Sequence record: NC_019517.1
Length of the DNA stretch: 64,000 nucleotides
Reading direction: 5' to 3' (one strand)
Origin: Escherichia phage FV3
Shown: one piece after another, positions 1-64,000 of the stretch
How positions within the stretch are numbered: position 1 is the first letter of the stretch
How the letters are laid out: every line of letters starts with the position of its first letter
Notes under the pieces: model-generated
What the model was told of the DNA's origin: nothing
Database searches by the model: none
What the model saw: only the letters and a program-made list of their open reading frames with translations
Position numbers and translations under genes: made by a program

Positions 1-396
1 GGGAGATTTAGGAGCCTTCTTGTCCGTTTCCACACATAAACTTTAACCAAACTCGCGCGGGAGTCTCTCAACCGACTCCTTACGGCGCTGGCAAGCTTTC
101 GTCGGTGGTCCACATTAGTGCTCGGCCTTTGGCCTGCGCTATCGCTTCGCTCCCACACATGTTAACAGTCCTGCATGTATGCACTCCTGTTATTGTGTGC
201 ACTATGGAGGCCCGGCATCTCGCCCCTCGTAGGCGAGTGCCAATGAGGGGCCGACACTACCCATAATAAGTAATAAATTTAAAACATGGTACTTAGGATC
301 TAGTATATTCTACATAAGTTAAGTATATGTACTTTAGTACCATAAGTACTAGATCTTTTATTTTTATTATTTAGTTATTTTAGTTATATTCTTTAT

Positions 397-482
397 GTGT
401 CCGTATTGCGGACAGTTAGTGTCCGTATTACGGGCAGATGTGCCCGCGTGACGGACAGTAGTGTCCGTATCACGGACAGTTA
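397..482. repeat. three tandem copies of an imperfect palindrome GTCCGTAT-N-ACGGAC; middle copy carries a nested CGGGCA/TGCCCG palindrome (coordinates approximate)
   Basis: read directly from the sequence; lies in non-coding DNA 3' of the minus-strand operon. Confidence 0.6.
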
Positions 483-553
483 CTATCCTCTGCTCTTGGG
501 TGGACATAAAACATACGAATCCTTATAGTACAGATATTTAAGTTTTTACTGGT

Positions 554-904
554 CTAACCAGTTGTTGACATTAGAATAACCTCTTCTGGTGGCAAAACTT
601 TGGAAAATGTGCATCTTTTACCTCTCCCTTGTGTGGATATTTCAACCACTCCTGCACATTCTAAAGTTTTAACGCACGCTGCTGCTTTTGTTTTCTTTAT
701 CCCAACATCTGCTGCAATTTTCCTTGTGCTTGGTGTGAAGCGTGAATTTCCTCCAAGCTTATACCAGTTGTGCAGGTAGCAGTATACGATCTTGTCATAT
801 AAGTCAAGAACAACAACCTCCCCGGTTGTGTCATTCAAAACTTTTGACATAGACAGTATTTCAAGGGGGACTTTAAGATATAGCAGCTTATCCCCATCTT
901 TCAT
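554..904 (-). CDS. hypothetical protein, possible winged-HTH DNA-binding protein (116 aa)
   Basis: track ORF, last gene of minus operon; basic helix-rich C-terminal half; no firm motif. Confidence 0.4.
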   Translation of the reverse strand: MKDGDKLLYLKVPLEILSMSKVLNDTTGEVVVLDLYDKIVYCYLHNWYKLGGNSRFTPSTRKIAADVGIKKTKAAACVKTLECAGVVEISTQGRGKRCTFSKVLPPEEVILMSTTG

Positions 905-951
905 ATCTCCTGATTCTCCTTGTGTGGCAATTTTCTTTAAAATAGCAGGGA

Positions 952-1506
952 TTACTCCCCGCTGTCAATAGCAAGACTCATTGCAATACGGTATGCCTCT
1001 TCTAATGGTAAGAGTCTCCCCCACACATCCCAACCGACATCAAACTGCCTGCCAAACAACTGCTGTGTGGTTCCGTGAGCATGACCGAACAGTTGGACTG
1101 ATCCGTGAGGCTTTCTGTTCCACTTTGCAAACTGGTAATGGCTCATACAGATCAAATTCTTGTTGTGGCGAAGCTCGTAATAATCTACAACCTCATGACC
1201 GAACTCTTTCATAATTCTGACAGTCGTCCTTGTGTCATGGTTACCACGAACAAGAATAATATGTCCGTTCAACATATTTAGAACATCTGGGAGCAATTTG
1301 TTGATATTCTTATCCTTAGTGCATGCAATATCGCCCAAGTGAAACACAGTGTCTTCCGGTGACACAACAGAGTTCCACTCGGCGATGATTCCTGCATTCA
1401 TACTGTCAAGATTGCGATCATACTGAGATCTGTGTTTTTGACATGAATCAAACTCCATGACTCGCTGGTGGAGAAAGTGTGTATCGCTTGTTACAAAATA
1501 TTTCAT
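952..1506 (-). CDS. calcineurin-like metallophosphoesterase (Ser/Thr or polynucleotide 3'-phosphatase)
   Basis: motifs DTHF, GDI, GNHD, GHAHG typical of the calcineurin/lambda-phosphatase superfamily. Confidence 0.8.
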   Translation of the reverse strand: MKYFVTSDTHFLHQRVMEFDSCQKHRSQYDRNLDSMNAGIIAEWNSVVSPEDTVFHLGDIACTKDKNINKLLPDVLNMLNGHIILVRGNHDTRTTVRIMKEFGHEVVDYYELRHNKNLICMSHYQFAKWNRKPHGSVQLFGHAHGTTQQLFGRQFDVGWDVWGRLLPLEEAYRIAMSLAIDSGE

Positions 1507-1513
1507 ACATCCC

Positions 1514-1924
1514 TCATTTTAGTTTAATGCAGTTTTTAAGCTCACGCTCCATACGGTCCACAACCCTATTTGGAACATCATGAATGCTCTTATTACCGTG
1601 GCGGTTTTCAACCACGATCACAGTATAACTATACCCATGACTGATTGCCATGTCAACATATTCTTGCACATGTTTTTCTTTTGTAAACGTATTACTTACC
1701 ACGACACGGTCGTATCCCATACGCATCATATCTTCTACGTTATCTTTGCACCATTTTGCTGCAAGTGTTACTTTACTTGCATCCCAGTTGTAATTTCCAT
1801 CGTCGTCGTACCAGAACATGTCGTTCTCAAAATGTGGGTACAGCCCCTCTAAAGATAGTGCATTTGCCAGTGTTGATTTGCCAGAACCTGGTAGACCACG
1901 CACGATATATAGCATTTTAGACAT
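1514..1924 (-). CDS. P-loop kinase, polynucleotide 5'-kinase-like
   Basis: Walker A GLPGSGKST at N-terminus; size and layout like the T4 Pnk kinase domain; SD GGAGG upstream. Confidence 0.6.
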   Translation of the reverse strand: MSKMLYIVRGLPGSGKSTLANALSLEGLYPHFENDMFWYDDDGNYNWDASKVTLAAKWCKDNVEDMMRMGYDRVVVSNTFTKEKHVQEYVDMAISHGYSYTVIVVENRHGNKSIHDVPNRVVDRMERELKNCIKLK

Positions 1925-1952
1925 AGTATTCCTCCGTTTTAATTTTAATGGT

Positions 1953-1981
1953 AGTATACATAACTCTTTTGTTCATTTCAA
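1953..1981 (-). promoter_or_regulatory. sigma70-like promoter for minus operon (TTGAAA-N17-TATACT on minus strand)
   Basis: hexamers read on reverse complement, about 25 nt upstream of the kinase ATG. Confidence 0.5.
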
Positions 1982-2024
1982 GTGTTGACACGAGTTTATT
2001 TGTGTGGCAAGATAGAGTGACAAA

Positions 2025-2960
2025 ATGGCAAACGAGGAATGTATGATGAAGTATTTTAATGCAGATGATTTGGTGGATAAAGGTCTTGTAACCAGTCGGT
2101 ATTATCCAGATCTTGGATTAAAGATCTATAAATATGCCAGAAAAGTATTCTACAACAATTTATGGCATTTGTCTCCGCGTTTACTAGAGTGCCGAGGAAT
2201 TGTTGTCGGTAATGAAGGAAATGTTGTGGCATGGCCCTTCACAAAAGTGTTTAACTTGGGAGAAAATTCCACCAACCTGCCTGACAATAAACTTGTGACG
2301 GCGGTAGAGAAAAAGAACGGATTCCTTGGTGTGGTATCATCTCACAAAGGTGAACTGTTGTTCTCAACAACCGGGTCTCTTGATTCTCCATATTGTAACC
2401 TTGCAAAGGAAACAATCCAGGAGCAATGTGGTAATTTAGATCTTATCAAGAAGGTTATGGGCCATGAAAACATGACATTCATGTTTGAAATTTGTCACCC
2501 TTCAGATCCGCATATTGTTCAGGAAGATCATGGCGCATATTTGATAGGTTTCAGATATAATGATTCTGGAATAATGCTACCAGAAGCAGCTTTAGATGGG
2601 ATTGCCAAATACCTTGGTGCAAAACGTCCTCACACTGTGCGTGAAATTCCGTTCAGCTATGCAAAAGAATTAGCTGCAGAAACAAGAGGTGAAGGGTATA
2701 TGATTCGTAAGCCTTACTACCCTTATGATCTGCAGCTGAAGATCAAGTCTCCATACTATTTGGCACGGAAGGCCGTAATGAGGGGTAAAGCTTGGAAGAT
2801 TTGGGATAATGATATCTTTAAACGTGTTGACGAAGAGTTTTACGGCATGGTAAACTTCATTCGTAGAAACTACACAGAAGATGTGTGGAATTGCCTCCTG
2901 GAGCAGGAACGCCGTGAGATACTTGACTGCTATTTCCACAACGAGGACTATATGCAATGA
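2025..2960 (+). CDS. RNA ligase, Rnl1-like nucleotidyltransferase
   Basis: motif I KKNG (Lys about residue 97, as in T4 Rnl1 Lys99), motif IV EGYMIRK, motif V LKIK. Confidence 0.6.
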   Translation: MANEECMMKYFNADDLVDKGLVTSRYYPDLGLKIYKYARKVFYNNLWHLSPRLLECRGIVVGNEGNVVAWPFTKVFNLGENSTNLPDNKLVTAVEKKNGFLGVVSSHKGELLFSTTGSLDSPYCNLAKETIQEQCGNLDLIKKVMGHENMTFMFEICHPSDPHIVQEDHGAYLIGFRYNDSGIMLPEAALDGIAKYLGAKRPHTVREIPFSYAKELAAETRGEGYMIRKPYYPYDLQLKIKSPYYLARKAVMRGKAWKIWDNDIFKRVDEEFYGMVNFIRRNYTEDVWNCLLEQERREILDCYFHNEDYMQ

Positions 2961-3307
2961 AGAAGTTGATTGTGTGGCTGGATGACTTGAGAGATCCGTC
3001 AAATTATGGGCTCCCAGATGCTCTTTGGCTAAAGAATTCCTCTGAGTTTATGGATTTTATTAACGATAAGGGAAAGCTCTACAGGCGCGTTTCTGAGTGG
3101 CACATGGACAACGACCTTGGAGAGGTATTTGAAGGGTACGATTGCCTATCTATGCTGGAAGAAAAATTTGTATTTGGTAAGCCTCCTGTAGTTGACAACG
3201 TGAAGATTTTCGTGCATACTTCTAACCCATCAGCCGCTCGTAAATTCATGCTTGCTGCTGACTCGTTTAAAAAGTTTGGAATAGAGATTAAACAAAACAT
3301 CTACTGA
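2957..3307 (+). CDS. hypothetical protein (116 aa)
   Basis: track ORF overlapping stop of upstream gene; no recognised motif. Confidence 0.4.
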   Translation: MKKLIVWLDDLRDPSNYGLPDALWLKNSSEFMDFINDKGKLYRRVSEWHMDNDLGEVFEGYDCLSMLEEKFVFGKPPVVDNVKIFVHTSNPSAARKFMLAADSFKKFGIEIKQNIY

Positions 3308-3315
3308 GGACACTT

Positions 3316-4077
3316 ATGCGACGACTGATCATTATCTCCGGTGCTGGTTTGAGCGCTGAATCTGGTATCCCAACTTTCCGATCTGGTGGCACTGCAATGT
3401 GGGAGAATTTCAGCATCGATGAGGTGTGTAACATCCACACCTTTGCCAAGAACTACTATAAGGTACATGACTTTTACAATGCACGGCGTGTAGCTTTGGG
3501 GAGTGTTGAGCCTAACCTTGCACATCTCCGGATCGCTGAGTGGTATTCCCGCTGGTCTGGTCGTGTGATCAACCTGACCACCAATGTAGATGATTTGCTG
3601 GAGCGTGCTGGTGTAAAACATGAAGATATTTTGCATGTCCACGGGTATTTGCCAGAAATAGTTTATGAGGATGATGAAGGGAATGACGTCATTAAAGACA
3701 TTGGATACTCTGAGGTAGATGCAAGCGAGTATACTTGGGTCAAGCCTAATGTAGTGTTCTTCGGAGAAGTAGCTCCAAAGTATGTAGACATGTATGACCT
3801 GTTGACTTCTCTGACGAGCAATGATATGGTTATCCTTGTAGGGTGCTCCAACACAGTTATCAATTTTAACTGGGAGCTATTCCCTGCCTGTAATAAGGGG
3901 ACTAAACTACTGATCGTTAACAAATACGACTCACAGCATTTAGGGGAGAATGGCATTTCACGTAGTGACATTTACCAGTATGAGGATCGCGGAATCCCAG
4001 TTTGGTTTAACGGGGCGGTTGACGCTTTCTCTGATAAAACATTCATTGACATCGTAGAAAACTTTATGGAACTGTAA
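3316..4077 (+). CDS. Sir2-family NAD-dependent deacylase / ADP-ribosyltransferase
   Basis: sirtuin motifs GAGLSAESGIPTFRS, TTNVDDL, HVHG, PNVVFFGE; no Cys4 zinc-ribbon seen. Confidence 0.85.
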   Translation: MRRLIIISGAGLSAESGIPTFRSGGTAMWENFSIDEVCNIHTFAKNYYKVHDFYNARRVALGSVEPNLAHLRIAEWYSRWSGRVINLTTNVDDLLERAGVKHEDILHVHGYLPEIVYEDDEGNDVIKDIGYSEVDASEYTWVKPNVVFFGEVAPKYVDMYDLLTSLTSNDMVILVGCSNTVINFNWELFPACNKGTKLLIVNKYDSQHLGENGISRSDIYQYEDRGIPVWFNGAVDAFSDKTFIDIVENFMEL

Positions 4078-4091
4078 GCGGAGGCCTTTTA

Positions 4092-4805
4092 ATGCTGAAT
4101 ACTAAACTGATCGACAACCTGGAAAAACTGTCTCAGCCTGAAAACTACCTTTGGTCTGCCAACTGGGTGGAAAATTGGAACCGTGTAGCAGCTAAAGTGA
4201 AAAAATCATACACACCATTCGAACTTCAGCTGAGTTTCATTGAGGAAGAGTTCAATGAAGTTTTGGAAGAGTTGGAGAAAGGTGATGGTGGGGATCATCT
4301 CCTAAAAGAGGCCTGCGATCTTCACGTTGTCACAAGTTATGCCGCTTATCTTGTTAACGATAACCATGAAAAGTGGTCAAACCTGTTTGATAATCCGCGA
4401 GGTCTTAAGTTTAAGATCGGTGAATTTTATGATACACTGATCGCTGCGAAAAATACCTCTAAGCAAAGAGCGTCTGCTTACCGCTTAGCAGAGTTGTCAA
4501 CAGCTTTGCTGTTCCAGCTTCGCGGTGATGTGTGCGGGATGATGCGGAAGGTTCTAAAATCTAATGACAGCAAGTTTGCACGCGTCAACCATCTGCGGTA
4601 TTCACACGGTGCCAGTGCAGATATGCCTGCTGAACAACTCATCGAGTTGGAGATTAAAGATCTTGAGCGACGCTTTGATGGTCGCTATGAAGGTTTTGTT
4701 GCTAAAGAAGAATTCTACAACGGAAATAAAGTTATCATATTCCTCGACAGTAAAGGTAAGATTATGAAGCCTTCGAGCTTCAAGGATGTAACAGAATATA
4801 TTTAA
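4092..4805 (+). CDS. hypothetical protein, possible MazG-like NTP pyrophosphohydrolase
   Basis: EEEFNEVLEELEKGD...KEACDLHVV resembles the EExxE...ExxD pattern of MazG/all-alpha NTP-PPases; weak. Confidence 0.4.
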   Translation: MLNTKLIDNLEKLSQPENYLWSANWVENWNRVAAKVKKSYTPFELQLSFIEEEFNEVLEELEKGDGGDHLLKEACDLHVVTSYAAYLVNDNHEKWSNLFDNPRGLKFKIGEFYDTLIAAKNTSKQRASAYRLAELSTALLFQLRGDVCGMMRKVLKSNDSKFARVNHLRYSHGASADMPAEQLIELEIKDLERRFDGRYEGFVAKEEFYNGNKVIIFLDSKGKIMKPSSFKDVTEYI

Positions 4806-4811
4806 TAACAT

Positions 4812-4840
4812 AGCCGGGGTGATCCCGGCTTTACTTGTTT
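4812..4840 (+). terminator. rho-independent terminator
   Basis: hairpin AGCCGGG-GTGA-TCCCGGCT followed by T-rich tract just after stop at 4805. Confidence 0.6.
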
Positions 4841-4869
4841 CGGAAAGTATGCAAGTGAGGTAGAAAGTT

Positions 4870-5178
4870 ATGTACAAGCACTCTAGAGATCTTGAAAACG
4901 ATGCTGTGTTTGGTGATCAGATGAAAGAATTGGTTAAACTTATAGGTAGGATAGAGGATAAGTTTGACACTAAGATCTACATCGACAGCAAAGTATTCAA
5001 CCACAAAATATGGACAAATTTGTGTGTTGGACTACATGGGGATAAAGATGTGGTAAATTTAGTTGTAATTAAGTTCATAGTGTGGCAGAATAAGACTATA
5101 AGTTATTACGATCCGCACCTGCTTGTTTACCCGATAAAAGACCTATTAGAGAAGGAGGACTGCAATGCCGTTATTTAA
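4870..5178 (+). CDS. hypothetical protein (102 aa)
   Basis: track ORF with SD; no motif. Confidence 0.35.
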   Translation: MYKHSRDLENDAVFGDQMKELVKLIGRIEDKFDTKIYIDSKVFNHKIWTNLCVGLHGDKDVVNLVVIKFIVWQNKTISYYDPHLLVYPIKDLLEKEDCNAVI

Positions 5179-5434
5179 TCTTGCTAAACCTGTAGAAGCA
5201 CACCAGTTTGACGGAAGCTCTTCATCAGTATCTGATCTGCAACGGTGGATTGATACAGGTGTGTTTACATCGTCACCTGTTCGAACCAGAGATATTCTTC
5301 GCATGTGTGAGCTTGTCGAGCCGTTTGGTAACCTGGTCTTGTACCAAGGGGATTGGTTAGTTGACTTTATGGGAGACTGGTTGGTAATGAGCAAAGAAGA
5401 GATGTTTAAAATTTTTAAGGAAGAGGCTGAGTAA
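5165..5434 (+). CDS. hypothetical protein (89 aa)
   Basis: track ORF, SD AAGGAGG upstream; no motif. Confidence 0.4.
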   Translation: MPLFNLAKPVEAHQFDGSSSSVSDLQRWIDTGVFTSSPVRTRDILRMCELVEPFGNLVLYQGDWLVDFMGDWLVMSKEEMFKIFKEEAE

Positions 5435-6717
5435 TGCATCAGATCAAAACAACACTGTACGCACTGAACAAAGATGGCAGCTACCAACAGTGGAAAGTAT
5501 TCACGGATGGTGATAAGGTTATCGTAGAGTTTGGCAAGCTTGATGGTAAACTGCAATACAAAGAGACGATCTGCACACCTAAGAACGTGGGTCGTGCCAA
5601 TGAAACTACAGCTGAGCAACAGGCTGAGCTGGAAGCGATCAGTAAGTGGGAAAAACAAGTCCGTCTGGGGTATGTTGAAAATATGGAAGATTGCGAGCAG
5701 GGCGTTGACCTTTTACCCATGCTGGTGCATGACTACCTGAAGCGTGGAAAGGCACTTAAATTACCTTGCTGGATCTTGCGTAAGTTAGATGGCCTTCGTC
5801 TACTTGTTGTTTTCCAAAATGGGGAGCCTAAATTTATTTCCCGTGGTAATAAGTCCTACCCTATTCAAGGAAAGCTTCTGGAGCAACTTCGTTCTTTCCA
5901 CTTCACCACCGGGATTAAACAGCTCGACGGAGAGATCTATATTCATGGTCTGCCTCTGCAGAAAATAGTGTCTCTTGCTAAACGGTGGCGCACACAGGAA
6001 GAGATTCAGGCCGAGATCGATAAAGACTACGAGGCAGATAAAAAACGCCGTCATGCCGCAATTAAGGCAGGCTTATCAACATACAAAAACTTCAATAAGG
6101 TAGATATCCCTGTTGATGTTGAGCCTGTTCGTGATGATTTGCGTTACGGAGGGTACTGTAGCTATGACTTAGAGTATCATATTTTCGACATCCCTAGTGA
6201 CAAGGTATGGTGGGATCCGGAAACAGAATCTGGACGATGCAAGGATCTTATGGATGCAGAAGATACCATTACCACTCTGATGCTTGACCATATCAAGGTT
6301 GTTGACGCAGAGCTTGCGTACACAGCTGATCATTGCGAAGAATCTGTTGGTGTATTCATGTCCGAAGGATATGAAGGTACTATCATGCGTAACTTCTGTG
6401 GTAAATACGAATACGGTCAGCGAACATCTGAAGCATTGAAATGGAAAAAGTTCAACGACGCAGAGGTGAAAGTTATTGACGTTGAGAAAGATAAGAATGA
6501 TGAAGGTGTTCTTATCTGTGTTGACAAGGAGGGTGTTGTTGTTAAAATGAAGATGAAAGGCACGCACGAGGAGCGTAGCTATGACAGGATGCAGGAAATG
6601 ATCGGCAAGTTTGTCACCTTCAAATATCAAGCAAGGACAGAAGACAACAACTACCAATTCCCGGTCGGTATCTGCGTCCGAAATGTTAATCCAGACACTT
6701 GGGAGGTGCTGGAATAA
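5434..6717 (+). CDS. ATP-dependent ligase (covalent nucleotidyltransferase), probably DNA ligase
   Basis: motif I KLDG, motif III LDGEIYIHG, motif IV EGTIMR, motif V LKWKK. Confidence 0.65.
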   Translation: MHQIKTTLYALNKDGSYQQWKVFTDGDKVIVEFGKLDGKLQYKETICTPKNVGRANETTAEQQAELEAISKWEKQVRLGYVENMEDCEQGVDLLPMLVHDYLKRGKALKLPCWILRKLDGLRLLVVFQNGEPKFISRGNKSYPIQGKLLEQLRSFHFTTGIKQLDGEIYIHGLPLQKIVSLAKRWRTQEEIQAEIDKDYEADKKRRHAAIKAGLSTYKNFNKVDIPVDVEPVRDDLRYGGYCSYDLEYHIFDIPSDKVWWDPETESGRCKDLMDAEDTITTLMLDHIKVVDAELAYTADHCEESVGVFMSEGYEGTIMRNFCGKYEYGQRTSEALKWKKFNDAEVKVIDVEKDKNDEGVLICVDKEGVVVKMKMKGTHEERSYDRMQEMIGKFVTFKYQARTEDNNYQFPVGICVRNVNPDTWEVLE

Positions 6718-6868
6718 TGTAGGTATGTTTAGTAGATAACGGTAGCCAATTGAATGAGTGTTTTCAATTGGCACCTGCATATGCCCTGATGTATGCACTG
6801 TGCAACATAGCCACACTATGTAGTGGTGCTGATCGGGCTCGTTATGAGTGAACTGGAGAGTATGAAAA

Positions 6869-7357
6869 ATGAAACTTGATAAAAATGTTCAACGAAAAGC
6901 TTTCTTGGATATGATCGCATATTCAGAAGGCACAGATAATGGTAGACAACCTACCAATGATCGGGGATACGATGTTATAGTCGGTGGCAAGCTGTTCAGC
7001 GATTACAGCAAGCATCCGGGTGTTTACGTTAAGCTAAATGCTAAACTTACCTCTTCTGCTGCTGGGCGTTACCAGATTTTGGAGAAGTTTGCTAAACACT
7101 ACATGAAACAGTTAGGATTACCAGATTTTGGCCCTGCCAGTCAGGACAAGATTGCGTTGCAACTGATCCGTGAGTGTAAGGCGCTCGATGATATTGATGA
7201 AGGTCGTATTCACCAAGCTATTTATAAATGCCGCAGCCGCTGGGCAAGCTTCCCACCACCGCCAGGGGCTGGAAAGCTGTACAATCAGCGAGCAGAAAGT
7301 ATAGACAAGATGCTGGATATCTTTAAGAAGTCAGGTGGAGTTGTTACGGATGAGTAA
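6869..7357 (+). CDS. endolysin, lambda R-type lytic transglycosylase
   Basis: near-identical blocks to lambda R: QRKAFLDM, SEGTDNGRQ, GYDVIVGG, GRYQ. Confidence 0.9.
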   Translation: MKLDKNVQRKAFLDMIAYSEGTDNGRQPTNDRGYDVIVGGKLFSDYSKHPGVYVKLNAKLTSSAAGRYQILEKFAKHYMKQLGLPDFGPASQDKIALQLIRECKALDDIDEGRIHQAIYKCRSRWASFPPPPGAGKLYNQRAESIDKMLDIFKKSGGVVTDE

Positions 7358-8033
7358 CGTGATTGACTGGTGGAGTGTCTTTAGATACGACACAGGCACT
7401 GGAAGGTTGTTTTGGAAGGACCCGCCAAAAAACAAACCTCAACTAGTGGGAAAGGAGGCTGGATGTACTAACATGGACGGGTACAGGGATATAGTCTATC
7501 GTGGCGTGCATTACTACAGGCATAGATTGGTGTGGGAGATGCATTATGGACCAATCCCAGAAGGGTATGAAGTTGATCACATAAAGCCACTTTTCTATTC
7601 CGATGGTGTTGCTGATGATAGGGTAGAAAACCTACAACTGTTAACACCAGAAGAAAACGCAAAAAAGGCGGCAGATGACGGATGCCTGGCACGTAAGATA
7701 CCTAAATCCAATACTGGACACTTGGGTGTATATTTTCATGCTAGGACTGGAAGGTATGCTGCTTTTGGTAAGGTAGGTCATTACTATAAGAAAGACCTAG
7801 GGGAGTACGATACCTTAGAAGAGGCCATTGCTGCTCAAAAGTCTTTTGAAAGTGGCACGTTTGTCAGGGAATATCGTGGACATCCTTTAGGGAGGGATAA
7901 ATCTAGAGGTGTCAGATTTGAAGCAGATAGAGGCAAATGGAAAGTAACTTTCAGAGGAAAAACGTTAGGTAGGTTTGACACCAAAGAGTCTGCTGAAGCG
8001 TGTTACGCAAAGGCTCTTGCTGAAAGATTGTAA
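7335..8033 (+). CDS. free-standing HNH homing endonuclease with AP2-type DNA-binding repeats
   Basis: HNH block EVDHIKP...DRVENLQLLTPEENAKK; two AP2-like repeats (GVYFHARTGRYAAFGK, GVRFEADRGKWKVTFRG). Confidence 0.8.
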   Translation: MELLRMSNVIDWWSVFRYDTGTGRLFWKDPPKNKPQLVGKEAGCTNMDGYRDIVYRGVHYYRHRLVWEMHYGPIPEGYEVDHIKPLFYSDGVADDRVENLQLLTPEENAKKAADDGCLARKIPKSNTGHLGVYFHARTGRYAAFGKVGHYYKKDLGEYDTLEEAIAAQKSFESGTFVREYRGHPLGRDKSRGVRFEADRGKWKVTFRGKTLGRFDTKESAEACYAKALAERL

Positions 8034-8041
8034 CAGTATCA

Positions 8042-8070
8042 TTGACATAACCACACGGACGTGGTATTGT
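8042..8070 (+). promoter_or_regulatory. sigma70-like promoter TTGACA-N17-TATTGT
   Basis: consensus -35 and spacing, about 30 nt upstream of ORF 8102. Confidence 0.5.
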
Positions 8071-8101
8071 TACCTCATAGAATGTTCAGGAGGATTTAAC
8101 T

Positions 8102-8308
8102 ATGAAAGATTTTCTGTTGGCAATTTTGTTCATGGCTGCATGCCTTGCCTGTGGTGTCGTGTTTGCAGGTGAGACAGCGTACCTTGTAGATGTATATCGG
8201 GACAATGGTAAACGTATTTGCATTTATGAGACAAGCCAAGGTGAGCTATATGAGCTTGTGAAGCAAGGTGAGGCAGGTTCATGCCCTCGCACCCATTTCT
8301 TTGAATGA
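8102..8308 (+). CDS. small secreted protein or lipoprotein (possible spanin-like lysis accessory)
   Basis: N-terminal signal peptide with Cys-containing LAC/AAC segment; location after endolysin. Confidence 0.45.
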   Translation: MKDFLLAILFMAACLACGVVFAGETAYLVDVYRDNGKRICIYETSQGELYELVKQGEAGSCPRTHFFE

Positions 8309-8317
8309 GGAGGATAC

Positions 8318-8782
8318 GTGGAAGACGGACGTTTAATGAAGTCTGAACGCAGACTTATTGTGCAACTAATCCCAGAAACAGCTTGGTATAATAACCTCAG
8401 AAACGCTGTGAAGAAGAGTGAGTGGGATAAGATCCGTAAGAAGTGCTACAGAGAAGCTAACTACACTTGTGAGGTGTGTGGCGGTAAAGGCAGCAAACAC
8501 CCAGTGGAGTGTCATGAACTTTACACTTTCGAAGATGGGGTGATCCGGCTTGTCGGACTGATAGCTCTGTGTCCAGATTGTCACACATCGGTGCATCCTG
8601 GGTTAGCAAATATCCGTGGGAAGTATGCTCAGGCAGTTAATCAGTTGGCTAAGGTGAATAAGATCACCAAGGGTATGGCGGAGGCGTATTACCGAGACTG
8701 CTTTGCAGAGTGGCGTGAGCTTAGTAAAGTTCCAGAATGGAGAACTGACTTTTCGTGGATAGAGGGTTACCTTGATGGCTAA
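8318..8782 (+). CDS. hypothetical Zn-binding protein, possible HNH-type nuclease
   Basis: CEVCGG...H...CPDCH cysteine/histidine cluster. Confidence 0.35.
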   Translation: MEDGRLMKSERRLIVQLIPETAWYNNLRNAVKKSEWDKIRKKCYREANYTCEVCGGKGSKHPVECHELYTFEDGVIRLVGLIALCPDCHTSVHPGLANIRGKYAQAVNQLAKVNKITKGMAEAYYRDCFAEWRELSKVPEWRTDFSWIEGYLDG

Positions 8783-9065
8783 GAAACCTGTAAAAGAGAA
8801 ATTTGATAAGACAGCTTTTGTATTCGATACACCTCTGGACGACATTATTAGGGGTATGCAATCGTTGTATCGGAAGGCTGAATCTGAGCAGTTGTCTGAA
8901 TCAGAACTTTACTGGCTTGGTTGGTGGGAGTTAAACCTGCCTAAAGCTGAAAGCTCTTGTCTGAGAACTGTTAAAACGTGCGCCCAAGAAAACGCTGCAC
9001 TTGGAATCTACCACAAACGGAAAAGATCAACAAAAAGCTCTCCAAGGAAGACTAAAAAGTCTTGA
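8772..9065 (+). CDS. hypothetical protein with basic C-terminus (97 aa)
   Basis: track ORF; no motif. Confidence 0.35.
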   Translation: MMAKKPVKEKFDKTAFVFDTPLDDIIRGMQSLYRKAESEQLSESELYWLGWWELNLPKAESSCLRTVKTCAQENAALGIYHKRKRSTKSSPRKTKKS

Positions 9066-9091
9066 CAAAAGTGTTATTAATCTGATATTAT
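9062..9091 (+). promoter_or_regulatory. sigma70-like promoter TTGACA-N17/18-TATTAT
   Basis: consensus hexamers upstream of ORF 9125 with SD CAGGAGA. Confidence 0.55.
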
Positions 9092-9124
9092 CGTTCAGAT
9101 ATTTATAAACCAGGAGAACTAGAT

Positions 9125-9433
9125 ATGCTTAAAATTTTTATTGTTGAAGATAAAGATATTGTCCAGTTGTATGCAAACGAGAATCATAAAGGTATGATCC
9201 TGAAGAAGGCAAGCAACCTTCATGAAAACACAATTCAACCTGGTGATGTAATTAAGATCTCTGGTTATCTGATACCAGACTCCTTGATGAAAATAACTCA
9301 TCATTGGGGTTCCAATCCGTTCCTTTTTGAAAAGTATTGGGATGTTGAGTCACTTATTGCAGAAAGTGATGATGCATTCCATTACAGCATCCAACCATCT
9401 TGCAGAATAACTAACAGGAGGGTCTTTGAGTAG
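9125..9433 (+). CDS. hypothetical protein (102 aa)
   Basis: track ORF with promoter and SD. Confidence 0.45.
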   Translation: MLKIFIVEDKDIVQLYANENHKGMILKKASNLHENTIQPGDVIKISGYLIPDSLMKITHHWGSNPFLFEKYWDVESLIAESDDAFHYSIQPSCRITNRRVFE

Positions 9434-10565
9434 AGAATATCCACTTATTGAGTCCATAGATTGTCTTGCCGATCTTCTTGAACCTGACGCTATAGTCTAT
9501 TATGACTTCGATCAGGTTGCATATCAAGCTGCAGCAAGTTGTGAAAAAAGGACAATTGAGGTAACACATAAAGCCTCCGGACGTAAGAAGGTGTTCAAAA
9601 CACGAACAGAGTTTTGGGGGAGGCAGAAGAACGCAGTTGGCGGTTGGTTAAAGGCCGAGAACACCAACCGTGAAGCTGCATGTAAAAAAGCTGGCAAGGA
9701 GTTTATTCCGTGGACACGTGAAGATTTCGATGTCTTGGATATCCAAACCCCTGATCCTGTAGAGAACTGCTTGCACACAATTAAGTGTAAAGCTAACGCA
9801 GTCCTTAACTATCTTGGTATTCCTGAAGATCGGTGCGTAGGAGTGCTTGGAGGCACAGGTAATTTCAGACTAGATCTTCCCATGCCGGAACGATATAAAG
9901 CCAACCGTAACAATACTCTTCGACCACTGTTGCTTGAAGATGCAAGACAGTATCTCCAAAAGCAGTATAACGCTCAGGTGATCAACGGTATTGAAGCTGA
10001 CGACTGGTTAGCTATCCAGCAATTTGAAGGTTGGAACCACTACCAGAAAACAGGTAAGTTCAACAAGTTTATTATCTCTATAGATAAGGACCAGCGAACA
10101 CTTCCTGGGCTTGTATTCGATCCGATGAGGAACGATAAAGGTGATTTTGTAAGAGAAACTCCTATGCTTATTGATAACGGTATGGGTAACATATTCATGA
10201 AACCAAACGGAGATGTTGGTGGGTATGGAATGTTGTTCTTCGGTTATCAAATGCTATGTGGTGACTCAGCTGACAATATTAAGCCTTACCAAGGTCTTAT
10301 TGGTAAAGGAAAGTTTGGAGATGCATCTGCATTCTCCTTGCTGTCTCAGTGCAGCACACCGAAGGAGATGTGGTTAGCAATCATTGATCAGTATAAAAAA
10401 TGGTTTCCGAAAGGTGCCGTTAAGTATACTGATTTCAATGGTATTGACCGTAGGATTTCCGTAGGTCAGTGGATGAGTATAATTTTCGACTGTTTGTATA
10501 TGAAGCGATCATTCAATGACCAAACAAAACTTGTTAATGTTCTTAGAAATGTTGGAGCAATTTGA
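9426..10565 (+). CDS. 5'-3' exonuclease / flap endonuclease (RNase H-like)
   Basis: FEN motifs IVYYDFDQVAY, GIEADDWLAI, LCGDSADNIKPYQGLIGKGKFGD; TTG start in track. Confidence 0.8.
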   Translation: MSREYPLIESIDCLADLLEPDAIVYYDFDQVAYQAAASCEKRTIEVTHKASGRKKVFKTRTEFWGRQKNAVGGWLKAENTNREAACKKAGKEFIPWTREDFDVLDIQTPDPVENCLHTIKCKANAVLNYLGIPEDRCVGVLGGTGNFRLDLPMPERYKANRNNTLRPLLLEDARQYLQKQYNAQVINGIEADDWLAIQQFEGWNHYQKTGKFNKFIISIDKDQRTLPGLVFDPMRNDKGDFVRETPMLIDNGMGNIFMKPNGDVGGYGMLFFGYQMLCGDSADNIKPYQGLIGKGKFGDASAFSLLSQCSTPKEMWLAIIDQYKKWFPKGAVKYTDFNGIDRRISVGQWMSIIFDCLYMKRSFNDQTKLVNVLRNVGAI

Positions 10566-10888
10566 TGACTAAAAACTCTGTAGATAATGCAATTATGGAA
10601 GCTGTTTTTGAGGATGACCATACAACAGGCACCATTAAAACAAAAAATACATTTATTGTTGCCACAGGTATGTGGCGGTTGTATGAAGATGACACTATTG
10701 CATACATCTTGTATACTGATGATTACGCAGATGATCGTGTATGGTCTGCTGTTTTAAAAGAGGACTGTGAGCTGATCGAGGGTGAGCGGTTATGCATGTT
10801 TACCAGTGTGGAAACAGATGTTAAGCTTTGCTCTCTTGTGTTGTTCAAAGACAAAGCTTATGCCCCAGATGAAGAGGAAACAGTATGA
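10562..10888 (+). CDS. hypothetical protein (108 aa)
   Basis: track ORF; no motif. Confidence 0.4.
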   Translation: MMTKNSVDNAIMEAVFEDDHTTGTIKTKNTFIVATGMWRLYEDDTIAYILYTDDYADDRVWSAVLKEDCELIEGERLCMFTSVETDVKLCSLVLFKDKAYAPDEEETV

Positions 10889-11514
10889 GAGAAAGACTGC
10901 TGTCTATAGACCAGTCTCTTACCCACACGGCCTGCGTTGTATGGGACGATGGTAGGCCTGTTCATAAGGTTGTGTTACGAACCCAAAGCTCGTCTGCAAA
11001 AGAGAAGAAACCAGGGACGGTTTCTTTTGCAACAGCTGCTGAGCGTATTGACTGGATCTGCAAACAGGTTAGATATTATATCCACACGCACCACGTTGAC
11101 ACCGTGGTCATGGAAGGGCTCTCCTTTGGATCGCGAGGAGATGCCACACGTGAACTGGCTGGGTTGTTTTACGGTCTTGAAGTTATGCTCTGGGATGCTT
11201 TAGCAGATTGTGAAAATGACGGCCTGTTTAAGGTCCACACAGTGACACCAACAACTGCCAAAAAGTTTGCTCGTAGTCATCTTCCTGAAGAACTTGCTTT
11301 TGAGGAGAAGAAAAAGCTTGACAAAAAGACGGGTAAAGAGCATACTGTGAAGAAGCCTGTTACGATGGATAAAAAGTTGATGGTTAAGGCCTGTGAAGTA
11401 TCTGAACCTGGGTTCCTAGATGGGATCAATTTGGTACAAGGTAAGGCCGATCTCGCAGATGCTTATTGGATAGGCAGGGCGCATCTGGAGGGATTATCGC
11501 AAAGCGTAAAATAA
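10885..11514 (+). CDS. hypothetical protein, possible RuvC-like (RNase H fold) nuclease
   Basis: LSIDQSLTHTACVVWDD and VVMEGLSFG resemble RuvC/YqgF motifs; weak. Confidence 0.4.
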   Translation: MRERLLSIDQSLTHTACVVWDDGRPVHKVVLRTQSSSAKEKKPGTVSFATAAERIDWICKQVRYYIHTHHVDTVVMEGLSFGSRGDATRELAGLFYGLEVMLWDALADCENDGLFKVHTVTPTTAKKFARSHLPEELAFEEKKKLDKKTGKEHTVKKPVTMDKKLMVKACEVSEPGFLDGINLVQGKADLADAYWIGRAHLEGLSQSVK

Positions 11515-12041
11515 GAAAGAAAGCTGTCAAAGCCCCCGTTCATAACGGGTGGCTAAAAGATTCTAAGGATATAGCCAACTTTCGGAAAGAATTGTCAGAA
11601 GAGCAGGATGGTCTTGATCCGATCTTGTGCGAACCACTTCGTAAGCCTTGTTTAGATCATGATCATCTGACTGGTCGTTGCAGGGGTGTTTTGTCCCAAT
11701 GCACTAATACCTTTGAGGGGTATGTGCTTAAATACTGGATGAAATACTGTAACGAGTATACAGATTGCAGTTTATCAGAGGCGTTGCGCCGGATGGCTGA
11801 CTATCTGGAGAAAGACTACAGCGACTTCCCGCTCCACAAAAACTACAGGGACGATATGACAAAGTTCTTGAGGAGATGCTCTAAAGCTACGATTATTGCA
11901 CGGGCAGAATCGGATCTCGATCTTGTCATTAATTCAGAGTACACCAAGCATGAGGCTATTGAGGCCTACATGCAGGAGTTTATAAAGAAAACTGAGGAGA
12001 GAGATTTCTATGGAGACGAAAAAGGTATTCAATCCTTGTGA
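11466..12041 (+). CDS. endonuclease VII-like Holliday junction resolvase
   Basis: CEPLRKPCLDHDH...GRCRGVLSQCTNTFEG matches T4 gp49 HLDHDH...RGLLCNLCNAAEG core; start uncertain (overlaps upstream ORF). Confidence 0.75.
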   Translation: MDRQGASGGIIAKRKIRKKAVKAPVHNGWLKDSKDIANFRKELSEEQDGLDPILCEPLRKPCLDHDHLTGRCRGVLSQCTNTFEGYVLKYWMKYCNEYTDCSLSEALRRMADYLEKDYSDFPLHKNYRDDMTKFLRRCSKATIIARAESDLDLVINSEYTKHEAIEAYMQEFIKKTEERDFYGDEKGIQSL

Positions 12042-12231
12042 TTCAGTTCTGATCAGGATGAAATACCGTAACTGGAAAGGTGTTGTTGCAGATCGCTGCG
12101 TTACTGAGCCTAGTTTATGGTTTGGCTCTACAGATTATCATAAAGAAGATCAGTGGTTGATGCATGCATTTGATGTAGACAAGGGCGAATATCGTGACTT
12201 CGCTTTAAAAGACATTCTTCAGTTTTACTAA
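12010..12231 (+). CDS. hypothetical protein (73 aa)
   Basis: track ORF; no motif. Confidence 0.35.
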   Translation: METKKVFNPCDSVLIRMKYRNWKGVVADRCVTEPSLWFGSTDYHKEDQWLMHAFDVDKGEYRDFALKDILQFY

Positions 12232-12243
12232 GGAATCTTAACG

Positions 12244-13227
12244 ATGATGACAAAGTTAACTCTTGAGCAAATTTTAACACTAAAGCAACAGGGATACACC
12301 AATAGACAAATTGCTCGTGAATTTCTAGGTCGTGAGTCACGTGAGAGCTGGATCCGGCTACAGCTTAAACGTGCACAAGAGAATATGTCAGAGATTGTAG
12401 GAGAGGCAACGGAGCGCTTCCTTGAAGAACACAAAGGTGCTAAAGTTTGGGTGTATGATACAGAGACATCCCCAACAAACGGCTGGTTCTTTGGGCATTA
12501 TAAGACCAACATTCAAACCTGCGGTATTGAAATTATGCCCTATATGCTAACTTTCGCAGGTAAATGGTTAGACAGCCCCAGTGTGGTTGACTGTGCTCTT
12601 CCTGATTACAAAATGTGGGGCGAGGATATCCACAACGATCTTGAGCTGATTCAAGATTTGTGGTATTATCTGGATAAATGTGATGTAGCAGTAGCACACA
12701 ACTCTGGTTTTGACTGTGGGTGGGCCAACCAACGATTTGCATTTCACGGTTTGCCGCCAACAAGCCCATACAAAGAGGTTGACACCCTCAAGATGATTAA
12801 AAAGGCATTCCGTTTGAATGCAAACACGTTAGAGTATGCATGTAAATACTTCCAACTGGCCCGACAGAAACTAATTGACCACACATTTGAAATGTGGATC
12901 AAGTGTGTTCATGGTGATCTTGAGGCGTTTAAACAGATGCGGGAGTATAATGTTGGGGACATCTTGTCTCTGGAAGGCCTATATTTGCTGGCGCGTCCGT
13001 TTGCTAAGCAGCACCCCAACATGTCGTTGTACTACCAAGATGAGGAGTCAAAAGTTCGTTGCCCACGTTGTGGTGGAGAACACCTTCACGAGGAAGAGGC
13101 TTTGGCGTATACTCAACTGAGTGCATTTAAAACCTACCGCTGCGAAGGTTGTGGATCTGTTGTTCGTGATCGTAACAACATCCGTACCCGAGAAGAGATG
13201 AAAAACACCCTGATTCAGATAATCTGA
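12244..13227 (+). CDS. DnaQ-like 3'-5' exonuclease with N-terminal HTH and C-terminal Cys4 cluster
   Basis: Exo I VWVYDTET, Exo III AHNSGFDCGW; N-terminal GYTNRQIAREF HTH-like; CPRCGG...CEGCG. Confidence 0.6.
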   Translation: MMTKLTLEQILTLKQQGYTNRQIAREFLGRESRESWIRLQLKRAQENMSEIVGEATERFLEEHKGAKVWVYDTETSPTNGWFFGHYKTNIQTCGIEIMPYMLTFAGKWLDSPSVVDCALPDYKMWGEDIHNDLELIQDLWYYLDKCDVAVAHNSGFDCGWANQRFAFHGLPPTSPYKEVDTLKMIKKAFRLNANTLEYACKYFQLARQKLIDHTFEMWIKCVHGDLEAFKQMREYNVGDILSLEGLYLLARPFAKQHPNMSLYYQDEESKVRCPRCGGEHLHEEEALAYTQLSAFKTYRCEGCGSVVRDRNNIRTREEMKNTLIQII

Positions 13228-13235
13228 CAAGTAGA

Positions 13236-13260
13236 GGGAGGCTTGCGCCTCCCTTTTCAT
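13236..13260 (+). terminator. rho-independent terminator
   Basis: hairpin GGGAGGC-TTGC-GCCTCCC followed by TTTTCATTTT after stop 13227. Confidence 0.6.
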
Positions 13261-13272
13261 TTTGGAGGCACC

Positions 13273-14079
13273 TTGAGCAAGAAAGAGTCCAACGACAAAT
13301 ATTACACAGACCCTGAGTATGCAGAATATCTTGTTGGTAAAGTAAAAGTTAGGTATGGGAATTGTGCATACGTTGAGCCTTCTGCTGGAAAGGGTTCTTT
13401 TTCAAAACTATTTTCAGAGATACTGTCGTACGATTTGGTACCAGATCCTGAATTTGAAGGCCCAACACCGTGTATTAAGGCAAACTTCTTAGAGGTGTAC
13501 CCTAAGGCTGATGTCTTCATAGGTAATCCTCCATTCGGCAAAAATTCGTCTTTAGCTTGCAAGTTCTTTAACCACTGTGCATCATTGCTAGAGCCTGGCG
13601 GGGCTATAGCCTTCATCTTGCCACGGACATTTGAAAAAATATTTTTTGCAAACAAGCTGGACATGTCAATGCACCTTATCTACAGCGAAAGGTGCCCCAA
13701 GAACTCGTTTTTACTTAACGACAAACCTTATGACGTGCCATGTGTTTTCCAAATTTGGGAGAAAAAGGTGTGCAATAGGGATCCTGTAGAGATTGGGGAG
13801 AATAAGTTATTTTCTTTTAGCACACCAGATGACTACGACTTCTGCATAAGACGTGTTGGGTATAATGCTGGAAAAGTATTGGGGGAGGATGACCCAAAAT
13901 CTGAAGAATCAACATATTTCATAAAATCTTTAGTTGATGGTGTTGACAGAGTGTTTGCTGAATGCTATTCTTCTTTTCAAGAAGAAGCAGGTAAGACTGC
14001 TGGAATGAAGAGTATAGGCAAGAAAGAACTACAATACATTTTGGAGACTAGGTATGATCAAAAGTATAGACTTGACTAA
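13273..14079 (+). CDS. N6-adenine DNA methyltransferase
   Basis: catalytic motif IGNPPFG; probable TTG start with SD GGAGG (track ORF begins 13243 inside the terminator). Confidence 0.65.
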   Translation: MSKKESNDKYYTDPEYAEYLVGKVKVRYGNCAYVEPSAGKGSFSKLFSEILSYDLVPDPEFEGPTPCIKANFLEVYPKADVFIGNPPFGKNSSLACKFFNHCASLLEPGGAIAFILPRTFEKIFFANKLDMSMHLIYSERCPKNSFLLNDKPYDVPCVFQIWEKKVCNRDPVEIGENKLFSFSTPDDYDFCIRRVGYNAGKVLGEDDPKSEESTYFIKSLVDGVDRVFAECYSSFQEEAGKTAGMKSIGKKELQYILETRYDQKYRLD

Positions 14080-14512
14080 AGAGCTTACTGATGCAAAGGC
14101 TTTTGGTGAGACAGCCGTGCAAAGGGGACAGGCTATGGGGCTGGCACTACCTTTTGTCTTAAAAGAGCATTTTACAGATTTTCAGCTTATCCGGGGCGAA
14201 AAGGGGATGCTTATTCTGGAACATAAGCTGAGTAAGAAACGTTATAAAGTTGTTTTTAATTCTAAAGCTCCAACAAAACTTGGATTCAGAACTTACAATC
14301 TCAACCCTTCCTATACTAAGGGTGTTGGAAGAGTTGAACAGCAGCATCTCAGTGCTAGAGCTTCTTTAGCCCCTTTGATGCTAAATTTCTCAGGTGTGGC
14401 TTTGGGATACCTGGATAAGAAAAGAGTTCTTCATGTTCGTTTTACAGACTTTGTAACGCTTTTAGCTAACAACGAAGTAGATGAAAAGGGACGTGTAAAA
14501 ACAAACTTCTAA
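14054..14512 (+). CDS. hypothetical protein (152 aa)
   Basis: track ORF; no motif. Confidence 0.4.
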   Translation: MIKSIDLTKELTDAKAFGETAVQRGQAMGLALPFVLKEHFTDFQLIRGEKGMLILEHKLSKKRYKVVFNSKAPTKLGFRTYNLNPSYTKGVGRVEQQHLSARASLAPLMLNFSGVALGYLDKKRVLHVRFTDFVTLLANNEVDEKGRVKTNF

Positions 14513-14527
14513 TAACGTGCAGTATGA

Positions 14528-14731
14528 TTGGAGACCGCAATGACACCAGAGTTAACAATTCCAGACAGCTTTTCAGAAAACTTTATCCCAGAAATGATGA
14601 ATAAGATGCGATCATTGCTTGATCAGATTGAGGAGGCTGTTTGGGAAGACGATGCCGTAGTAGCTAACGAACTGGTAGATAAGTGTAAAAGTATTATTGA
14701 TGCAGTTGAAGAATACCACGGAGGTTTTTAA
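14528..14731 (+). CDS. hypothetical acidic protein (67 aa)
   Basis: track ORF; ATGA overlap with next gene. Confidence 0.4.
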   Translation: METAMTPELTIPDSFSENFIPEMMNKMRSLLDQIEEAVWEDDAVVANELVDKCKSIIDAVEEYHGGF

Positions 14732-15333
14732 TGGATATTATTGTTCTTAATGCTCCACCAAGTTCTGGAAAAGACCATATCGCAGATCTTTTGTTGGAAG
14801 CCATTCCAAACTCGCATCACCGCGAGGTAAAGGAAATGCTATTCAGTGTGGCAATTAAGGCAGCTGGTATTTCACCACAGTTGTGGAATGCACTCTATGA
14901 TCGCCGCTACAAAGAAGAACCGTGCCCGTTCTTAATGATAGACGGCAAGCATGTTTCTCCGCGAGAATGGATGATCCATTGTAGTGAAAATCTGATCAAA
15001 CCTATCTTTGGTGAAGATGCTTTCGGTAAGGCCGCAGTCGCATCCTTGAAGAAAGATTTCCCTGAAGGTAAAGGGGTTGTTGTTTACTCCGATGGTGGCT
15101 TCAAAGAGGAGCTGGCATGCCTTGGCGAGTACGCATCCATCACAGGTGGCGATCTTCTACTGTTCCGTATCCACCGTGAAGGATATGATTGGGGAAATGA
15201 TTCCAGAACTTACCTTAGCCTAGAGAAGAACGGGATAAAAGGTATTGAGTTTGATGTTGTTAACCCAGAGGGAGCTCCTTGGGAGTGCGCATCTGAGATT
15301 GTGTGCAAGTATATTGATGCTAAAGAGGGCTGA
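14731..15333 (+). CDS. deoxynucleoside monophosphate kinase
   Basis: N-terminus IIVLNAPPSSGKDHIADLL resembles T4 gp1 LIFLSGVKRSGKDTTADFI. Confidence 0.65.
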   Translation: MDIIVLNAPPSSGKDHIADLLLEAIPNSHHREVKEMLFSVAIKAAGISPQLWNALYDRRYKEEPCPFLMIDGKHVSPREWMIHCSENLIKPIFGEDAFGKAAVASLKKDFPEGKGVVVYSDGGFKEELACLGEYASITGGDLLLFRIHREGYDWGNDSRTYLSLEKNGIKGIEFDVVNPEGAPWECASEIVCKYIDAKEG

Positions 15334-15338
15334 GAACA

Positions 15339-15932
15339 ATGCTGATCGGAATTGATGTAGATTTAACACTGGTAGACTCAGGAACAGCATGGTGGGAGTG
15401 GCTAGAGCGTTTATATGGTCCAGCCAGCAAGACAGTCGCTAAACCTTCTAACGGACTGATGTATTACGATCTGTCAAAGTATTGGCCTGATCGCCCCAAA
15501 GAAAACATCATAGGGCCTTTTGATTTCTGGAGTGACCCGTTCCTCTACGACTTTCTTAAGCCTGAAGAGGGGGCTATTGAGGTTATGAAAGATTTGGTGG
15601 CTCGTGGTCACAAGCTTGCATTTATCTCTGTATGCAAGAAAGGTCACCTTGCATCTAAATCAAGGTTCTTAAAGCGTTGGACCAGCGATTTTATGGATCT
15701 TGACGATCACACCCAGGGTCACGGCTTCTACGCCACACATTTCAAAGGTAATGTGGCTGTAGATGTTATAATTGACGACAGGCATGAATACCTGAACCAA
15801 TTCGCTTCACGCCCTGAAGTTATTAAAATCTTAAAAGACACTCCTTATGAGCAATTCGAGGAGTTGAAGGTTAGTGTTGACTATACCGCTAACAGCTGGT
15901 ATAAAATAGGGAAGTTTTTAGAAGGTATTTGA
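15339..15932 (+). CDS. HAD-family phosphatase, 5'(3')-deoxyribonucleotidase-like
   Basis: HAD motif I IGIDVDLTLVDS. Confidence 0.55.
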   Translation: MLIGIDVDLTLVDSGTAWWEWLERLYGPASKTVAKPSNGLMYYDLSKYWPDRPKENIIGPFDFWSDPFLYDFLKPEEGAIEVMKDLVARGHKLAFISVCKKGHLASKSRFLKRWTSDFMDLDDHTQGHGFYATHFKGNVAVDVIIDDRHEYLNQFASRPEVIKILKDTPYEQFEELKVSVDYTANSWYKIGKFLEGI

Positions 15933-15933
15933 A

Positions 15934-16134
15934 ATGGGCAGATGTTCTAAAGGTGGCGATCCTGTAGTCAGATACGGTGACTGGCTAGAGGTGTATGATC
16001 TGGGTGGTAAGCTGGTGTACGCCTCTAGGATCACCCAAGATATGTGCTCCGATATGTTTAACAGATACCTTGCATTTAAGGCCAACATAAACCCAGACGA
16101 AATTTCCAAAATTAAAACAAGGAGAGCTAAATAA
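15934..16134 (+). CDS. hypothetical protein (66 aa)
   Basis: track ORF; no motif. Confidence 0.35.
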   Translation: MGRCSKGGDPVVRYGDWLEVYDLGGKLVYASRITQDMCSDMFNRYLAFKANINPDEISKIKTRRAK

Positions 16135-17117
16135 TGCTAAAACTGTGCACTGCAAAGATTATTGCCGACAGCATTTCCGAGAAAGGTAAGCGTATCACTA
16201 CTTTTGAGCTAGAATATCCTCGAATTATTCACTCAGAGCTTATGACACATCGAATGTTCAGCCGAAACGCTATGTCTTCTCGTGCAGTACCTGTCAGCAA
16301 GATGCTGCAGCAAATTGTGGAGAATCCGGCAATGCCAGTTCGCTTCGGTGTAAATAAGCGAGGAATGGAAGATGGAGGGGAACACGATCAAAAGATCCGT
16401 GTAGAATACACTGACATGGAGATGACCCCTGAAGAGTTTTGGAAAGAAGCTGCAAAAAACGCCGCTTGGCATGCAGAGAAGTTCGCCCTTGCTGGTTACC
16501 ATAAGCAAGTATGTAACCGCTTAGTAGAGCCGTTTCAGCGCATGAAAACAGTTGTAACAAGCACCGAGTGGAATAATTTTTTCCACCTGCGTTGCTGGCA
16601 CGATGCGGATCCTACGATTCAGATGTTGGCTAATTGCATGCAGGATGCTATTATGAATAGCACTCCTGAAATCCTTAAACCGGGTCAATGGCACACCCCA
16701 TATGTAGAGCATGTTTATTTGGACGGAGAGTTTAACTACGCTGTACGTGACACAGAAGGAAAGCTCTGCATTCTCGATACTAAAGAAGCTCTGTCTATTA
16801 GTGCTAGTTGCTGTGCACAAGTATCTTATCGAAATATTGACAGCACGTTTGAAAAGGCAGACAGTGTTGCTAAAAAATTGATTGGTGGGGATCGTATTCA
16901 TGCAAGCCCTTACGAGCATCAGGCAACACCTATGGATCACGATAACGCAATGGAACGTTTAAACTACTACCTGTCTTCATGTGAAATCACACAGGACAGC
17001 TGTGTTTGGCAGGAAGGTGTAACCCATCAAGACCGCGACGGTAAATTCTGGTCTGCCAACTTTTGTGGGTGGGTTCAGCACAGACAGCTGCTTAATAACC
17101 ACTTCATGAAAGGTTAA
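16134..17117 (+). CDS. thyX: flavin-dependent thymidylate synthase
   Basis: ThyX signature RHSELMTHRMFSRNAMSSRAVP (RHR...SxR). Confidence 0.9.
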   Translation: MLKLCTAKIIADSISEKGKRITTFELEYPRIIHSELMTHRMFSRNAMSSRAVPVSKMLQQIVENPAMPVRFGVNKRGMEDGGEHDQKIRVEYTDMEMTPEEFWKEAAKNAAWHAEKFALAGYHKQVCNRLVEPFQRMKTVVTSTEWNNFFHLRCWHDADPTIQMLANCMQDAIMNSTPEILKPGQWHTPYVEHVYLDGEFNYAVRDTEGKLCILDTKEALSISASCCAQVSYRNIDSTFEKADSVAKKLIGGDRIHASPYEHQATPMDHDNAMERLNYYLSSCEITQDSCVWQEGVTHQDRDGKFWSANFCGWVQHRQLLNNHFMKG

Positions 17118-17118
17118 T

Positions 17119-17145
17119 CCTATCGCAGCGATAGGTAACTTTTGT
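17119..17145 (+). terminator. possible terminator hairpin
   Basis: palindrome CCTATCGC/GCGATAGG followed by T-rich run after thyX stop. Confidence 0.4.
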
Positions 17146-17146
17146 G

Positions 17147-17175
17147 TTGACTAATAGTATTAGATAATCTATAAT
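17147..17175 (+). promoter_or_regulatory. strong sigma70-like promoter TTGACT-N17-TATAAT
   Basis: near-perfect hexamers; followed by 5'-UTR hairpin GGCTCAC...GTGAGCC and SD. Confidence 0.65.
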
Positions 17176-17215
17176 AATGGCTCACTTTGTTGGTGAGCCA
17201 GAAATGGAGACAGAT

Positions 17216-17677
17216 ATGAGTAATGTTATGATTCCTAAAAAGACATTTATTTCAGTTACTTTAGATTTCCTATCTACTGTTCCCGGGTTTAACGTTCGCA
17301 CACGAAACGGTCTCCGAGCTGCACTCTTTGCTGTAGGGTTTGATTTAAAAAATATTGATGTTCTTCGTGGAAAAAACGTTAGATGCAAAAATAAGCCAAC
17401 CCATTATCGAAAGGCAGATGTATTTGCTGGTGTCATGCGTGCAGACTTTAGATACCCGCAGATGTATAACGGTGTAGATATTTTAGATGTAGATAAAGCA
17501 CCCGGTGAGGCAATGCTTGTTCAAGATCTTCCGTATGATATCCCCGTAGAAGATCGTGTTAATGTGAGAAAGTATACAAAACAATCTGAAAAGGCTGAAG
17601 ATATTCATATTGTTGATGAACCTTTCAATTTTGAAGATCTGCATCGCCTGGAAAAATTATTCGGTATTGAAAGCTAA
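17216..17677 (+). CDS. hypothetical protein (153 aa)
   Basis: in-frame ATG with SD GGAGA after the 5'-UTR hairpin; track ORF begins earlier at 17177. Confidence 0.45.
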   Translation: MSNVMIPKKTFISVTLDFLSTVPGFNVRTRNGLRAALFAVGFDLKNIDVLRGKNVRCKNKPTHYRKADVFAGVMRADFRYPQMYNGVDILDVDKAPGEAMLVQDLPYDIPVEDRVNVRKYTKQSEKAEDIHIVDEPFNFEDLHRLEKLFGIES

Positions 17678-17687
17678 GGTGGTGAAG

Positions 17688-17918
17688 ATGAGTCATAACT
17701 CCAAGTGGAAGGATCTTGGTTTTGCAAGTCGGGCAGAGTATGTTGGTTGGCTTTGGTTCAACGGTCTGACAAACGATATTAAAATGTATGATGATGTTTA
17801 TTATGATGAATATACAGGTAAAATTATAAATATCTCTGTAGAAGAGGATACTTTTATCCAACAAGACACTGATACCTGCCTTGATAAATACGTTGATGAA
17901 GTGGAGGAAGCAAATTGA
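17688..17918 (+). CDS. hypothetical protein (76 aa)
   Basis: internal ATG with SD AAGGTGG; track ORF 17610..17918. Confidence 0.4.
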   Translation: MSHNSKWKDLGFASRAEYVGWLWFNGLTNDIKMYDDVYYDEYTGKIINISVEEDTFIQQDTDTCLDKYVDEVEEAN

Positions 17919-20230
17919 TCACCAAGGTAATTAAAAGCAACGGATGTGAAGTGGCATTCGATCCAGAACGTTTAAATAAGGCAGCTATTTTCGGTGACGA
18001 CGGTAACGGCAATTGGTCACATATTGCACTTGATGCATACAAACGGCTGTATGATGGGTGTACAACCAAAGAAGTTAACCAAGCTATCATAGACTCCTGT
18101 GTTAGCCGTAAAGACGAAGCTCATTCTCGTATGGCTGGTCGTGTTCTTATCGGTCAGATTTATAAAGAGGCTTTTGGAGGATTTACAAAGATCCCTTCCT
18201 TACCCTCATTTTACAATACCATGGTTGATAAAGGGTATTGGGAGGATATGGGTTATAGCTTTACCGAGTTAAACACTTTAGACGCTGTTATTGATCACAG
18301 TAAAGATCTCGGTTATGGCTATGCAGTCCTTAAACAGTTTCGCGACAAATATGGGATCAAGGATACTCTTAAAGACACCCTGTTTGAATCTCCCCAGATG
18401 ATGTTTATGGGGATAGCAATGGCTGTCATGAAGAATATGCCGAAAGAACGTCGTATCAACGATGTTGTAAAATTATACACTTATCTGTCGGACTTGAAGA
18501 TTAATGCCCCGACACCGTACTTAAACGGTCTACGCACAGGTAAGACAGGGTATGCATCTTGTTGCGTAATAAAAGCTGACGATACAGCAAAATCTATTGG
18601 TGTGGCACGTGAAGTTGCGTACACAATGACGGTTAACCAAGCAGGTATTGGCTACTATCTATCATCAAGATCTGCAGGTGATGGTGTTCGTGGTAACACT
18701 ATTAAACATATGGGCAAGCTTCCATATTATCGAGGCATTGATGCTGGGGTTAAGGAGAATAGACAACAATCACGCGGAGGTTCGGCAACGGTATCATTCC
18801 TTGCGCTAGATCCCCAGATTGATGAACTGATCCGTTTGAGAAACCCTATGACTGTTGCTTCAAAAAGAATCAACACTATGGACTACTCTATAGGTATTAA
18901 TAGATCATTTATCAACCGTGTGGCTAAGAATTTAGATTGGATGCTTGTTTCTTATAAGCACGCACCTCAACTGCACGAGGGTATCTTCACCATGTCTATG
19001 GATGAGTTTGATGCAGAGGTTGATCGTATCGCTAAAGATGACAGCATTCCTAAAACATGGATCCGTGCTAGAGACCTTGCTGTTGAACTGATCACGCAGC
19101 GTACCGAGGTAGGCAGGCTGTATGTGTACTGGACAGATGAGATGAATAGGCATACACCTTTTAAAGATGTAATCTATTCAAGTAATCTGTGTGCAGAGAT
19201 AGCCCTTCCGACAAAAGGCTATTCAGATATGCGTAATATCTTCAAGTACGATGCTGATGATGGTGAGGTTGCATTGTGCTTCCTATCATCCCTTGTAGCT
19301 GGAAGGGTTACCCCAGAGGAGTATGAGGATGTTGCATACTACACTGTGCTTATGATTGACAATGTTATGGAAATCATGACATATCCGTATGAAAATATGG
19401 AGAGCACTGTTAAAAAACGCAGATCCATCGGGGTTGGCCTTACCAATATTGCACATTTTATTGCCAGCCACAAGGTTGCTTACGGGTCTCCTGAAAGTAA
19501 ACAGCTTGTTCACGATCTTGCAGAGCTTCACAGCTACAGCTTGCATAAGGCAAGTTTACGATTGGCAAAAGAGCGTGGTGTCTGCGAGTGGATGCATAAA
19601 ACAAAATACCCAGAGGGTTGGTTACCAATCGACACTTATAACAAAGAGGTCGATAGTGTGGTGAAAGATCCTTCTCTTAAGCAGGATTGGGAAGGGTTAC
19701 GTAAAGAAATTATTGAAAACGGTGGACTACGTAATAGCGTTCTTGAAGCATATATGCCTAATGAAAGCTCCTCGTTGGCAACAAACACAACTAACGGGGT
19801 TTATCCTGTCCGTGAGCACATTATCTTTAAAAAGTCGCCACAAGGACAGGTGCTGTTTATCGTTCCTGAATATGATGAACTGAAAGAGTATTATACCTCG
19901 GCTTGGGACGTTGATACTAACGACATGATTGATATGTATGCTGTGATTCAAAAATTCACAGGACAGGCAATCAGTGCTGACCTATATATTGATTACACCA
20001 AGTTGAAAGATGGTAAAATTTCAATGAAGGAGCAGCTTGGGTATCTTATCCGTGCTACTAAATTCGGGATGAAGACATGGTATTACTTAAACTCTCGGGT
20101 TGGTGCTGGTGACTCTTTGACAGAGGAGCTTCACGCGAAGAAACAGGCTGAAGATGAAACCAGAAAGAACTATCCTTTGATTGCAGATAGTTCAGTTGAA
20201 GATCCGTATTGCGAAAGTTGTGCACTGTAA
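17915..20230 (+). CDS. nrdA: ribonucleotide reductase class I alpha subunit
   Basis: 771 aa; N-terminal ATP cone, active-site NLCAEI block, C-terminal CESCAL. Confidence 0.95.
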   Translation: MITKVIKSNGCEVAFDPERLNKAAIFGDDGNGNWSHIALDAYKRLYDGCTTKEVNQAIIDSCVSRKDEAHSRMAGRVLIGQIYKEAFGGFTKIPSLPSFYNTMVDKGYWEDMGYSFTELNTLDAVIDHSKDLGYGYAVLKQFRDKYGIKDTLKDTLFESPQMMFMGIAMAVMKNMPKERRINDVVKLYTYLSDLKINAPTPYLNGLRTGKTGYASCCVIKADDTAKSIGVAREVAYTMTVNQAGIGYYLSSRSAGDGVRGNTIKHMGKLPYYRGIDAGVKENRQQSRGGSATVSFLALDPQIDELIRLRNPMTVASKRINTMDYSIGINRSFINRVAKNLDWMLVSYKHAPQLHEGIFTMSMDEFDAEVDRIAKDDSIPKTWIRARDLAVELITQRTEVGRLYVYWTDEMNRHTPFKDVIYSSNLCAEIALPTKGYSDMRNIFKYDADDGEVALCFLSSLVAGRVTPEEYEDVAYYTVLMIDNVMEIMTYPYENMESTVKKRRSIGVGLTNIAHFIASHKVAYGSPESKQLVHDLAELHSYSLHKASLRLAKERGVCEWMHKTKYPEGWLPIDTYNKEVDSVVKDPSLKQDWEGLRKEIIENGGLRNSVLEAYMPNESSSLATNTTNGVYPVREHIIFKKSPQGQVLFIVPEYDELKEYYTSAWDVDTNDMIDMYAVIQKFTGQAISADLYIDYTKLKDGKISMKEQLGYLIRATKFGMKTWYYLNSRVGAGDSLTEELHAKKQAEDETRKNYPLIADSSVEDPYCESCAL

Positions 20231-20237
20231 TTTAAAA

Positions 20238-20257
20238 GGGGCTTCGGCCCCATTTTA
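20238..20257 (+). terminator. rho-independent terminator
   Basis: GGGGCTTCGGCCCC hairpin followed by ATTTT. Confidence 0.65.
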
Positions 20258-20268
20258 GAGGTAGAATA

Positions 20269-21357
20269 ATGTCCGTATTTAATACTGAGAACACTGCTCA
20301 TAAAACTGGTGATTATCCGCTGTTTCTAGGACAGCAGATGGGGATGTACGACTCTATTAACAAAAAGTATCCACAGCTGTTTGAACTATACAAAAAACAA
20401 AAAGAACAAGATTGGGCAGAGGACGAAGTAGATTTGTCACAGTCTATTTCTGATTTCGTAACATGCTCAAAGTCAACTTACGATGTGATGGTGCAGACAC
20501 TGATGTGGCAATGGGAGGCAGACAGTGTTGCAGCAAGATCTATCATTTGTCTGTTTTCACCATTTATCACCAACAGTGAGCTTTTCACCTTGTTGATGAA
20601 GCAGTCTGAGATTGAGGTTCTTCATGCACTAACTTACTCAGAGATTGTTAGACAATGCCTTCCTAATGCTCGCGAGATTATAGAAGAGATTCAGGAAAAC
20701 CAGAACGTGCTGAGCAGATCTGGAATTATTGTCAAATATATGCAAGAGCTTGAGGTTATTGGTGCAAAATACCGACTGGATCCTTCCAGTGTTGAAGAAG
20801 ATGTTGTACGGAAATGTATCCTTAGAGCACTTTTTGCACTTTTAGCGCTAGAAAGTATTGAGTTTATTGCAAGTTTTGCATGTACGTTCGCAGTAGCTGA
20901 GCAAGGTATTTTTGTTCAAGTGGCACAACTTGTTCAAAAAATTATGCTTGATGAAATGCTGCATTCGAAAGGTGATTTTGCTATCATCGATATCCTGCTT
21001 GATGATCCTGCATGGGAGCAAAGCTTCCTTGAGATTAAGGGTGAGTTAAAAGAAATTCTTGACGAAGTGCGGACCAAGGAGTACGGTTGGAGTGACTATA
21101 TTTTCAGCGAAGGAAGAGCAATTATAGGTCTTAACTCACCATTACTTAAAGAATGGGTTGACTATAACTGCTCACCGATTTATGATTACTACAACATCGA
21201 CAAAGACTTTGTGCCGCCAACAAAAGACCCGCTACCGTTTATGCAGGTGTGGATGAAACCTTCACTGCAACAGACGGCTAACCAGGAAATGTCTAACACT
21301 GACTACCGCGTCAACACAACTGTTAACGACGCTGAAGAAGAAATTTGGGAGTTTTAA
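20269..21357 (+). CDS. nrdB: ribonucleotide reductase class I beta subunit
   Basis: 362 aa directly downstream of nrdA; conserved E/H-rich helices. Confidence 0.9.
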   Translation: MSVFNTENTAHKTGDYPLFLGQQMGMYDSINKKYPQLFELYKKQKEQDWAEDEVDLSQSISDFVTCSKSTYDVMVQTLMWQWEADSVAARSIICLFSPFITNSELFTLLMKQSEIEVLHALTYSEIVRQCLPNAREIIEEIQENQNVLSRSGIIVKYMQELEVIGAKYRLDPSSVEEDVVRKCILRALFALLALESIEFIASFACTFAVAEQGIFVQVAQLVQKIMLDEMLHSKGDFAIIDILLDDPAWEQSFLEIKGELKEILDEVRTKEYGWSDYIFSEGRAIIGLNSPLLKEWVDYNCSPIYDYYNIDKDFVPPTKDPLPFMQVWMKPSLQQTANQEMSNTDYRVNTTVNDAEEEIWEF

Positions 21358-21360
21358 TAT

Positions 21361-21639
21361 ATGAGCTGCGAAAAATCTTTTTTCATCATCATTTACGGTA
21401 AGGATAACTGCCCACATTGTGTAAGAGCAAAAGAATTTGCAGTCAGTAAAGGCATACCTTTCGTATACAAGACGCTAGGTGAAGGATACACAAAAGAAGA
21501 GCTTATCGAGAAGTGTAGCCCATTTGTTCCCAGAACGTTGCCTCAGATCTTCTTGGAAAGCAACCTTGACAGTATCCACATAGGTGGTGCTGACGATTTC
21601 ATCTCTTTTGTTAAGAATGGTTTTGGAGAGAAAAAGTGA
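21361..21639 (+). CDS. glutaredoxin/NrdH-like redoxin
   Basis: CPHC active site near N-terminus, 92 aa, between nrdB and nrdD. Confidence 0.75.
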   Translation: MSCEKSFFIIIYGKDNCPHCVRAKEFAVSKGIPFVYKTLGEGYTKEELIEKCSPFVPRTLPQIFLESNLDSIHIGGADDFISFVKNGFGEKK

Positions 21640-22496
21640 AAGTTGTAAAACGGGACGGTAGAGAAGAGTTTTATAACGGAATTAAGGTGATCAAGGCGGC
21701 AGAGTCCGCCTTACTTGAGTCTGGACATACTGAAGAAGAAGCTTACCGGATTGCCTGTGCGGTTAATGAAGTTGTTGCCAACAATCTGCCAACTGACCAG
21801 TGCACGATCTCTGTAAAAAATATCCATATCCTTGTTGAAGATGCTCTTATGGATATGGGTTTAAAATGTGCAGCCAGAGAATACATCCAGTATAGACAGA
21901 CAAGAGATAATAACAGAGAGGCAGGTGGAAAACTGCTTGCCGATATTAGTGGCTTCTTGGATCGTACTTGTGATGAATTTACAAAAGAAAACGCAAATAA
22001 GCCTACTAATCATGTACACACTCATCGTGACCTGCTTGCAGGAATCCTTAGCAAACATCTTGCATCAACACAGATCCTGCCAGACCGTGTCTCAGAAGAG
22101 CACAACAAAGGCTTCATCCATGTGCATGATCTTGACTACCTGATCAGTCCGTTAACAAACTGTTGTTTGGTGAATTATCCGGATATGCTGGAAAACGGAT
22201 TCAACATTGGCAACGCCCATGTCAGTAAGCCGAAGTCAATAGGGGTTGCAACAACAATCCTTAGCCAAATCTCTAGTGCAGTAGCTAGTGCTCAATATGG
22301 CGGTCAGACCATGAGTCATATTGATCATTATTTGGCACAGTATGCTGAAGCAACTTATGAGAAGAACCTTAAATTTTGTCAGGAACATTGGTTGCCAGAT
22401 GCTGAGACTGTTGCAATGCAAATGACAGATAAAGACGTGTTTGATAGTATGCAAACTTTGCTCTACCAAATCAATACGTTAACTTCTGTCAACGGT
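21636..22496 (+). CDS. nrdD: anaerobic ribonucleotide reductase NrdD, exon 1
   Basis: ATP cone VVKRDGREEFY; ends ...INTLTSVNG; track stop TAA is the first three intron nucleotides. Confidence 0.8.
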
Positions 22497-23294
22497 TAAC
22501 AAACTGGCCGTTGTAAAACTCTCCTAACCTCATAAGAGGGGTCGGTAAATCCGGCTAACGGGGAACGCTAAGGCGAAAGCTATGCCAATCCCGTGACTAG
22601 TTCTTACAGGAGTTGGAACGGTTGTAACGACTAACGAAAGGCAGAGATGCTTGACAAACATTTCTGAACCGAGTAGTGTAGGGGTTAGTTGAAATACTAA
22701 CTTCGAAAGGGAGAGACTCTATGAAAAAGATCATTCTTAATGGTGAAGAATCGAACTACGTGATTGATGAGGTGGGAAACGTATACGGAAAACGTGGAAT
22801 GCTGCACCCCATATTGTGGGGAGGTTATGGAAAAGGTAACAAGCATGTTAAACGCCGCTATATGTATTCTTTCAACCACAAAGGTAAGAAGATTCGAATC
22901 CAAACTTCAAGGGTTGTTGCCTTGTATTGTTTGCCAGATGTCCCAGAAGACCCTGAAAACTGGGAAGTGAATCATAAAGATGGCAATACATTGAATGATC
23001 ATCCGTCTAACCTAGAGTGGGTTTTGCCGGAAGATAATAAGAGACATGCTTTCCGAACAGGGCTTTGTCCAGGCAAGTGCTACAGGAAAGTGCAGGCATA
23101 CCAAGGGAAAACCTTGGTGGGTGAATATCCTTCACTCTATGCCTGTGCAAAAGCCTTAAATTTGAACGTAGGGAACGTCCATAGGGCTATCGAAGGAAAT
23201 GCCGAAGGTAAGCATCTCACAATAAAGGGTTATTATCTTATTGAAGTAGAGTAAGAGATAGTCTGGCCCTGTGGAAACACAGGGGTGGAGACAG
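22497..23294 (+). mobile_element. group I intron in nrdD carrying an HNH homing endonuclease ORF
   Basis: P1 pairing CAACGGT with GGCCGTTG, R-like GACTA and S-like GAGATAGTC elements, P9 hairpin with GAAA loop, terminal G; boundaries inferred. Confidence 0.65.
22721..23254 (+). CDS. intron-encoded HNH homing endonuclease
   Basis: HNH block EVNHKDGNTLNDHPSNLEW; C-terminal DNA-binding module; SD GGGAGAG. Confidence 0.85.
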   Translation: MKKIILNGEESNYVIDEVGNVYGKRGMLHPILWGGYGKGNKHVKRRYMYSFNHKGKKIRIQTSRVVALYCLPDVPEDPENWEVNHKDGNTLNDHPSNLEWVLPEDNKRHAFRTGLCPGKCYRKVQAYQGKTLVGEYPSLYACAKALNLNVGNVHRAIEGNAEGKHLTIKGYYLIEVE

Positions 23295-24554
23295 CAGACT
23301 CCATTCATCACATTAAGTTTAGGGCTGGATACTTCGGTCTTTGGTAGAATGATTACCAAAAACTACTTGAAAGTTCACAAAATGGGTCTTGGTGAAGAAC
23401 GGATCACACCTGTGTTCCCTAAAGTGCTGTTCTTCTTAGAGGAGGGTGTCAACATGAACCCTGGGGATCCTAACTACAATTTGAAACGATTGGCCCTAGA
23501 ATGCTCTGCAGAGCGGATTTATCCTGACTTTGTTTCTGTTCCGCTAAATCGTAAAGTGACAGGTTCAACAGACGGCAAAGTAACAAGCATGGGATGTAGG
23601 TCGTTCCTTGGCAAATACGTTACCCCGGAGGGTGATGAAAAATACCTTGGCAGATTCAACTTGGGTGTTGTTAGCCTTAACCTACCAATGATTGCGGCAA
23701 AAGCTAAGACGGAAGGTATTGATTTCTTTGCAGTTCTTGACGAATACTTGGATCTTGCATACGAGGCTCACCTTGTAAGGGTTAACCGTCTAAAAGGAAC
23801 AAAGGCAGGGCAGAACCCTATCATGTGGTGTGAAGGAGCTCTTGCTCGCCTGGATCCTGAAGAGAGTATCGATAAACTCTTCTATGACGGGTACGCTTCC
23901 ATCAGTATTGGGTATATTGGTGTGTATGAAACCTGTCAGATTTTGGGCAGAGAGGGTGACAAGGCTTTAGCTCTTGGAATCCTTCAGCACATGAAAGATG
24001 CTTGTGATCGATATAAGAAGGAAAGTGGACTAGCATTTAGCTTGTACGGCACACCTTCTGAGAGTTTATGCTATAAAGCTGCAACCTGTCTGGATCGTGA
24101 ATACCCAGAAGTGTTGAAGCACGAGCATGAATACCTCACCAACAGTTTCCATCAGCCGGTATGGATCAATAGCTCGCCTTTTGATAAGTGGAAGTATGAG
24201 GAAGGTTTTGCTATGATCTCCTCTGGTGGCAACATTGGGGACATAGAGACACCGAATCTGAAAAACAACTTAGATGCTTTAGAAGCTCTTGTTGATTTCG
24301 GATATAAACATATTATGTATTTTGGTATTAACCAGCCTGTGGATAAATGTCTTAAGTGTGGATTCTCTGGCGAGTTCAGTGCAACAGCTAAAGGCTTTGT
24401 ATGCCCAGAGTGTGGAAACCATGAAGAAGGAACGATCAGTGTGATCAGACGCGTATCCGGGTATCTGTCCAGTCCAAACTCCCGCCCTTACAATAAGGGT
24501 AAGCAAGCTGAGGTTATAGAACGGGTTAAGCACTACGGAAGTTGTGGTTGCTGA
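23295..24554 (+). CDS. nrdD: anaerobic ribonucleotide reductase NrdD, exon 2
   Basis: QTPFITLSLGLDTS aligns with E. coli NrdD QVPFSSLNFGTDTS; Zn ribbon CLKCG...CPECG; glycyl radical motif RVSGYL. Confidence 0.8.
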   Translation, partial: QTPFITLSLGLDTSVFGRMITKNYLKVHKMGLGEERITPVFPKVLFFLEEGVNMNPGDPNYNLKRLALECSAERIYPDFVSVPLNRKVTGSTDGKVTSMGCRSFLGKYVTPEGDEKYLGRFNLGVVSLNLPMIAAKAKTEGIDFFAVLDEYLDLAYEAHLVRVNRLKGTKAGQNPIMWCEGALARLDPEESIDKLFYDGYASISIGYIGVYETCQILGREGDKALALGILQHMKDACDRYKKESGLAFSLYGTPSESLCYKAATCLDREYPEVLKHEHEYLTNSFHQPVWINSSPFDKWKYEEGFAMISSGGNIGDIETPNLKNNLDALEALVDFGYKHIMYFGINQPVDKCLKCGFSGEFSATAKGFVCPECGNHEEGTISVIRRVSGYLSSPNSRPYNKGKQAEVIERVKHYGSCGC

Positions 24555-24557
24555 TAC

Positions 24558-24586
24558 TTGACAAAAGCCACAAGGATGTGGCATAT
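24558..24586 (+). promoter_or_regulatory. possible sigma70 promoter TTGACA-N18-CATATT
   Basis: consensus -35, weaker -10, upstream of micro-ORF and nrdG. Confidence 0.4.
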
Positions 24587-24617
24587 TGTTGTCACACAGT
24601 AAACTAGGAGGTGCAGT

Positions 24618-24734
24618 ATGTCTACAGGTATTTATAAAATTTGCAAGTGTGGTTGTCATTGCAATCTTCGTTGGTGTAAGGCACTGGACGATTTTATTTG
24701 GCATTGTCCTAAATGCGACGCGGAGTATGTATGA
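24618..24734 (+). CDS. Cys-rich micro-protein (38 aa)
   Basis: SD GGAGGTG, then MSTGIYKICKCGCHCNLRWCKALDDFIWHCPKCDAEYV; TGA overlaps nrdG ATG. Confidence 0.4.
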   Translation: MSTGIYKICKCGCHCNLRWCKALDDFIWHCPKCDAEYV

Positions 24735-25204
24735 ATATTGCCGGGTATACAGAGATATCTTACACCGAGGGACCAGGTATTAGGACAGCTTTGTGGGTAT
24801 CTGGGTGCCCACACGCTTGTCCTGGTTGCTTTAATCAAGCATTTTGGTCAAAAGATAAAGGAAGAGTGTTCACCGAAGAAGATTTGCAGAAAATTTTGTC
24901 GGATTTAGACAATGAATCTGTATGCGGTATTTCTTTACTAGGTGGAGAGCCTTTGGCTACTTATAATGAGCCAGGTATTATTGACCTTATGAGGAGAATT
25001 AAGGAAAAGTTTGGTGACAAGAAAACTATTCTTGTGTATACTGGGTTCACATTTGAGCATATCTCTAGTGATGTTCTTAAACTGGCTGATATCGTCATTG
25101 ATGGAAAGTATGTAAAAGATTTACCAACCAAGAAACCATTCCGAGGCAGCGATAACCAAAGAATGTTTAAAAAGGTAGCAGGAGGTTGGGTTCAGGTTGA
25201 CTAA
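24731..25204 (+). CDS. nrdG: anaerobic RNR activating enzyme (radical SAM)
   Basis: CPHACPGC (CxxxCxxC) cluster; follows nrdD. Confidence 0.85.
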   Translation: MNIAGYTEISYTEGPGIRTALWVSGCPHACPGCFNQAFWSKDKGRVFTEEDLQKILSDLDNESVCGISLLGGEPLATYNEPGIIDLMRRIKEKFGDKKTILVYTGFTFEHISSDVLKLADIVIDGKYVKDLPTKKPFRGSDNQRMFKKVAGGWVQVD

Positions 25205-25207
25205 TTG

Positions 25208-25237
25208 TTGACAAAGTCTTGTTAAGTTGGTTATAAT
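25208..25237 (+). promoter_or_regulatory. sigma70-like promoter TTGACA-N18-TATAAT
   Basis: perfect hexamers. Confidence 0.55.
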
Positions 25238-25266
25238 TAGCGTAATGAAAGCAGAGGAGGTGCCAA

Positions 25267-25380
25267 ATGGCTAAAAAGGCCTTGAAGAAGGCGTACAAAA
25301 AAGAGATTGCGCTTGAGCTTAAGAAAAAACACAAGCGTGAAAAGAAACATCATGAGGATGAAGAGGGGGTGCAACAGTGA
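25267..25380 (+). CDS. highly basic micro-protein (37 aa)
   Basis: SD GAGGAGG, then MAKKALKKAYKKEIALELKKKHKREKKHHEDEEGVQQ. Confidence 0.35.
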   Translation: MAKKALKKAYKKEIALELKKKHKREKKHHEDEEGVQQ

Positions 25381-25727
25381 CACAAGAACGTATCGATTTG
25401 GCTAATAAGTTTGTAGATCTCATTTTGCCACGGTTAGTTACTCAACATGCGGACGCTATTTCTACTAATCTTGATGGCTTACGCCTGATGCTAAATCGCA
25501 CAGATGACCCTCGTATCCGGGCTGATTTAGAAGCCTCTGCCAACAAACTGGAAAAGTTCTTGCAAGTAGACACGCAAGAAGCCTTACACAAGATTATGGT
25601 GGAAGGTTTCTCTAAAGAATTTACCATTAAAGAGCTTAAGGAGCTGATCCACCAAGAAGAGATGAATATCCGAGTTCAGGCTGTTGCAAGCAGCATGGAA
25701 GCGGCTATTGAAAAACTATTGCAGTAA
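25377..25727 (+). CDS. hypothetical protein (116 aa)
   Basis: track ORF, GTG start; no motif. Confidence 0.4.
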   Translation: MTQERIDLANKFVDLILPRLVTQHADAISTNLDGLRLMLNRTDDPRIRADLEASANKLEKFLQVDTQEALHKIMVEGFSKEFTIKELKELIHQEEMNIRVQAVASSMEAAIEKLLQ

Positions 25728-25765
25728 AAGTACTTGGCACATCTCAATCTGAAAGGAGTCCCAAC

Positions 25766-26554
25766 ATGGGTCGAGCTAAAGAAACAAAACGCATGCGTGA
25801 TGAAGCTAGAGAGGCTCGCAAATCTGATCGCCTGCGTAAGGCTGCTGAAAAATTTGCTGACGAACGAGAGCACACCGCTCCAGCTCTCCGACCAATGAAT
25901 AAAAAGCAGCAAAAGTATCTTGATTATCTAGGGTCGCGTAAGATTATCATTGTAAACGGTGTGTTTGGATCCGGTAAGACATTCATGGCATCTGCATATG
26001 CAGGTGATCTTCTGCGCAAGAACGAGATTGATAAGATCATTGTTGCACGTCCTTACGTTCAGACAGGAAAGACTTCAGGATTTAAACCTGGAAATGCAAT
26101 GCAGAAACTGTGGCCCTATCTTCGAAGCATGATGGACACTATTTGTCGTCGTGTTGGCAAAGGTGCTTTTGCAGCAATGCTTGGGGACGGTCAGAACAGC
26201 CGTATCGAGATTTGTGAGGTTGAAAGCATTCGTGGTCGTAGTTTTGATGAACGATGCTTTGTCCTTATTGATGAAGCACAGCAAACTAACCCTGAAGAAA
26301 TGTTGTCAATTATCACAAGGATCTCTGATCAGGCCACCCTTGTAATTATGGGCGATAACAGCCAACGTGACATCCCTGGTAAATCTGGCCTTGCATGGGT
26401 GACAGATTTCTTTACTCGTCATCCAGATCCTGAGGTTGGAATGATTAGCTTTGATAGTCCAGACGATGTCGTTCGTTCCGGGCTGGGTCGTCAGATTGCA
26501 CTCAATCTTATTGAGGATCGTGCAAATCATATTTGGACTCCTGTTTCCGAGTAA
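25766..26554 (+). CDS. phoH: PhoH-like ATPase
   Basis: Walker A VNGVFGSGKTFMA and downstream PhoH blocks. Confidence 0.9.
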   Translation: MGRAKETKRMRDEAREARKSDRLRKAAEKFADEREHTAPALRPMNKKQQKYLDYLGSRKIIIVNGVFGSGKTFMASAYAGDLLRKNEIDKIIVARPYVQTGKTSGFKPGNAMQKLWPYLRSMMDTICRRVGKGAFAAMLGDGQNSRIEICEVESIRGRSFDERCFVLIDEAQQTNPEEMLSIITRISDQATLVIMGDNSQRDIPGKSGLAWVTDFFTRHPDPEVGMISFDSPDDVVRSGLGRQIALNLIEDRANHIWTPVSE

Positions 26555-26558
26555 TACA

Positions 26559-26586
26559 GAAGGGTGGTTATTCCACCCTTAAATAT
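26559..26586 (+). terminator. rho-independent terminator
   Basis: AGGGTGG-TTATT-CCACCCT hairpin after phoH stop. Confidence 0.6.
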
Positions 26587-26598
26587 CTAAAACAGTTG

Positions 26599-26627
26599 TT
26601 GACAAACAGGTGAGCTTTAGATATTAT
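26599..26627 (+). promoter_or_regulatory. sigma70-like promoter TTGACA-N17-TATTAT
   Basis: consensus hexamers. Confidence 0.6.
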
Positions 26628-26657
26628 TATTGGACAAAACAAGGAGAAGGACACAGT

Positions 26658-26969
26658 ATGGCTACAATACAAGAGAGACTGAATAAAATATACTGCCTGT
26701 TTGTCTATAACGGTGAGACAATTTTGGCAAATAAGGGATCCAAGAGTGTGTGGACCAAGGACAGTGGTGGTAACATAATCAACTTAGCGTTGCTACGTGA
26801 GCGCAGACACAGATTCTTTATCGAGTCTCGGATTATTGAAAGCAGCACCTGCTACAGAACAGGCGATAAAGTAATTGTTGACAATGATACGTGGTATGTG
26901 GTAGACTGGCAATCATTGAGCTGTGATGCTTCTGACAATCGTAAGTATTCTATAGTGATTGCTAAATAA
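26658..26969 (+). CDS. hypothetical protein (103 aa)
   Basis: ATG with SD AAGGAGAAGG; track ORF begins inside the promoter. Confidence 0.45.
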   Translation: MATIQERLNKIYCLFVYNGETILANKGSKSVWTKDSGGNIINLALLRERRHRFFIESRIIESSTCYRTGDKVIVDNDTWYVVDWQSLSCDASDNRKYSIVIAK

Positions 26970-27029
26970 AGGTAAATGTGAATCAGGTTTAAATAAATAG
27001 CTTTCAACTTCCAATATTAAGGATTTCTC

Positions 27030-28079
27030 ATGAATTTAACACCTCGCAGCACCATGGTACACGGCATGAAAGAAAAACAGAACGGTTTCGAACCTATGAG
27101 TAACAAAATGTTTGGTATGCCTGGTGGTATTATGGAAACATACAGCTACCCAACACCTGTTGTTGACCACGTTCTTTATATCGACGATTTGGACGACCTA
27201 CAAGATCATATGTCTCGTCTACAGACGATCCGTATGGCTCAGCCAGAAGAAAGTATCCGTGTAATCATTAACAGCCCTGGTGGTTGCGTTCACATTGCTA
27301 TGGCGTATTTGCAGGCATTCCGCGAGTCTCAGGCAAGCGTTGTTGTACACGCTGAAGGGATGTGCTGTTCAGCAGGAACAATCTTATGGCTAGGTTGCAA
27401 AGAACGAACTGTGGCTCCGGACACAGAATTTATGTTCCACTATTATCAAGGTGGCACTTATGGTAACGGCGTGAACATGAATACCCAGGTCAACTACTGG
27501 AAGAAACGTTTTGAACGCCTGATCGAAAAATACTACGGTGGGGTGTTAACAGAAGATGAGATCGCATCCATCACAGCTGGCGGTGAAGTGTGGTTAGATG
27601 GAGAAGAGCTGGCATCTAGAACTGGTGCTATCATTCTGGACGATGAAAACATTCAGCGCATTCAGAATGGACAGAAACCGAAAAAGCTTTTGGCAAAAAG
27701 TGATGAAGAAGGTGTGCTAGGCGAAGCAGGCCTGCCAGAGATTCACCAATGCACATCTTTGGACGAGCTGGTTCATGCTGTTGAGTCTGCAAAAGAAAAT
27801 GGTATGAAAGGTGATGTTCACACTGTGTTCCTGAATCTGCAGATGGAGAGTGGTGAGACCGTTAAGATTGCACTGGGTGAGATTACCTCGGAAGATCTGC
27901 AGCGATTCTCTGTGGTAGAGCTTCAGGACATTTTGTCCCAATTGAAAACTACCCTGAACGGAGGTGAAGAAGTTCAGGTGAAAGATAAGACTCGCAAGCG
28001 TCTGGTGGACAATATTATTAAAACAGCAAAAGAGCTCAATGAAAAAATCCTGGGCGCAGGAATTGTCGAAGAAGCTTAA
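27030..28079 (+). CDS. ClpP-like serine protease with C-terminal extension
   Basis: INSPGGCV, catalytic-Ser context MCCSAG, His context FMFHYYQGG; about 150 extra C-terminal residues. Confidence 0.7.
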   Translation: MNLTPRSTMVHGMKEKQNGFEPMSNKMFGMPGGIMETYSYPTPVVDHVLYIDDLDDLQDHMSRLQTIRMAQPEESIRVIINSPGGCVHIAMAYLQAFRESQASVVVHAEGMCCSAGTILWLGCKERTVAPDTEFMFHYYQGGTYGNGVNMNTQVNYWKKRFERLIEKYYGGVLTEDEIASITAGGEVWLDGEELASRTGAIILDDENIQRIQNGQKPKKLLAKSDEEGVLGEAGLPEIHQCTSLDELVHAVESAKENGMKGDVHTVFLNLQMESGETVKIALGEITSEDLQRFSVVELQDILSQLKTTLNGGEEVQVKDKTRKRLVDNIIKTAKELNEKILGAGIVEEA

Positions 28080-28090
28080 ACATTAATTCT

Positions 28091-28116
28091 AAAGCCCTCT
28101 TCGGAGGGCTTTTATG
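28091..28116 (+). terminator. rho-independent terminator
   Basis: AAAGCCCTC-TTCG-GAGGGCTTT followed by TAT. Confidence 0.7.
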
Positions 28117-28130
28117 ATCTGGAGATTTGC

Positions 28131-28664
28131 ATGACTTGTGCTAGAAAACCTGATGAACAACGTAACGCTTACGACGAGTATGTGACACCGGAGTGGTGTG
28201 CAGAAGGGCTGTATGACCTTATTCCGTTCCCAGAAGACTGGACCTACTTAGAGCCTTGCAGGAATAGCGCTTCAGGTGTGTTCTACTCCCGTATGCCGTT
28301 AGGATCTGCATGGGGAGAAATTCAAGAAGGTGTTGACTATCTGAATACAGAATACAACCATGTTGACTGTATTATCACCAACCCGCCGTACAGCCTGGCT
28401 CGTGAGTTTGTGGACAAGGCGTTGAAAGATGCCGACGTAGTTATTATGCTTTTGCGTCTTAATTTTCTGGAAAGCAAGACCAGATTTGAATGGTGGCTTG
28501 ATAATGCACCTACCACTGTGATCACAATATCTAAGCGTCCGTCATTCCAATCCAATGGTAGAACGGATGGGCAGGCATATGCCTATTTTGTATGGGACAA
28601 GAAAAACCGTCTAGGCTTGCCGCCATTTATGTGGTTGGCACCACCAGAGGCAGACTTGAAATGA
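28131..28664 (+). CDS. small N6-adenine DNA methyltransferase
   Basis: motif IV DCIITNPPY. Confidence 0.7.
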   Translation: MTCARKPDEQRNAYDEYVTPEWCAEGLYDLIPFPEDWTYLEPCRNSASGVFYSRMPLGSAWGEIQEGVDYLNTEYNHVDCIITNPPYSLAREFVDKALKDADVVIMLLRLNFLESKTRFEWWLDNAPTTVITISKRPSFQSNGRTDGQAYAYFVWDKKNRLGLPPFMWLAPPEADLK

Positions 28665-28945
28665 AAATAAGTGCTAAGGACAAGTTGCACCAGTTAGCGC
28701 TAAAACGTCCTGTAACGCTTCCTGACGAGCTTAACTCTATTTATGATGCGATTGTAGGGGAGATACAAAATAAAGCGTTAGCAGGCTTTCTGGGATGCGG
28801 ATTTTCGATAAATCTTCCATCGCACCTCTCAGACTACTTCCCACACATCGTTGGGGATTTGAGGGCAGGAGGTCTGCAGGTGGATGTTGTTGGCATCTCT
28901 CCGGAGAAAAATAACACGGTTGCCTACTTGACAGTAACCTGGTAG
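28661..28945 (+). CDS. hypothetical protein (94 aa)
   Basis: internal ATG overlapping upstream stop; track ORF 28592..28945. Confidence 0.4.
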   Translation: MKISAKDKLHQLALKRPVTLPDELNSIYDAIVGEIQNKALAGFLGCGFSINLPSHLSDYFPHIVGDLRAGGLQVDVVGISPEKNNTVAYLTVTW

Positions 28946-28982
28946 TGGTGTATTTTGTTTTCAACAAGAGGGGGTGTCATCT

Positions 28983-29222
28983 ATGTACAAGTCATTTTCA
29001 ATCTACTCAAGACAGGCAAAACACTACACGGAGATTCTGATCACTCAGAAAAAGTCTGTAGAAGGTGAGTGGGAATATCATCATAAAATGTTGCGTCCAG
29101 ACTGGGTTTTTGATAGACTTATTGCTATGATTCCTCTTGGAGAAGTATACCCTCTGACAGGTCATAGGGATGCTTGGGATTTAATTGATTACATAGATTC
29201 ATTTAAGGAGCCTGGTGTATGA
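28983..29222 (+). CDS. hypothetical protein (79 aa)
   Basis: track ORF 28974..29222, ATG start preferred. Confidence 0.4.
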   Translation: MYKSFSIYSRQAKHYTEILITQKKSVEGEWEYHHKMLRPDWVFDRLIAMIPLGEVYPLTGHRDAWDLIDYIDSFKEPGV

Positions 29223-29617
29223 AGATTGAGATCACTAAAGAAGGTAAGAAAGTGTCTGGCGATTATGCAACAGTAATTCGGGATGTAATGTTTGAAGTAA
29301 CCCAGATTGGTACGTCTAAGGTTGGTCAAACGGTAAGTGTGCAAGGTAATATTGCCACAGGTGAAAAGATAATCATTGTGATCAAAGGACAAGACCCTGT
29401 GGAAGGAACAGTGGGCCGAGGAGGCTACCTGTGCATTTCTGAAGAACCGCGTATGCTGGTTGCTGATGACTCCACAGGTAAAAAGCGGGTATGTAACACG
29501 GACGAGGTGATGATTATCTATCCAGTCAACCCAGATGATCCGGCAACATGGATTGTGGGAAATGAAATCTTCTCTTTAGAAGAGTTATCCTTCCCAGCTC
29601 CGCGCTCTGTTCAGTAA
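29219..29617 (+). CDS. hypothetical protein (132 aa), N-terminus MKIEIT
   Basis: track ORF. Confidence 0.45.
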   Translation: MKIEITKEGKKVSGDYATVIRDVMFEVTQIGTSKVGQTVSVQGNIATGEKIIIVIKGQDPVEGTVGRGGYLCISEEPRMLVADDSTGKKRVCNTDEVMIIYPVNPDDPATWIVGNEIFSLEELSFPAPRSVQ

Positions 29618-29656
29618 TAATTTATCTTACCAGGGACGGTAGAAGTAGGAGGTAGC

Positions 29657-29890
29657 ATGAAAGTTAAATTTCTTACAGATTTAGGGTACCCTTCCTTGGT
29701 TGACTGCGTTGGTAAAATTGTGGAAGCAAAACGACTATCTGCAAACGATAATGTTGTCATGGTTAAGGGAAAAGATTTACTATCTGCAGGTGCAGAGTCT
29801 GGCAGGATCTCTCCTGACTATACGTATTACCTGTCTTTAAGTAATCTACCAGAACGAGGCGGCAAAGGCCTTGAAGTTGTGGAGGAGTGA
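29657..29890 (+). CDS. small acidic protein, paralog family A
   Basis: MKVKFL...KGKDLLSAGA...LEVVEE; SD GGAGG. Confidence 0.5.
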   Translation: MKVKFLTDLGYPSLVDCVGKIVEAKRLSANDNVVMVKGKDLLSAGAESGRISPDYTYYLSLSNLPERGGKGLEVVEE

Positions 29891-30414
29891 CAGGTATGCT
29901 GCTAGTTGATTGGAAAGATTTTTATGGCGATAAAGACCCGAAAGCCTTTATATATAAACCTTGGAGATACTCAGAGAGTCAAATTGCTGCAATAAACCTT
30001 ACAGCAAAGCGCCGAAAAATTATCGAAAGTAAATACAGGTACGCTCAGCTAGTGGCTGGTGTTTCTCCACAGGTAGAGAGTTTTGTGCTTAAACTGTACG
30101 AAAAGTTTATGAGTTACGATCTGTCATTCGTGAAGGTGGGTGAGGATTTATCCCCTGGTAACAACGTAACACGTTGGAAAGTTTCATGCGACAAAAAACT
30201 TCCGGTAAGTATTGAGGTGTGTCGATACTGGGGGTATCATGAGTGTGGCTTTTATGACTACCATGATGTAGAAATAAAGCCACGCAATCATCTAAGCGAC
30301 CCAGAAAAAGATTACTTGAAGCATGTGATTCTTTCCATGTTTGGAGGGTATATCACAGAGAAAAATAGCGAAGACAGAATATCCTTTCTTAACAGTTTGA
30401 ACCGGGAGATGTAG
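29887..30414 (+). CDS. hypothetical protein (175 aa)
   Basis: track ORF. Confidence 0.45.
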   Translation: MTGMLLVDWKDFYGDKDPKAFIYKPWRYSESQIAAINLTAKRRKIIESKYRYAQLVAGVSPQVESFVLKLYEKFMSYDLSFVKVGEDLSPGNNVTRWKVSCDKKLPVSIEVCRYWGYHECGFYDYHDVEIKPRNHLSDPEKDYLKHVILSMFGGYITEKNSEDRISFLNSLNREM

Positions 30415-30415
30415 T

Positions 30416-30652
30416 ATGACTATAGACACTGTGCTGGTTTGGTATTGCGCATTGACCTTTCTGACAATGGTTGTTTTAGCAACTCTTTGCATCATATCTT
30501 GTAGAAAAATTAAGTTTGACGACTTTATAACTATAATCACTGCCGCACCTTTTTGGCCTGTTGTTCTCTTCATTGCGGTTATGTGCTTGGTGGATCACTG
30601 TAAAACCGTCAGGAAAATGAAGGAGGCAGATAAGAATGGTAACAGTGACTGA
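30416..30652 (+). CDS. small membrane protein (78 aa)
   Basis: two hydrophobic helices. Confidence 0.45.
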   Translation: MTIDTVLVWYCALTFLTMVVLATLCIISCRKIKFDDFITIITAAPFWPVVLFIAVMCLVDHCKTVRKMKEADKNGNSD

Positions 30653-30854
30653 AACTGTTTATACTGTTCTTAGGGAGATTGCATTCTATACAGACCTTAG
30701 TTCAGTATCTTCATGGGAAAAGAGTGTGTATTTAAAATGGTGCGTGAAATTAGAGGGGACCTTCTAATGTTTCAAGCCATGTTTATTGAAATGCTCTCCG
30801 GAGTATTACTGCTGGTAGCCATTTTGGGTGGTGCGGCGCTAATGTATAATTATC

Positions 30855-31058
30855 TTGAAAAAGGGGACAGTAATGACAAAAAATAAATCCTTAGAACAGG
30901 CTGAAAACCTTCTCCACGAGCTGGTAAAGGAGTGGAAAGTTGAATACTCAGATTTTAATGCAAGAGAGGGGGAAGATTATTGGCCTACGGAGCGCTCAGA
31001 GGGAGAGTGGTATCAAGATTTCATAGAATGGTTATATCAGACGTGCGATGAGGGGTGA
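30855..31058 (+). CDS. hypothetical protein (67 aa)
   Basis: track ORF. Confidence 0.4.
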   Translation: MKKGTVMTKNKSLEQAENLLHELVKEWKVEYSDFNAREGEDYWPTERSEGEWYQDFIEWLYQTCDEG

Positions 31059-31516
31059 CGATGTTTGTTAAATATGTAAAAACGTGCCTCAACAACCTTG
31101 GTAGAGAGCATTGGTACACCTTGCTTGAAAAAGGAGAAATTTTAACAAAATCTGGAAAGATAACTCTGATACCTTTGGATGATAAAGACCCGTCACTACT
31201 TGTCATAGATGATTACGTTACAGGTGTGTCGTACGAGGTCTCTGTGGAGAGGTTAATACGCAGATCTGGAGGGCCTTATGACCGAAGAGAGTATGTTTTC
31301 GATTCTGTTACAGAGAAGGAGGATCCGTCTCTAATGTTTAGGATGGTAATCAGGGATATGAAATCATCTATAAATAGGATTGTAAAGGACATTAAGGAGC
31401 CTTTTAGGGTAAAAGTTAAGAAGTTTTTTGATTCTAAGATTAACATACTCGCCGTTGTGCTAGGCGTAATTCAACTTCTGTTAATTTTGCACTATCTTGA
31501 ACTGTTGTTCAAGTAG
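31055..31516 (+). CDS. hypothetical protein with C-terminal TM helix (153 aa)
   Basis: track ORF. Confidence 0.45.
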   Translation: MTMFVKYVKTCLNNLGREHWYTLLEKGEILTKSGKITLIPLDDKDPSLLVIDDYVTGVSYEVSVERLIRRSGGPYDRREYVFDSVTEKEDPSLMFRMVIRDMKSSINRIVKDIKEPFRVKVKKFFDSKINILAVVLGVIQLLLILHYLELLFK

Positions 31517-31576
31517 TGTGCAACAAGGCACAAAGGATGTGCCATGATTAAATAAACTAAGAAAGAGGTAGAGAGA

Positions 31577-31924
31577 ATGCCAAAGATTAAGTCGATATTA
31601 ATGTGGGCAGCTGTTGTGGCTTTTGTAGGATACTGGACTTGGGAAACTGAATTAAAAGATATCGGGTATACCAGTCTTGAGAGCAAGGCATGCATTGGCA
31701 TAACCGATGCATTCAGGCAAAATGCTATGGATCACGAATGTGTCGATGCAGATATAGATGAGAAACTGTCTAAGGACAAGGATTTTTACCATGGTCATGC
31801 CTTGCTTGATAGTGGTGACACTGTAGAATTCTGGTCGTGGTTCCGTGAAGATGGAACAATAAAGACAGCAGTAAAGATTTCCAACAAAGAGTTAATGCTG
31901 TTGCAGCAGAAGGAGGTGCAATGA
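31577..31924 (+). CDS. hypothetical membrane-anchored protein (115 aa)
   Basis: N-terminal hydrophobic segment. Confidence 0.45.
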   Translation: MPKIKSILMWAAVVAFVGYWTWETELKDIGYTSLESKACIGITDAFRQNAMDHECVDADIDEKLSKDKDFYHGHALLDSGDTVEFWSWFREDGTIKTAVKISNKELMLLQQKEVQ

Positions 31925-32208
31925 TCTGGATATCCTACACTGATGGCACCATGCTGTATACTGCAGGTACTAGGTATGAAGTTCAGGAGGACGATAAAAA
32001 ATTTATCGTAAAAACATTTGACAAGGACGAAAACCTTTTGTTAGAATTGACTTACAAGGTTGGGGAGGTATCTAGCATCCAATTGGATTGCGGTCATAAA
32101 GATAACCCACTCAAGAAACCTGGGGTAGGTAAAGCTTCAGAAGAACGCCTGTCTCGTATTGCAGAAAGCGTTTCTGCACAAAAATCTAAGAAGGGGACTA
32201 GAAAATGA
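31921..32208 (+). CDS. hypothetical protein (95 aa)
   Basis: track ORF. Confidence 0.4.
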   Translation: MIWISYTDGTMLYTAGTRYEVQEDDKKFIVKTFDKDENLLLELTYKVGEVSSIQLDCGHKDNPLKKPGVGKASEERLSRIAESVSAQKSKKGTRK

Positions 32209-32399
32209 AAAACTTACGTTTTAACACTTATTACTACAACACTTTGAATGATTTGTATTATATTATTCGAAGTAAAAGTCCTGAAACAGTCCTATTCTGC
32301 CGCGAACCTTTCAAAGGGGAGGAAGTAGAGTCTGAGATGAATGTTAGCCATATTACCTCTTTGTTGCTCTCAGGTGCAATGGAAGAAGCAATATTCTAA
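32205..32399 (+). CDS. hypothetical protein (64 aa)
   Basis: track ORF. Confidence 0.35.
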   Translation: MKNLRFNTYYYNTLNDLYYIIRSKSPETVLFCREPFKGEEVESEMNVSHITSLLLSGAMEEAIF

Positions 32400-32417
32400 A
32401 CCAGGCGGGAGGGTTTT

Positions 32418-32603
32418 ATGAAGCACTATTGCCTGTTTGGTAGGATGGGTGTAGAGTGTGATTGGGTTTTCTTAAAACTTGTCAGCATCCGAGAGTCAAT
32501 CCCAGAGGAAGAGCAAGAAAGTGAGCTGATGTCATGGATCAGCTATTACGGCAACACTTTCCGGTATGTCAAAATGGAAGGGCTGCCAAGCGAGGATGAT
32601 TGA
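32418..32603 (+). CDS. hypothetical protein (61 aa)
   Basis: track ORF. Confidence 0.35.
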   Translation: MKHYCLFGRMGVECDWVFLKLVSIRESIPEEEQESELMSWISYYGNTFRYVKMEGLPSEDD

Positions 32604-32698
32604 TTATGATTGCATCAATATTAACGTTTATGGGTGGCGTGGCGGTCGGATTCATTATTTGCCTGTTTATAGTGATTATGTCTATGCGAGGCTGACTT

Positions 32699-32983
32699 AT
32701 GAAACTGTTCGAGTGGTTTAAAAAGTTTAAATACCGGGCCGTTGCTGTATCGAAATGGACTGTCCGCTGGGTGGACAATGATGGAACACAAATTCCAGGT
32801 GATCAGGATACCGGATACTGGGTTATGATGGAGAACGGATTTGGGAAAAGGAAGTTTAAATGTGTTGGTGCTCCTACCCTTTTAAATGTTAGAAGTGTGC
32901 CAGGGTACAGCACTCTGGTTGTTTGGGAGCTATCCGGTGTTCCTCCTGCCAATGTGCAATACTTGCCAAATTCAGAAAAATAA
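32699..32983 (+). CDS. hypothetical protein (94 aa)
   Basis: track ORF. Confidence 0.4.
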   Translation: MKLFEWFKKFKYRAVAVSKWTVRWVDNDGTQIPGDQDTGYWVMMENGFGKRKFKCVGAPTLLNVRSVPGYSTLVVWELSGVPPANVQYLPNSEK

Positions 32984-32995
32984 AAGGAGAAAATA

Positions 32996-33280
32996 ATGAG
33001 CAATGGTATTAGCAACAATGCTGCAGAGTTTAAAGTGATCTGTAAAGGCACTTATTGGATAGTGAAACAGAAGGTGTACCTATTCGGTTTCATACCGTTT
33101 TGGCAGAGATTTTGCTGGGGAGCTAACGAGCTTAAGAGATACGCCACCAAGGCTATGGCACTTATTGGTATAGCTGAATACATTGCTGCCAGGGACAGAG
33201 AGGGGAAAACTTGTTACTACACTGCTGACGAGATTCGTAACAGTGTTTACGTTCCACAACCGCCCGATGGAGACCGCTGA
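32996..33280 (+). CDS. hypothetical protein (94 aa)
   Basis: track ORF. Confidence 0.4.
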   Translation: MSNGISNNAAEFKVICKGTYWIVKQKVYLFGFIPFWQRFCWGANELKRYATKAMALIGIAEYIAARDREGKTCYYTADEIRNSVYVPQPPDGDR

Positions 33281-33504
33281 TGAAAGTGAAAGTTTTAGAT
33301 TCAAACTTCTATATTGGTCAAGAGCCTTTAGTTGGAAAAGTGTTTACCGCTATCCCTAACGAAGATTATCCTGACCTTTTAAAAATAAAAGGGGAAGATC
33401 TTATTGCCGCTGGCGCGTCTCAGGAATGCTTTGACAGTCAGTGGGCCTACAACTTTGCCCTAGGGGAGGATGTGGAGATAGTGGAGGACGATTATGAAGG
33501 TTAA
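33280..33504 (+). CDS. small acidic protein, paralog family A
   Basis: MKVKVLDSN...GEDLIAAGA...VEIVEDDYEG; net charge about -11 in 74 aa. Confidence 0.5.
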   Translation: MKVKVLDSNFYIGQEPLVGKVFTAIPNEDYPDLLKIKGEDLIAAGASQECFDSQWAYNFALGEDVEIVEDDYEG

Positions 33505-33748
33505 AATTCTTGACTCTAACGTCTACTTGGGACAATCATTCCTGAAGGGAAAGGTAGTACCTGCTGTATACTTCGAAGGGTTGCCGTGGGATGATCCTGT
33601 GCGGCAAAATCACAGCTATGTAGGCCACAATGTGGTGTTCATTTTGGGATCAGACCTGATCGCGGCTGGTGCTCCGGAATATTATTTCGGAGAGGACTCG
33701 TATTATGCCTTTGGGGTAGGGTCAGATGCAGATATTTTAGAGCCGTGA
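33494..33748 (+). CDS. small acidic protein, paralog family A
   Basis: MKVKILDSN...GSDLIAAGA; adjacent tandem paralog. Confidence 0.5.
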   Translation: MKVKILDSNVYLGQSFLKGKVVPAVYFEGLPWDDPVRQNHSYVGHNVVFILGSDLIAAGAPEYYFGEDSYYAFGVGSDADILEP

Positions 33749-34159
33749 TTGGGGACTGTTGTGAAAAATAAACTGTTCAAAGTTACAATGAAAATTCGCG
33801 GAGCTTGGAGCGTAAAGCAAGGGCGTATCCCGGAATTTGAGAAAGACTTCTACGTAGTCTCCACCTCTGAAGAGGCTGCATGCTGGCAGGCTGGCTATGC
33901 CTATGCAAGAACTTGGTACGAAGGGTACCAAACTGGGGGCTATGACGGAGAAATTGTCAGTAAGGGTGTGGAAGAAATTAATGTGTTGACAAGTGAAAAA
34001 GTTTTTGTTATAGTGCATCCTGATTCCAGAGTGAAGCATTACTGGAATGCCAGAACAAAAACCTGGACACCATTTGCAGATTCTGCTACACCACTTTTAA
34101 ACCAGAAAGCTCTTGACTCTGCCCCGAGCTACGGGGTTGTTGAAGAAAAAATAAGCTGA
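33749..34159 (+). CDS. hypothetical protein, paralog family B
   Basis: shares VHPDSRVKHYWNARTKTWTP-like block with ORF 35963. Confidence 0.45.
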   Translation: MGTVVKNKLFKVTMKIRGAWSVKQGRIPEFEKDFYVVSTSEEAACWQAGYAYARTWYEGYQTGGYDGEIVSKGVEEINVLTSEKVFVIVHPDSRVKHYWNARTKTWTPFADSATPLLNQKALDSAPSYGVVEEKIS

Positions 34160-34176
34160 AATAGTGGGGTACTTAC

Positions 34177-34467
34177 ATGATGGATTTAGTTTTGGATACT
34201 GATAACACCGAATCGTTTAAAAAAGATGGTGTAATAAGCATGGACCAATCCTGCCATGCCAAGATTGACTCAAAATGGACCTACAAGTTTGACGGTGAGA
34301 TCTTCGCAAATGATGAGAAGGTTGTGGATGCTGTAGCCATTTTAAACGCTTTAGGGTATGACCCTGTGAACTCATTGATCAAGGATCCTGTTGAGTTTGC
34401 AGAGTATGTTCGTAAAATGGCAGATCTTGCAGTAGATATTTTAAAAACTATCGACGACAAGCTGTAA
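34177..34467 (+). CDS. hypothetical protein (96 aa)
   Basis: track ORF. Confidence 0.4.
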   Translation: MMDLVLDTDNTESFKKDGVISMDQSCHAKIDSKWTYKFDGEIFANDEKVVDAVAILNALGYDPVNSLIKDPVEFAEYVRKMADLAVDILKTIDDKL

Positions 34468-34473
34468 AAACTG

Positions 34474-34502
34474 TTGACACAACATTTGATCTTTAGTATC
34501 AT
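34474..34502 (+). promoter_or_regulatory. sigma70-like promoter TTGACA-N17-TATCAT
   Basis: consensus hexamers upstream of the HPF homolog. Confidence 0.55.
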
Positions 34503-34549
34503 TATTTCCAAAGAGGGTTTGGTTCCCTCTTCTTTAAAAGGAGCACGTT

Positions 34550-34867
34550 ATGCAGATTGAAATTACTGGCAACGTAGAGATCACTGAAGGTATGGTGTCT
34601 TTCATTTCCCACAAAATGTCCAAACTGGAGCGTTTGCACCCATCTGCCAACTATGCACGTGTGAGTGTAAAAGTTGAAAATGATCACCAGGAAGTTATGG
34701 CTTTTATTTTTGACAATTCTGGGAAAGAAGTTATCGCCAAAGCTAAAGGTAGCGATGCTTACGAGGCAACTGACCGTATGGTGGATGTTGCAGCACGCCA
34801 GTTGGCTAAATGCGGTGGAAAGAAAGGTAAGGGAAAAGGTAAAGTAAAGATTGACTTTTGGGATTGA
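34550..34867 (+). CDS. hpf: ribosome hibernation promoting factor / RaiA-family homolog
   Basis: MQIEITGNVEIT...KLE...VKVE...AKAKGSDAYEATDRMVDVAARQLAK aligns block-by-block with E. coli HPF; Lys/Gly-rich tail. Confidence 0.8.
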   Translation: MQIEITGNVEITEGMVSFISHKMSKLERLHPSANYARVSVKVENDHQEVMAFIFDNSGKEVIAKAKGSDAYEATDRMVDVAARQLAKCGGKKGKGKGKVKIDFWD

Positions 34868-35004
34868 GGTGCTACAATGAGTATGATTAAGAAATTAGTC
34901 CCAAATGTAGAGATTGCATGCTTTGAAATTATGTTTGCAATCGCAGTTGTAGTTAATGTGTTAGGTTACGACTATTAATATCAAATAATTGAGGAGACCT
35001 CTAA

Positions 35005-35274
35005 ATGAAAATTAAATTATTCAAAACTGAGCTGGCAGACAAAAACTGCGGACTGGTTGAAGGCATGATCGTTGAAGCACAACCAGTGGACTACATGAAG
35101 GTGGTTCGTGATGCTCTGGGTGAAGGTTTTGATCTGATGGAGCCAGCTCTGCGAGAAGATGTCATCGAGATGGCTAAAAAGCACACACCTGAAGGCTTGG
35201 TAGTGTTTGTTGCTCCAGGTAACGGAGAAGAGTTGATTGTAACTCCGGATGTGTATGAGGTTGTAGAGGAGTAA
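35005..35274 (+). CDS. small acidic protein, paralog family A-like
   Basis: MKIKLF...YEVVEE. Confidence 0.45.
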   Translation: MKIKLFKTELADKNCGLVEGMIVEAQPVDYMKVVRDALGEGFDLMEPALREDVIEMAKKHTPEGLVVFVAPGNGEELIVTPDVYEVVEE

Positions 35275-35362
35275 TCTTGGGTTAGCCATACTTCCTCGAC
35301 AAGAAAGGTTTGTAATTATTTGTGGGAAAGGAATCCCCATCTCTTACCAGAGGTGATACTGT

Positions 35363-35626
35363 ATGATTGTTTATTTTAAAACTTCAGGTGGATACCCTGA
35401 TTCTCAAAGCTTGATTGGAAAAACGTGCACAGCATACTCGCCTCTTGATGATGAGGTAAGTGATACCCTACGAAATATGTATCGGATTGATCCACAAGAA
35501 GCTTTTGATCAGAACCTTGTATTTGTCAAGGGCTCAGACATGAAGTCTTTGGGGGCATTTCCTGAAGCAGATGATAATGCTGTTTATTCGTTTATGACCC
35601 CTTTTGAAGCTATGGTTGTTGGGTGA
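35363..35626 (+). CDS. small acidic protein, paralog family A-like
   Basis: VFVKGSDMKSLGA block. Confidence 0.45.
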   Translation: MIVYFKTSGGYPDSQSLIGKTCTAYSPLDDEVSDTLRNMYRIDPQEAFDQNLVFVKGSDMKSLGAFPEADDNAVYSFMTPFEAMVVG

Positions 35627-35963
35627 GAATATGAAAGTACGCTTTATTGGTGAAACAATTCCTGTGCATCTCCGGTCGCCTGAGGATTCTGCAGATCTTG
35701 CATCTCAAAAGGCCAGAGGGTATGATAAGAAAGTAATCTCAACCGATGTAGAGCTTGAGGCTACCAGTCTGCCTGACCCTGCTGCATTCTTTAATCATTA
35801 TGGATACTATTTCAGCAATCTGATGAATATCGGTGAGCTTGTGTTTATTAGTGGTGGAGAAATAGTTAGCAAGCTTGGCGGCGATCCGGATGTCTTTCAT
35901 GAAACCTGCCCTTTTGCATTTGTGGTAGGTTCAGATGTGGAAGTTATTGAGGAGGTGCGGTAA
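35604..35963 (+). CDS. small acidic protein, paralog family A-like
   Basis: MKVRFIG...VEVIEEVR. Confidence 0.45.
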   Translation: MKLWLLGENMKVRFIGETIPVHLRSPEDSADLASQKARGYDKKVISTDVELEATSLPDPAAFFNHYGYYFSNLMNIGELVFISGGEIVSKLGGDPDVFHETCPFAFVVGSDVEVIEEVR

Positions 35964-36358
35964 TGGTAAGTCTATACCGTGTTGAGTATAGCTCAGATAC
36001 TGTATACAACGTAAGAAGCAAAGATCGTAGCGACAGAGTGCAAGAAATGTATGTTCTTGCCGACAGTCCGTTATCTGCAGCGTTTAAGGCAGGAGCTCTT
36101 GCATCTCGTTGGAAATTCGAGGGTGGATCTTTCTATGAAGAAACTCTTGAAGATTCTGTTGTTATTTCTTCTGTAGAGGTTTCAACTGACTACGAAGGGA
36201 AAAAGTTCGTAATGCGGCACCCACACAGCAACATTGCGTACTACTGGGATGTTCTGAACAACGAGTGGACTCCAGATCTTCAGAAGGCCACTGTTCTGAC
36301 TCCGTTCTTGGCAGATAAGTTCCCACCAGAAGGTAATTTATCTGCACTGTTTCAGTAA
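35963..36358 (+). CDS. hypothetical protein, paralog family B
   Basis: VMRHPHSNIAYYWDVLNNEWTP block shared with ORF 33749. Confidence 0.45.
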   Translation: MVSLYRVEYSSDTVYNVRSKDRSDRVQEMYVLADSPLSAAFKAGALASRWKFEGGSFYEETLEDSVVISSVEVSTDYEGKKFVMRHPHSNIAYYWDVLNNEWTPDLQKATVLTPFLADKFPPEGNLSALFQ

Positions 36359-36376
36359 TTTTATTCTACACAGGTG

Positions 36377-36405
36377 TTGACAACACCAACCCTGTGTGCA
36401 ATAAT
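36377..36405 (+). promoter_or_regulatory. sigma70-like promoter TTGACA-N17-AATAAT
   Basis: consensus hexamers. Confidence 0.5.
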
Positions 36406-36434
36406 ACCTTCATCTTAACAAGACAGGAGACTGA

Positions 36435-36695
36435 TTGATGAAGATTAAATTGAAAAACCTTGAAATGGCAGAGGTTCAGGAAGGTGTTGATTTCCGCTCT
36501 AAAGATGGCGACATCTTAGAGGCGAATATCCCGACCTATAAGTTGATTAAAGGTTTTGGCAACGTTCCTGAAGAGGATATTACAGACATTCTTATGATGT
36601 TGATCCTTGACGGGACCGTGTTTGTAGGTGAAGGTGAGAACGCTATTGCAATCCCAGGCCATTTTTATGAAGTAGTTGACGAAGAGGTGCTGTAA
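36435..36695 (+). CDS. small acidic protein, paralog family A-like
   Basis: MMKIKLKN...FYEVVDEEVL. Confidence 0.45.
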   Translation: MMKIKLKNLEMAEVQEGVDFRSKDGDILEANIPTYKLIKGFGNVPEEDITDILMMLILDGTVFVGEGENAIAIPGHFYEVVDEEVL

Positions 36696-37046
36696 ATGAA
36701 AGTAGAGATCACAGGTTTTGATATGAATGTGGTTCCGGAAGATATTTTAGCTAAACTTCCGGAAGGTTTTGGTAACGGTGTTGTGGTGGATGCTGTCCCT
36801 CCTACCAAAGACATTCTGCTGCAGTATGGTGTAGCAGAGGAAGATGTCGATAAAGTTCTTACAATGATGGCAATAGACCGTGTTGTCGTTGTTAAAGGTC
36901 TTGAAGGTTTTGATGACGATCCTCTGATTATTCGTGGTGATGACTATCGCATCATCGACAACGAAGGCCAAGAGTTCTACGAACCTTCTGCTGAAGATGT
37001 TCTTAACTTACTACTGGAAGCAGGCACCGAAGAGGAGGAAGAATAA
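36696..37046 (+). CDS. small acidic protein, paralog family A-like
   Basis: MKVEITG...poly-Glu C-terminus. Confidence 0.45.
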   Translation: MKVEITGFDMNVVPEDILAKLPEGFGNGVVVDAVPPTKDILLQYGVAEEDVDKVLTMMAIDRVVVVKGLEGFDDDPLIIRGDDYRIIDNEGQEFYEPSAEDVLNLLLEAGTEEEEE

Positions 37047-37375
37047 TGAAAATTGATCCGTTACTAAAGGCTCGTGCAGAAAAAGCATACACTATCAAGC
37101 TGACCTCTCTGGTCCCTACTTGTCATCCGGATGTAGGTTGGCCTGAAGGCCTGGTAGAGGGGACTGTAACAGCTGCATACCTTCCTAACATCAAATACCT
37201 CATGGAGATCTTGGAGATGGATGAGGAAACGGCAGAACAGTTCCAGTTAGACATGAAGCAAAGTGGGACTCTGGTTATTCACGGGTGGTATAATACTAAA
37301 GATGCAGAAGATCCCCTGGTAACTTCTAATCTGGCATATGAAATCTTAGGACCTTTGAACTTGGGGGAAGACTAA
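37046..37375 (+). CDS. small acidic protein (109 aa)
   Basis: track ORF; ATGA overlaps. Confidence 0.4.
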   Translation: MKIDPLLKARAEKAYTIKLTSLVPTCHPDVGWPEGLVEGTVTAAYLPNIKYLMEILEMDEETAEQFQLDMKQSGTLVIHGWYNTKDAEDPLVTSNLAYEILGPLNLGED

Positions 37376-37662
37376 TGAAAGGTTTGGTTAAGATCAAGAT
37401 TAAAGACACCAAGGGAGAACTCAGCCATTTTGGAATTAACGATGGTGACGAGCTGATCGCCCACCTGCCTACCAAGGAAGTTGTAAGCAAAGCTGTTGCC
37501 GGAGAAGAAGATGCAATGCAGGCTGCAGGTGTGGATGAAAACTATGTAGCAATGTGTATGTGCCGAGATCAGGTTGTTCTGTATAAAGCGTATCGACCAA
37601 ATGGAGCACCTGAGTGGCTTGTTTTCCGACCCGAAGGGTATGAAATTTTAGAGACGCTATGA
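37375..37662 (+). CDS. small acidic protein (95 aa)
   Basis: track ORF. Confidence 0.4.
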   Translation: MKGLVKIKIKDTKGELSHFGINDGDELIAHLPTKEVVSKAVAGEEDAMQAAGVDENYVAMCMCRDQVVLYKAYRPNGAPEWLVFRPEGYEILETL

Positions 37663-37751
37663 TAAATCTTGCCAAGGTTGCAACGGCACTGTTAATTATT
37701 TGCTGGATAGTGACCTTGGCACTATGTCTTGTATTTCATTAAGGGGGCTGT

Positions 37752-38015
37752 ATGAACATCCTGATGTGGGTTGTGGCAGTGGCGTTTGTTGCGTGCCTCT
37801 CTTGTTGGGTTGCTGTGAGGATTTCTATAGCCACTCTTCGGAAATTAGGGTTCTCAGAGTGGGATATTAATATCCTCTCTTTTCGCAATGAGACGATCTC
37901 AGCTGCCTTACTGTGCAAGAAGTTCAAGTGGAAACCTTGGGAGGTCATGAGCTATCTAAGAACAGGGGATATTCCTGAGAGATTTAAAAAAGTTCTTGAC
38001 GGCGAAGATAAATGA
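37752..38015 (+). CDS. small membrane protein (87 aa)
   Basis: N-terminal TM helix. Confidence 0.4.
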   Translation: MNILMWVVAVAFVACLSCWVAVRISIATLRKLGFSEWDINILSFRNETISAALLCKKFKWKPWEVMSYLRTGDIPERFKKVLDGEDK

Positions 38016-38170
38016 TAGTATAGTTACTAACAAGAGGTGAGGAATGACTGATTTTACTGAAGCTTTAATGATGGCCTTATCCGTTTTAGCGCTATCTGTG
38101 TGTTTTGGGGCGTTATTCACATCTCTGGTTAAAGTTTTACATACCATATTATCACCCAAGGAGCACAGTA

Positions 38171-38422
38171 ATGACGAAGATTGACTTAAATGCTGGAGAC
38201 CATGTTGTTGTCAAATGCATCGGAGATTATCTTGGATTCACAATCGGCAATACTTACGAGGCGGTAGTGGCGAAGGTTTACCATGATAAAGTCCTCAGCC
38301 TTGTATTTGACTGTGATGATGACGGAGATGACCGCTACGTCTGTGAGGTGCTGGCTCGTGACGATAGTGAAGACCAGAAATTCCTGGTTACCGAACTGAA
38401 CGGTATTTTTGTAGAACGTTAA
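38171..38422 (+). CDS. hypothetical acidic protein (83 aa)
   Basis: internal ATG of track ORF 38105..38422. Confidence 0.4.
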   Translation: MTKIDLNAGDHVVVKCIGDYLGFTIGNTYEAVVAKVYHDKVLSLVFDCDDDGDDRYVCEVLARDDSEDQKFLVTELNGIFVER

Positions 38423-38450
38423 TTTAAAACAATATAAGGAGACTCTTACT

Positions 38451-38756
38451 ATGGCTAAATCTAAAGTTGAACTGTTCACCTCTCTTCCTTCTGACACTGC
38501 AGAGCGTGATCGCCTCCGTAAAACAATTGAAGAGCTGGTAGAACTTCAGCTTCAGATTAAAGATCTGAAAGACGCTATCAAGGATATTATTCTTGTCGAG
38601 AAACAGGATCACCTGTATTCTCCTAAGTTTATCAAGTCCTTGGTGGCTACCGAATTCGATATCCGCTACGAGGCTGAAAAACGTCGAGCTAAAATCGAAG
38701 AAGAGGTTGAGCACATGTCTGAAGCAGACATTCTGTTCAAACGCTCTGCAGAATAA
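38451..38756 (+). CDS. hypothetical coiled-coil protein (101 aa)
   Basis: SD AAGGAGA; terminator follows. Confidence 0.45.
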   Translation: MAKSKVELFTSLPSDTAERDRLRKTIEELVELQLQIKDLKDAIKDIILVEKQDHLYSPKFIKSLVATEFDIRYEAEKRRAKIEEEVEHMSEADILFKRSAE

Positions 38757-38761
38757 CGACA

Positions 38762-38788
38762 AAGAGGGGTCTTGGCCCCTCTTTTTAC
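38762..38788 (+). terminator. rho-independent terminator
   Basis: GAGGGGTCTTGGCCCCTC hairpin followed by TTTTTACT. Confidence 0.65.
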
Positions 38789-38809
38789 TATCTATGAAGG
38801 AGATCAGAA

Positions 38810-39136
38810 ATGCTAATGCCGATTACTGTAAAAGAGCTAAATGAACGTGATGCAGGGGGCCTATGGCCTGCGCGGAAAATACGCTGCGTTTATATGAAAG
38901 AGAATCTTGAGCACCTTGATCAACAGATTGCGGTGGGGGATATTTTCGAAGTTTTCTATTCTAATCGCCGCAACTGGGAAACCATTCAACCTTCAGGTTT
39001 TGTTCTTGCCAAACTTGATACCGGAGAAGTGATTATCCCTGGGCTGGATATTGTCTTCGAAATTATCCAGGAGTGGGATCCTGATAAGATTAAATATGAA
39101 GAGTTATTCGGTGAAGGTATTATCAAGCCTGTGTGA
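38810..39136 (+). CDS. hypothetical protein (108 aa)
   Basis: track ORF. Confidence 0.4.
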   Translation: MLMPITVKELNERDAGGLWPARKIRCVYMKENLEHLDQQIAVGDIFEVFYSNRRNWETIQPSGFVLAKLDTGEVIIPGLDIVFEIIQEWDPDKIKYEELFGEGIIKPV

Positions 39137-39444
39137 GGTGGATTATGTCTACAACGACAGCTAAATACTCCTATATGCCAGCAACCTCCGCAGAAATAGA
39201 CTTCAGTTTCGATGTGTTTCCATTGTTTGAGATAGTCCTGGCATACCCAACAACTATATCTACTCCTGAATCACTTGTGCCTATTAAGTTGCAGAACGCT
39301 ATGCATTCCATGCACTACAACAATAAATGCAGGCACAGATGGTGTCAGGACGAGGAAAAAGATCTAGATAGTTTGAAAGATTTTGACAATCACCTTTTGA
39401 CCCCTTTCAGCTACTCTAACCTGGACAAGCCCTCATGGGTATAG
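39133..39444 (+). CDS. hypothetical protein (103 aa)
   Basis: track ORF. Confidence 0.4.
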   Translation: MRWIMSTTTAKYSYMPATSAEIDFSFDVFPLFEIVLAYPTTISTPESLVPIKLQNAMHSMHYNNKCRHRWCQDEEKDLDSLKDFDNHLLTPFSYSNLDKPSWV

Positions 39445-39468
39445 CAAAATATCAAATTTAAGGCACCT

Positions 39469-39497
39469 AGGACGCTCTGTGGCGTCCTTTTCTTTAT
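39469..39497 (+). terminator. rho-independent terminator
   Basis: AGGACGC-TCTGT-GGCGTCC followed by TTTTCTTT. Confidence 0.65.
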
Positions 39498-39657
39498 CTG
39501 GTGCACGATTGCATACCTTGGGTAGTTAATCTCATTACAGAGCGTTTAATAGCGGCCTGTAAACAGATCTCTATTTCGAGCGTAGCGAGAACGCACGTCC
39601 GTTTTGACCCAAATCACCATACGCTCGGATTTTAACCAAACCCTCGCGGCGTTTCTG

Positions 39658-39686
39658 TTGACACATTACCGCTCCTGTGATAGTAT
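39658..39686 (+). promoter_or_regulatory. sigma70-like promoter TTGACA-N17-TAGTAT
   Basis: consensus hexamers. Confidence 0.5.
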
Positions 39687-39706
39687 CCTCACATAGTTTG
39701 TAGAAT

Positions 39707-39808
39707 ATGAAATACGCAATGAAAACATTATCTGAGGTTTTAGTGGTGATCCTGATGATCATTACGTCCATAGCAGTTGTTGCCGGAATACTCACGGGTG
39801 GAACATGA
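39707..39808 (+). CDS. hydrophobic micro-protein (33 aa)
   Basis: MKYAMKTLSEVLVVILMIITSIAVVAGILTGGT; ATGA overlap with next ORF. Confidence 0.35.
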   Translation: MKYAMKTLSEVLVVILMIITSIAVVAGILTGGT

Positions 39809-39993
39809 CCAACACACATGCACCTAAAGAGACATCTGAAGAAGCGACTATAGAGAAAAACTTCAATTCTGAGGATTCTTTATCTCCGTCTCAGGTAGAT
39901 CCTGAGGCTGATGACCTGACGTGGGAAGACATCGTAGACATCTGGTTCTCTATCATGCCTGAGCACGAAGAGTTCAGAGGTGGGAGACTATGA
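39805..39993 (+). CDS. hypothetical acidic protein (62 aa)
   Basis: track ORF. Confidence 0.4.
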   Translation: MTNTHAPKETSEEATIEKNFNSEDSLSPSQVDPEADDLTWEDIVDIWFSIMPEHEEFRGGRL

Positions 39994-40112
39994 AGCACCG
40001 AGCCCACATAAGTTTATCATGCTAAAGCATGGCCTGAAGAGGCAAACGTGCATAATTCCAGTGCATTGGAACGTATAACCCTGTTCACACTCTCATTTCC
40101 AGAGGAGATTTT

Positions 40113-40328
40113 ATGAAGATAGAAATATTTGGTGGAGCTGACAACACTCGTGGCCTGATTTACCTTGAATTCGATGAATCATACCTGCCAGAGGTGTTAA
40201 ATATAGACTCTGTTGCTGAGGCTTTGGGAGTAAACCCTAAAGAACTCCACTCTTGTGCTGAGATCGATGGTTGGGAAGAGACCATGAACATTGATTTCAG
40301 TGAAGTAGAGGATGAACCGCTGGACTGA
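40113..40328 (+). CDS. small acidic protein, paralog family A-like
   Basis: MKIEIFGG...acidic C-terminus. Confidence 0.45.
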   Translation: MKIEIFGGADNTRGLIYLEFDESYLPEVLNIDSVAEALGVNPKELHSCAEIDGWEETMNIDFSEVEDEPLD

Positions 40329-40508
40329 CACACAATTAGCTGCCCGGCTAAAGTGCTGGAAGCACCTATAACACATCTTTCAACTAAATTTCCTACCACC
40401 ACAATCACTTACCTCCCACACATGACTGTTTGCTTGTTTAGTGAGCAGTCATTCCTTGACATTCTTGCCTATCCTGATAAAATTAAGTTCTTCTCTTTTC
40501 TTTTACCG

Positions 40509-40535
40509 AGTAATTCGGGTTTTCTGTTCTCTTCG
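40509..40535 (+). terminator. possible terminator closing the plus-strand block
   Basis: hairpin CCGAGTAATTCGG followed by T-rich tract (approximate). Confidence 0.35.
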
Positions 40536-42559
40536 GTTTGAAGGGGTATGGAGATACACCTGAGTGAACAGGGTGAACAACCGAACCTTTAGCTATGGCA
40601 TTAGCATGGCGAAGCGGACGGGTGACGAAAGAGGGGCCGGAGGACACCAGTCACTGCCATATGGTATATGGGTGATAACCTGAAGAGTCTGAATAAGTGT
40701 TTAAGTACCAGTCAGAGGAAAAGGTGAATGGTAGCCGAAGGGGGAGGGGGGTTTCTTGTATCTTTAATTTGTATACTTTATATACACTTGTAAACCAATT
40801 CAATTAGAATATGGATACCACACAAAGTGGATAGAGGCAAATATTCCCTATTAAACTTGAATTATTTATAGAAAATACCACAACACTGCTTAAGTCTTTG
40901 ATTTTACACACAAATATTACAAATATCCTGCCTCTATATTTAACATACCTGTAACATATTCCATACTCTCCCTGATTGATCAATTCCCCAACTACATCCC
41001 CATATTTTCCCTTCCTGTACTACCCCTGCCCCGCCGGGAGTCCCGTCATATCTGGCTTTCCAGCAAATATCACACCCACAAATATCATTGCCTGAAGAGG
41101 GTTTCATCCCATAATACCTGCCTTACCCGAAGAGCGCTTCATACACCACGTAAATTTTTTAATTGACCTGCAATTTTCCTGCAGACCCACCCCCTGCCCA
41201 GCCGGAGAGGTTGGCTTTTCCCACACAGGCCTGAAGAGTCAGCCAGAAATATCTGAAGGGGGTCCAGTTCTACCACGATTTTGACCTGACCTACAGGAGC
41301 GCTGCCAGGCGGACGAAATGGGAATACTTCTCATTCTTATAACAATTCTCAAATATCGGGGCAGTGAGGCAAATTAATAGGCGAGGCCGTTCACACAGTG
41401 GCACAACATTTGCAAGCTATTTTGCGGGGGTGAATGAGAATACCTATCATTGTGAGAATAGTTATCATTACGGGCAATTTAACATAATACCCATTATGCG
41501 CACCACTGGCGATACATACAGGGATTGATAACATGGGTTACTGTTTACGCATATAACAATTGTATTTCTTATTATTTGTGGGGGATATAGTTAGCAACCA
41601 ATAGATTAGTTATTAACCTGCGGACTTCTGACCGTCTAGACGTCCAAACGCCCACACCACAAGGATTATACATACACTCCTGCATGTAAACAGGGCCGCA
41701 AAAATGCTACCATACCAGTTTGTAAATTTTCCATGCAGCACTTGACAAAGAGGAGAAAAACTTGTCTGACACACTGGACACCTTATACACCTTATACACT
41801 TTCGATACAATAACGATTGTTATTATTTCATGTTTCACTGTTCACGTATAGATTGTTCCTGCATAGACTGTTTACGCCTGGATAGTTTACACCTTGACAG
41901 TTTACGCAGATATGATAAGCCATGACATTCGTTTGCATAGTTGCCTTATTGTTACAGGTAAAACAATTACATTGTTAACTATTTCTTATCTTTCTCTTAG
42001 TCATCTAATGATTCCAGTCAGTATAGTTATGTACAGTAAACATTAGACGACTAAATATTTCTCTGATTATAGTAACCTATCGTGACAATTTCTAACTGTT
42101 TACGAAAAATGTTGACACCTGGGCAGGTTTATGTTATGCAGTTTGTACGAATAATTATTTTGTACAGGTATTGACTATTCCGTTATTCTGTGGTTGGAAT
42201 AAATACTTTGCAGGCTATAGAATGGTGATCGTACGTGGATTCTGAGATCTGTCGGCTATAGTTACACCCGATTTTTCACGTAGGACACGCTTTTTGGTTT
42301 GTGTAAGTGTATGACTTATAAGGGTTTTTAATTGTTGACAGTATACTGAAGATGTGCATCAGGTTAAATTTTGTGCAATAGCTGCATTACGTGCAATTTT
42401 GGGAGAGAAAACGGGTAAAAATAGCACCGCTACCACACAATGAAAGGTTATGCAATAGCTATTTTACATGTATATTTGTACAGTGTGCGGGATTGATGGC
42501 TCGTCAATTATTCCACTTGTCAGGTAGGGCCGTTTATGGTAGGAAAAGAGCAGACAAAA
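40536..42559. other. gene-free repeat-rich region between convergent blocks; candidate origin, regulatory or ncRNA locus
   Basis: no credible ORF over 2 kb; motif CTGTTTACG in at least 5 copies (41540-42100), CCTGAAGAG x3, GAGAAYRNTTATCATT x2. Confidence 0.5.
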
Positions 42560-42590
42560 AGAAAGGGGCCTAAGCCCCCTTGATAATGTT
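42560..42590 (-). terminator. rho-independent terminator closing the minus-strand block
   Basis: on minus strand AAGGGGGCTTAGGCCCCTT hairpin followed by TCTTTTTGTC. Confidence 0.6.
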
Positions 42591-42593
42591 GTA

Positions 42594-42857
42594 TTATTTG
42601 TTGCTCATCCAGTTTTCCCAAGCTGCCTGATAATCTGCCTCACTGCGGCGGATCTCTTCTTGTTCTTCAAGCCGGATCTCTTCTTCCAGGTACCCAAGGA
42701 TATCGGATTTTTTGGTCTGGCGTAACATCCAATCATCTTTTTTACGAGTAAAGATCTTGTACGCTTTCTCGCAAACCTCTTTTTTACTACCTTTTTGGAC
42801 TTCAAGAACTTTGTAGGCCATGTACTGAACTAGTTTGAGCTGATCAAGACGTTTCAT
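42594..42857 (-). CDS. hypothetical protein (87 aa)
   Basis: track ORF. Confidence 0.45.
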   Translation of the reverse strand: MKRLDQLKLVQYMAYKVLEVQKGSKKEVCEKAYKIFTRKKDDWMLRQTKKSDILGYLEEEIRLEEQEEIRRSEADYQAAWENWMSNK

Positions 42858-42920
42858 GATGTTTACCTCTTTATGGGGTTCTGGTTTGGTGTGGGCCTTT
42901 TGGCCCGTGTCATTATCTTA

Positions 42921-43193
42921 TTACTTGCGGCGGCAAAATTCAAGCGTTTTTAATTGATAATCTTCCTCAGCCTGGAGTACAACCGCCTCGATCATTTCGT
43001 TGGCATTGGTGAAGCCATACCCTTTAGCGAACTCATCCGCGCCACCTTCGTGATCATGTTCTGCGTTCATCGCTTCCACAAAATGGAATTCCAGGTTATT
43101 GAGATAAGGGCTTGATGTTCCGTCCTCTTTTTCGATGAGATCCCAAATAGCATTAAAACGTGATTCGACTTCTTGGTTAATCCAGCTTGACAC
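42921..43193 (-). CDS. hypothetical acidic protein (90 aa)
   Basis: track ORF. Confidence 0.45.
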   Translation of the reverse strand: MSSWINQEVESRFNAIWDLIEKEDGTSSPYLNNLEFHFVEAMNAEHDHEGGADEFAKGYGFTNANEMIEAVVLQAEEDYQLKTLEFCRRK

Positions 43194-43533
43194 GGCGTTT
43201 TCCTCTCTTCTGGTTGTTGTGTGGGCACTTTTGCCCCTTCAAGGTAAATGCTACCCCACCACCCGGCAGATGTCAACGGTTTTTATAGTTTTTTATATAA
43301 CGGGCACCCCTGGTGATTGTCTCCCCCCGTCGCCAGGTGCCGCCCGTGAAACAAGTATAACAAAAAACAGGACCATTGCAAGCCCTGTTTATTATCTTAA
43401 AACCAGGTGCCAACCGTTTCCAATAGATCACTGACTATCAGGACAATACTGATCAGCACATACCTAACCATAAAGGGAAAGATCGCCAACATTGCCGCCA
43501 CGATCCCCATGGTGATAATTATCTTTCTCATGA

Positions 43534-43818
43534 TTAACGGGTCACGTAAGTTTTCCCGTTTACTGTTATCGGCAGATCCTCCAGGTCTGGATCTTCTTTA
43601 AGGTCGCGAGCAAGCTCACCGCACCGGATGCCCTCGAATCCGTAGTACTCTGTTGTGCCGTCCTGGAAAGTTTTTGCGGCAAGGCATAACCGATAAGTAA
43701 CACCGATTTGATTGACGGCATGGATATCAGTTAGATCTACCTCTTTTGCCAGCTCTTTAGCCATTACAGGCGCATTAAGTCCAATAACCAGGGCAACCAC
43801 TGCGATCATCTTTTTCAT
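43534..43818 (-). CDS. small secreted protein with signal peptide (94 aa)
   Basis: N-terminal MKKMIAVVALVIGLNAPVMA signal. Confidence 0.5.
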   Translation of the reverse strand: MKKMIAVVALVIGLNAPVMAKELAKEVDLTDIHAVNQIGVTYRLCLAAKTFQDGTTEYYGFEGIRCGELARDLKEDPDLEDLPITVNGKTYVTR

Positions 43819-43907
43819 GTTGTCTATCCTCTTTCTGCTGCGTTTAAGGCGGTTACCGCCGCCTGTTTATGCTTTGTTAGTTAATGGGGCGTACGGTATA
43901 GATTAAA

Positions 43908-44132
43908 CTATGCTGTACGCTCAACTATAACAACGGCTTGAGGGATCTCACCTTCCACCACTATCAAGGCTTTTTTCTGCGTGATAGATATCTTTACCCG
44001 CTTCAGCGTGGCGGTAAAATCTTTCATTTCGTCACGTGGTGTTTTAGTGCAATACCAGATCTCAGGCTTACCTATTTGCAAGCCGCGTAAAAATTCCGTT
44101 TTGCCTGTTTTGTTCGTGATCATTTGTTTCAC
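43908..44132 (-). CDS. hypothetical protein (74 aa)
   Basis: track ORF. Confidence 0.4.
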   Translation of the reverse strand: MKQMITNKTGKTEFLRGLQIGKPEIWYCTKTPRDEMKDFTATLKRVKISITQKKALIVVEGEIPQAVVIVERTA

Positions 44133-44310
44133 CTTACCCGATACCGTGGGAAGATAGGATCATGTTAGCCATAGTTGCAACCACTCCAACCGATAATGCC
44201 ATGCCAACTACTACAACCGTGAAAATTTTTTCTAACATGATTCCACCCTCATTAATGGGCGTTGCCTTATTGCCCCGCCCTATGTCGTACACTTTTCTTC
44301 TGATCCTCTG

Positions 44311-44574
44311 TTAGCATACGATAGCGATCACGCCGCCACAAATAAAAGGTAAATCAAAACTGTCTAACTTGCAAGCTATTTTTAAACGAAAGGCAACATA
44401 AAAGAAAAGTTGCAAACAATCGATCATTGTGTTAGCTGTTGAAACGCTGCCAGCATTAAACACCACCCCGCCCACGGCGTTAAACGTTGCGTTACTCACG
44501 AAAGTGAAAAGGCAAGCGATCACGGTGGCGATCATAATGTTGCGTTTTGTCAATCTGTAAATGATGTTTTTCAT
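44311..44574 (-). CDS. small membrane protein (87 aa)
   Basis: hydrophobic helices. Confidence 0.4.
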   Translation of the reverse strand: MKNIIYRLTKRNIMIATVIACLFTFVSNATFNAVGGVVFNAGSVSTANTMIDCLQLFFYVAFRLKIACKLDSFDLPFICGGVIAIVC

Positions 44575-44643
44575 TCTGTCATGTTGGCGGCATCATTGCC
44601 GCCCTACGAAATACATTCTACCCGATTTGTAATTGTTGTCAAA

Positions 44644-44868
44644 CTAATTTTTACAAGGGATCAGTAAACTTCTTGCTACTGCTTCGCGTAGTCCTTGACT
44701 TTTTATCAGATCTATTGTTGCAGGATGGCAAGTAAAAGCCTTTGACCATTTTTGATCCCCTGGTTTACGGGCAAAAATGTAAACTTCCCCGTCGATTTCA
44801 TCCCAACGAGTATTGCTTGTTAGTTTTTTAAGCGCCATGATGATTTCCCTTTTAGTTGTGAGCGGCAC
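44644..44868 (-). CDS. hypothetical protein (74 aa)
   Basis: track ORF. Confidence 0.4.
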   Translation of the reverse strand: MPLTTKREIIMALKKLTSNTRWDEIDGEVYIFARKPGDQKWSKAFTCHPATIDLIKSQGLREAVARSLLIPCKN

Positions 44869-44913
44869 TATTGCCGCCCTATGTGATACATCTTAAACTA
44901 ATTTAAAACGTTG

Positions 44914-45147
44914 TCAACACTTTTCAAAAAATTTTTCTGCCGTGATATTCTTCCCGGTAGGGTTCGCTACTTTCAAAATTTTATCATGCACTGGACGCCC
45001 AAAAGAATAAGCGCCGTACACAGTGCACCAATAATCGCCGTCAGGCTGTACTATTACCGCCGCATAGGGTACGCCTTTTTCGTTTTTGCTGACAAAATAG
45101 ATCACATTGCCATTAATAGCCTCAGCGCGTTTAATTTGTTCCATCAT
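44914..45147 (-). CDS. hypothetical protein (77 aa)
   Basis: track ORF. Confidence 0.4.
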   Translation of the reverse strand: MMEQIKRAEAINGNVIYFVSKNEKGVPYAAVIVQPDGDYWCTVYGAYSFGRPVHDKILKVANPTGKNITAEKFFEKC

Positions 45148-45213
45148 GATGATTCACCTATCTTTATTTTTTTTTCATAGTTTCAGGAGGGGCCTTTTTC
45201 GGCCCCGCCAGGC

Positions 45214-45513
45214 TTATTTATTGATGGCGTGCAGCGGGAAAGGTACGCCAGGTTGATAGATAACTTTTACAACCTCATCGGGGCAAAAGAAATTACAAAA
45301 TTCACCCCGATAAGCTTCATCTTCTTTTAATTCTTCATCAACATACTTAAAAAAGTAGTCGATGCTTGGATAATCCTGGCCGGGATTATAGTCGACCATT
45401 GTCAGGACTAGTTCAAGATCGTTGCGCAGGATATGCATACCCGCTTTTAAGTATTTTGCTTCCATTTCTACTACATCGCCAACGGTAACAATAGCCATGA
45501 TTTTAACTCCCAT
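45214..45513 (-). CDS. hypothetical protein (99 aa)
   Basis: track ORF. Confidence 0.4.
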   Translation of the reverse strand: MGVKIMAIVTVGDVVEMEAKYLKAGMHILRNDLELVLTMVDYNPGQDYPSIDYFFKYVDEELKEDEAYRGEFCNFFCPDEVVKVIYQPGVPFPLHAINK

Positions 45514-45724
45514 CTATCCGGTTAATGATTGGGGGGCCGCCCCCCCTGGCACGTCCTATTATCCATATTGTAGGGCTTGATGCAAGTACTTCTTTAAAAA
45601 TTTTTAAGCGCCTTGGGGGCCGCTGTAGCGCTAAAATAACAAAGGCCATGCAACCGCATAGACTTTATGTGATTATGTCGCTGCAGGCCCCGCCACGGGC
45701 CTTATTTTGCATCATTTGCCGGAA

Positions 45725-46045
45725 TTATCTGGAGAAAACATCGTTCACAATAGCGATCACAATGCCGCCCACCTTGTCACGGTCAACAATGCACAAATCA
45801 CCATAGATCATGTGGTAGTCTGGATGATCTTTCACGGAATAGTCAATGAGTGTCTTCTTATCGTCCAGCTTTTTGACTTCCATGGTCATTGTAATGAATT
45901 GATCGTTAAAGGCACTATTGCGGAAGACCATTACCTGGCCGCCTTGACATCCAGTGATCTCAACTTCCACGCCGTCTACGATCTGACCATCAAAGAAATA
46001 AAGATTATTGGCGGGTATAAACATGATCATTGCTCCTTTTTGCAC
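45725..46045 (-). CDS. hypothetical protein (106 aa)
   Basis: track ORF. Confidence 0.4.
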   Translation of the reverse strand: MQKGAMIMFIPANNLYFFDGQIVDGVEVEITGCQGGQVMVFRNSAFNDQFITMTMEVKKLDDKKTLIDYSVKDHPDYHMIYGDLCIVDRDKVGGIVIAIVNDVFSR

Positions 46046-46068
46046 TGATTATTTTAACAGGGTTTAAA

Positions 46069-46113
46069 TTTACTTTATTGATGGCCCTGGAGTCAAGGCC
46101 ATCTAAAAATAAA
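46069..46113. repeat. 45-bp conserved intergenic element, copy 1
   Basis: TTTACTTTATTGATGGCCCTGGAGTCAAGGCCATCTAAAAATAAA with GATGGCC/GGCCATC inverted repeat. Confidence 0.7.
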
Positions 46114-46115
46114 CT

Positions 46116-46316
46116 TTACAGGCCTACAATATCTTTAATTCGTTTTACTGCTGCCTCAGCGCCTTGAGGGTAAAAATTATGGTAACCAATCACGCGGGTA
46201 ATACTGATCGCCGCCTGATGATCTTCATAATACCCCTTGAATATTTCTTGACCATCAACCAGCACAGCAATTTTTTCTTCTTTTTTGAAGTTAATAACGC
46301 GGATATTGTTGCTCAT
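46116..46316 (-). CDS. hypothetical protein (66 aa)
   Basis: track ORF. Confidence 0.4.
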   Translation of the reverse strand: MSNNIRVINFKKEEKIAVLVDGQEIFKGYYEDHQAAISITRVIGYHNFYPQGAEAAVKRIKDIVGL

Positions 46317-46461
46317 TTTGTTTCTCCTTTTGGAACTTTGTCTGTGTGGTGGGGAGTGTCTCCCCGTTGATTGTTATTATCCATATTTTTGACCGGGTTG
46401 CAACACCCCGGAAGAAAAATTTTTTGAAAAAAGTTAGGCCCCCAGGGATCGGGGGCCGTTA

Positions 46462-46581
46462 TCAGTTACTTACAGCGATAAAATACATCCCTACGCCTAA
46501 CAATATTTCAAGGGCGATGATCTCAAGCCATACCATAACACGGCGCGCCTTATCGGTGCGGGGCTTATCCTTGGGTGTCAT
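46462..46581 (-). CDS. hydrophobic micro-protein (about 39 aa)
   Basis: minus-strand ATG after SD GGAGG; MTPKDKPRTDKARRVMVWLEIIALEILLGVGMYFIAVSN. Confidence 0.3.
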   Translation of the reverse strand: MTPKDKPRTDKARRVMVWLEIIALEILLGVGMYFIAVSN

Positions 46582-46800
46582 CGTCTCCCCCTTTCCTCCT
46601 GTTAGTAGTGACGTGGTTTACAATGGTCCCCAGGAGTACTATCGCCACGCACATTACGAGAAAAATTATTTCTTCCGTTGTTCGGTCCATTATTATAAAA
46701 GTCCTCAAGATCAGGCCTAAAAGTAAATCCTTCGTTATTGAATCCATCCCGCCAGGCGGCTGGCCTCAAATCTTCACTAAATGGATTAATTAACGTGGCA

Positions 46801-47205
46801 TTATTTAAACGGCTGGCCCACATATTTTCTATTCCTCTCAAATAGGCGATCCGCCTCAGTTAAACAAATCTCATGGGCGTGATCTCTGGTTTTAGCTTCA
46901 TCGAAAACCTGTTGTGCAAGGCTGCAACGTAGGGAGACTGGAAGATCGCTATAATAGGCGTTAACAAACGTTTGAGCGTCGTACAGGTCTGAAAATACTT
47001 TACCCTTTCTATTATTCCCCTTGTCAACAATTGCAAGGATAACCAATACAATAGTTGCAACCACCCCCAGGAAAATAGATATAATAAACCATAAAAAGGC
47101 GGATCTCCCCATCTTGCCAGCGATCCAGGCGTTAAACAAGGCAACCAATATAGCCAAAATAATAAATTCCATTCTATGTACCTCTTTTACAGTTCTGATC
47201 AACAA
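46801..47205 (-). CDS. membrane protein (134 aa)
   Basis: two N-terminal TM helices. Confidence 0.45.
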   Translation of the reverse strand: MLIRTVKEVHRMEFIILAILVALFNAWIAGKMGRSAFLWFIISIFLGVVATIVLVILAIVDKGNNRKGKVFSDLYDAQTFVNAYYSDLPVSLRCSLAQQVFDEAKTRDHAHEICLTEADRLFERNRKYVGQPFK

Positions 47206-47236
47206 TAAGGCGGCAAATATGCCGCCTGTTACCTGA

Positions 47237-47617
47237 TTAAAAATTATCGCCGTAAATCTTTCCGCTTTCTACCCATACCACCACGCGAGGCATACTATCC
47301 CACACGTCTTGTTTTAGATTGAGCGCGTGCAATTCTTCGGTGGTGCTCATACCGGGCACGGGCTGATTGTATACTGCAAAACGACCACCCGCATAATCAT
47401 AGGCCAGGGTTAAATCACACTGGATCATCTTTTTGATCATGGCATTAAGCATGGCGTTAGCCGCATACTGATCACGTTTTAAAGGCAACTCTTTGATTAG
47501 TTTGCGATAGTTTTCGATATGGTCGCACACTGTTTCACGCGGAAGATCTTTCATATCTTCACGGAATGTAACCAGGTTAAACATAACGGTGTCAATAGCC
47601 TTGGTAGTGTTTTTCAT
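47237..47617 (-). CDS. hypothetical protein (126 aa)
   Basis: preceded by promoter TTGCAA-N16-TATATT and 5'-UTR hairpin. Confidence 0.45.
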   Translation of the reverse strand: MKNTTKAIDTVMFNLVTFREDMKDLPRETVCDHIENYRKLIKELPLKRDQYAANAMLNAMIKKMIQCDLTLAYDYAGGRFAVYNQPVPGMSTTEELHALNLKQDVWDSMPRVVVWVESGKIYGDNF

Positions 47618-47705
47618 GATTTTATCCTCTTTGTTTTGTGTGGGGCAAGACGTTTGCCCCTTGAGTTTTAATATAGCAGGTTTTTAGATTATTGCAACAC
47701 TTTAT

Positions 47706-48329
47706 TTATGAAAAACTCATCTCCCCATATTCATCCACATCAAACCTCCAATCATTGGCCTCAATAAGGCCGATCAGGTTTTCGGTAGTGAACTGTTCTA
47801 GATAGGCCTCCTCCAGGTCTACGTAAACCTTGCGGGATAGCTCCCGTACCGTCTCGGTGATCAGCTCTTCCAGGTCTTCCACTTTGTTTTCTTGTTTAGC
47901 GGTCAGATCTAGCCATGTGGTATCAATGTACCCGCTTACAGTGTTTTCATGGCTGTAATGGCTGTACTTGTCGCGTTCAATACTGGCGGATAGTTCGCCA
48001 TCGTGCATTGTGCCGAACAAGTGACGAATTGATCTGAACTTGGTCAGGGCCTTGACTTTACGCAAGAATTTTTCTAAGTCTACATTTTCAGCACTGATCG
48101 ATGCGCCATCGCCTTGACACCAAAAGCCGGACCAATGTACTTCGGTATCTTCAAGGCCGTACTCTGGAAAAACTTGTTCTTTATAGTATTCAATTACATT
48201 TTCTGCGAAAAAATCATCCCCGCTGCGTTCTTCTCTTTCGCGGACCATTTCAATGGCTTTTTCTTTTTGTTCGTCGGTCAGCACGTCGAAAGATAAATTG
48301 TAACCTGTGGTAATGTTAACGGTGGTCAT
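47706..48329 (-). CDS. hypothetical acidic protein (207 aa)
   Basis: preceded by promoter TTGACA-N16-TATAAT (minus strand, about 48376-48404) and 5'-UTR hairpin. Confidence 0.5.
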   Translation of the reverse strand: MTTVNITTGYNLSFDVLTDEQKEKAIEMVREREERSGDDFFAENVIEYYKEQVFPEYGLEDTEVHWSGFWCQGDGASISAENVDLEKFLRKVKALTKFRSIRHLFGTMHDGELSASIERDKYSHYSHENTVSGYIDTTWLDLTAKQENKVEDLEELITETVRELSRKVYVDLEEAYLEQFTTENLIGLIEANDWRFDVDEYGEMSFS

Positions 48330-48403
48330 GATATTTTCTCCTGTTTTCTTTGTTAGTGGCGGGAAGTTTTCCCGCCTATGTTTTTAATTATACTTATTGA
48401 GAT

Positions 48404-48664
48404 CTACTTGTCAACACTATTTTTTAAATTATTGTGGCGCAAAATGTTTAAAATCTCCTCAACGTCATCAACACGGCGGCAATTTTTAAACGCTACCAAT
48501 TGCCCCATGATTTTAATCACTGGGCGGCCTTGCCAGTGCCCCTGAAGAAAGCGCGCCTTGACTTTATCGGTGGAACTATCACGCCACCAAATAGCCTTGT
48601 TGTTGCAGTAGTAAAAATTATTCAGGATAACATCAACTTTATCAAAATTTTTTAATTTACGCAT
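48404..48664 (-). CDS. hypothetical protein (86 aa)
   Basis: track ORF. Confidence 0.4.
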   Translation of the reverse strand: MRKLKNFDKVDVILNNFYYCNNKAIWWRDSSTDKVKARFLQGHWQGRPVIKIMGQLVAFKNCRRVDDVEEILNILRHNNLKNSVDK

Positions 48665-48883
48665 GGCGTTTACTCCTTTCTCTCTTTGATGTGGTTAGTA
48701 TAGCTAACCTGTTGACGATGTCAATGATATTTTTAACGCCATAAAACGGCCCTAGGCGATGCTTTCAGGTTAAAGGGGGGCGATTGCATAGGTGGGGGCC
48801 TTTTTGGCGCTTACAGGGCCAACCAGGGGCGCTATTCGTAGGATAGAAATAAAAAGCCCCGCACAATGGCGGGGCGTTGGTTG

Positions 48884-49081
48884 TTATTTGTCTTTATGGC
48901 GGTATCGTTCTGCCTGTCGTTCACGTTCCAAAAGTAGGCCGGGCAATTTACGATCATAATGATTCCGCCAGATCTTCCCAAACCTTTTTGGCTTATTCAG
49001 TTTATTGTTGCGCTGTCGGCGTTCTGGCAGCTCTTCGGAATCATGAGGGCGCTTTACAATTTTCTCGAAATTAATTTTCAT
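48884..49081 (-). CDS. highly basic small protein (65 aa)
   Basis: internal ATG with SD AAGGGGGG; track ORF 48884..49105. Confidence 0.4.
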   Translation of the reverse strand: MKINFEKIVKRPHDSEELPERRQRNNKLNKPKRFGKIWRNHYDRKLPGLLLERERQAERYRHKDK

Positions 49082-49424
49082 ATATTCCCCCCTTGCTAAC
49101 TTCAATATTGGCCTGAATAGCCCGGATACGGCGCTTTATAACTTCCTGATCTGTGTGGTCGTATCCCCAAAAGTCTACAATTTTTGCGCCCCCCGCCTCC
49201 AGGCGGTATAGTGTTTCCTGCATTTTGTAAGCCGGGATCGGTCGCGGTGTTACTTGGTCGCCTTCTTTATTTTTATACTTTATAATATAATCTTCGTTAT
49301 CGTTGAATGTCCAAAATGGATATTCTGCAAGGGCGGTACTTCCTCTTTCCTTTTTATCCTGGATCTTGTTTACAATTAAAGCCGTAGCAATAGCGCCAAT
49401 AATAAAACTAGCCCCGCTGATCAT
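49071..49424 (-). CDS. membrane-anchored protein (117 aa)
   Basis: N-terminal TM helix. Confidence 0.45.
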   Translation of the reverse strand: MISGASFIIGAIATALIVNKIQDKKERGSTALAEYPFWTFNDNEDYIIKYKNKEGDQVTPRPIPAYKMQETLYRLEAGGAKIVDFWGYDHTDQEVIKRRIRAIQANIEVSKGGIYEN

Positions 49425-49500
49425 GTGTACTTTCTCCTTTCATGGTGTTAATAAATTATCTTTATAGATGGCCCTGCAACCAGGACCACCGAAAAAATAA

Positions 49501-49746
49501 CTATTTCACAATGCCTACAAAACAGATCCCGCCTTCACCTATGTAAGCAATATCGGTAACTTTATAATTTGTCAAGATCTGCTTATTTAGTTCATTAATA
49601 AAATCGGTCATTGCGTTGGTGTAGTTGTCTTCCATGTCTAGGGAATAATCCCAGGCGTAGACCTTTTTACGCCCGAAGCCTTTTACCATGATACGGGCGC
49701 TTTTGGTGTTGGTGGGCGCATAATATTTTGTGATTAGTGCTGCCAT
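49501..49746 (-). CDS. hypothetical protein (81 aa)
   Basis: track ORF. Confidence 0.4.
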   Translation of the reverse strand: MAALITKYYAPTNTKSARIMVKGFGRKKVYAWDYSLDMEDNYTNAMTDFINELNKQILTNYKVTDIAYIGEGGICFVGIVK

Positions 49747-49787
49747 GGGTTTTAACTCCTCATTAGTTCAGTGTTAACAGTGTAAAG

Positions 49788-49832
49788 TTTACTTTATTGA
49801 TGGCCCTGGAGTCAAGGCCATCTAAAAATAAA
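49788..49832. repeat. 45-bp conserved intergenic element, copy 2
   Basis: identical core to copy 1. Confidence 0.7.
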
Positions 49833-49834
49833 TT

Positions 49835-50176
49835 TTACTCGTTTTCTTCCAGCTCTGAAAGCTCTTCTTTCACTTCTTCCAGCTCTGTCTGCAATTCCTG
49901 GTATTCTTCATCGTCCTCAATATCCAGGCTGTCGATGTAGTCGCTAAATCCGCAGCGGTAAGCGATAGGATCTAACTCCTTGAGGATACGCGACGGAAGA
50001 AAAGAAATGTTTCCGATCATAATTTCGCCGTAGATCTCGTCTAGCCATTCATCATAGTTTTCGTCGTACTTGTCCTCGTCGATTTCAAAGTTATCGATCT
50101 TGTTCTCAAGGTCTGCGATCTGTTTTTTCAGCGCGGCGATCTGCATAGCTTTTTCTGCGGCGGTCATAGTAGTCAT
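49835..50176 (-). CDS. hypothetical acidic coiled-coil protein (113 aa)
   Basis: track ORF. Confidence 0.45.
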   Translation of the reverse strand: MTTMTAAEKAMQIAALKKQIADLENKIDNFEIDEDKYDENYDEWLDEIYGEIMIGNISFLPSRILKELDPIAYRCGFSDYIDSLDIEDDEEYQELQTELEEVKEELSELEENE

Positions 50177-50409
50177 GGTGTTTTCTCCTTTTTTGTGTTT
50201 TGGGAAGTTTTCCCGTTTACGTGTTTAAGTATACCGATTTAGGTTAGCTTGTCAATTAAAAATTTAAGAAAAATTTTGCAAAACTGTTGGCGCTACTCAT
50301 TAACATTTGCGCCAGGATGTAACCGACAACGCAAACGATAATAGTTACCTTTGTGTATTGGCGTGTAGTGCTCATCTTAAAGCCCCCTTTTTCGCTTAGT
50401 TGAGACTAG

Positions 50410-50454
50410 TTTACTTTATTGATGGCCCTGGAGTCAAGGCCATCTAAAAATAAA
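50410..50454. repeat. 45-bp conserved intergenic element, copy 3
   Basis: identical core to copy 1. Confidence 0.7.
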
Positions 50455-50455
50455 C

Positions 50456-50860
50456 TTAATAAGTTTTCAGTACTTTCCCGTCCAACCTGTCAAGCTGGAT
50501 CTCGATAGCTGCAGAAAATCTATTGTACACCACGTCGCCCATAGAATCCAACCAATCTATGACGTTATATACCTGCTCTTTATTCTTACAGGTCCGGATC
50601 CGTTTCATGATGTAAGCCGGATCAATATTGGTACTCTCGTTGGTGTTCCCCTGTACCTGGTTTGCCGTATTAGTTACATCTTTAATGGCCTTTACCACCA
50701 CCTGGAATGGCTTTAAGGTGCCTTTTGCGTTCATCTCACGCGCTTTTGCGGCGCGGTTGTTGTATGTTACACAACGGCGGCAAATGTTGATCAAATGCAT
50801 GTCAATAATTTTTTCATCGTTTGCCAGCTCGTTCATGATGCGGCGTACGTTCTTATTCAT
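50456..50860 (-). CDS. hypothetical protein (134 aa)
   Basis: preceded by promoter-like TTGACA and 5'-UTR hairpin GGCGGGAA...TTCCCGCC. Confidence 0.45.
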   Translation of the reverse strand: MNKNVRRIMNELANDEKIIDMHLINICRRCVTYNNRAAKAREMNAKGTLKPFQVVVKAIKDVTNTANQVQGNTNESTNIDPAYIMKRIRTCKNKEQVYNVIDWLDSMGDVVYNRFSAAIEIQLDRLDGKVLKTY

Positions 50861-50942
50861 GATCTTTTTCCTTTATGTTGGCGGGAAACATTCCCGCCTT
50901 TTGTGCCCAGTTTACTTGAATTTTGCAGCGTGTCAACAATTT

Positions 50943-51341
50943 TTATTCGTGGGCGCATGTTACAATGTGCTTTTTATAGCCCAGGCGGTCAGCAAGTGCC
51001 GCCAAAAACTCTTCTTCGTAGATCCAGCCGTCGGCAGTGATCCCCATAGCATTTAATGCGCTCTCAAGTGCTGCGTTGGCTTTATCATAACCGTGACCGC
51101 TCGCCTTGCCGCCAGTATAGCCGTACTTATTGTTCTTGTTGTCGTGTATCCAAAAAACGCAGTAGTAAGTGTTCCCGCTGGCGGCGGCATAATACCGGAT
51201 CTCAGCTACTTCGTGCAAATTATTGTCATCGTCCAGGCCCACCAGATTATAGGCCTTGTAAAATCCACGATCACGGCGGCAGTTCTTGACATCAGAAAAA
51301 GAAAAGTCCGCATTATCAAAATTAAAGGTGGTGGTTTTCAT
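50943..51341 (-). CDS. hypothetical protein (132 aa)
   Basis: track ORF. Confidence 0.45.
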   Translation of the reverse strand: MKTTTFNFDNADFSFSDVKNCRRDRGFYKAYNLVGLDDDNNLHEVAEIRYYAAASGNTYYCVFWIHDNKNNKYGYTGGKASGHGYDKANAALESALNAMGITADGWIYEEEFLAALADRLGYKKHIVTCAHE

Positions 51342-51405
51342 GATTTTATCCTCTCAGTGTCTTTTGTGCTTTTAGTGTATTTGGTGTCGGCCTATATGTC
51401 AATAC

Positions 51406-51603
51406 TTATTTTTTATTAAACCAGTGGTTGATCTGGCCTTTTGTCAGGGCGCAACGATTAAGCTGTTGCCGGGTATAGCTCTGACCGCGACGGAATTTAT
51501 AAAGGCCTTGCCCGTTGTTGATGGTCACATCCACCTGGCAAATCATTTGATCGGTGACCACCTGGCGAGTGCTGCGACGTACTTTAATTCCGTAGGCGTT
51601 CAT
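51406..51603 (-). CDS. hypothetical basic protein (65 aa)
   Basis: track ORF. Confidence 0.4.
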   Translation of the reverse strand: MNAYGIKVRRSTRQVVTDQMICQVDVTINNGQGLYKFRRGQSYTRQQLNRCALTKGQINHWFNKK

Positions 51604-51899
51604 GATTTTTTATCCTCTCTGTTAATTAGTGTGGTGTTGTTCACCTTGCGAGGATAAGAATAACAAAAACTGTCCGAGCTGTCAACCACTAGTTAAAATT
51701 ATTTTTTGGGTAGAATTCTCCAGCCGCCGCCCCTGCCAGGTTGACCATCATTTTTTCGTACTCTTCTTTATGTTCCAACGCTTCCGCCATAGCCTTTTCA
51801 ACCAGGGCGATAGCCTCAGCGTTATTAATAGCTACATTTTCCAGGGGGATCCTATTACCTTTCATTTTTGTACCTCCTCTTCAATTGTTACCTATCCTA

Positions 51900-52838
51900 T
51901 AACATAGGCCCACCAGGCTGGCCCCGCCAGGTTGCAGCGGTTAGCGCATCAGGTTAGAATTTTTTTTTTTTTGAAAAGTGTTGACAGCGGCCCCGCCAGG
52001 TGGCACAATATACATATCGAAAGGACGGCAGGCACCGGTGACGGGGGAGACAACCACCGGGGATGGGCGCTGCATGAAATGAGAACGATTATCATTATCG
52101 TCTAAAAATTTATGCAAAAACTTCTTGCTTTCTTTGTCCTGTGTGATACTATAATAACAAGCCGGGGCAGTAGGGGCCGGGAGACAATCACCGGGGGTGC
52201 CCGTTATTCTGCAAACGAGAATGATTATCATTCAAAATTCTAAATGAGAACTTTTCGCATTTCATAAATTTAGTTAGCATGCTAATTACCTACCGTGACA
52301 ATTCTATATAAAATAATACCTCATAAAATATTCCCATATAGAAATTTTAAAAATCCATTTCTGAAAACGAAAAATCGCTTTCGTTCCCAAAAATTTTAGA
52401 TCTGGTGCTGGACCAATTTCAAGAAAATCCGATTCAGAAAACGAAAAACAGATCGAGTACCGAAAAATTTATCGAGAAAAATTTTCAGAAAATCCAATCT
52501 TTGAAATGAAAAACAGATCGAGTACTGAGAGAGATGTATCAAAACTTACTGATAATAATTAACTTATTGTCATAAAAGGCCGAAAGTAAGTTGGGAAAGT
52601 TCTGGTAGAAGGGTGAGAGTGTGTGCGGAAAATCTGGAACGGTGATTTGAAGTACGGTGCGAACGATAGGATGATCAGCACAGCTTATCGTGCCTGTCTT
52701 GAAAAAATCCATTTTAGTTTTCGATCCATTTTCTGATTTTCTAAGAATTTTAAAATATCCGGCCAGGTAAAATATCAAAAGGAGGAAATCCATTTTAGAA
52801 ATCCTCCTTATGTTTGATGTGCCAGGGATTTTCAAGTA
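51900..52838. other. second gene-free repeat-rich region; candidate regulatory, origin or ncRNA locus
   Basis: 14-T run, plus-strand promoter-like TTGACA-N17-CACAAT at about 51981, duplicated 70-bp unit, AAATCC(A/G)(T/A)T repeats, 22-bp direct repeat GAAAAACAGATCGAGTAC. Confidence 0.5.
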
Positions 52839-53168
52839 TCAACTATCTTTGTTTTTAGGCTTGTACATGCGTAGAGGTATAGTTTTTATAACATTCCATC
52901 TCCCCAACCCTTCCCAGTTCCAGTTGTGGGCGTGATACCCAGTTATGCATGCACTGCTGGAGTGATCATAGGCATAGGAGAACGCTATGCGTAACAGATG
53001 AGGCCAGTCTTTCCACGGCTGTGGTCCGTAAGCCTTTCTCCAACACCGACACAAACTAAATGTCTCAAGAATAGGCAGGATAACAAATCCATACACCACC
53101 ACCAAGATGATCAGCGCAATGATTGTCAGGAATACATACCCTGCAGTTGAAATGATGATCTCTGTCAT
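52839..53168 (-). CDS. membrane protein (109 aa)
   Basis: N-terminal TM helix. Confidence 0.45.
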   Translation of the reverse strand: MTEIIISTAGYVFLTIIALIILVVVYGFVILPILETFSLCRCWRKAYGPQPWKDWPHLLRIAFSYAYDHSSSACITGYHAHNWNWEGLGRWNVIKTIPLRMYKPKNKDS

Positions 53169-53368
53169 TTGTCATCCCCTTTACGAATATAGATGTGTGA
53201 GCCTGCCTGTATATAAATTTCTCGACCATCTTCTGCAAAAATATGGAATACACGGTCACCTTCGTATTCAATACGGGATATCTTCATAACGGTCTTCCCA
53301 CCCGGAATGCGGATCTCATCGCCTACAGCAATGTTCCATGCAGATTTAAGCTTAAACATCAGCACCAT
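53165..53368 (-). CDS. hypothetical protein (67 aa)
   Basis: track ORF. Confidence 0.4.
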   Translation of the reverse strand: MVLMFKLKSAWNIAVGDEIRIPGGKTVMKISRIEYEGDRVFHIFAEDGREIYIQAGSHIYIRKGDDK

Positions 53369-53597
53369 CCTTTGGTAGCTTGAACTCTGGCATAGCCATA
53401 TACGCTACAACAGGGTTGTGATCAAAGTAGAACTGACCATTAATTACCCCAGTTTTGTGCACATAGCCACCAGATCCTGCAAGAACAATCTCGCAAGCTC
53501 CGAAATCTACATTGCCATTCTTGTCAGCCATGGCTACGATATACTTTCCGAGAGGCATGTTTTCAACGCCGTCTACGAATGTCCACCCTTTGTTCAT
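53352..53597 (-). CDS. hypothetical protein (81 aa)
   Basis: track ORF. Confidence 0.4.
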   Translation of the reverse strand: MNKGWTFVDGVENMPLGKYIVAMADKNGNVDFGACEIVLAGSGGYVHKTGVINGQFYFDHNPVVAYMAMPEFKLPKDGADV

Positions 53598-53617
53598 ACT
53601 TTATCTCCTGCACTTTC

Positions 53618-53950
53618 TTAAGGTAACCAGTAAACAATCTCGCCTTTCAGCTTCATGTCGTTTCCAACATAAATTTCCCAGCCATCCATCTTAGCAACTG
53701 CAGGCCCAAAGTCATCAGCACCCCTTACTTCTTTCCAGGTACCGTAGTCAGGCTGCCAGATATAAAAACCGCCTTCCTTATCCCATGCACCTGCAACTAC
53801 GCCCAGTAGACTGCCCATTGCAACAATGGTGGGCCGTGGGAATAATACATCTACAGATGCGCCGCAATATCGGGTATCTTTTAAATTACAATCCCAAAAG
53901 ATGTCTGCCAGTGTAGCGGCAATAGCTTTACGTCTTTCTAATGTTACCAT
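53618..53950 (-). CDS. hypothetical protein (110 aa)
   Basis: track ORF. Confidence 0.4.
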   Translation of the reverse strand: MVTLERRKAIAATLADIFWDCNLKDTRYCGASVDVLFPRPTIVAMGSLLGVVAGAWDKEGGFYIWQPDYGTWKEVRGADDFGPAVAKMDGWEIYVGNDMKLKGEIVYWLP

Positions 53951-53957
53951 ATCATAC

Positions 53958-54149
53958 TCACTTGTTGTTAATAAGTTCTAAAACTTTCTGTCTTACTTTG
54001 TCAAGGTCTGTTGATTCAAAAACTGTGCGATATCCCCAACTTTGCCCATAGGAGTGACTGCAATCCCCGTAGCACCATTGCTCAATTTGATAGTATTCAA
54101 GGAACGGGTGCTGTCTAACTATGATACCATCCCGGTTAAAAATTACCAT
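53958..54149 (-). CDS. hypothetical protein (63 aa)
   Basis: track ORF. Confidence 0.35.
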   Translation of the reverse strand: MVIFNRDGIIVRQHPFLEYYQIEQWCYGDCSHSYGQSWGYRTVFESTDLDKVRQKVLELINNK

Positions 54150-54212
54150 AATACATCGCTCTCTGTTAGTTTATGAGTATATTATACACTGCAGTTTTCA
54201 GATGTCAACCTC

Positions 54213-54464
54213 TTACAGATTGCTCCAGTACAATCGGCATTTACATTTTGGGCAATGAGGTTCTTTTATGTAATAACCGTCAGTCTTTGGAACACTTTTT
54301 GGTGCAGTTTTAATATTGTACCTGGTAAAACATCGGAAGCAGGTTACCTCTCCGATCTGCTGATCGTTGATCCACTCGCCAGAGTAAAGCTCTTTCTTGT
54401 TTCTCATAATTCTCTCCCAAATCCTCTGCAATCTTATACCAAAATCTCCAGCCAGAAAGCACAC
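54213..54464 (-). CDS. small Zn-ribbon protein (83 aa)
   Basis: CFRCF...CPKCKC cysteine pairs. Confidence 0.4.
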   Translation of the reverse strand: MCFLAGDFGIRLQRIWERIMRNKKELYSGEWINDQQIGEVTCFRCFTRYNIKTAPKSVPKTDGYYIKEPHCPKCKCRLYWSNL

Positions 54465-54658
54465 GGGAACACTTTGAGGATTGAATCTTTACTTGGCTCG
54501 GAAGTTCTTTTTCCGTATGGTAGGTAGAAATACCCTCCTGCAGATTCGAATATAGCTCCTTCGGTTGTATCTACCACAGCAAGAATTAAGATTTTAGTCT
54601 CCACAGTGCTCTCCTCTCTTAGTTGTTGTGGAAACTATATCACCTCAGAAGATGGTCG

Positions 54659-55117
54659 TCAACACTTTTTGTACTCCACCACAATCACATCAATGTCTGT
54701 GGTGGCAAGATTAATGACGTCTTCCACGTGTTCCCACTTTAGACCACCAATACCGCATCCGATTTTAGGAATGTAGAACGGTAATGACATACCTTTGAAT
54801 ACCTCGTTGACTCGCTCAAAGCCTTTCATGATTGAGAAGTATTCAGCATTGGGCCCTGGGTAGAACTGGGTATACAGGTTGATTCCATATACGACCCTGT
54901 TCTTGGCAAAATGCTCCCAACAAGAAAACATGCCCAGCTTGTCTAGATTACCATAAGCAGTCTCTTTGTCGGCTGCCAGTGCTTGAGGGAACTCACGGGC
55001 AATATCTTTCGCTATACCTGCACCCATTGTGTGAAAGCAGTTACAACCGTGGATCATGTGGCCTGACCCTTTCTTGAAAATGGAGATTAGATCTCCACCT
55101 ATAGTATCAATAATCAC
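54659..55117 (-). CDS. TARG1/DarG-type macro domain protein (ADP-ribosyl hydrolase candidate)
   Basis: GDLI, HGCNCFHTMGAGIA and PKIGCGIGGLKWEHV align with human TARG1 GDLF, HCISEDCRMGAGIA, PRIGCGLDRLQWENV; likely GTG start with SD GAGGAG (track ORF runs to 55216). Confidence 0.8.
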   Translation of the reverse strand: MIIDTIGGDLISIFKKGSGHMIHGCNCFHTMGAGIAKDIAREFPQALAADKETAYGNLDKLGMFSCWEHFAKNRVVYGINLYTQFYPGPNAEYFSIMKGFERVNEVFKGMSLPFYIPKIGCGIGGLKWEHVEDVINLATTDIDVIVVEYKKC

Positions 55118-55532
55118 GGTATGCCAGCTCCTCTTCCGCAATTTCAAAAAACTCAGTCCAGCACTGTGGCATATTGGAGTTACCGAAGTGGCTTTCATAG
55201 TAAAGGTTCTCACCACTCGGAAGATAGAAATCTGTTACCTCGTAGAATCCACAATCGTCGCACTCACCTTCTTCAAACTTGGCCTCAACCTTGATACCGA
55301 GGAAGGTGAAAAGTTTATGGATATCTTCAGTTTCGAACTCCCAGTGAATGTTGTTTTCCGCATCGGTGTAGAACTGGATCAGCAGACCATTGTCCAGTTT
55401 ACCAAAATACTCTGTGAAGTAACTTCCTTCCCAGAAATCTTTATGACAAATAATATCCATGCGTTTGCCCATAATAATGGTGTGAGCGTTTTGGGCATCG
55501 TCACGAATCAGTTTTGGCATTTCATAGGTCAT
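55107..55532 (-). CDS. hypothetical acidic protein (141 aa)
   Basis: track ORF. Confidence 0.45.
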   Translation of the reverse strand: MTYEMPKLIRDDAQNAHTIIMGKRMDIICHKDFWEGSYFTEYFGKLDNGLLIQFYTDAENNIHWEFETEDIHKLFTFLGIKVEAKFEEGECDDCGFYEVTDFYLPSGENLYYESHFGNSNMPQCWTEFFEIAEEELAYRDY

Positions 55533-55600
55533 CTTAGTTCTCCGGGTTCAACAGGTGGTGGCGCTATAGGAAGATCATAAAACATGGCTATCACATCCTC

Positions 55601-55798
55601 TTACACAGGAATTGCTTCAAATAGACCGTTATCTATACCGTCCTTCAGATAGAGATTATATTCTATGTCGGTATCTGTATAAAGGGCAGCATCCAGCATT
55701 CTATCTGTGAGTCCATCCATCGGGTGGAGAAACCACCACCCACGCCAGTCAAAGTAACAGCCTGGTGCATCTTCTCTTACACGTATTCGATAAATCAT
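55601..55798 (-). CDS. hypothetical protein (65 aa)
   Basis: track ORF. Confidence 0.4.
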   Translation of the reverse strand: MIYRIRVREDAPGCYFDWRGWWFLHPMDGLTDRMLDAALYTDTDIEYNLYLKDGIDNGLFEAIPV

Positions 55799-55894
55799 GG
55801 GCAGTGGCCTCCTGTTAGTTATACATCCCAGTTTTCTTCGTTCATCACGTCCTCCCGTTCTATGAAGTTATAATTGCACACCTTTCAATCTGTG

Positions 55895-56311
55895 TCAACA
55901 GAAAACTTCAACAAATTCTTCCACAGTTTTAATGTCGTGGGAAAAAGGTTTACGGCTATAACGGGCAATAGCACTATCAACCATCGCCCGGTACTCCAAA
56001 TCTTCAGAATATTTCATGAAGCATTGTAGCGTCTCTGGACAGATAGCTAAATAGCTCCACCACCCCTCTTCAGATTGGTAGTCGAATCCCATACTCTCCA
56101 ACCATGAAGCATATACGCCTGCACCCTCAAGCCAGTGAGTATTTTCATCCAGAAACTTGTTAATAGACATGTGAGCTTCTAAGCATTTATCCAGCTCTTT
56201 CCCGTTAACCAGCCACGCACTGACAGTGGCGCATCCAAGGTCCACAGATTGAGTTGATAGATTGTATTGGTCATAGTTCTCAGGTTTAACAATGATATCT
56301 TCTAATGTCAT
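55895..56311 (-). CDS. hypothetical protein (138 aa)
   Basis: track ORF. Confidence 0.45.
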   Translation of the reverse strand: MTLEDIIVKPENYDQYNLSTQSVDLGCATVSAWLVNGKELDKCLEAHMSINKFLDENTHWLEGAGVYASWLESMGFDYQSEEGWWSYLAICPETLQCFMKYSEDLEYRAMVDSAIARYSRKPFSHDIKTVEEFVEVFC

Positions 56312-56373
56312 TTTTCAGATCTCCTTATACAAAAATGCCCCACCCTTTCGGGCAGGGCTATGTTAACTAGATG

Positions 56374-57600
56374 TTAAAAAGGAATGTCATCATCAAAGGC
56401 GTATTGTGCCGGATTCTGATCCATCGGGTCATCTCCGTCATCATCTACAGGAGGGGCGTCTACAGTGTTTTGCTGTGGAGTGGCTTCCTGTTTGGCAGCT
56501 TGAGGTTCTTGATGCTCAGTAGTCCCCGCACCATTCTTGATCCAATCGTACAACGGTTCAGCAAGATTAGTCAAGACATCTTTTGCCTCTGCAGTAATTG
56601 CTGCTGCAAAATCATCAACTTTCGTTTTCTTGTCAATACGGCGACAAGCGTTCAATACCGCGTTACCAACACTGGCACCTACTTCATCTTCAGTCCGGTT
56701 GGTGGCTTGAGCGTACTCTTTCTTAAGCTCGATGGTGACCACGTGCAATGTTTTAGCCACATCTAAAGGGCTGTCAATCTTAAACCCGCGATCCAGAATG
56801 ATCTGCAACGCATTGATACTGTGCCCTGTCTCTACACCAATGGGGTCGTAAGAGGATTTACGCTTACCACCAGAACCTTGTGTACCGTTCTCTGCTTTAG
56901 GCGGGTAGGCCTTGAAGCCGCTGATAATATTCCCGGTGTCTTTGTCAACAATAGCTGCAACACGACCGCCAACCACCAGGTCTTTAAGCTGCTCATCGGA
57001 GACAACCATAGCACCTTCGCCAATCTTGTGGTCATTGACAGTAACCACGTTACCAACAATCTGAGTCACATCACCATAGATGCGTAAAACGTCCTGATTG
57101 GCATTCTGCTGAGGTTTCTGCTTTTGGCCTTGTGATTGTGTGCCTTGTTGCTGTTTTTGTTGCTGTGGAGCTGCTGGAGCCTCTCCTGCCCCCAGCTTAA
57201 CCATTTTAGCCAATGAGCCTTTGTAGTAGGTCTTACCGTTATGCTCATTTGCCTTTAAAGGGATATTTACGATCCATCCTGGCGTTACTGTTTCCCACTT
57301 GTCATCAATTTTAACAGAGACGGAATCTTGATGACCAGGTTTGAGCAATTTATCACCCATGCTGATCCAAACTTCTTCACCACCTTGAAGTAGGTTATCA
57401 GAAGAATCCAGTTCAGAAATCAGTAAAGAGATGGTGTGACTGGACTCGATTTTCTTACCTTGCCACACAGTGGTTTTAATACCTGTTGTAGGATCAGCAC
57501 CTTTGATAGGTTTGATGCTGACACGTTTAATCATGCCGTGAGCCAGTAAAACAGTTTCACGCGGATTCATCGGGTTGGCAAATTGTTGAATAACGCTCAT
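56374..57600 (-). CDS. putative ssDNA-binding protein with host-SSB-like C-terminal tail
   Basis: ends ...DDDGDDPMDQNPAQYAFDDDIPF (E. coli SSB tip is DDDIPF); Gln-rich linker; start chosen at ATG overlapping upstream stop (TAATG). Confidence 0.45.
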   Translation of the reverse strand: MSVIQQFANPMNPRETVLLAHGMIKRVSIKPIKGADPTTGIKTTVWQGKKIESSHTISLLISELDSSDNLLQGGEEVWISMGDKLLKPGHQDSVSVKIDDKWETVTPGWIVNIPLKANEHNGKTYYKGSLAKMVKLGAGEAPAAPQQQKQQQGTQSQGQKQKPQQNANQDVLRIYGDVTQIVGNVVTVNDHKIGEGAMVVSDEQLKDLVVGGRVAAIVDKDTGNIISGFKAYPPKAENGTQGSGGKRKSSYDPIGVETGHSINALQIILDRGFKIDSPLDVAKTLHVVTIELKKEYAQATNRTEDEVGASVGNAVLNACRRIDKKTKVDDFAAAITAEAKDVLTNLAEPLYDWIKNGAGTTEHQEPQAAKQEATPQQNTVDAPPVDDDGDDPMDQNPAQYAFDDDIPF

Positions 57601-57965
57601 TATTTGTCTCCTTGTTCTTCGTTGGTGTTTGCTGTGTGTGCAAACCCTGCTTGAATTAATTTGTCCTGCACTTGAGCCAACAGGCCCATTGCAAAACTTG
57701 TCGTCCCAGAAAGGGCCATTAGCATATCTCGTTGCTGAGCTACCCAACCTAAGGCATAATCCAAACGACGATATTTTTCTTCTTCGCGCAGAGCCTGAAA
57801 TAATTGTTCAGCCTCTGGTTGTTGTGTGAGCTCCTGAAGTCTCCCCATGAAAGAAGAGAGCACTAGCAGGAGAGACACCTGATCTTTGCTTAACCCTAAG
57901 AAAAATTCTTGAGGTTGTTCTTGCTCGTTCATCGCAACCGACGCTTGATCGTTCATTTGTTCCAT
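57600..57965 (-). CDS. hypothetical protein (121 aa)
   Basis: internal ATG with SD GGAGA; track ORF to 58010. Confidence 0.4.
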   Translation of the reverse strand: MEQMNDQASVAMNEQEQPQEFFLGLSKDQVSLLLVLSSFMGRLQELTQQPEAEQLFQALREEEKYRRLDYALGWVAQQRDMLMALSGTTSFAMGLLAQVQDKLIQAGFAHTANTNEEQGDK

Positions 57966-58047
57966 TATGGAATCTCCGATTTTATTTGAACAACATAAAG
58001 GAGACACCATTTTAGCATCTCCTTCTGTAAATTACAACAGATATTTG

Positions 58048-58293
58048 TTAGCCAATTACTTCGAAAGTACCCCAACTCCCGTTCAGCAGGCAGGTGATCG
58101 GATCACCATCATCATCAATTATTTCAAAGTTTTCAACATCCAGAATATGGTCATCGAACACAATACTTTCGTCACCACCGCCAGAAACAACAGTGTATTC
58201 CTTACCTTGAGTCAAGTTTTGACACCCTTTGCCACCAAAACCCACTTCAACACAACGCACTTTCTGTCCTGCACGAGCAACTACTTCAGCCAT
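58048..58293 (-). CDS. hypothetical protein (81 aa)
   Basis: track ORF. Confidence 0.4.
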   Translation of the reverse strand: MAEVVARAGQKVRCVEVGFGGKGCQNLTQGKEYTVVSGGGDESIVFDDHILDVENFEIIDDDGDPITCLLNGSWGTFEVIG

Positions 58294-58310
58294 CTTAAGG
58301 TCTCCTGATA

Positions 58311-58631
58311 TTAATCGTCAAGTTCAAAATAGATTTTAACAGCTTCATCAAAGATTGGAATCCCGATGTTGTTGATAAGCTGCCAAACTACCATATCTTT
58401 ACCGGGATCTGGGAGAATGTCAACCTTTCTCCATGCACTGTAGACCCAGTTTGGACCACCTTCTGCGCTAATTGGAAGATTTTCACCAGCTTCCTGCAGA
58501 TACTTATACAGCAAAAGATATTCTGGGTACTCTAGAACACTATCCTCTGTGGTATACAATAGTTCACGGTATACTTTCAGGAATCCTTCTGGTGTAATGT
58601 TTTCAGTCTTCATTTGCTGCTTCTCCTGCAT
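58311..58631 (-). CDS. hypothetical protein (106 aa)
   Basis: track ORF. Confidence 0.4.
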   Translation of the reverse strand: MQEKQQMKTENITPEGFLKVYRELLYTTEDSVLEYPEYLLLYKYLQEAGENLPISAEGGPNWVYSAWRKVDILPDPGKDMVVWQLINNIGIPIFDEAVKIYFELDD

Positions 58632-59007
58632 TCATCAGATCTGCCATAGCGTCACCCACGAATAGGACAACCACGTCGTTGACAGCGTCAGCATCATCTT
58701 TATTAATGTTGCTGAATTTGGGGCACACTGCAATGACCATATATACCCCGTTGCCCAACTGAACAGTGCGTGTAGTGCACATCAGTGTGGTGTTTGTGCC
58801 TTCTTTAAAGGCAAATCCTTGCAGACGTTCTTCCAGAGAGTCGCCTGTTGATTTCAACAAGGCAAGATCGCCCAATGCGTAGGTAGTGTCCTCATAGGTC
58901 AGTCCAGAGGTCAGTGTTGCCTTTCCATCAGAAACTATAATAACCCCATCGGCACCGTCAAGCTCAGAGGCTTCAAAGATATTGATATCCCAAATGTTTT
59001 TCATCAC
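58603..59007 (-). CDS. hypothetical protein (134 aa)
   Basis: track ORF. Confidence 0.4.
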   Translation of the reverse strand: MMKNIWDINIFEASELDGADGVIIVSDGKATLTSGLTYEDTTYALGDLALLKSTGDSLEERLQGFAFKEGTNTTLMCTTRTVQLGNGVYMVIAVCPKFSNINKDDADAVNDVVVLFVGDAMADLMNAGEAANED

Positions 59008-59336
59008 TCTGCCTCATCATCTAAGTAATCATCAAGAGAGGTGAAGATTTCACCGAAGTATTCTAAGATTTCTAGCTCGCGTGTGGTGCAGCAAACATAA
59101 TCTCCCTGGTCGTCCTTGATAGTAGCCTCTTTACCCAGCACATCCACTTCAAATTCGTCGTTCAACAGGACGGCCCCTGTGTAAACTTTGTCAGCTGTGC
59201 AGTCCCGAAAAGCAGAGTCCTTTTCCAGATAGTCTGGCTTAACCTTGGCTTTAATTCGTTGATATTGTTTGGTCATTGCTGTGGTCCCCTTTCGTTTTGA
59301 TAGGGCCATTATATTAGGCCCCATCACTGTTGTCAA
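59004..59336 (-). CDS. hypothetical protein, KDDxG paralog group
   Basis: AFRDCT...KDDQGDYVCCT shared with ORF 59340. Confidence 0.45.
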   Translation of the reverse strand: MTTVMGPNIMALSKRKGTTAMTKQYQRIKAKVKPDYLEKDSAFRDCTADKVYTGAVLLNDEFEVDVLGKEATIKDDQGDYVCCTTRELEILEYFGEIFTSLDDYLDDEAE

Positions 59337-59339
59337 GTA

Positions 59340-59594
59340 TTAATGTTCAGGTTTTACAAAAACTACTTCATTAACAGTGCACCAGACAGAGTCTCCTTCA
59401 TCATCTTTAAAGGTAAGGCACTGGGCTGAGTTTTCCAGCTCATCAATCTCTTCTTGTGATAAAGGGGCCCCTTCTTCCAGAAGGGCTTTTACCAGAGGGT
59501 TCTCACAAAACTCTGCTTCATAAATTGCACCGACTGTGCAATCCTTAAAAGCTCGGTCATTTGCAACGCATTCTGGCTTCAAAGTAATTTTCAT
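59340..59594 (-). CDS. hypothetical protein, KDDxG paralog group
   Basis: AFKDCT...KDDEGDSVWCT. Confidence 0.45.
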   Translation of the reverse strand: MKITLKPECVANDRAFKDCTVGAIYEAEFCENPLVKALLEEGAPLSQEEIDELENSAQCLTFKDDEGDSVWCTVNEVVFVKPEH

Positions 59595-59670
59595 CTTGGC
59601 AGTCTCCTTAGTTATTTAAAAATCAACGCTCTGTTTGTGTGAAGCATCTTATATCCAATCTTACTTCTTG

Positions 59671-60042
59671 TCAATGGCTATTTTCAATCATCCACACAGG
59701 GTCGAGGTAAATTTGTTGGCGTTTTGCCCAATGACAAACTTCATTGTACATCTGAATCTCTTTATCTGTCAATTCACGAATAGGCTCATCTATGCCCTCA
59801 TTTTTGTGGTAATCCCAGTCGGCATCGATTTCCCACAACCATGACTTATGATCTTCACGCTTACGCACACAGAAGTCCCCAGGACGGCCTGCCAGTGCAT
59901 TTAAGAACTCGTTCTCCGCTCGCTCCTGGAGAATACTGAGGAGCAAAACGTTGGAGCACGACCGTAAGATATGCTTCAGCTCACAATCATCAATCTCAAC
60001 TTCAATACGTTGCTTGACTGTGTGGGTACCTTTTACTAACAT
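59671..60042 (-). CDS. hypothetical protein (about 123 aa)
   Basis: internal ATG of track ORF 59671..60069 avoids overlap. Confidence 0.4.
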   Translation of the reverse strand: MLVKGTHTVKQRIEVEIDDCELKHILRSCSNVLLLSILQERAENEFLNALAGRPGDFCVRKREDHKSWLWEIDADWDYHKNEGIDEPIRELTDKEIQMYNEVCHWAKRQQIYLDPVWMIENSH

Positions 60043-60052
60043 TCTGCCTCCT

Positions 60053-60247
60053 CTAGACAAACTCTGCAAGGGTTGTGTTGTTCACTGCACCGCAGTAGAT
60101 GGAATACCCCAACCCATTATGGTGCAGAAACCACGGCACACCTTGGTCATCCTTCACGTATACATCTCCATTTTCCGTAAAGGGCCAATACTCCTCTCCG
60201 ATGGTAAAATACCTACTCATACCTTCAGCCAGATACTTTACTTTCAT
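60053..60247 (-). CDS. hypothetical protein, KDDxG paralog group
   Basis: VKDDQGVPWFLHH. Confidence 0.4.
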   Translation of the reverse strand: MKVKYLAEGMSRYFTIGEEYWPFTENGDVYVKDDQGVPWFLHHNGLGYSIYCGAVNNTTLAEFV

Positions 60248-60471
60248 AGATCCTCTTCAACAGCTACAAACTTGGCAAGTAGGGTGGTTCCATAGATATG
60301 ATACTCACCATTTGCCAGATGGGAGATAAACCAGGCAACACCTTCCTCGTCTTCGATCATATTGTTCCTGCGATCCTTATCGTAGTAAACCTTGTAGACC
60401 TTACCTTCTTCAAAGAATGACAGGTCTGTCATCTTTTCTTCTACAAACGTCGCTTTAACCAAAGTTGTCAT
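60244..60471 (-). CDS. hypothetical protein, KDDxG paralog group
   Basis: EDEEGVAWFISHL. Confidence 0.4.
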   Translation of the reverse strand: MTTLVKATFVEEKMTDLSFFEEGKVYKVYYDKDRRNNMIEDEEGVAWFISHLANGEYHIYGTTLLAKFVAVEEDL

Positions 60472-60752
60472 TGATCTGCCTCCTTCTTGTTGAGCCGGAA
60501 CACTGCAATAATAGCATTTCCAAGATGCAGTGTCAAATCATTTCCCAGATACCATAACATTCCACGGTCATCTTTAATGAAAGGGTAACAATCCGGTGCC
60601 TTCCAGACATTATACACTTTGCCGACCTGAAAGAAATCAGGCCCTGTTGGAATTTTAGTACCTGGCCACACTTGAGACACCTGAACGCACTCTACCTGCA
60701 TAATAACAGGAATAGTCATGGAGGTAAATGTTTTTGTCGGTTCTACTACCAT
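60468..60752 (-). CDS. hypothetical protein, KDDxG paralog group
   Basis: IKDDRGMLWYLGN; start uncertain (track ORF to 60842 would overlap the polymerase exon). Confidence 0.35.
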   Translation of the reverse strand: MVVEPTKTFTSMTIPVIMQVECVQVSQVWPGTKIPTGPDFFQVGKVYNVWKAPDCYPFIKDDRGMLWYLGNDLTLHLGNAIIAVFRLNKKEADQ

Positions 60753-60801
60753 AAAAGTCTCCTCTCTATCTAACAACACTTCCGTGTGTTGATAGTTTAC
60801 A

Positions 60802-61155
60802 TTAGTGACAATCGCCCCAGTTACGACCACACAAGTATTCACCTGTGATCTGGAACGGAACGCCCATCATTTTAGAAGCTTGCCAGAAGCAATGCACCAC
60901 CATTTCGCCCACAGGGCTCCAGATAAGTTCAAGCTTTCCGTCCTCGTTCAAGATAGGATCGTATACCGTATTTCCATCCTTGTCAACCACTTCGTTTCCG
61001 TCCTCATCCTTGCGTGCCTTTTTGTACTTATGACCGTCGAACACATGAAGTTTGGCCTCCTGCTCTGCCTTAAATGCTTCCAGTTCTTCGATTGTGTCGA
61101 AGGTGTACACAGTCTTATACTTCGGTGTGTCAGGTACTTGAAGTTGGTACTCATC
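60802..61155 (-). CDS. DNA polymerase family A, exon 2 (C-terminal)
   Basis: begins DEYQLQ, completing motif C HDE; ends ...QITGEYLCGRNWGDCH like T7 gene 5 ...LDTEGKMGPNWAICH. Confidence 0.7.
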   Translation of the reverse strand, partial: DEYQLQVPDTPKYKTVYTFDTIEELEAFKAEQEAKLHVFDGHKYKKARKDEDGNEVVDKDGNTVYDPILNEDGKLELIWSPVGEMVVHCFWQASKMMGVPFQITGEYLCGRNWGDCH

Positions 61156-61997
61156 CAACAGTTCAGGTAGGTCGTTAAGCTACCCCGCACCATTACGTGC
61201 ATAGCCATACAGTTTCCCGTATGGATCGGACTATCTCACTGCCTTGTTACCAAGGCACCTCTCATTTCGACCGCACTTGCTGGCCTACTCTACTCGCTTC
61301 TTCACACCAAACTATGTTGGAGCTATGCTTTCGATAGTCTCTGAACGTTACTACCAGGTGTAGTTTTTAGAGATATGTTTCCACTGTCTTCTTTGCTTTA
61401 TGGCCCTGACCGTTTCATAAGGATACCCAAGATCCCTAATCTCACATTGTCGTAGACCGCTCTGTAACAGTTCGCAAATCTCAATTACCTCATCCTCGGT
61501 CAGCACAGCATTGGCATTATACTCGCCGACTGGCCTTACTCTGAGGTCATTATCGTAGGCGTGTTTGATATTTCCACCAGGGGTGGTCCACTCCAGGTTC
61601 CAGTATGCATTGTTGTACTTATTTCCATCCTTATGGTTCACCCATGTGAGCCTTTCAGGATCAGGGTTTGATACAAAGCATTCGGCAACTAAGTGGTGGA
61701 CACCTTTTGTGTACTGCTTCCCCTCTATGAACATGGTCACGCAAAGGTAACCTCGACCATTATCAAAACAAAACATTGTTGTATGATCACGTTTCGATAA
61801 AGGTATTGTTCCATCATCAAACACGGTATACCCGTGATAATCAGCTGATCTAGCCATTTTAACTACACCCCTTTAGTCTTCGCTGCGGATTAGCATATTG
61901 AGCTTTTACCATGTTTAGGTGTAAAAGTCAACTTAGCCTTCCCGTCAATTAAAGAGGTTTTCGACGTGCATCACTGCACGAAGCCACAATGTTATTT
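61156..61997 (-). mobile_element. group I intron in DNA polymerase gene carrying an HNH homing endonuclease
   Basis: on minus strand: P-like AATTGACGGGAAGG, Q AATCCGCAGC, R GTTCAGAGACTA, S GAGATAGTCC; P1 exon CCAT with GTGG; terminal G before exon 2. Confidence 0.7.
61351..61857 (-). CDS. intron-encoded HNH homing endonuclease
   Basis: HNH block WVNHKDGNKYNNAYWNLEW; paralogous to the nrdD intron endonuclease. Confidence 0.85.
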   Translation of the reverse strand: MARSADYHGYTVFDDGTIPLSKRDHTTMFCFDNGRGYLCVTMFIEGKQYTKGVHHLVAECFVSNPDPERLTWVNHKDGNKYNNAYWNLEWTTPGGNIKHAYDNDLRVRPVGEYNANAVLTEDEVIEICELLQSGLRQCEIRDLGYPYETVRAIKQRRQWKHISKNYTW

Positions 61998-64000
61998 ATG
62001 GTAATAAATAATACGACGAACACCTTCATCGTACCACCCACGCTTCACCATTTGGTGGTGCATGAGTATCCCAACTAAATCACACAACGATGCACCGCCA
62101 TTTTGTTGGTATGCATTAAGTAAAGAGTGTTTAGATCGGGTCCAGATGGCATGACCATCAAAAGAGTAGATAAACTTCTTACCAGTTGCTTCCCAGAATT
62201 TCTCCAGATCCTCTTTACGCCCCTTAAGACCGGGGTTGGCATCCCAAAGCGCATCGATTACCCTTTGCCCCAACTCTGGAGAGATATCCAGCATGTCTGC
62301 AACTTTATCTTTTTGTGCCCCGTACATAACCCCATACGTGATAGGTTTACCGTCGTTACGAGACACCTCTCTGCCTGCTACTTTTGTATATGCCTCAGCA
62401 TTGTTTTGGTGTGCGTCCCCGTTACTTACAACATCATAATACAGGCCGTTGTCAAACTCAAAGGCACCCCAAGCCCCGATAAGCTGCTCTAAGTTAGACC
62501 CGTCAATACCGATCTCAAAGTATCCTGGAGGAACACCCCACAGACTACGCATCTCTTTACCCATAACCACTTTAGGAGATGGTTTAGGCATGTTTGCACA
62601 AATACTGTGTTTCTGTCTGGAAGTGTTTGTTAATCCAGAACTTTTAGCAGGAAGCTTATGGTCAATCTTCAAACGTGGGTGATTAAGAAGACCAGTATCA
62701 ACCTTATCCTCCTTGATTGGATCAAGTACCGATCTACGGTTTCGCAATGATAACCACAAAACGATATCTTTAGCCATCTCTCCGTTCAATTTTTCAAGAT
62801 TAGGGCATAGGTGCCCAAACGTGTCTTTCAGTTGTGGAGAGGTAATAAGTGCTCTGGCCTTTCTACGTATCTTCCCAAACACTTCCTTTTTAACCCTTTC
62901 TGAGTTAGGGAAGCTTCGGAACTTATGCACAGTTGTCTGAAACTTGGCATCAGTTTTGTTCCAGAAGTTGATAATTAGGTCACAATACTCTGACTCCAAA
63001 AGCTCGTCCATATATGCATATACTCGTGCATCAACATCTGCATCAGGTAAAGCTTTCTTCTTGCTGTCTTTAGTTACATCCTTAGTTCTCCACATTGTTG
63101 GGAGCCAACCAGCACTGATCAGGTATCTCTTAATATCGTCCTGGTTGCTGATCTTCATAGGTATCTTGCAGTCAGGCATCCGCTTCTGCTGTAGATCACT
63201 TATTGCCTGGTCCATTAGCTCTTTAGGTAAAGGATGTGGTGTAGAGGTCCCTTTAATATACCCCCTTAAGAAATCAGCCATCTTATCGGGATCTTTGCAG
63301 CCCATCTCTTCACACCATTTTATCCCCATTTTGCTGACATCCCCTGTGGAGGTAAATGCTCGCTTAGGAGGAGCTTTGAACTCTAAAGCGCTCATGTCCA
63401 CAGGATAGCCAAGCTTGTCTTTTAACCATTTCCAACCATTATTGGAGATTGTCCCATCCTGGTTAAACGGCTTTTCAGGGAACTTAGGCCGCTGAGACAT
63501 TGATAACTCTTTTAAAGGAAGTTGTGGTTCAACACGATCAGCGATCTCTTTCATCCACGCATCGCAGCGGTCACGTAAAGCAATAGCCCCATCTATGTCG
63601 AAATACACACCCTGTCGAGCCTGCAGCTCCATCAGGAAATGCTGCAGCATGCCTCGGCGTAATGCATTCTTCCAGGTAATCTTCTTGAATCCTTTAGGCT
63701 TCTCTTTGGCAGGGTCATACATAAAGTTCTGCATGTCAGATTTGCCGTAGAATACACCTTTTGATTCCGCTACCAACTCTTTCCAGAGCAACTCCTGGAT
63801 GATAACGTCCTCGAACACACGATCCACATATTTCCACAGCGGAAGCTCACGCCAGTCATCGATTTGAACTTTCTGGTTACCAAGGGCGTAGCCCCATGCC
63901 ATAAGGCCATGAGGCCCAACAGGCTGCATTTTCTTGGTAACTGGATTAAATACTGCGTCCGGACAACCTTTTGGCAAAGGTCGGTCAGGCCACAAGATTC
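61998..64000 (-). CDS. DNA polymerase family A, exon 1 (partial; continues beyond window)
   Basis: motif B GKPITYGVMYGAQKDKVADML; FDGHAIWTRSKHSLLNAYQQNGGASLCD aligns with T7 DNAP LDGRKVHVRSPHAALNTLLQSAGALICK; ends ...RRIIYYH at motif C. Confidence 0.7.

Follow-up and report, generated by a model that had tools for sequence, protein, structure and literature searches.

The nrdD gene in the stretch of DNA analysed here, a 64-kb window from a Vequintavirus (rV5-like phage) of E. coli, lies in two reading frames, and an ORF for an HNH protein stands between the two parts. Is the intervening sequence an intron that is removed from the transcript, or an element that leaves the gene in two pieces? 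A sequence-only reading had proposed an interruption of nrdD at 21636-24554 by a group I intron, and the interruption is found at these positions. We put at about 0.9 the probability that the gene gives rise to a precursor with a 798-nt group I intron of IA2 type, which is spliced out at NG|QTPF and carries a homing HNH endonuclease.

Exons and limits of the insert

At its GTG start the ORF of exon 1 (21636-22499) overlaps with the glutaredoxin stop codon. Its last residues are ...INTLTSVNG, followed by TAA at 22497-22499; as had been read earlier, this stop codon is the first triplet of the insert. The frame of exon 2 runs from 23295 as ...QTPFITLSLGLDTS. When 21636-22496 is joined to 23295-24554, a protein of 706 aa results, in which Pfam recognizes an ATP-cone (PF03477, 50.1 bits, aa 1-91), NRDD (PF13597, 530 bits, from aa 118) and Gly_radical (PF01228, 79.5 bits). 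The joined protein is a class III ribonucleotide reductase, NrdD, with both the NRDD catalytic domain and the C-terminal glycyl-radical domain present. Its alignment to NrdD orthologs, which had been suggested as a check, is free of gaps over the junction both with T4 NrdD (1h78, E=5e-165; ...lfssNG|QTPFvt...) and with a second solved NrdD (9d3x). Downstream of nrdD, at 24713-25204, lies the activase gene nrdG, which is annotated so in relatives.

The limits of the insert come from alleles that do not have it. A 400-nt query made of the joined exons finds a single unbroken 400-nt match in many Vequintavirus genomes. At the junction the aligned intron-less allele of YP-6 reads ...GTCAACGGG|CAAACCCC..., and across the insertion site the allele of YP-6 and JES2013 reads ...TCTGTCAACGGGCAAACCCCATTC.... 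In the YP-6 alignment the two boundaries share no repeated bases, which puts the insertion at exactly 22497-23294; it separates the codons of Gly287 and Gln288. The junction NG|QTPF that had been predicted is the insertion point itself. Intron-bearing and intron-less alleles differ there by synonymous markers in the flanks (GGT|CAG ACT against GGG|CAA ACC). About 120 Vequintavirus records show three states of nrdD: about 80 are intron-less, 14 have a 257-nt intron without an ORF, and about 26 have the ORF-containing intron. Since all three kinds of allele meet at one point, the boundaries are exact to the base, and close relatives are polymorphic for the presence of the insert at this one precise site.

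The codons on either side were compared with those of phage AlexBoehm. Exon 1 has 38 codon differences, with a synonymous to non-synonymous ratio of 38:0, and exon 2 has 85 synonymous and 21 non-synonymous changes. Judged by these changes, both exons are under purifying selection. The gene is not needed for aerobic laboratory growth, and the viability of intron-bearing isolates is therefore no proof of splicing.

Helices of the intron and their covariation

The whole window was compared with 4227 Rfam families, and the matches at E<0.05 were to RF00028 at two intron loci only, with scores of 25.1 and 30.4 bits. The covariance-model scan for a group I intron, proposed in the sequence-only reading, thus did match the nrdD intron (25.1 bits; E = 5e-4 locally, 0.028 window-wide), but below the curated gathering cut-off of 50 bits; at the gathering level the 64-kb window has no Rfam match. 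An ORF-less relative matches RF00028 over the full length of the model, likewise below gathering (29.8 bits, E=2e-4). All the helices of a group I intron are nevertheless present in the insert, and its conserved core can be located (Table 1). The P1 pairing, the R- and S-like elements on either side of the ORF and the P9 hairpin with its GAAA loop had all been named beforehand, and each is present.

Table 1. Positions of the exons, the intron, its structural elements and the HNH ORFs in the window
Feature	Position	Strand	Remarks
nrdD exon 1	21636..22496	+	287 codons, with N-terminal ATP-cone; from the ORF list
P1 5' strand, exon CAACGGU	22490..22496	+	pairs with GCCGUUG 22507-22513
Group I (IA2-like) intron, 798 nt	22497..23294	+	presence/absence against intron-less alleles; RF00028 match
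Internal guide sequence	22504..22513	+	CUG 22504-22506 for P10; GCCGUUG 22507-22513 is the P1 3' strand
P3 5' strand CUCUCC	22519..22524	+	six Watson-Crick pairs with 22710-22715
Two extra hairpins (22528-22539, 22541-22555)	22528..22555	+	between P3 and J3/4-P4; RNAfold, 8 sequences
P4-P5 domain	22558..22594	+	P4 is ACGGGG/UCCCGU; P5 has a GAAA loop
P6 hairpin	22601..22618	+	compared with the ORF-less form, two pairs changed on both sides (compensatory) and two on one side
J6/7 and P7 5' strand, 'R' element GUUGUAACGACUAAC	22621..22635	+	fits the RF00028 consensus UUCAaAGACUA
P7.1 (22642-22666) and P7.2 (22681-22704), then GAAA	22642..22704	+	8-bp and 9-bp helices; IA2-type peripheral hairpins
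P3 3' strand GGAGAG	22710..22715	+	doubles as Shine-Dalgarno sequence of the endonuclease ORF
P8 5' strand ACUCUAU	22716..22722	+	7 bp with 23246-23252; takes in the first two bases of the ORF start codon, A and U
Intron ORF, 177 aa, I-HmuI-like HNH, putative homing endonuclease	22721..23254	+	fills the P8 loop
P8 3' strand GUAGAGU	23246..23252	+	last two codons of the ORF and U of its stop codon
J8/7 and P7 3' strand, 'S' element AAGAGAUAGUCU	23253..23264	+	posterior probability high in the alignment to RF00028 AAGAUAUAGUCU
P9 hairpin, GAAA tetraloop	23266..23285	+	a single compensatory change, U-A to C-G, relative to the ORF-less form
Terminal G (omega-G), last intron base	23294..23294	+	position set by intron-less alleles
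nrdD exon 2	23295..24554	+	419 codons and stop; contains the glycyl-radical domain
Second HNH ORF	61351..61857	-	in the other intron of the window

Both splice sites have the features of group I introns. At the 5' site U22496 forms a U·G pair with G22507, and P1 carries a compensatory change from C-G to A-U in AlexBoehm and L009. Exon-2 CAG can pair with CUG 22504-22506, next to the P1 strand, as a P10 of 3 bp only. The omega-G is kept in the ORF-less form as well.

Helix P3 shows a swap from G-C to C-G in the ORF-less form, and other phage introns that share the layout preserve its complementarity in six unrelated versions of the strands; it corresponds to the UCUGCC/GGCAGA helix of T4 sunY. 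The 5' strand of P3 was placed by cmscan just before J3/4, a pairing that is not conserved in the window copy, and this placement was rejected in favour of the upstream strand, which covaries. Pairs in P4 and P5 have changed on both sides among 10 introns (RNAalifold), and the P4-P5 segment is identical in the ORF-less and ORF-containing forms. A CUAAG...UAUG motif in P5 resembles a tetraloop receptor. One pair of P6 is mismatched in the window copy. P7 consists of GACUA 22629-22633 and UAGUC 23259-23263; a second GACUA, at 22595, was considered as its 5' strand and is ruled out by the Rfam consensus and by T4 sunY. The second of the two extra hairpins covaries, both by RNAalifold and between the two intron forms. 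Altogether 47 helix pairs could be compared between these forms; 12 vary, by six compensatory and five compatible one-sided changes, and one is broken. The full helix set and its compensatory changes bear out the assignment to group I. The subgroup, IA2, was assigned by inspection, from the extra hairpins P7.1 and P7.2 that follow P7 and precede the P3 3' strand.

A structural parallel is the IA2 intron of T4 (sunY), which carries I-TevII and has the same host gene, nrdD. Both introns start with UAAC, with an in-frame stop right after the splice-site U, and both have P3 directly after the guide sequence, with no P2. P7.1, P7.2, GAAA, P3', P8, a P7 strand of the AGAUAUAGUCU type and P9 follow in the same order. 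The T4 intron, however, interrupts its gene within the codon for Tyr180, at a point 32 nt (10 codons) upstream of the window site, and its ORF encodes a GIY-YIG enzyme and lies 3' of P9, whereas the window ORF encodes an HNH enzyme and lies in P8. The two extra hairpins are absent from T4 sunY; in T4 sunY, td and Twort merely 3-4 nt separate the P3 5' strand from J3/4. A blastn comparison of the window intron with the T4 intron gave no significant nucleotide similarity.

The endonuclease ORF, the proposed mechanism and its alternatives

The ORF in the P8 loop is preceded by GGAG, 7 nt upstream of the AUG at 22721. Its product contains HNH_3 (PF13392; 29.4 bits against a cut-off of 24.8) at aa 78-107, with the sequence NHKDGNTLNDHPSNLEWVLPEDN and an intact H-N-(N/H) motif, and it matches phrog_59 (E=2e-26). 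The C-terminal I-HmuI NUMOD-like domain (PF22083) is matched weakly, at 18.4 bits, below the cut-off of 27. In a phmmer search of the PDB the sole match was I-HmuI (1u3e; E=5e-4, aa 8-160). The identification of the product as a putative HNH_3 endonuclease holds up on these matches. I-HmuI is encoded by the DNA polymerase intron of Bacillus phage SPO1 and has 174 aa against 177 for the window ORF. The two proteins, both encoded in phage group I introns, can be aligned almost from end to end, with the HKDGN...N core of the HNH motif included; identity is low, however, and both the host gene and the host bacterium differ. I-HmuI nicks its target strand-specifically.

The nrdD intron had been called the second in the window, and the first is indeed real: it lies inside the gene for DNA polymerase, which is encoded on the minus strand. 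The NHKDGN block that had been ascribed to both intron endonucleases is found in the ORFs at 22721-23254 (+) and 61351-61857 (-). They had further been called paralogous. They are homologous, with phrog_59 as the best match of both, but the relationship is distant (48% identical residues in a 48-aa stretch surrounding the HNH motif, with a pairwise E of 2e-8), and the term fits only in a loose sense.

From this anatomy we infer a course of splicing and homing. The ribozyme would fold into P1, P3-P8, P4-P6, P7 and P9, and the GAAA of L9 may contact the receptor-like motif in P5 and help to hold the fold. An external guanosine would attack after U22496, the U of the P1 U·G pair; P10 would position the 3' exon; and ligation of the exons after G23294 would give an mRNA for the full-length NrdD. 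The ligated junction is predicted to be ...GUCAACGGU|CAGACUCC..., also written ...GUCAACGGU|CAGACUCCAUUC.... Homing would follow in a mixed infection: the HNH enzyme is expected to introduce a nick or a cut close to the insertion site of an intron-less nrdD allele, into which the intron would then be copied by recombinational repair. Folding of the ribozyme and translation of the endonuclease should compete, because the Shine-Dalgarno sequence of the ORF is the 3' strand of P3 and its AUG lies within P8.

The same arrangement could be produced by a mobile endonuclease cassette that does not splice, with NrdD made as two associating polypeptides or nrdD inactivated. Such insertions of HNH genes are known in related phages (CB7_245, Aeh1; PMC7344957); in Aeromonas phage Aeh1 NrdA is split by mobE and the separate polypeptides associate. 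The dispensability of nrdD in aerobic conditions would permit either outcome, and a GTG at 23271, in the frame of exon 2, could start the second polypeptide. That GTG, however, sits within the P9 hairpin, and between the two intron forms the codons from 23271 to 23295 change non-synonymously, those from 23295 on synonymously. The compensatory changes in the helices, the selection on both exons and the 257-nt ORF-free version, which occupies the same site in 14 genomes and is matched by RF00028 over its full length, likewise speak for an RNA element, and we regard a cassette as improbable.

Still less probable is a group I intron that has decayed and no longer splices, in an nrdD pseudogene where the HNH gene persists as a selfish element. 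The sub-threshold Rfam scores and the P6 mismatch would fit such decay, but the core helices, the U·G pair and the omega-G are all intact, codon changes in the exons are overwhelmingly synonymous, and the intron is about 95% conserved among some 26 independent isolates. As for an assembly or frameshift artefact, an intein or a group II intron, these have only the two-frame appearance of nrdD in their favour and are refuted by the recurrent insert, the intron-less alleles and the Rfam scan, which leaves them next to no probability: the same insert of 798-800 nt is present in about 26 independently sequenced genomes, no group II family matched at E<0.05 in the 64-kb window, and an intein is impossible because the insert opens with an in-frame stop codon.

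Relatives and wider distribution

The intron is real but ordinary, and it is already known: GenBank entries of related genomes annotate it by joining the CDS of nrdD. FFH2, slur16, MaxBurger, WalterGehring, EmilHeitz, phiWec193 and other Vequintavirus records have the same intron at the same insertion site, with 94-95% nucleotide identity over the 2919-nt region and 98-99% amino-acid identity in the HNH ORF. Over the whole region no record is more than about 95% identical to the window copy, which is thus a slightly divergent allele. The BASEL records in GenBank join nrdD from two pieces into one CDS, inside which a 'putative homing endonuclease' is annotated, and the BASEL paper set intron boundaries by comparative genomics (PMC8594841). 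In the rV5 paper the terminase introns are the only introns described, and our literature search found no paper on the nrdD intron in rV5-like phages. In CB7, a member of the Vequintavirinae, RT-PCR showed splicing of HNH-containing introns in terL and the genes for DNA polymerase, nrdA and nrdB (PMC7344957).

Group I introns with homing endonucleases in ribonucleotide reductase genes of phages have been textbook examples since T4. Elements of the same kind occur in nrdB of T4/RB3 (I-TevIII), nrdE of Twort (I-TwoI), bnrdE/bnrdF of SPbeta and nrdA/nrdB of CB7, each a self-splicing intron with an HNH homing endonuclease in a conserved segment of the reductase gene (PMC3653736; PMC7344957). They occupy other genes or sites and have no detectable nucleotide homology to the window intron. 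The scientific gain is accordingly small, and the practical value lies in annotation. In many related records nrdD is divided into two or three genes or appears under hypothetical proteins, and in those of the relatives named above it starts 213 nt downstream of the start in the window; with this late start the ATP-cone is lost.

Searches of IMG/VR extend the distribution. The P4-P6-P7 pattern was found at two loci and the exact P5 pattern at one, and a 16-nt P7'/P9 pattern in 102 stretches, about 35 of which are related introns in other genes (nhmmer). In the intron family L068 the host exon ends ...LLSITNG and is not nrdD. The layout with two extra hairpins is shared by about 30 metagenomic phage introns from other genes. 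Among introns of this layout the Rfam scans covered the window copy and its Vequintavirus relatives, whose scores do not reach the gathering cut-off of RF00028.

These observations allow a wider reading, which we consider doubtful as a whole: that the intron represents an IA2 variant, possibly undescribed, with a two-hairpin domain between P3 and J3/4; that folding and translation are mutually exclusive, as the building of the ribosome-binding site and start codon into P3 and P8 would make them; and that the P7.1-P8 block is exchanged as a module. The differences between the ORF-less and ORF-containing forms span this whole block, which suggests module exchange rather than simple deletion of the ORF. 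A second polymorphic intron site is also present in Vequintavirus nrdD, and together with the three allele states it offers a convenient natural system for the cycle of gain and loss of homing introns.

Coding frames and limits of the insert

In the nrdD region the window shares about 95% identity with E. coli myophages of Vequintavirus (rV5-like), among them phiWec193, FFH2 and MaxBurger, and annotations of relatives back the gene names of the locus (table below). As the sequence-only reading had proposed, nrdD lies in two frames: an ORF from GTG 21636 ends ...INTLTSVNG and is followed by TAA at 22497-22499, and a second frame reads QTPFITLSLGLDTS... from 23295 to a stop at 24554. Joining 21636-22496 to 23295-24554 yields a 706-aa protein with ATP-cone, NRDD (530 bits) and glycyl-radical domains (Pfam). 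It aligns with NrdD orthologs as anticipated, without a gap across the junction in T4 NrdD (1h78, E=5e-165; ...FSSNG/QTPFVT...) and in a second solved NrdD, 9d3x. The GTG shares bases with the stop codon of the glutaredoxin gene. In GenBank, relatives (BASEL phages, YP-6, phita32) have nrdD annotated from an ATG equivalent to 21849; those CDSs thus lack the 71 N-terminal residues (21636-21848) that make up a full-length ATP-cone (Pfam, 50 bits, aa 1-91).

When the final 200 nt of exon 1 are joined to the initial 200 nt of exon 2, the resulting 400-nt query finds a single unbroken match, 400 nt long, in many Vequintavirus genomes, including YP-6, VB-EcoM-WM, PMBT16, PDX, nimi, JES2013 and JohannBauhin. 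The intron-less YP-6 allele reads ...GTCAACGGG/CAAACCCCATTC... at the site. The two boundaries share no repeated bases, which fixes the insert to the base at 22497-23294 (798 nt). In the exon-2 frame, intron forms with and without an ORF differ non-synonymously just upstream of 23295 and synonymously from there on, which marks 23295 as the first coding base.

Intron core and covariation

The only matches with E<0.05 in the window, among 4227 Rfam families, are to the group I intron family RF00028, at the nrdD locus and at 61206-62007 (minus strand). The covariance-model scan thus agrees with the earlier class assignment in the family matched, with a score (25.1 bits) under the gathering score of 50; a default Rfam scan consequently reports nothing. 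An ORF-less relative scores 29.8 bits over the full model length, also below 50. The intron anatomy is complete, and the P1 pairing and GAAA-capped P9 hairpin described from sequence were both located.

Features of the nrdD locus, the nrdD intron and the polymerase intron
Feature	Position	Remark
nrdA	17915-20230	
nrdB	20269-21357	
glutaredoxin	21361-21639	
nrdD	21636-24554	
nrdG	24713-25204	
P1	22490-22496/22507-22513	exon CAACGGU with GCCGUUG; U·G at splice site
P10	22504-22506	CUG with exon-2 CAG; adjoins P1 strand
P3	22519-22524/22710-22715	CUCUCC with GGAGAG
P4-P5	22558-22594	CUAAG/UAUG receptor-like motif
P6	22601-22618	
P7	22629-22633/23259-23263	GACUA with UAGUC
P7.1, P7.2	22642-22666, 22681-22704	
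P8	22716-22722/23246-23252	ACUCUAU with GUAGAGU
HNH ORF	22721-23254	177 aa
P9	23266-23285	GAAA loop
Terminal G	23294	
Polymerase intron	61156-61997, minus	RF00028, 30.4 bits
Polymerase intron HNH ORF	61351-61857, minus	168 aa, in P6 loop

The layout parallels that of the T4 nrdD (sunY) IA2 intron, including UAA as first triplet and the lack of P2. The P3 5' strand is separated from J3/4-P4 by two hairpins (22528-22555); T4 sunY has just UAAAA there. This two-hairpin layout, of mild interest, recurs in other genes, in about 30 phage introns from IMG/VR (the L068 family and loci L056, L007 and L099). L068 and about 30 other IMG/VR loci are ORF-less group I introns of about 255 nt on gut-metagenome phage contigs (e.g. 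L068 7448-7702, minus). They share the window intron's P1 sequence (exon CAACGGU, guide GCCGUUG); their host gene differs from nrdD, and its exon 1 ends ...YARYVDLLSITNG.

The intron would self-splice by the standard group I route, giving a full-length NrdD mRNA. The leading alternative, an insertion that does not splice and leaves NrdD split or dead, has three observations against it. A ribozyme-only form without an ORF exists. The helices covary: between ORF-containing (window, MaxBurger) and ORF-less forms (AlexBoehm, an IMG/VR contig), 35 of 47 shared helix pairs are unchanged, five carry compatible one-sided changes, six change on both sides with pairing kept (one each in P1, P3, the second extra hairpin and P9, two in P6) and one is broken. 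An IMG/VR scan with a 16-nt P7'/P9 pattern, followed by nhmmer, found about 35 related introns in genes other than nrdD, with the same helices and unrelated strand sequences; for ten of these, RNAalifold recovered P4, P5 and the second extra hairpin, with both-side changes in 9 of 18 pairs. Finally, exon 2 is under selection. In intron-bearing phages, exon 1 has 38 synonymous and no non-synonymous codon changes and exon 2 has 85 synonymous and 21 non-synonymous, which indicates purifying selection on both exons. Intron-less alleles, the RF00028 match, core helices and compensatory changes together bear out the interruption of nrdD by a group I intron.

By analogy, the closest experimental support for splicing is RT-PCR in the related Vequintavirinae phage CB7, in which HNH-containing introns of terL, DNA polymerase, nrdA and nrdB, not nrdD, were spliced (PMC7344957).

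Endonuclease ORF and polymerase intron

The intron ORF passes the Pfam threshold for HNH_3 (29.4 vs 24.8 bits), matches the I-HmuI NUMOD-like domain below threshold, and belongs to phrog_59. The sole PDB match, I-HmuI, is an HNH nicking enzyme encoded in an intron of Bacillus phage SPO1 (near full-length alignment, E=5e-4); the ORF's nearest relatives beyond Vequintavirus reach only 30-38% identity. The enzyme may nick or cut empty nrdD alleles in co-infection, and repair of the cut allele would copy the intron in.

The ORF occupies the P8 loop. The P3 3' strand doubles as its Shine-Dalgarno sequence (GGAG), the AUG falls inside the P8 5' strand, and the P8 3' strand borders on the stop codon. 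Intron ORFs that overlap core helices, and whose expression is hence controlled, are a known theme (PMC3984707); that P3 and P8 here contain the ORF's ribosome-binding site and start codon is of mild interest.

The other group I intron is likewise present, interrupting a family-A DNA polymerase gene. Polymerase exon 1 ends ...IIYYH at 61998 and exon 2 starts GAUGAA (DEYQLQV) at 61155, the 3' boundary being set from reading frame alone; the junction restores HDE, which we take to be family-A polymerase motif C. Both HNH ORFs carry the NHKDGN block. The suggested paralogy holds only in the sense of distant homology (48% identity over 48 aa, E=2e-8); the two are not close paralogues.

Prior annotation and allele states

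The T4 nrdD intron splits the Tyr180 codon of the same gene, 32 nt (10 codons) farther upstream, and carries the GIY-YIG enzyme I-TevII 3' of P9; as site and enzyme type differ, neither the insertion nor its endonuclease is the one seen here. The window's intron is already in databases and is not new. In BASEL records (MaxBurger, AlexBoehm, RudolfGeigy and others), nrdD is a CDS joined from two pieces, inside which a 'putative homing endonuclease' is nested, and comparative genomics was used in that collection to set intron boundaries (PMC8594841). FFH2 and others have an 'H-N-H homing endonuclease' annotated between two nrdD fragments. Our literature search found no paper describing or testing this nrdD intron; the rV5 genome paper treats terminase introns only (PMC3606486). 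The evidence supports a phage group I intron of an ordinary kind, annotated before, with a putative HNH homing endonuclease.

Among about 120 Vequintavirus records the site is empty in about 80 (e.g. YP-6, JES2013), holds a 257-nt insert without ORF in 14 (e.g. AlexBoehm, RudolfGeigy, CM1) and a 798-800-nt insert with ORF in about 26 (e.g. FFH2, MaxBurger). Synonymous differences cluster at the site (window 22494-22496 and 23295-23303 vs YP-6 locus L005 2698-2709): the codons are GGG/CAA ACC in intron-less YP-6, GGT/CAA ACC in ORF-less and GGT/CAG ACT in ORF-containing alleles. Possible reasons are the need for U at the splice site, P10 pairing, co-conversion tracts or target immunity to the endonuclease. 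Beyond ORF presence, the two forms diverge over the whole P7.1-P7.2-P3'-P8 block (window 22636-23252 vs ORF-less locus L001 1301-1375), and the flanking core is 86-100% identical, which suggests module exchange rather than simple ORF deletion.

Another nrdD intron, about 85 codons downstream and encoding a different ORF of about 169 aa, occurs in YP-6 (L005 3010-3759), phita32 (L002 2268-3017; RF00028, 35.3 bits), C2 and JEP1. The window lacks it and has the upstream intron only; YP-6 has the downstream one only, and phita32, C2 and JEP1 have both. This multi-state polymorphism of Vequintavirus nrdD is of mild interest.

Follow-up and report, generated by a model that had tools for sequence, protein, structure and literature searches.

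A ClpP-like protease of Escherichia phage FV3 with a family-specific C-terminal module, encoded outside the head module and probably non-structural

The stretch of 64,000 nucleotides of Escherichia phage FV3 (NC_019517.1) analysed here, referred to below as the window, carries a gene for a ClpP-like serine protease. On balance, and with moderate confidence, its product is best explained as a non-structural, active, self-compartmentalising ClpP-fold peptidase of early or middle infection, which would operate without canonical ClpX/ClpA docking and would rely on its own appendages or on phage partners. The peptidase would act in the infected cell, not inside the prohead. A ClpP-like ring assembly with enclosed active sites is suggested by the handle helix (residues 150-169) and the Gly-rich strand, which are both retained. 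Substrate delivery or gating would be ensured by the appendages of the protein itself, namely a conserved N-terminal segment and a C-terminal hairpin/two-helix module, and/or by phage-encoded partners, the candidates being a co-transcribed 103-aa protein and a frequently adjacent PhoH-like ATPase. The most plausible role is early- or middle-phase degradation of cytoplasmic proteins of the host or the phage, serving takeover, regulation or recycling; as far as can be judged from the sequence, degradation of host factors, one of the functions put forward in an earlier note on this DNA, is possible.

The gene itself is not new, since its rV5 counterpart, gp122 (349 aa), was named 'ClpP (ATP-dependent) protease subunit' in 2013 (PMC3606486 Table S3), and more than 100 genomes already carry its annotation. 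Literature searches for phage-encoded ClpP, for a Vequintavirus Clp protease and for phoH together with clpP returned genome annotations only, and functional work was not found. What is new here is the delineation of a distinct ClpP variant and of its linkage to PhoH. The variant would represent a distinct, widespread, non-morphogenetic ClpP-fold clade in large lytic phages (rV5-like phages, ICP1, KVP40, Pakpunavirus, Flaumdravirus and Barbavirus), whose recognition would correct annotation and define a tractable target for phage-directed proteolysis in host takeover. Members occur in model systems with existing genetics, such as the BASEL phage DrSchubert/Bas50, ICP1 and KVP40. Furthermore, the linkage makes viral phoH, an ecological marker gene of enigmatic function, approachable by experiment.

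Gene, fold and catalytic residues

The gene and the regions of its product are the following:

27030..28079, + strand: gene of the ClpP-like serine protease (rV5 gp122 ortholog), 349 aa, from Pfam, PHROG and structure matches
27030..27161, + strand: N-terminal region (residues 1-44), with a conserved FG-x-P-G...Y-S-Y-P motif, modelled as disordered
27162..27629, + strand: ClpP-fold catalytic core (residues 45-200), from PDB ClpP alignments, Foldseek and conservation in 152 relatives
27369-27371, 27438-27440 and 27585-27587, + strand: putative catalytic codons of Ser114, His137 and Glu186, respectively, from alignment to ClpP
27630..27821, + strand: variable linker (residues 201-264), largely disordered, containing a Vequintavirus-specific insertion
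27822..28058, + strand: C-terminal module (residues 265-343), modelled as a beta-hairpin and two long helices

The window derives from a Vequintavirus (rV5-like) coliphage, and its positions 26000-29000 are 95-98% identical to SYGMH1, VB-EcoM-WM and DrSchubert (95.6% nucleotide identity for the last). An AAGGA ribosome-binding site lies 7 nt 5' of the start of the open reading frame. The ClpP-like gene recurs at an identity of at least 80% in 120 phage records, and it is consequently a real conserved gene rather than a chance open reading frame. The assignment as a ClpP-like protease, which the earlier note had drawn from three sequence motifs, is borne out: INSPGG is found at residue 80, MCCSAG at residue 111 and FMFHYYQGG at residue 134, and Pfam, PHROG and structural comparison all agree. 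The Pfam CLP_protease model matches residues 59-168 with E=4.2e-13 (50 bits vs a gathering score of 20.2), and PHROG 5410, 'ATP-dependent protease', covers the full-length protein with E=2.9e-155. In an AlphaFold model derived from 13 family sequences, confidence is high at residues 45-220 and 265-343; the best 50 of the model's 1140 Foldseek matches in the PDB (E<=0.001) are all ClpP, with target-normalised TM scores of 0.55-0.74, and most of them align over about 165 residues.

With respect to the active site, HMMER alignment to solved ClpPs pairs Ser114 and His137 with the catalytic residues Ser97 and His122 of ClpP, and Glu186 with the catalytic Asp, at the Asp171 position ('ERDFWL' vs 'GGEVWL'). 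The Ser-His-Asp triad proposed earlier is therefore in register for its first two members, and the third is a Glu in FV3. An exhaustive profile search returned 8254 relatives at E<=0.001, and conservation was read from 152 aligned relatives, chosen among the nearest cluster representatives (clusters at 50% identity or less). In this alignment no sequence departs from Ser114 or His137 (152/152); the oxyanion-hole glycines G84 and G85 are kept in 152/152 and 151/152 relatives. Position 186 is occupied by Asp in 106 relatives, Glu in 30, Gln in 10 and Thr in 4, and is thus acidic in 136/152. Invariant Ser and His, conserved glycines and a mostly acidic third residue are what selection for catalysis would be expected to leave, and the FV3 protein is probably a catalytically competent serine peptidase. 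The same counts make it highly improbable that the family consists of catalytically dead ClpP-fold proteins that would decoy or inhibit host ClpP or have a structural or regulatory function, even though ClpR-type inactive paralogues are known in other systems and the 4MG-type subclade within the Vequintavirinae carries Gln at the third triad position.

The regions around the core are less uniform. Residues 1-43 are modelled with pLDDT below 50, and within them N25, G29, Y40 and P41 are invariant within the Vequintavirinae. In the linker, pLDDT falls below 50 at residues 222-241 and 258-263, and the insertion appears in the alignment as an indel relative to the 4MG-type proteins. Linker, module and C-terminal end together (residues 201-349) amount to 149 aa with a net charge of -10 and a pI of 4.8, in agreement with the acidic C-terminal extension of about 150 aa described in the earlier note. 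The core of the protein is as acidic as this extension. The C-terminal module, as modelled, is family-specific and conserved and matches no known fold; comparison with the helix-extended-helix domains of the HeH, SAP and Rho_N type found neither a sequence nor a structure match.

Profile scores place the protein on a branch of its own. It reaches 33.5 bits against the NCBIfam ClpP equivalog TIGR00493 (cut-off 308.6), and all PRK ClpP models are likewise below threshold. Against NF045542, the NCBIfam model of ClpP-related head-maturation proteases, it obtains 62.8 bits (E 3.6e-17) vs a cut-off of 120, and the head-maturation-type PHROGs 1684, 94, 2976 and 133 also match. Scores under both the TIGR00493 and NF045542 cut-offs indicate a separate branch, somewhat nearer to that of the phage head proteases. 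Since the profile score is nearer to head-maturation proteases than to cellular ClpP, this ClpP-like family may have descended from a head protease. The SppA/NfeD/SDH-type families remain sub-threshold (PF01972, 18.2 vs 31.3 bits; PF25145, 15.4 vs 40 bits; NF047768, 26.5 vs 250 bits). A defence or anti-defence affiliation was also considered and set aside after a search with the PADLOC models, in which the protease gave only a spurious 14-bit Csx1 match and the 103-aa open reading frame none.

Transcription unit and the head-protease question

The genes and signals around the protease are listed below:

25766..26554, + strand: PhoH-like P-loop ATPase gene (262 aa), Pfam PhoH E=3.6e-47, PHROG 170
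26560..26580, + strand: hairpin 3' of phoH (AAGGGTGG-TTATT-CCACCCTT), without a T-run, read from the sequence
26599..26627, + strand: near-consensus sigma70-type promoter, TTGACA-17-TATTAT, 11/12 matches
26658..26969, + strand: 103-aa open reading frame (rV5 gp121 ortholog), PHROG 5456 E=6.8e-39, predicted to be co-transcribed with the protease
28094..28115, + strand: Rho-independent terminator GCCCTC-TTCG-GAGGGC-TTTTAT, directly 3' of the protease stop, read from the sequence
28131..28664, + strand: putative DNA N6-adenine methyltransferase gene (177 aa), PHROG 799 E=3.9e-67, weak Pfam Dam/EcoRI_methylase matches

The protease unit, as predicted from these signals, comprises the sigma70-type promoter, the 103-aa open reading frame, the protease and the intrinsic terminator, and thus two genes only. 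Its promoter corresponds to P121 predicted in rV5, and its terminator is identical to rV5 t122 (both PMC3606486 Table S4). The 103-aa open reading frame precedes the protease gene on the same strand in 26/26 Vequintavirinae-type loci, separated by a gap of either 54-60 nt or 426-493 nt; searches of Pfam, NCBIfam and PADLOC gave no match for it, and PHROG 5456 is its only assignment. The hairpin at 26560-26580 was not flagged by the terminator scan. The phoH product scores 137.9 bits against NCBIfam PhoH, under the equivalog cut-off of 380, and NCBIfam PhoH2 matches as well. More broadly, the protease is surrounded by NrdA/B, glutaredoxin, NrdD/G, phoH and methyltransferase genes, that is, by a nucleotide-metabolism/replication block. 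Of the two flanking genes named in the earlier note, the methyltransferase is indeed directly downstream; phoH is two genes upstream, because the 103-aa open reading frame lies in between.

Judging by the promoter consensus, early expression of the protease unit is inferred. The authors of the rV5 study described a separate 'late' motif upstream of structural genes (PMC3606486). This motif, TGGTAAAATA, shows no enrichment across the window (12 matches vs 7.2 expected), and upstream of the protease only a one-mismatch copy was found, inside the 103-aa open reading frame; the late-motif scan is consequently uninformative.

The earlier note had placed the gene away from capsid genes and considered a role beyond prohead maturation. 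The first point holds, and the second has gained good support. A tblastn search of the entire 64-kb window detected neither portal nor head protease, scaffold or capsid genes. In DrSchubert, a close relative, the head module runs in the order terminase, portal, 139-aa 'prohead protease', scaffold, decoration and MCP, and the 139-aa protein in the portal/scaffold slot (bas50_0006) belongs to Pfam Peptidase_S78_2 (XkdF; E=8.7e-18, 65 bits vs a cut-off of 24). The head-protease position is thus filled by a separate XkdF/S78_2 protein, and the ClpP-like gene sits in an early-type unit. Mass spectrometry of rV5 virions (a shallow set of 19 proteins) contained 0/6 gp122 peptide strings; as only 19 proteins were covered and the strings were derived from the window, the absence of gp122 from virions is weak evidence. 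Mature virions may lack the protease in any case.

The same separation recurs in other phages. PaP1 encodes its ClpP-like gp041 amid tRNAs, dCMP deaminase and ligase, at a great distance from the head module; there, the portal and MCP genes flank gp048, an XkdF protease homologue (E=2.7e-7). In KVP40, clpP is located between gp32/frd and uvsX; it presumably co-exists with T4-type head machinery, given that T4-like phages encode gp21. The Barba phages combine a CLP_protease, gp072, which adjoins phoH, with another peptidase, gp097, encoded between the portal and MCP genes. In the siphovirus P26059A, ORF10 is XkdF and ORF116 is ClpP. The split between ClpP-like gene and head protease is therefore common to PaP1, KVP40, the Barba phages and P26059A, and it is very unlikely that the FV3 protein is the head protease.

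A related possibility is that of a displaced or second head-maturation protease. It would enter proheads and cleave capsid or internal proteins, and the C-terminal module would target it to capsid or scaffold. Prohead proteases commonly carry C-terminal targeting extensions, the best similarity to any curated family is that to NF045542 and its associated PHROGs, and a Gordonia capsid maturation protease was aligned by tblastn up to residue 334 of the FV3 protein, that is, into the module. Nevertheless, the NF045542 score is only about half the family cut-off, the gene stands outside a head module whose protease slot is taken by XkdF, its promoter is of the sigma70 type and not the late motif of the structural genes, and gp122 is missing from the 19 virion proteins of the shallow rV5 set. 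The presumed co-existence of clpP with T4-type head machinery in KVP40 points the same way. Homology of the extension to head-protease C-termini was ruled out, despite the Gordonia alignment, by an HMM of the C-terminal module: it matched 0/16 loci in the largest head-protease-like cluster, Gordonia included, and 0 in the other low-scoring clusters. A second head protease is accordingly a rather improbable reading.

Docking pocket and PhoH linkage

The E. coli host encodes both ClpX and ClpA, and the ClpP fold, the triad and the handle region are retained in the phage protein. These features would suit the hijacking of host unfoldases suggested in the earlier note, in which ClpX or ClpA would dock on the phage chamber and host ATP-dependent proteolysis would be redirected; the annotation 'ClpP ATP-dependent protease subunit' and the database name 'ATP-dependent Clp protease proteolytic subunit' likewise imply partnering with a Clp ATPase. 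The sequence does not support that mechanism. In E. coli ClpP, the pocket that accommodates ADEP and the IGF/IGL loops of the ATPases includes Y60, Y62, F82, I90 and M92 (bioRxiv 10.1101/2023.03.01.530711). These residues align to R77, I79, E99, H107 and E109 of FV3, in an alignment of about 20% identity made with an E. coli ClpP sequence entered by hand, whose numbering reproduced S97, H122, Y60, Y62, F82, I90 and M92. R77, E99, H107 and E109 are invariant within the Vequintavirinae, and I79 varies. Among the 152 relatives, the pocket positions are predominantly polar or acidic: the F82 position is mostly E/N/D/Q, and the M92 position is E in 99/152. This exchange of hydrophobic pocket residues for conserved polar or acidic ones argues against canonical docking of host ClpX/ClpA, and the FV3 protein probably works without it. 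The N-terminal axial-loop region, unrelated in sequence and modelled as disordered, and a score far under the ClpP equivalog threshold also speak against the hijack, which is left as a quite unlikely explanation.

As regards partners encoded by the phage, the neighbourhood of the gene was compared across lineages. The set consisted of 78 IMG/VR loci, retrieved with a 14-sequence alignment as query, and of GenBank loci, in which open reading frames were called and searched with a PhoH HMM; loci scoring at least 88 bits (n=59) were taken as the clade, and lower-scoring ones (n=28) as head-protease-like. A PhoH gene is present upstream, on the same strand and within 3.5 kb, in 34/59 clade loci vs 0/28 head-protease-like loci. 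After clustering at 50% identity, an adjacent PhoH gene is found in 8/12 lineages (7 upstream, 1 immediately downstream) vs 0/7, with a one-sided Fisher p=0.0065 that ignores phylogeny. PhoH is the most widely shared neighbour across lineages (8/12), followed by NrdB (5/12) and NrdA (4/12). Coupling of phoH and protease is tight in several lineages: the two genes overlap by 8 nt in KIL4 and are separated by 2 nt in Barba5S and by 45 nt in L055/L056. The pair also occurs in ICP1 and in P26059A (ORF116/117). In Barba5S, the pair is followed by a DNA methyltransferase (gp078), which lies 3' of the protease as in the FV3 window.

This linkage raises the possibility that the PhoH-like ATPase, possibly with the 103-aa protein, feeds or activates the ClpP-like peptidase in place of an AAA+ unfoldase. 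PhoH and the peptidase would then form a non-AAA+ ATP-dependent proteolytic machine, or a coupled RNA/protein-degrading one, with the charged surface or the C-terminal module as docking interface. Several observations weigh against it. A genome-wide search of PaP1, which carries a clade member, found no PhoH (best 11 bits), so that any partnership of protease and PhoH is not obligatory; an obligate one was considered and is weakened by this genome. PhoH was also not found in the flanks of Klebsiella phi1_146058 (about 5 kb either side), in KVP40-like loci (flanks of 3.8-8 kb) or, within the fetched flanks, in 17/22 loci of a metagenomic cluster. In FV3, phoH is parted from the protease unit by the hairpin and by the unit's own promoter. 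Moreover, Nrd and ligase genes are nearby in several of these phages, so that the synteny may in part reflect joint inheritance with the replication module and not selection, and relatives of PhoH are known as RNA-helicase- or RNase-associated ATPases, not as unfoldases. Taken as a whole, the PhoH-driven machine is a doubtful proposal; if true, it would give viral phoH its first concrete biochemical role.

Comparison with known systems

Bacterial ClpP (MEROPS S14, PF00574, TIGR00493; E. coli PDB 1TYF and 1YG6) shares its fold with the FV3 protein over about 165 residues. The Ser and His in register, an acidic residue at Asp171, the oxyanion GG, the handle helix and the Gly-rich strand are common to both. 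In contrast to bacterial ClpP, the FV3 protein, with an identity of only about 20%, has Glu for the triad Asp, a pocket of R, I, E, H and E, a different N-terminus devoid of propeptide similarity, and a 149-aa C-terminal extension with an orphan module; it is phage-encoded, and no clpX gene is adjacent.

The best curated-family profile similarity is to the phage head-maturation proteases (NF045542; PHROGs 1684, 94, 133 and 2976), which include protease-MCP fusions. They too are phage-borne, and in them a C-terminal extension follows a ClpP-like core. Unlike them, the FV3 gene lies outside the head module, behind an early-type promoter and in a lineage with another head protease; its C-terminal module is not common to them, and its score is below the family cut-off.

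The SppA/S49, NfeD and SDH-type proteins (PF01972, PF25145) have a ClpP/crotonase-like fold in common with the FV3 protein. They need no AAA+ partner, and the FV3 protein could work in this manner as well. Catalysis in SppA and NfeD relies on a Ser-Lys dyad; the FV3 family keeps Ser-His-acid.

Further relatives are the short 'ATP-dependent protease' members of PHROG 1827, namely ICP1 ORF211, KVP40 ClpP, PaP1 gp041, KIL4 gp031 and Barba gp079, with which the FV3 protein forms one clade (E=3.3e-39; 25-39% identity). Like the FV3 gene, they appear non-structural and are encoded amid replication and nucleotide-metabolism genes, often adjoining phoH. Most PHROG 1827 proteins have 180-240 aa and are devoid of the C-terminal module; in the Vequintavirinae proteins (PHROG 5410), linker and module are added, and the 103-aa open reading frame is present alongside in every case.

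The open reading frame upstream of the ClpP-like gene

The ClpP-like protease gene of FV3 is preceded by a small open reading frame:

26658-26969, + strand, 103-aa ORF, PHROG 5456

Searches of this ORF against Pfam, NCBIfam and PADLOC returned no match. The ORF and the ClpP-like gene lie together in a single unit bounded by a promoter and a terminator, and in all Vequintavirinae-type loci (26/26) the ORF lies upstream of that gene. Because of this constant position and the common unit, its product is a candidate to pair with the protease or to regulate it.

Annotations and names of related records

In one GenBank record, that of the rV5-like phage VB-EcoM-WM, the 103-aa ORF is named 'ClpP ATP-dependent protease subunit', a label for which no support was found. 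A second label concerns the XkdF/S78_2-type prohead protease, located as follows:

L003:4838-5257, DrSchubert bas50_0006
L088:2525-2995, PaP1 gp048

For this protease of rV5-like and Pakpunavirus phages, the top PHROG match is phrog_1530, described as 'DNA methyltransferase'. PaP1 gp048, which is flanked by portal and scaffold, carries the annotation 'N6 adenine-specific DNA methyltransferase', in keeping with that description. The methyltransferase label looks like a mis-annotation that propagates.

Approximately 18-19 records named Campylobacter phage, with C. jejuni as stated host (for example MG065661.1, 'Campylobacter phage C9'), are 90-96% identical to rV5-like coliphages in the region of the ClpP-like gene; their host or name looks doubtful, through contamination or mislabelling.

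Strand organization and the NrdD region

The GC skew changes sign at window ~38000-42000, with the cumulative maximum near 40 kb, and the coding strand switches at this change, with + strand genes before it and - strand genes after it (DrSchubert map). The anaerobic ribonucleotide reductase region varies among relatives:

Window 23271-24554 and locus L002:1-1735, NrdD region

The DrSchubert copy is intact. In VB-EcoM-WM, NrdD is annotated as fragments on either side of a 311-aa hypothetical protein, which suggests that in some genomes it holds a mobile insertion, e.g., a homing endonuclease or intron.

Gene order around the protease

Three genes near the protease gene are located as follows:

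L005:4038-4670, HNH endonuclease gene, ICP1 ORF209
Window 28131-28664, + strand, DNA methyltransferase-like gene
L008:5774-6586, DNA methyltransferase-like gene, Rheinheimera Barba phage

In ICP1 the HNH endonuclease gene separates phoH from the ClpP-like gene as an insertion, and in several Vequintavirinae the gap from phoH to the protease ranges from 0.47 to 2.0 kb, so that this stretch appears to be a hotspot for ORFs that are small or mobile. In both the window and the Rheinheimera Barba phages, the methyltransferase-like gene lies directly 3' of the ClpP-like gene; consequently, the phoH - protease - methylase order recurs in two very distant phages.

Follow-up and report, generated by a model that had tools for sequence, protein, structure and literature searches.

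Paralogous families of small proteins in the small-gene region of an rV5-like coliphage

Results

Organisation of the small-gene region

The window, the whole 64,000-nucleotide stretch of DNA analysed here, belongs to a Vequintavirus (an rV5-like coliphage) and is 97.5% identical to phage HMD-6 and 90% identical to rV5. Its small-gene region (positions 28974-40328) contains about 36 co-oriented short ORFs, nearly all annotated as 'hypothetical' and most with Shine-Dalgarno sequences, in keeping with the roughly 30 genes of the initial annotation. The same span carries 39 annotated CDS in the rV5 record (ORF125-163) and about 37 in the HMD-6 record. The region lies directly downstream of, and in the same orientation as, genes for ribonucleotide reductase, ThyX, ligase, exonuclease, ClpP and methyltransferase; in rV5, genes 82-163 form one unit together with the replication genes (PMC3606486). 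The array genes are densely packed, with stop/start overlaps of 1 nt, as between 35631..35963 and 35963..36358. Strong sigma-70-like promoters (11 of 12 positions matching) are located at 34474-34502 and at 36377.

Within the array are three ancient paralog families, A, B and C (Table 1; genes are named by their start position), which account for 11-12 of the about 36 genes. The layout is A ... [A-A-C] - x - HPF - B - [A-A-C] - B-B-B-B, so that an A-A-C cassette occurs twice (cassette 1: 33280, 33494, 33749; cassette 2: 35363, 35631, 35963). The first of the two promoters stands ahead of the HPF gene, whose homologues in related phages are annotated as RaiA or sigma-54 modulation factor.

Table 1. 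Paralog family members and other features of the small-gene region
Feature	Coordinates	Strand	Length (aa)	Net charge	Remarks
Family A	29657..29890	+	77	-1	Isolated copy upstream of main array; phrog_5009 E 8.5e-36
Family A	33280..33504	+	74	-11	Opens cassette 1; AF2-modelled
Family A	33494..33748	+	84		Insertion in a loop; 11-nt overlap with 33280; phrog_5009 E 3.6e-32
Family A	35363..35626	+	87		Long beta2-beta3 insertion; opens cassette 2; phrog_13920, weak phrog_5009 match E 1.4e-4
Family A	35631..35963	+	110		Longest insertion; second in cassette 2; blastp to 33494 E 1.4e-4
Family B	35005..35274	+	89	-10	Leave-one-out HMM E 2.7e-5; hhalign 99.6% to B alignment
Family B	36438..36695	+	85	-11	Leads run of four tightly coupled B genes; AF2-modelled
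Family B	36696..37046	+	116	-22	pI 4.05; poly-Glu tail; leave-one-out HMM E 5.8e-6
Probable (marginal) family B	37046..37375	+	109	-10	Leave-one-out HMM E 4.5e-4, top non-self match
Family B	37375..37662	+	95	-5	Leave-one-out HMM E 7.3e-6; 28% profile link to 35005
Family C	33749..34159	+	about 132-136		Start codon uncertain; third in cassette 1; phrog_7379 E 2.4e-73
Family C	35963..36358	+	131		Third in cassette 2; phrog_7379 E 4.2e-66
HPF/RaiA-type ribosome hibernation factor homologue	34550..34867	+			PF02482 E 1.8e-12, above curated cut-off; embedded in array, outside the families
Candidate, membership unsupported	29219..29617	+			hhalign 0.6% to A, 1.6% to B; separate PHROG 5748
Candidate, membership unsupported	40113..40328	+	71	-16	hhalign 2.4% to A, 9.3% to B, confined to 5-7 columns

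Family membership

Families were called from all-against-all blastp and phmmer searches, leave-one-out HMMs, PHROG assignments and pairwise profiles; the array holds true paralogs. The initial annotation had placed at least 11 genes in a single family, defined by a shared N-terminus, an internal GxDL-type block and an acidic C-terminus; the sequence evidence separates them into two families, A and B. Of this description, the N-terminus stands: across the entire window there are 230 ORFs with 50 aa or more, and the nine that show the pattern MK[IV][KER][IVLF] all lie inside the region. The block does not, as G(S/E)DL(I/L)AAGA is restricted to family A, three genes having a clean version and 35363 and 35631 a degenerate one.

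Family A consists of five genes (29657, 33280, 33494, 35363 and 35631), all carrying a GxDLIxAGA-type block. They match a family A profile of 98 sequences at E values of 7e-12 to 2e-29 (hhalign, 97-99.8%), and in a search of the window's six frames with this profile all other ORFs stayed at E 0.5 or above. Full-length membership of phrog_5009 is seen for 29657, 33280 and 33494 (E about 1e-32 to 1e-38), the last two being 41% identical (blastp E 1.9e-15). The isolated copy 29657 is recovered by a leave-one-out HMM (E 3.7e-8) and matches the extended family A profile at 99.5%. For the genes of cassette 2, hhalign gives 98.3% (35363, with profile links of 92% to both 33494 and 29657) and 97.1% (35631, with 95.5% to the 33494 group).

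Family B, which lacks the GxDLIxAGA block, comprises 35005, 36438, 36696, 37375 and, marginally, 37046. In leave-one-out searches the omitted gene was the top match every time (E 6e-6 to 6e-3). Pairwise profile links are modest, at 25-44% (for example, 25% from 35005 to 36438), and are missing for 37046 (all at most 1%), which is why we grade this gene as marginal; its position, length and C-terminal YEIL motif are common to family B. No profile link joins A and B: hhalign probabilities are 1.5-16.6% overall and at most 2.6% pairwise, the alignment-to-alignment values (10.6-16.6%) being restricted to the N-terminal 30 columns, and family B genes score at most 19% against the family A profile. 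Against the family A HMM, the family B genes, 29219 and 40113 gave E values of 0.23-5, which does not amount to membership. Membership of A or B is supported for neither 29219 nor 40113, their likeness being limited to the first 5-7 residues; 40113 has a phmmer match to 37046 (E 0.027) and matches phrog_12108.

The second paralog pair of the initial annotation, 33749 and 35963, is our family C (blastp E 4.3e-11; both phrog_7379). Family B is found in Vequintavirus only (36696 in 117 records), and tblastn matches of the family C gene 33749 are likewise confined to this genus. No match was obtained for the ten A and B proteins in Pfam, NCBIfam, PADLOC or PDB sequence searches; only PHROGs of unknown function were matched, in support of the view that no family could be named.

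Acidity and predicted fold

The median net charge per 100 aa is -8 for family A and -11 for family B, compared with -3.9 for the other 26 small genes and -1.1 for large ORFs. The strong charge noted at the outset was confirmed for 33280 (-11 in 74 aa), and 36696 (-22 in 116 aa) and 40113 (-16 in 71 aa) are also highly charged. Taking a pI of about 4 and a D+E content above 20% as benchmark, 33280, 35005, 36438 and 36696 contain 21-26% D+E, and 29657, 33494, 35363, 35631, 37046 and 37375 contain 13-17%.

AF2 models of 33280 (family A; pLDDT 92.3) and 36438 (family B; pLDDT 85.8) are five-stranded barrels that superpose on SH3/KOW domains at the level of fold class only. The A and B proteins are predicted to be small acidic SH3-like beta-barrels, sharing their fold class with SH3, Spt5/NusG KOW and PsaE domains. 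Family B and the longer family A members have an insertion between beta-strands 2 and 3. No specific solved structural relative of the barrel was found in the PDB. SH3-like barrels are very common, and the shared fold therefore proves neither homology of A and B nor a binding function. That they are Sm/KOW-like RNA- or DNA-binding proteins we consider very improbable: the proteins are strongly acidic (pI 4.0-5.4, net charge -5 to -22) and show no evident basic patch in their sequences, Pfam nucleic-acid-binding domains were not found, and the window contains no Rfam RNA as a potential partner.

Selection and natural variation

The family had been described as rapidly diversifying, and this is not what we observe. 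All members are under purifying selection, with dN/dS values relative to rV5 of 0.00-0.18 (dS, 0.08-0.63), for example 0.15 for 29657, 0.02 for 35005 and 0.17 for 36696; 35631 is 100% identical in amino acid sequence to its rV5 orthologue. Of 119 Vequintavirus records, 114 contain the 6.2-kb array core at 88-98% nucleotide identity, with gene content and order kept and only sporadic deletions or fusions. It could be argued that ORFs this short, without named homologues, are chance ORFs or non-functional leftovers of duplication: copies can disappear, and indels affect the rV5 orthologue of 37375, whose annotation splits it into ORFs 153 and 154. This explanation is refuted by the selection values and the confident AF2 folds; the Shine-Dalgarno sequences, the retention in more than 110 genomes and the relatives across phage families (see below) also speak against it.

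Part of the array is dispensable in the laboratory. The BASEL phage Bas59 lacks 4 kb corresponding to window positions 30102-34073, including 33280 and 33494 of family A and 33749 of family C, yet it plates normally and its immunity profile is unchanged. In L007 and L008 the two tandem A genes are merged into one chimera, 33494 and 33280 having recombined in these natural isolates at the block encoding DLIAAGA.

Family A beyond the genus

Family A is part of a wider, unnamed and uncharacterised phage domain family. Among 1.84 billion representatives, 87 clusters match at E <= 1e-3, with the pattern MKVKLLxxGGYxGM ... GxELIxxGA ... YxF ... ExEVVEE and no Pfam entry. Over family A as a whole, acidity is moderate (median net charge -5, range +6 to -13). 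The domain is seen in T4-like, T1-like, SU10-like and lambdoid phages, either as adjacent genes, as in Krischvirus (L009) and an SU10-like contig (L006), or as fused repeats with two or three copies per polypeptide (P0096, P0097, P0122, P0146, P0148 and P0162). The structural matches in BFVD (TM 0.7-0.87) are proteins, all uncharacterised, from RB49, Merlin, CS01, Sf20 and pSf-1. No informative domain fusion was found, the sole named partner being DUF3310, itself uncharacterised. The family A gene of lambdoid prophages lies between Q and the holin gene, a late-expressed position that fits poorly with a strictly early host-takeover role.

This distribution bears on whether the proteins serve the phage's own machinery (replication, nucleotide metabolism or translation control) as adaptors or chaperones, for example together with the HPF homologue. 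The genes upstream of the array, the HPF/RaiA gene in its middle, the strong purifying selection and the almost universal retention in the genus all accord with such a role. We nevertheless think it rather unlikely, because family A occurs in unrelated lambdoid, T1-like, SU10-like and T4-like phages without that machinery, and because the array is partly dispensable.

Possible relation to type I restriction

The initial annotation regarded the proteins as DNA-mimic-like, for which we find no positive support, given the compact SH3-like barrel and the moderate acidity of family A. The broader proposition is that at least one acidic paralog is an anti-defence protein, specifically a type I restriction inhibitor acting as a DNA mimic or as an analogue of Ocr (T7 gp0.3) or ArdA, the resemblance being that of small and strongly acidic phage products. 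The charge of several members is in the range of Ocr, and 36696 has the length of Ocr and comes near its charge. Ocr is an elongated helical dimer, in contrast to the compact barrel predicted for A and B. No Ocr, ArdA or KlcA homology was found for any of the ten proteins in Pfam, NCBIfam or PDB sequence searches, nor was any solved inhibitor, Ocr and ArdA included, specifically similar in structure, and PADLOC-DB defence-protein profiles gave no match at E <= 0.05.

Published phenotypes bear on this proposition. With 14, 9 and 15 EcoKI sites, respectively, the Vequintaviruses Bas57, Bas58 and Bas59 plate on EcoKI with an efficiency (EOP) of 0.06-0.83, and on EcoCFT_I with an EOP of 0.2-1; in the same EcoKI assay lambda-vir (5 sites) has an EOP of 2.4e-5 and Bas01 (3 sites) of about 1e-4 (PMC8594841). 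Types II and III restrict Vequintaviruses strongly (PMC8594841), as expected of a type-I-specific inhibitor, and the annotation of HMD-6 positions 1-80,000 includes no known anti-restriction gene. However, the BASEL authors put the weakness of type I restriction down to the rarity of sites (PMC8594841), and orphan N6-adenine methyltransferases in the genome could also account for the tolerance. Bas59, without 33280, 33494 and 33749, has the same EOP on EcoKI and EcoCFT_I as Bas58, so loss of two A members leaves the EOP unaltered. Family A is absent from the 72,556 plasmids searched, on which anti-restriction genes are commonly shared, and acidity is uneven (net -1 for 29657, and +6 to -13 across family A). 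We therefore consider an anti-defence function unlikely; if there is one, family B or other very acidic genes are the most plausible candidates.

Discussion

We tentatively favour the reading that the paralogs encode accessory, non-essential, host-directed protein-binding modules that act together in early or middle infection. Their accessory nature is suggested by the normal plating of Bas59 and by the A-A chimera in L007 and L008, and early or middle timing by the sigma-70-like promoters and the shared unit with replication genes in rV5 (PMC3606486). The modules would bind host proteins, and would do so jointly rather than singly, since elsewhere the same domain is repeated in neighbouring genes and, two or three times over, within one polypeptide. 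The members may form hetero-oligomers, an idea based on Rosetta-stone logic and gene adjacency, or act as multivalent binders. The contact surface would likely comprise the conserved GxELIxxGA helix together with the acidic C-terminal strand and tail.

Dozens of co-oriented genes of fewer than 150 codons also make up the small-ORF regions of T4, T5's pre-early genes and the host-takeover module of SPO1. As here, those arrays have host-type promoters, and their products are mostly acidic, dispensable and without assigned function. The present array differs in that 11-12 of its genes come from three internally duplicated families and in that one domain is common to T4-like, T1-like, podo- and lambdoid phages. 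The toxicity of the T5 pre-early genes is summarised in PMC13250531. In PHROGs, every A, B or C gene outside phrog_5009 matches its own orthologous entry, the Vequintavirus-only set being 13920, 13661, 11868, 12359, 12155, 12457, 12794 and 7379; paralogs are split into separate families with no function or fold given. Absent from PHROGs are the relationships that unite the five A genes, those that unite the B genes, and the arrangement in A-A-C cassettes.

Phages related to rV5 are among the commonest coliphage isolates and serve in cocktails for biocontrol and therapy, with about a third of their genes unnamed. About 12 'hypothetical proteins' can now be assigned to one of three paralog families, and for two of these families the fold is predicted with confidence. 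Were they ordinary redundant accessory factors, the value of this would be limited to better annotation. The public BASEL collection already offers deletion and fusion variants that arose naturally (Bas59 versus Bas58). For the published phenotype, near-immunity of Vequintaviruses to type I restriction-modification together with hypersensitivity to types II and III, the array and neighbouring acidic genes are candidate causes. It is conceivable, if improbable, that family A, and perhaps B, represents a new counter-defence class of SH3-like fold, acting as hetero-oligomeric or multivalent decoys, with at least one array member behind the tolerance to EcoKI. In that case, the same domain would mark anti-defence loci in T4-like, T1-like, SU10-like and lambdoid phages.

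Genomic setting of the array

Judged by nucleotide identity, the FV3 window is that of a Vequintavirus, an rV5-like E. coli myophage, because the region 28974-40328 shares 97.5% identity with Escherichia phage HMD-6 and about 90% with phage rV5, and matches 121 phage records, 113 of which cover at least 80% of it. The rV5 counterpart (ORF125-163) is annotated almost entirely as 'hypothetical protein', the sole named exception being ORF144, 'sigma 54 modulation factor'; the HMD-6 record is annotated similarly. Upstream of the array, the same strand carries genes for an RNA ligase, a Sir2-like protein, DNA ligase, exonucleases, ThyX, ribonucleotide reductases, ClpP-like proteases and a methyltransferase. 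The rV5 genome paper took genes 82-163 as a single transcription unit and makes no mention of paralogs (PMC3606486). We found no Vequintavirus transcriptome or genome-wide functional screen in the literature; the CRISPRi-ART paper targeted EdH4 only at the major capsid protein and rII. A literature search on the sequence motifs of these proteins returned irrelevant matches only, and Rfam and tRNA scans of the whole window returned none.

The initial annotation had described co-oriented short genes with acidic products, and this description holds. We delimited 36 ORFs in the region, most of them preceded by a Shine-Dalgarno sequence. The reported net charges are correct (-11 for the 74-residue product of 33280, -22 for the 116 residues of 36696, -16 for the 71 residues of 40113), and the N-terminal motif MK[IV][KER][IVLF] occurs in nine of the 230 ORFs of the window, all nine inside the region. 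A phage-encoded ribosome hibernation factor (HPF) gene is embedded in the array (see table); it is kept in all relatives with a dN/dS of 0.02. Sigma-70-like promoters with 11 of 12 matches lie ahead of this gene (34474-34502) and likewise ahead of 36438, and both coincide with sites annotated in rV5. That the array proteins of families A and B (defined below) target the phage's own machinery, perhaps together with the embedded HPF, seems to us rather improbable.

Features of the window discussed in the text; members of families A to C are named by their start coordinates
Feature	Position	Strand	Remarks
Family A	29657, 33280, 33494, 35363, 35631		GxDLIxAGA-type block; pairwise profile probability 80-99%
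Family B	35005, 36438, 36696, 37375; 37046 marginal		Without GxDLIxAGA-type block; looser, 25-44% pairwise
Family C	33749, 35963		E 4e-11
HPF/RaiA-type ribosome hibernation factor	34550-34867	+	PF02482, E 1.8e-12; mid-array
Iteron-like repeats ACTGTTTACGC	41540, 41837, 41867, 41897		30-nt spacing
36-nt repeats	42338-42478		Within 40400-42600
AT-rich stretch	41.7-42.4 kb		GC 32-37%
RNA ligase	2025-2960		RNA-repair-like cluster; HMD-6 annotation
'Cyclic-phosphate processing receiver domain' gene	within 950-4800		RNA-repair-like cluster; HMD-6 annotation
Phosphoesterase	952-1506	-	RNA-repair-like cluster; HMD-6 annotation

Three paralog families

Families were called by all-vs-all blastp and phmmer, by searching family HMMs against all six-frame ORFs, by leave-one-out HMMs and by per-gene profile-profile comparisons; all approaches agree. 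They define three families among the array proteins, and we reject the earlier proposal that 11 or more of them form one family united by an internal block: the block is confined to family A, and the profiles of families A and B are unlinked. The probability of an A-B link was 1.5% with five-sequence alignments, 10.6% with ortholog-enriched profiles, 16.6% with a 98-sequence family A profile, and at most 2.6% for individual gene pairs; the residual signal was traced to the N-terminal 'MK(I/V)K ... G.V..A' segment. Gene 37046 was picked up by the leave-one-out HMM alone (E 4.5e-4) and is a marginal member of family B. Genes 29219 and 40113 are not supported as members, their resemblance to family A or B being limited to the first few residues. 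The second paralog pair of the initial annotation stands as family C.

Along the window, the array runs A(29657) ... [A A C](33280-34159) - 34177 - HPF(34550) - B(35005) - [A A C](35363-36358) - B B B B(36438-37662). The A-A-C cassette is seen twice, which suggests an ancient segmental duplication. In motif comparisons, the two A genes within a cassette are more closely related to each other than to any other, so tandem duplication or gene conversion would also be required after the cassette duplication.

As the initial annotation had stated, the proteins match no family that can be named. Pfam, NCBIfam and PADLOC scans returned nothing for any of ten members, and PDB sequence searches with the A profile, the B profile and a family C protein gave no meaningful match. 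PHROG matches carry no function: three family A genes match phrog_5009 (function not given), both family C genes phrog_7379, and every other gene its own Vequintavirus PHROG. Structure models, made for 33280 and 36438, show an SH3-like fold for families A and B. We regard it as very improbable that these proteins are nucleic-acid binders.

Selection and natural variants

Every family member has a dN/dS of 0.00-0.18 against rV5 (dS, 0.08-0.63), which marks them as real genes kept by purifying selection. Of 119 records, 114 have the 6.2-kb core (32000-38200), at 88-98% identity. These values contradict the proposal of a rapidly diversifying family; turnover in the array is sporadic. Selection and fold together rule out junk ORFs.

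In two Vequintavirus assemblies from metagenomes or read archives (L007 3001-3213 and L008 3001-3213; window equivalent 33280-33748), one 70-residue chimera replaces 33280 and 33494. The segment 33421-33650 is gone, with a 26-nt overlap exactly at the DLIAAGA-coding block, and the chimera arose by recombination between the two paralogs. A larger natural deletion of ~4 kb (window equivalent 30102-34073) is found in Bas59 (EduardKellenberger, MZ501061), a viable phage of the BASEL collection, and removes about 15 small genes, two of family A and one of family C among them. The ORF at the junction, annotated as 'putative glycosidase', actually joins the orthologs of 29887 and 33749. The rV5 ortholog of 37375-37662 (L001 9944-10214) shows two gaps when aligned with the window sequence and is recorded as two overlapping ORFs (ORF153/154); it is a pseudogene, or else the 2006 record contains a sequencing error. 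A 98-residue protein from a 657-bp ENA contig (P0090) is a variant of the 37046 protein with the N-terminal half swapped for an unrelated PF24132 segment; some Vequintaviruses may carry this alternative N-terminus, or the contig may be an assembly chimera.

The family A domain outside Vequintavirus

Searched with a family A profile, 1.84 billion representative proteins yielded 87 clusters (E <= 1e-3), mostly stand-alone proteins of 63-90 residues with the pattern MKVKLLxxGGYxGM ... GxELIxxGA ... YxF ... ExEVVEE. The diverse family A alignment offers no conserved run of 7-10 columns. In six clusters, one polypeptide combines two or three domain copies, and a few have C-terminal extensions without a name or, in one case, DUF3310; the only fusion partners of the distant homologues are DUF3310 and nameless β-rich or Cys-rich extensions. 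Relatives identified by tblastn and BFVD structure matches occur in Krischvirus (RB49-like T4 relatives), Tlsvirus (T1-like), a Proteus siphovirus, and Iodobacter and Vibrio phages, always next to small 'hypothetical' genes. In lambdoid E. coli prophages, a relative lies between the Q antiterminator and holin genes (35 of 5426 complete genomes). Tandem copies recur: an SU10-like contig has two side by side, and at the Krischvirus KFS-EC locus two strong copies adjoin each other, flanked by two weak ones. In a collection of 72,556 plasmids, the lone match is a Vequintavirus genome deposited as a plasmid; the domain is otherwise absent. Families B and C were not found beyond Vequintavirus, and in other genomes families A and C do not occur together.

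Restriction phenotypes

The BASEL paper describes Vequintavirinae as 'exceptionally susceptible' to R-M (PMC8594841). According to its raw data (S1 Data, S5 Table), the EOP on EcoRI is about 1e-4, and no plaques form on EcoRV, EcoCFT_II or Fun/Z. For Bas57, Bas58 and Bas59, the EOP is 0.06-0.83 on EcoKI and 0.2-1 on EcoCFT_I (PMC8594841). The authors explain this weak type I restriction by the rarity of sites. These phages have 14, 9 and 15 EcoKI sites, respectively; in the same assay, lambda-vir (5 sites) has an EOP of 2.4e-5 and Bas01 (3 sites) of about 1e-4 (PMC8594841). Because phages with fewer sites are restricted far harder, a factor beyond site rarity is suggested, and this looks like a so far unrecognised, type-I-specific tolerance. 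Within positions 1-80,000 of HMD-6, no known anti-restriction gene is annotated; orphan adenine methyltransferases are. The orphan N6-adenine methyltransferase genes of the window (28131-28664 and 13243-14079) may offer another explanation for the EcoKI tolerance.

The initial annotation proposed an anti-defence locus, which these data would narrow to type I anti-restriction. The profile of Bas59 equals that of Bas58 across all 11 tested systems; thus, 33280, 33494 and 33749 are dispensable for growth on K-12 and for every tested resistance. An effect of the deletion could be masked by the three A genes remaining in Bas59. On balance, we consider an anti-restriction role unlikely.

Other features of the window and of database records

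The segment 40400-42600 (about 2 kb) contains a single ORF of at least 60 residues (41613-41810, - strand), gives no Rfam or tRNA match, and coincides with a flip in gene orientation and a peak in cumulative GC skew. With its repeats and AT-rich stretch, the segment is a candidate for a replication origin or a regulatory region. The rV5 genome map (PMC3606486) marks a 'non-coding' box. The RNA-repair-like cluster at 950-4800, whose gene identities were taken from the correspondence with the HMD-6 annotation, lies next to genes for a Sir2-family protein and a nucleotide pyrophosphohydrolase; in the HMD-6 record, a polynucleotide kinase/3'-phosphatase gene neighbours the cluster. The cluster possibly provides counter-measures against anticodon nucleases or NAD-depleting defences. 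Eighteen GenBank 'Campylobacter phage' records (MG0656xx, host C. jejuni) and the 137.6-kb E. coli 'plasmid' CP057073 are in essence Vequintavirus genomes that share about 90% identity with the window, and are probably mislabelled or contaminant phages.

Discussion

Our preferred reading, to which we give somewhat less than an even chance, is that the family A and B proteins are accessory protein-binding modules produced from host-type promoters. They would act together on a host target, whether as hetero-oligomers or as multivalent binders, and would probably contact it through the GxELIxxGA helix and the acidic C-terminus. We infer this from the anatomy of the array, the fold, the selection on its genes, their partial dispensability, and the recurrence of tandem and fused copies.

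The genes themselves were already on record: more than 100 genomes list them as hypothetical proteins, and PHROGs has clustered them. New are the organisation of the paralogs, the SH3-like fold, the broader nameless domain family with its tandem and fused habit, the natural variants, and the connection to an unexplained tolerance of type I R-M. The FV3 array is akin to the accessory small-protein arrays of large virulent phages, and its significance would be higher if a member proved to be a new counter-defence fold.
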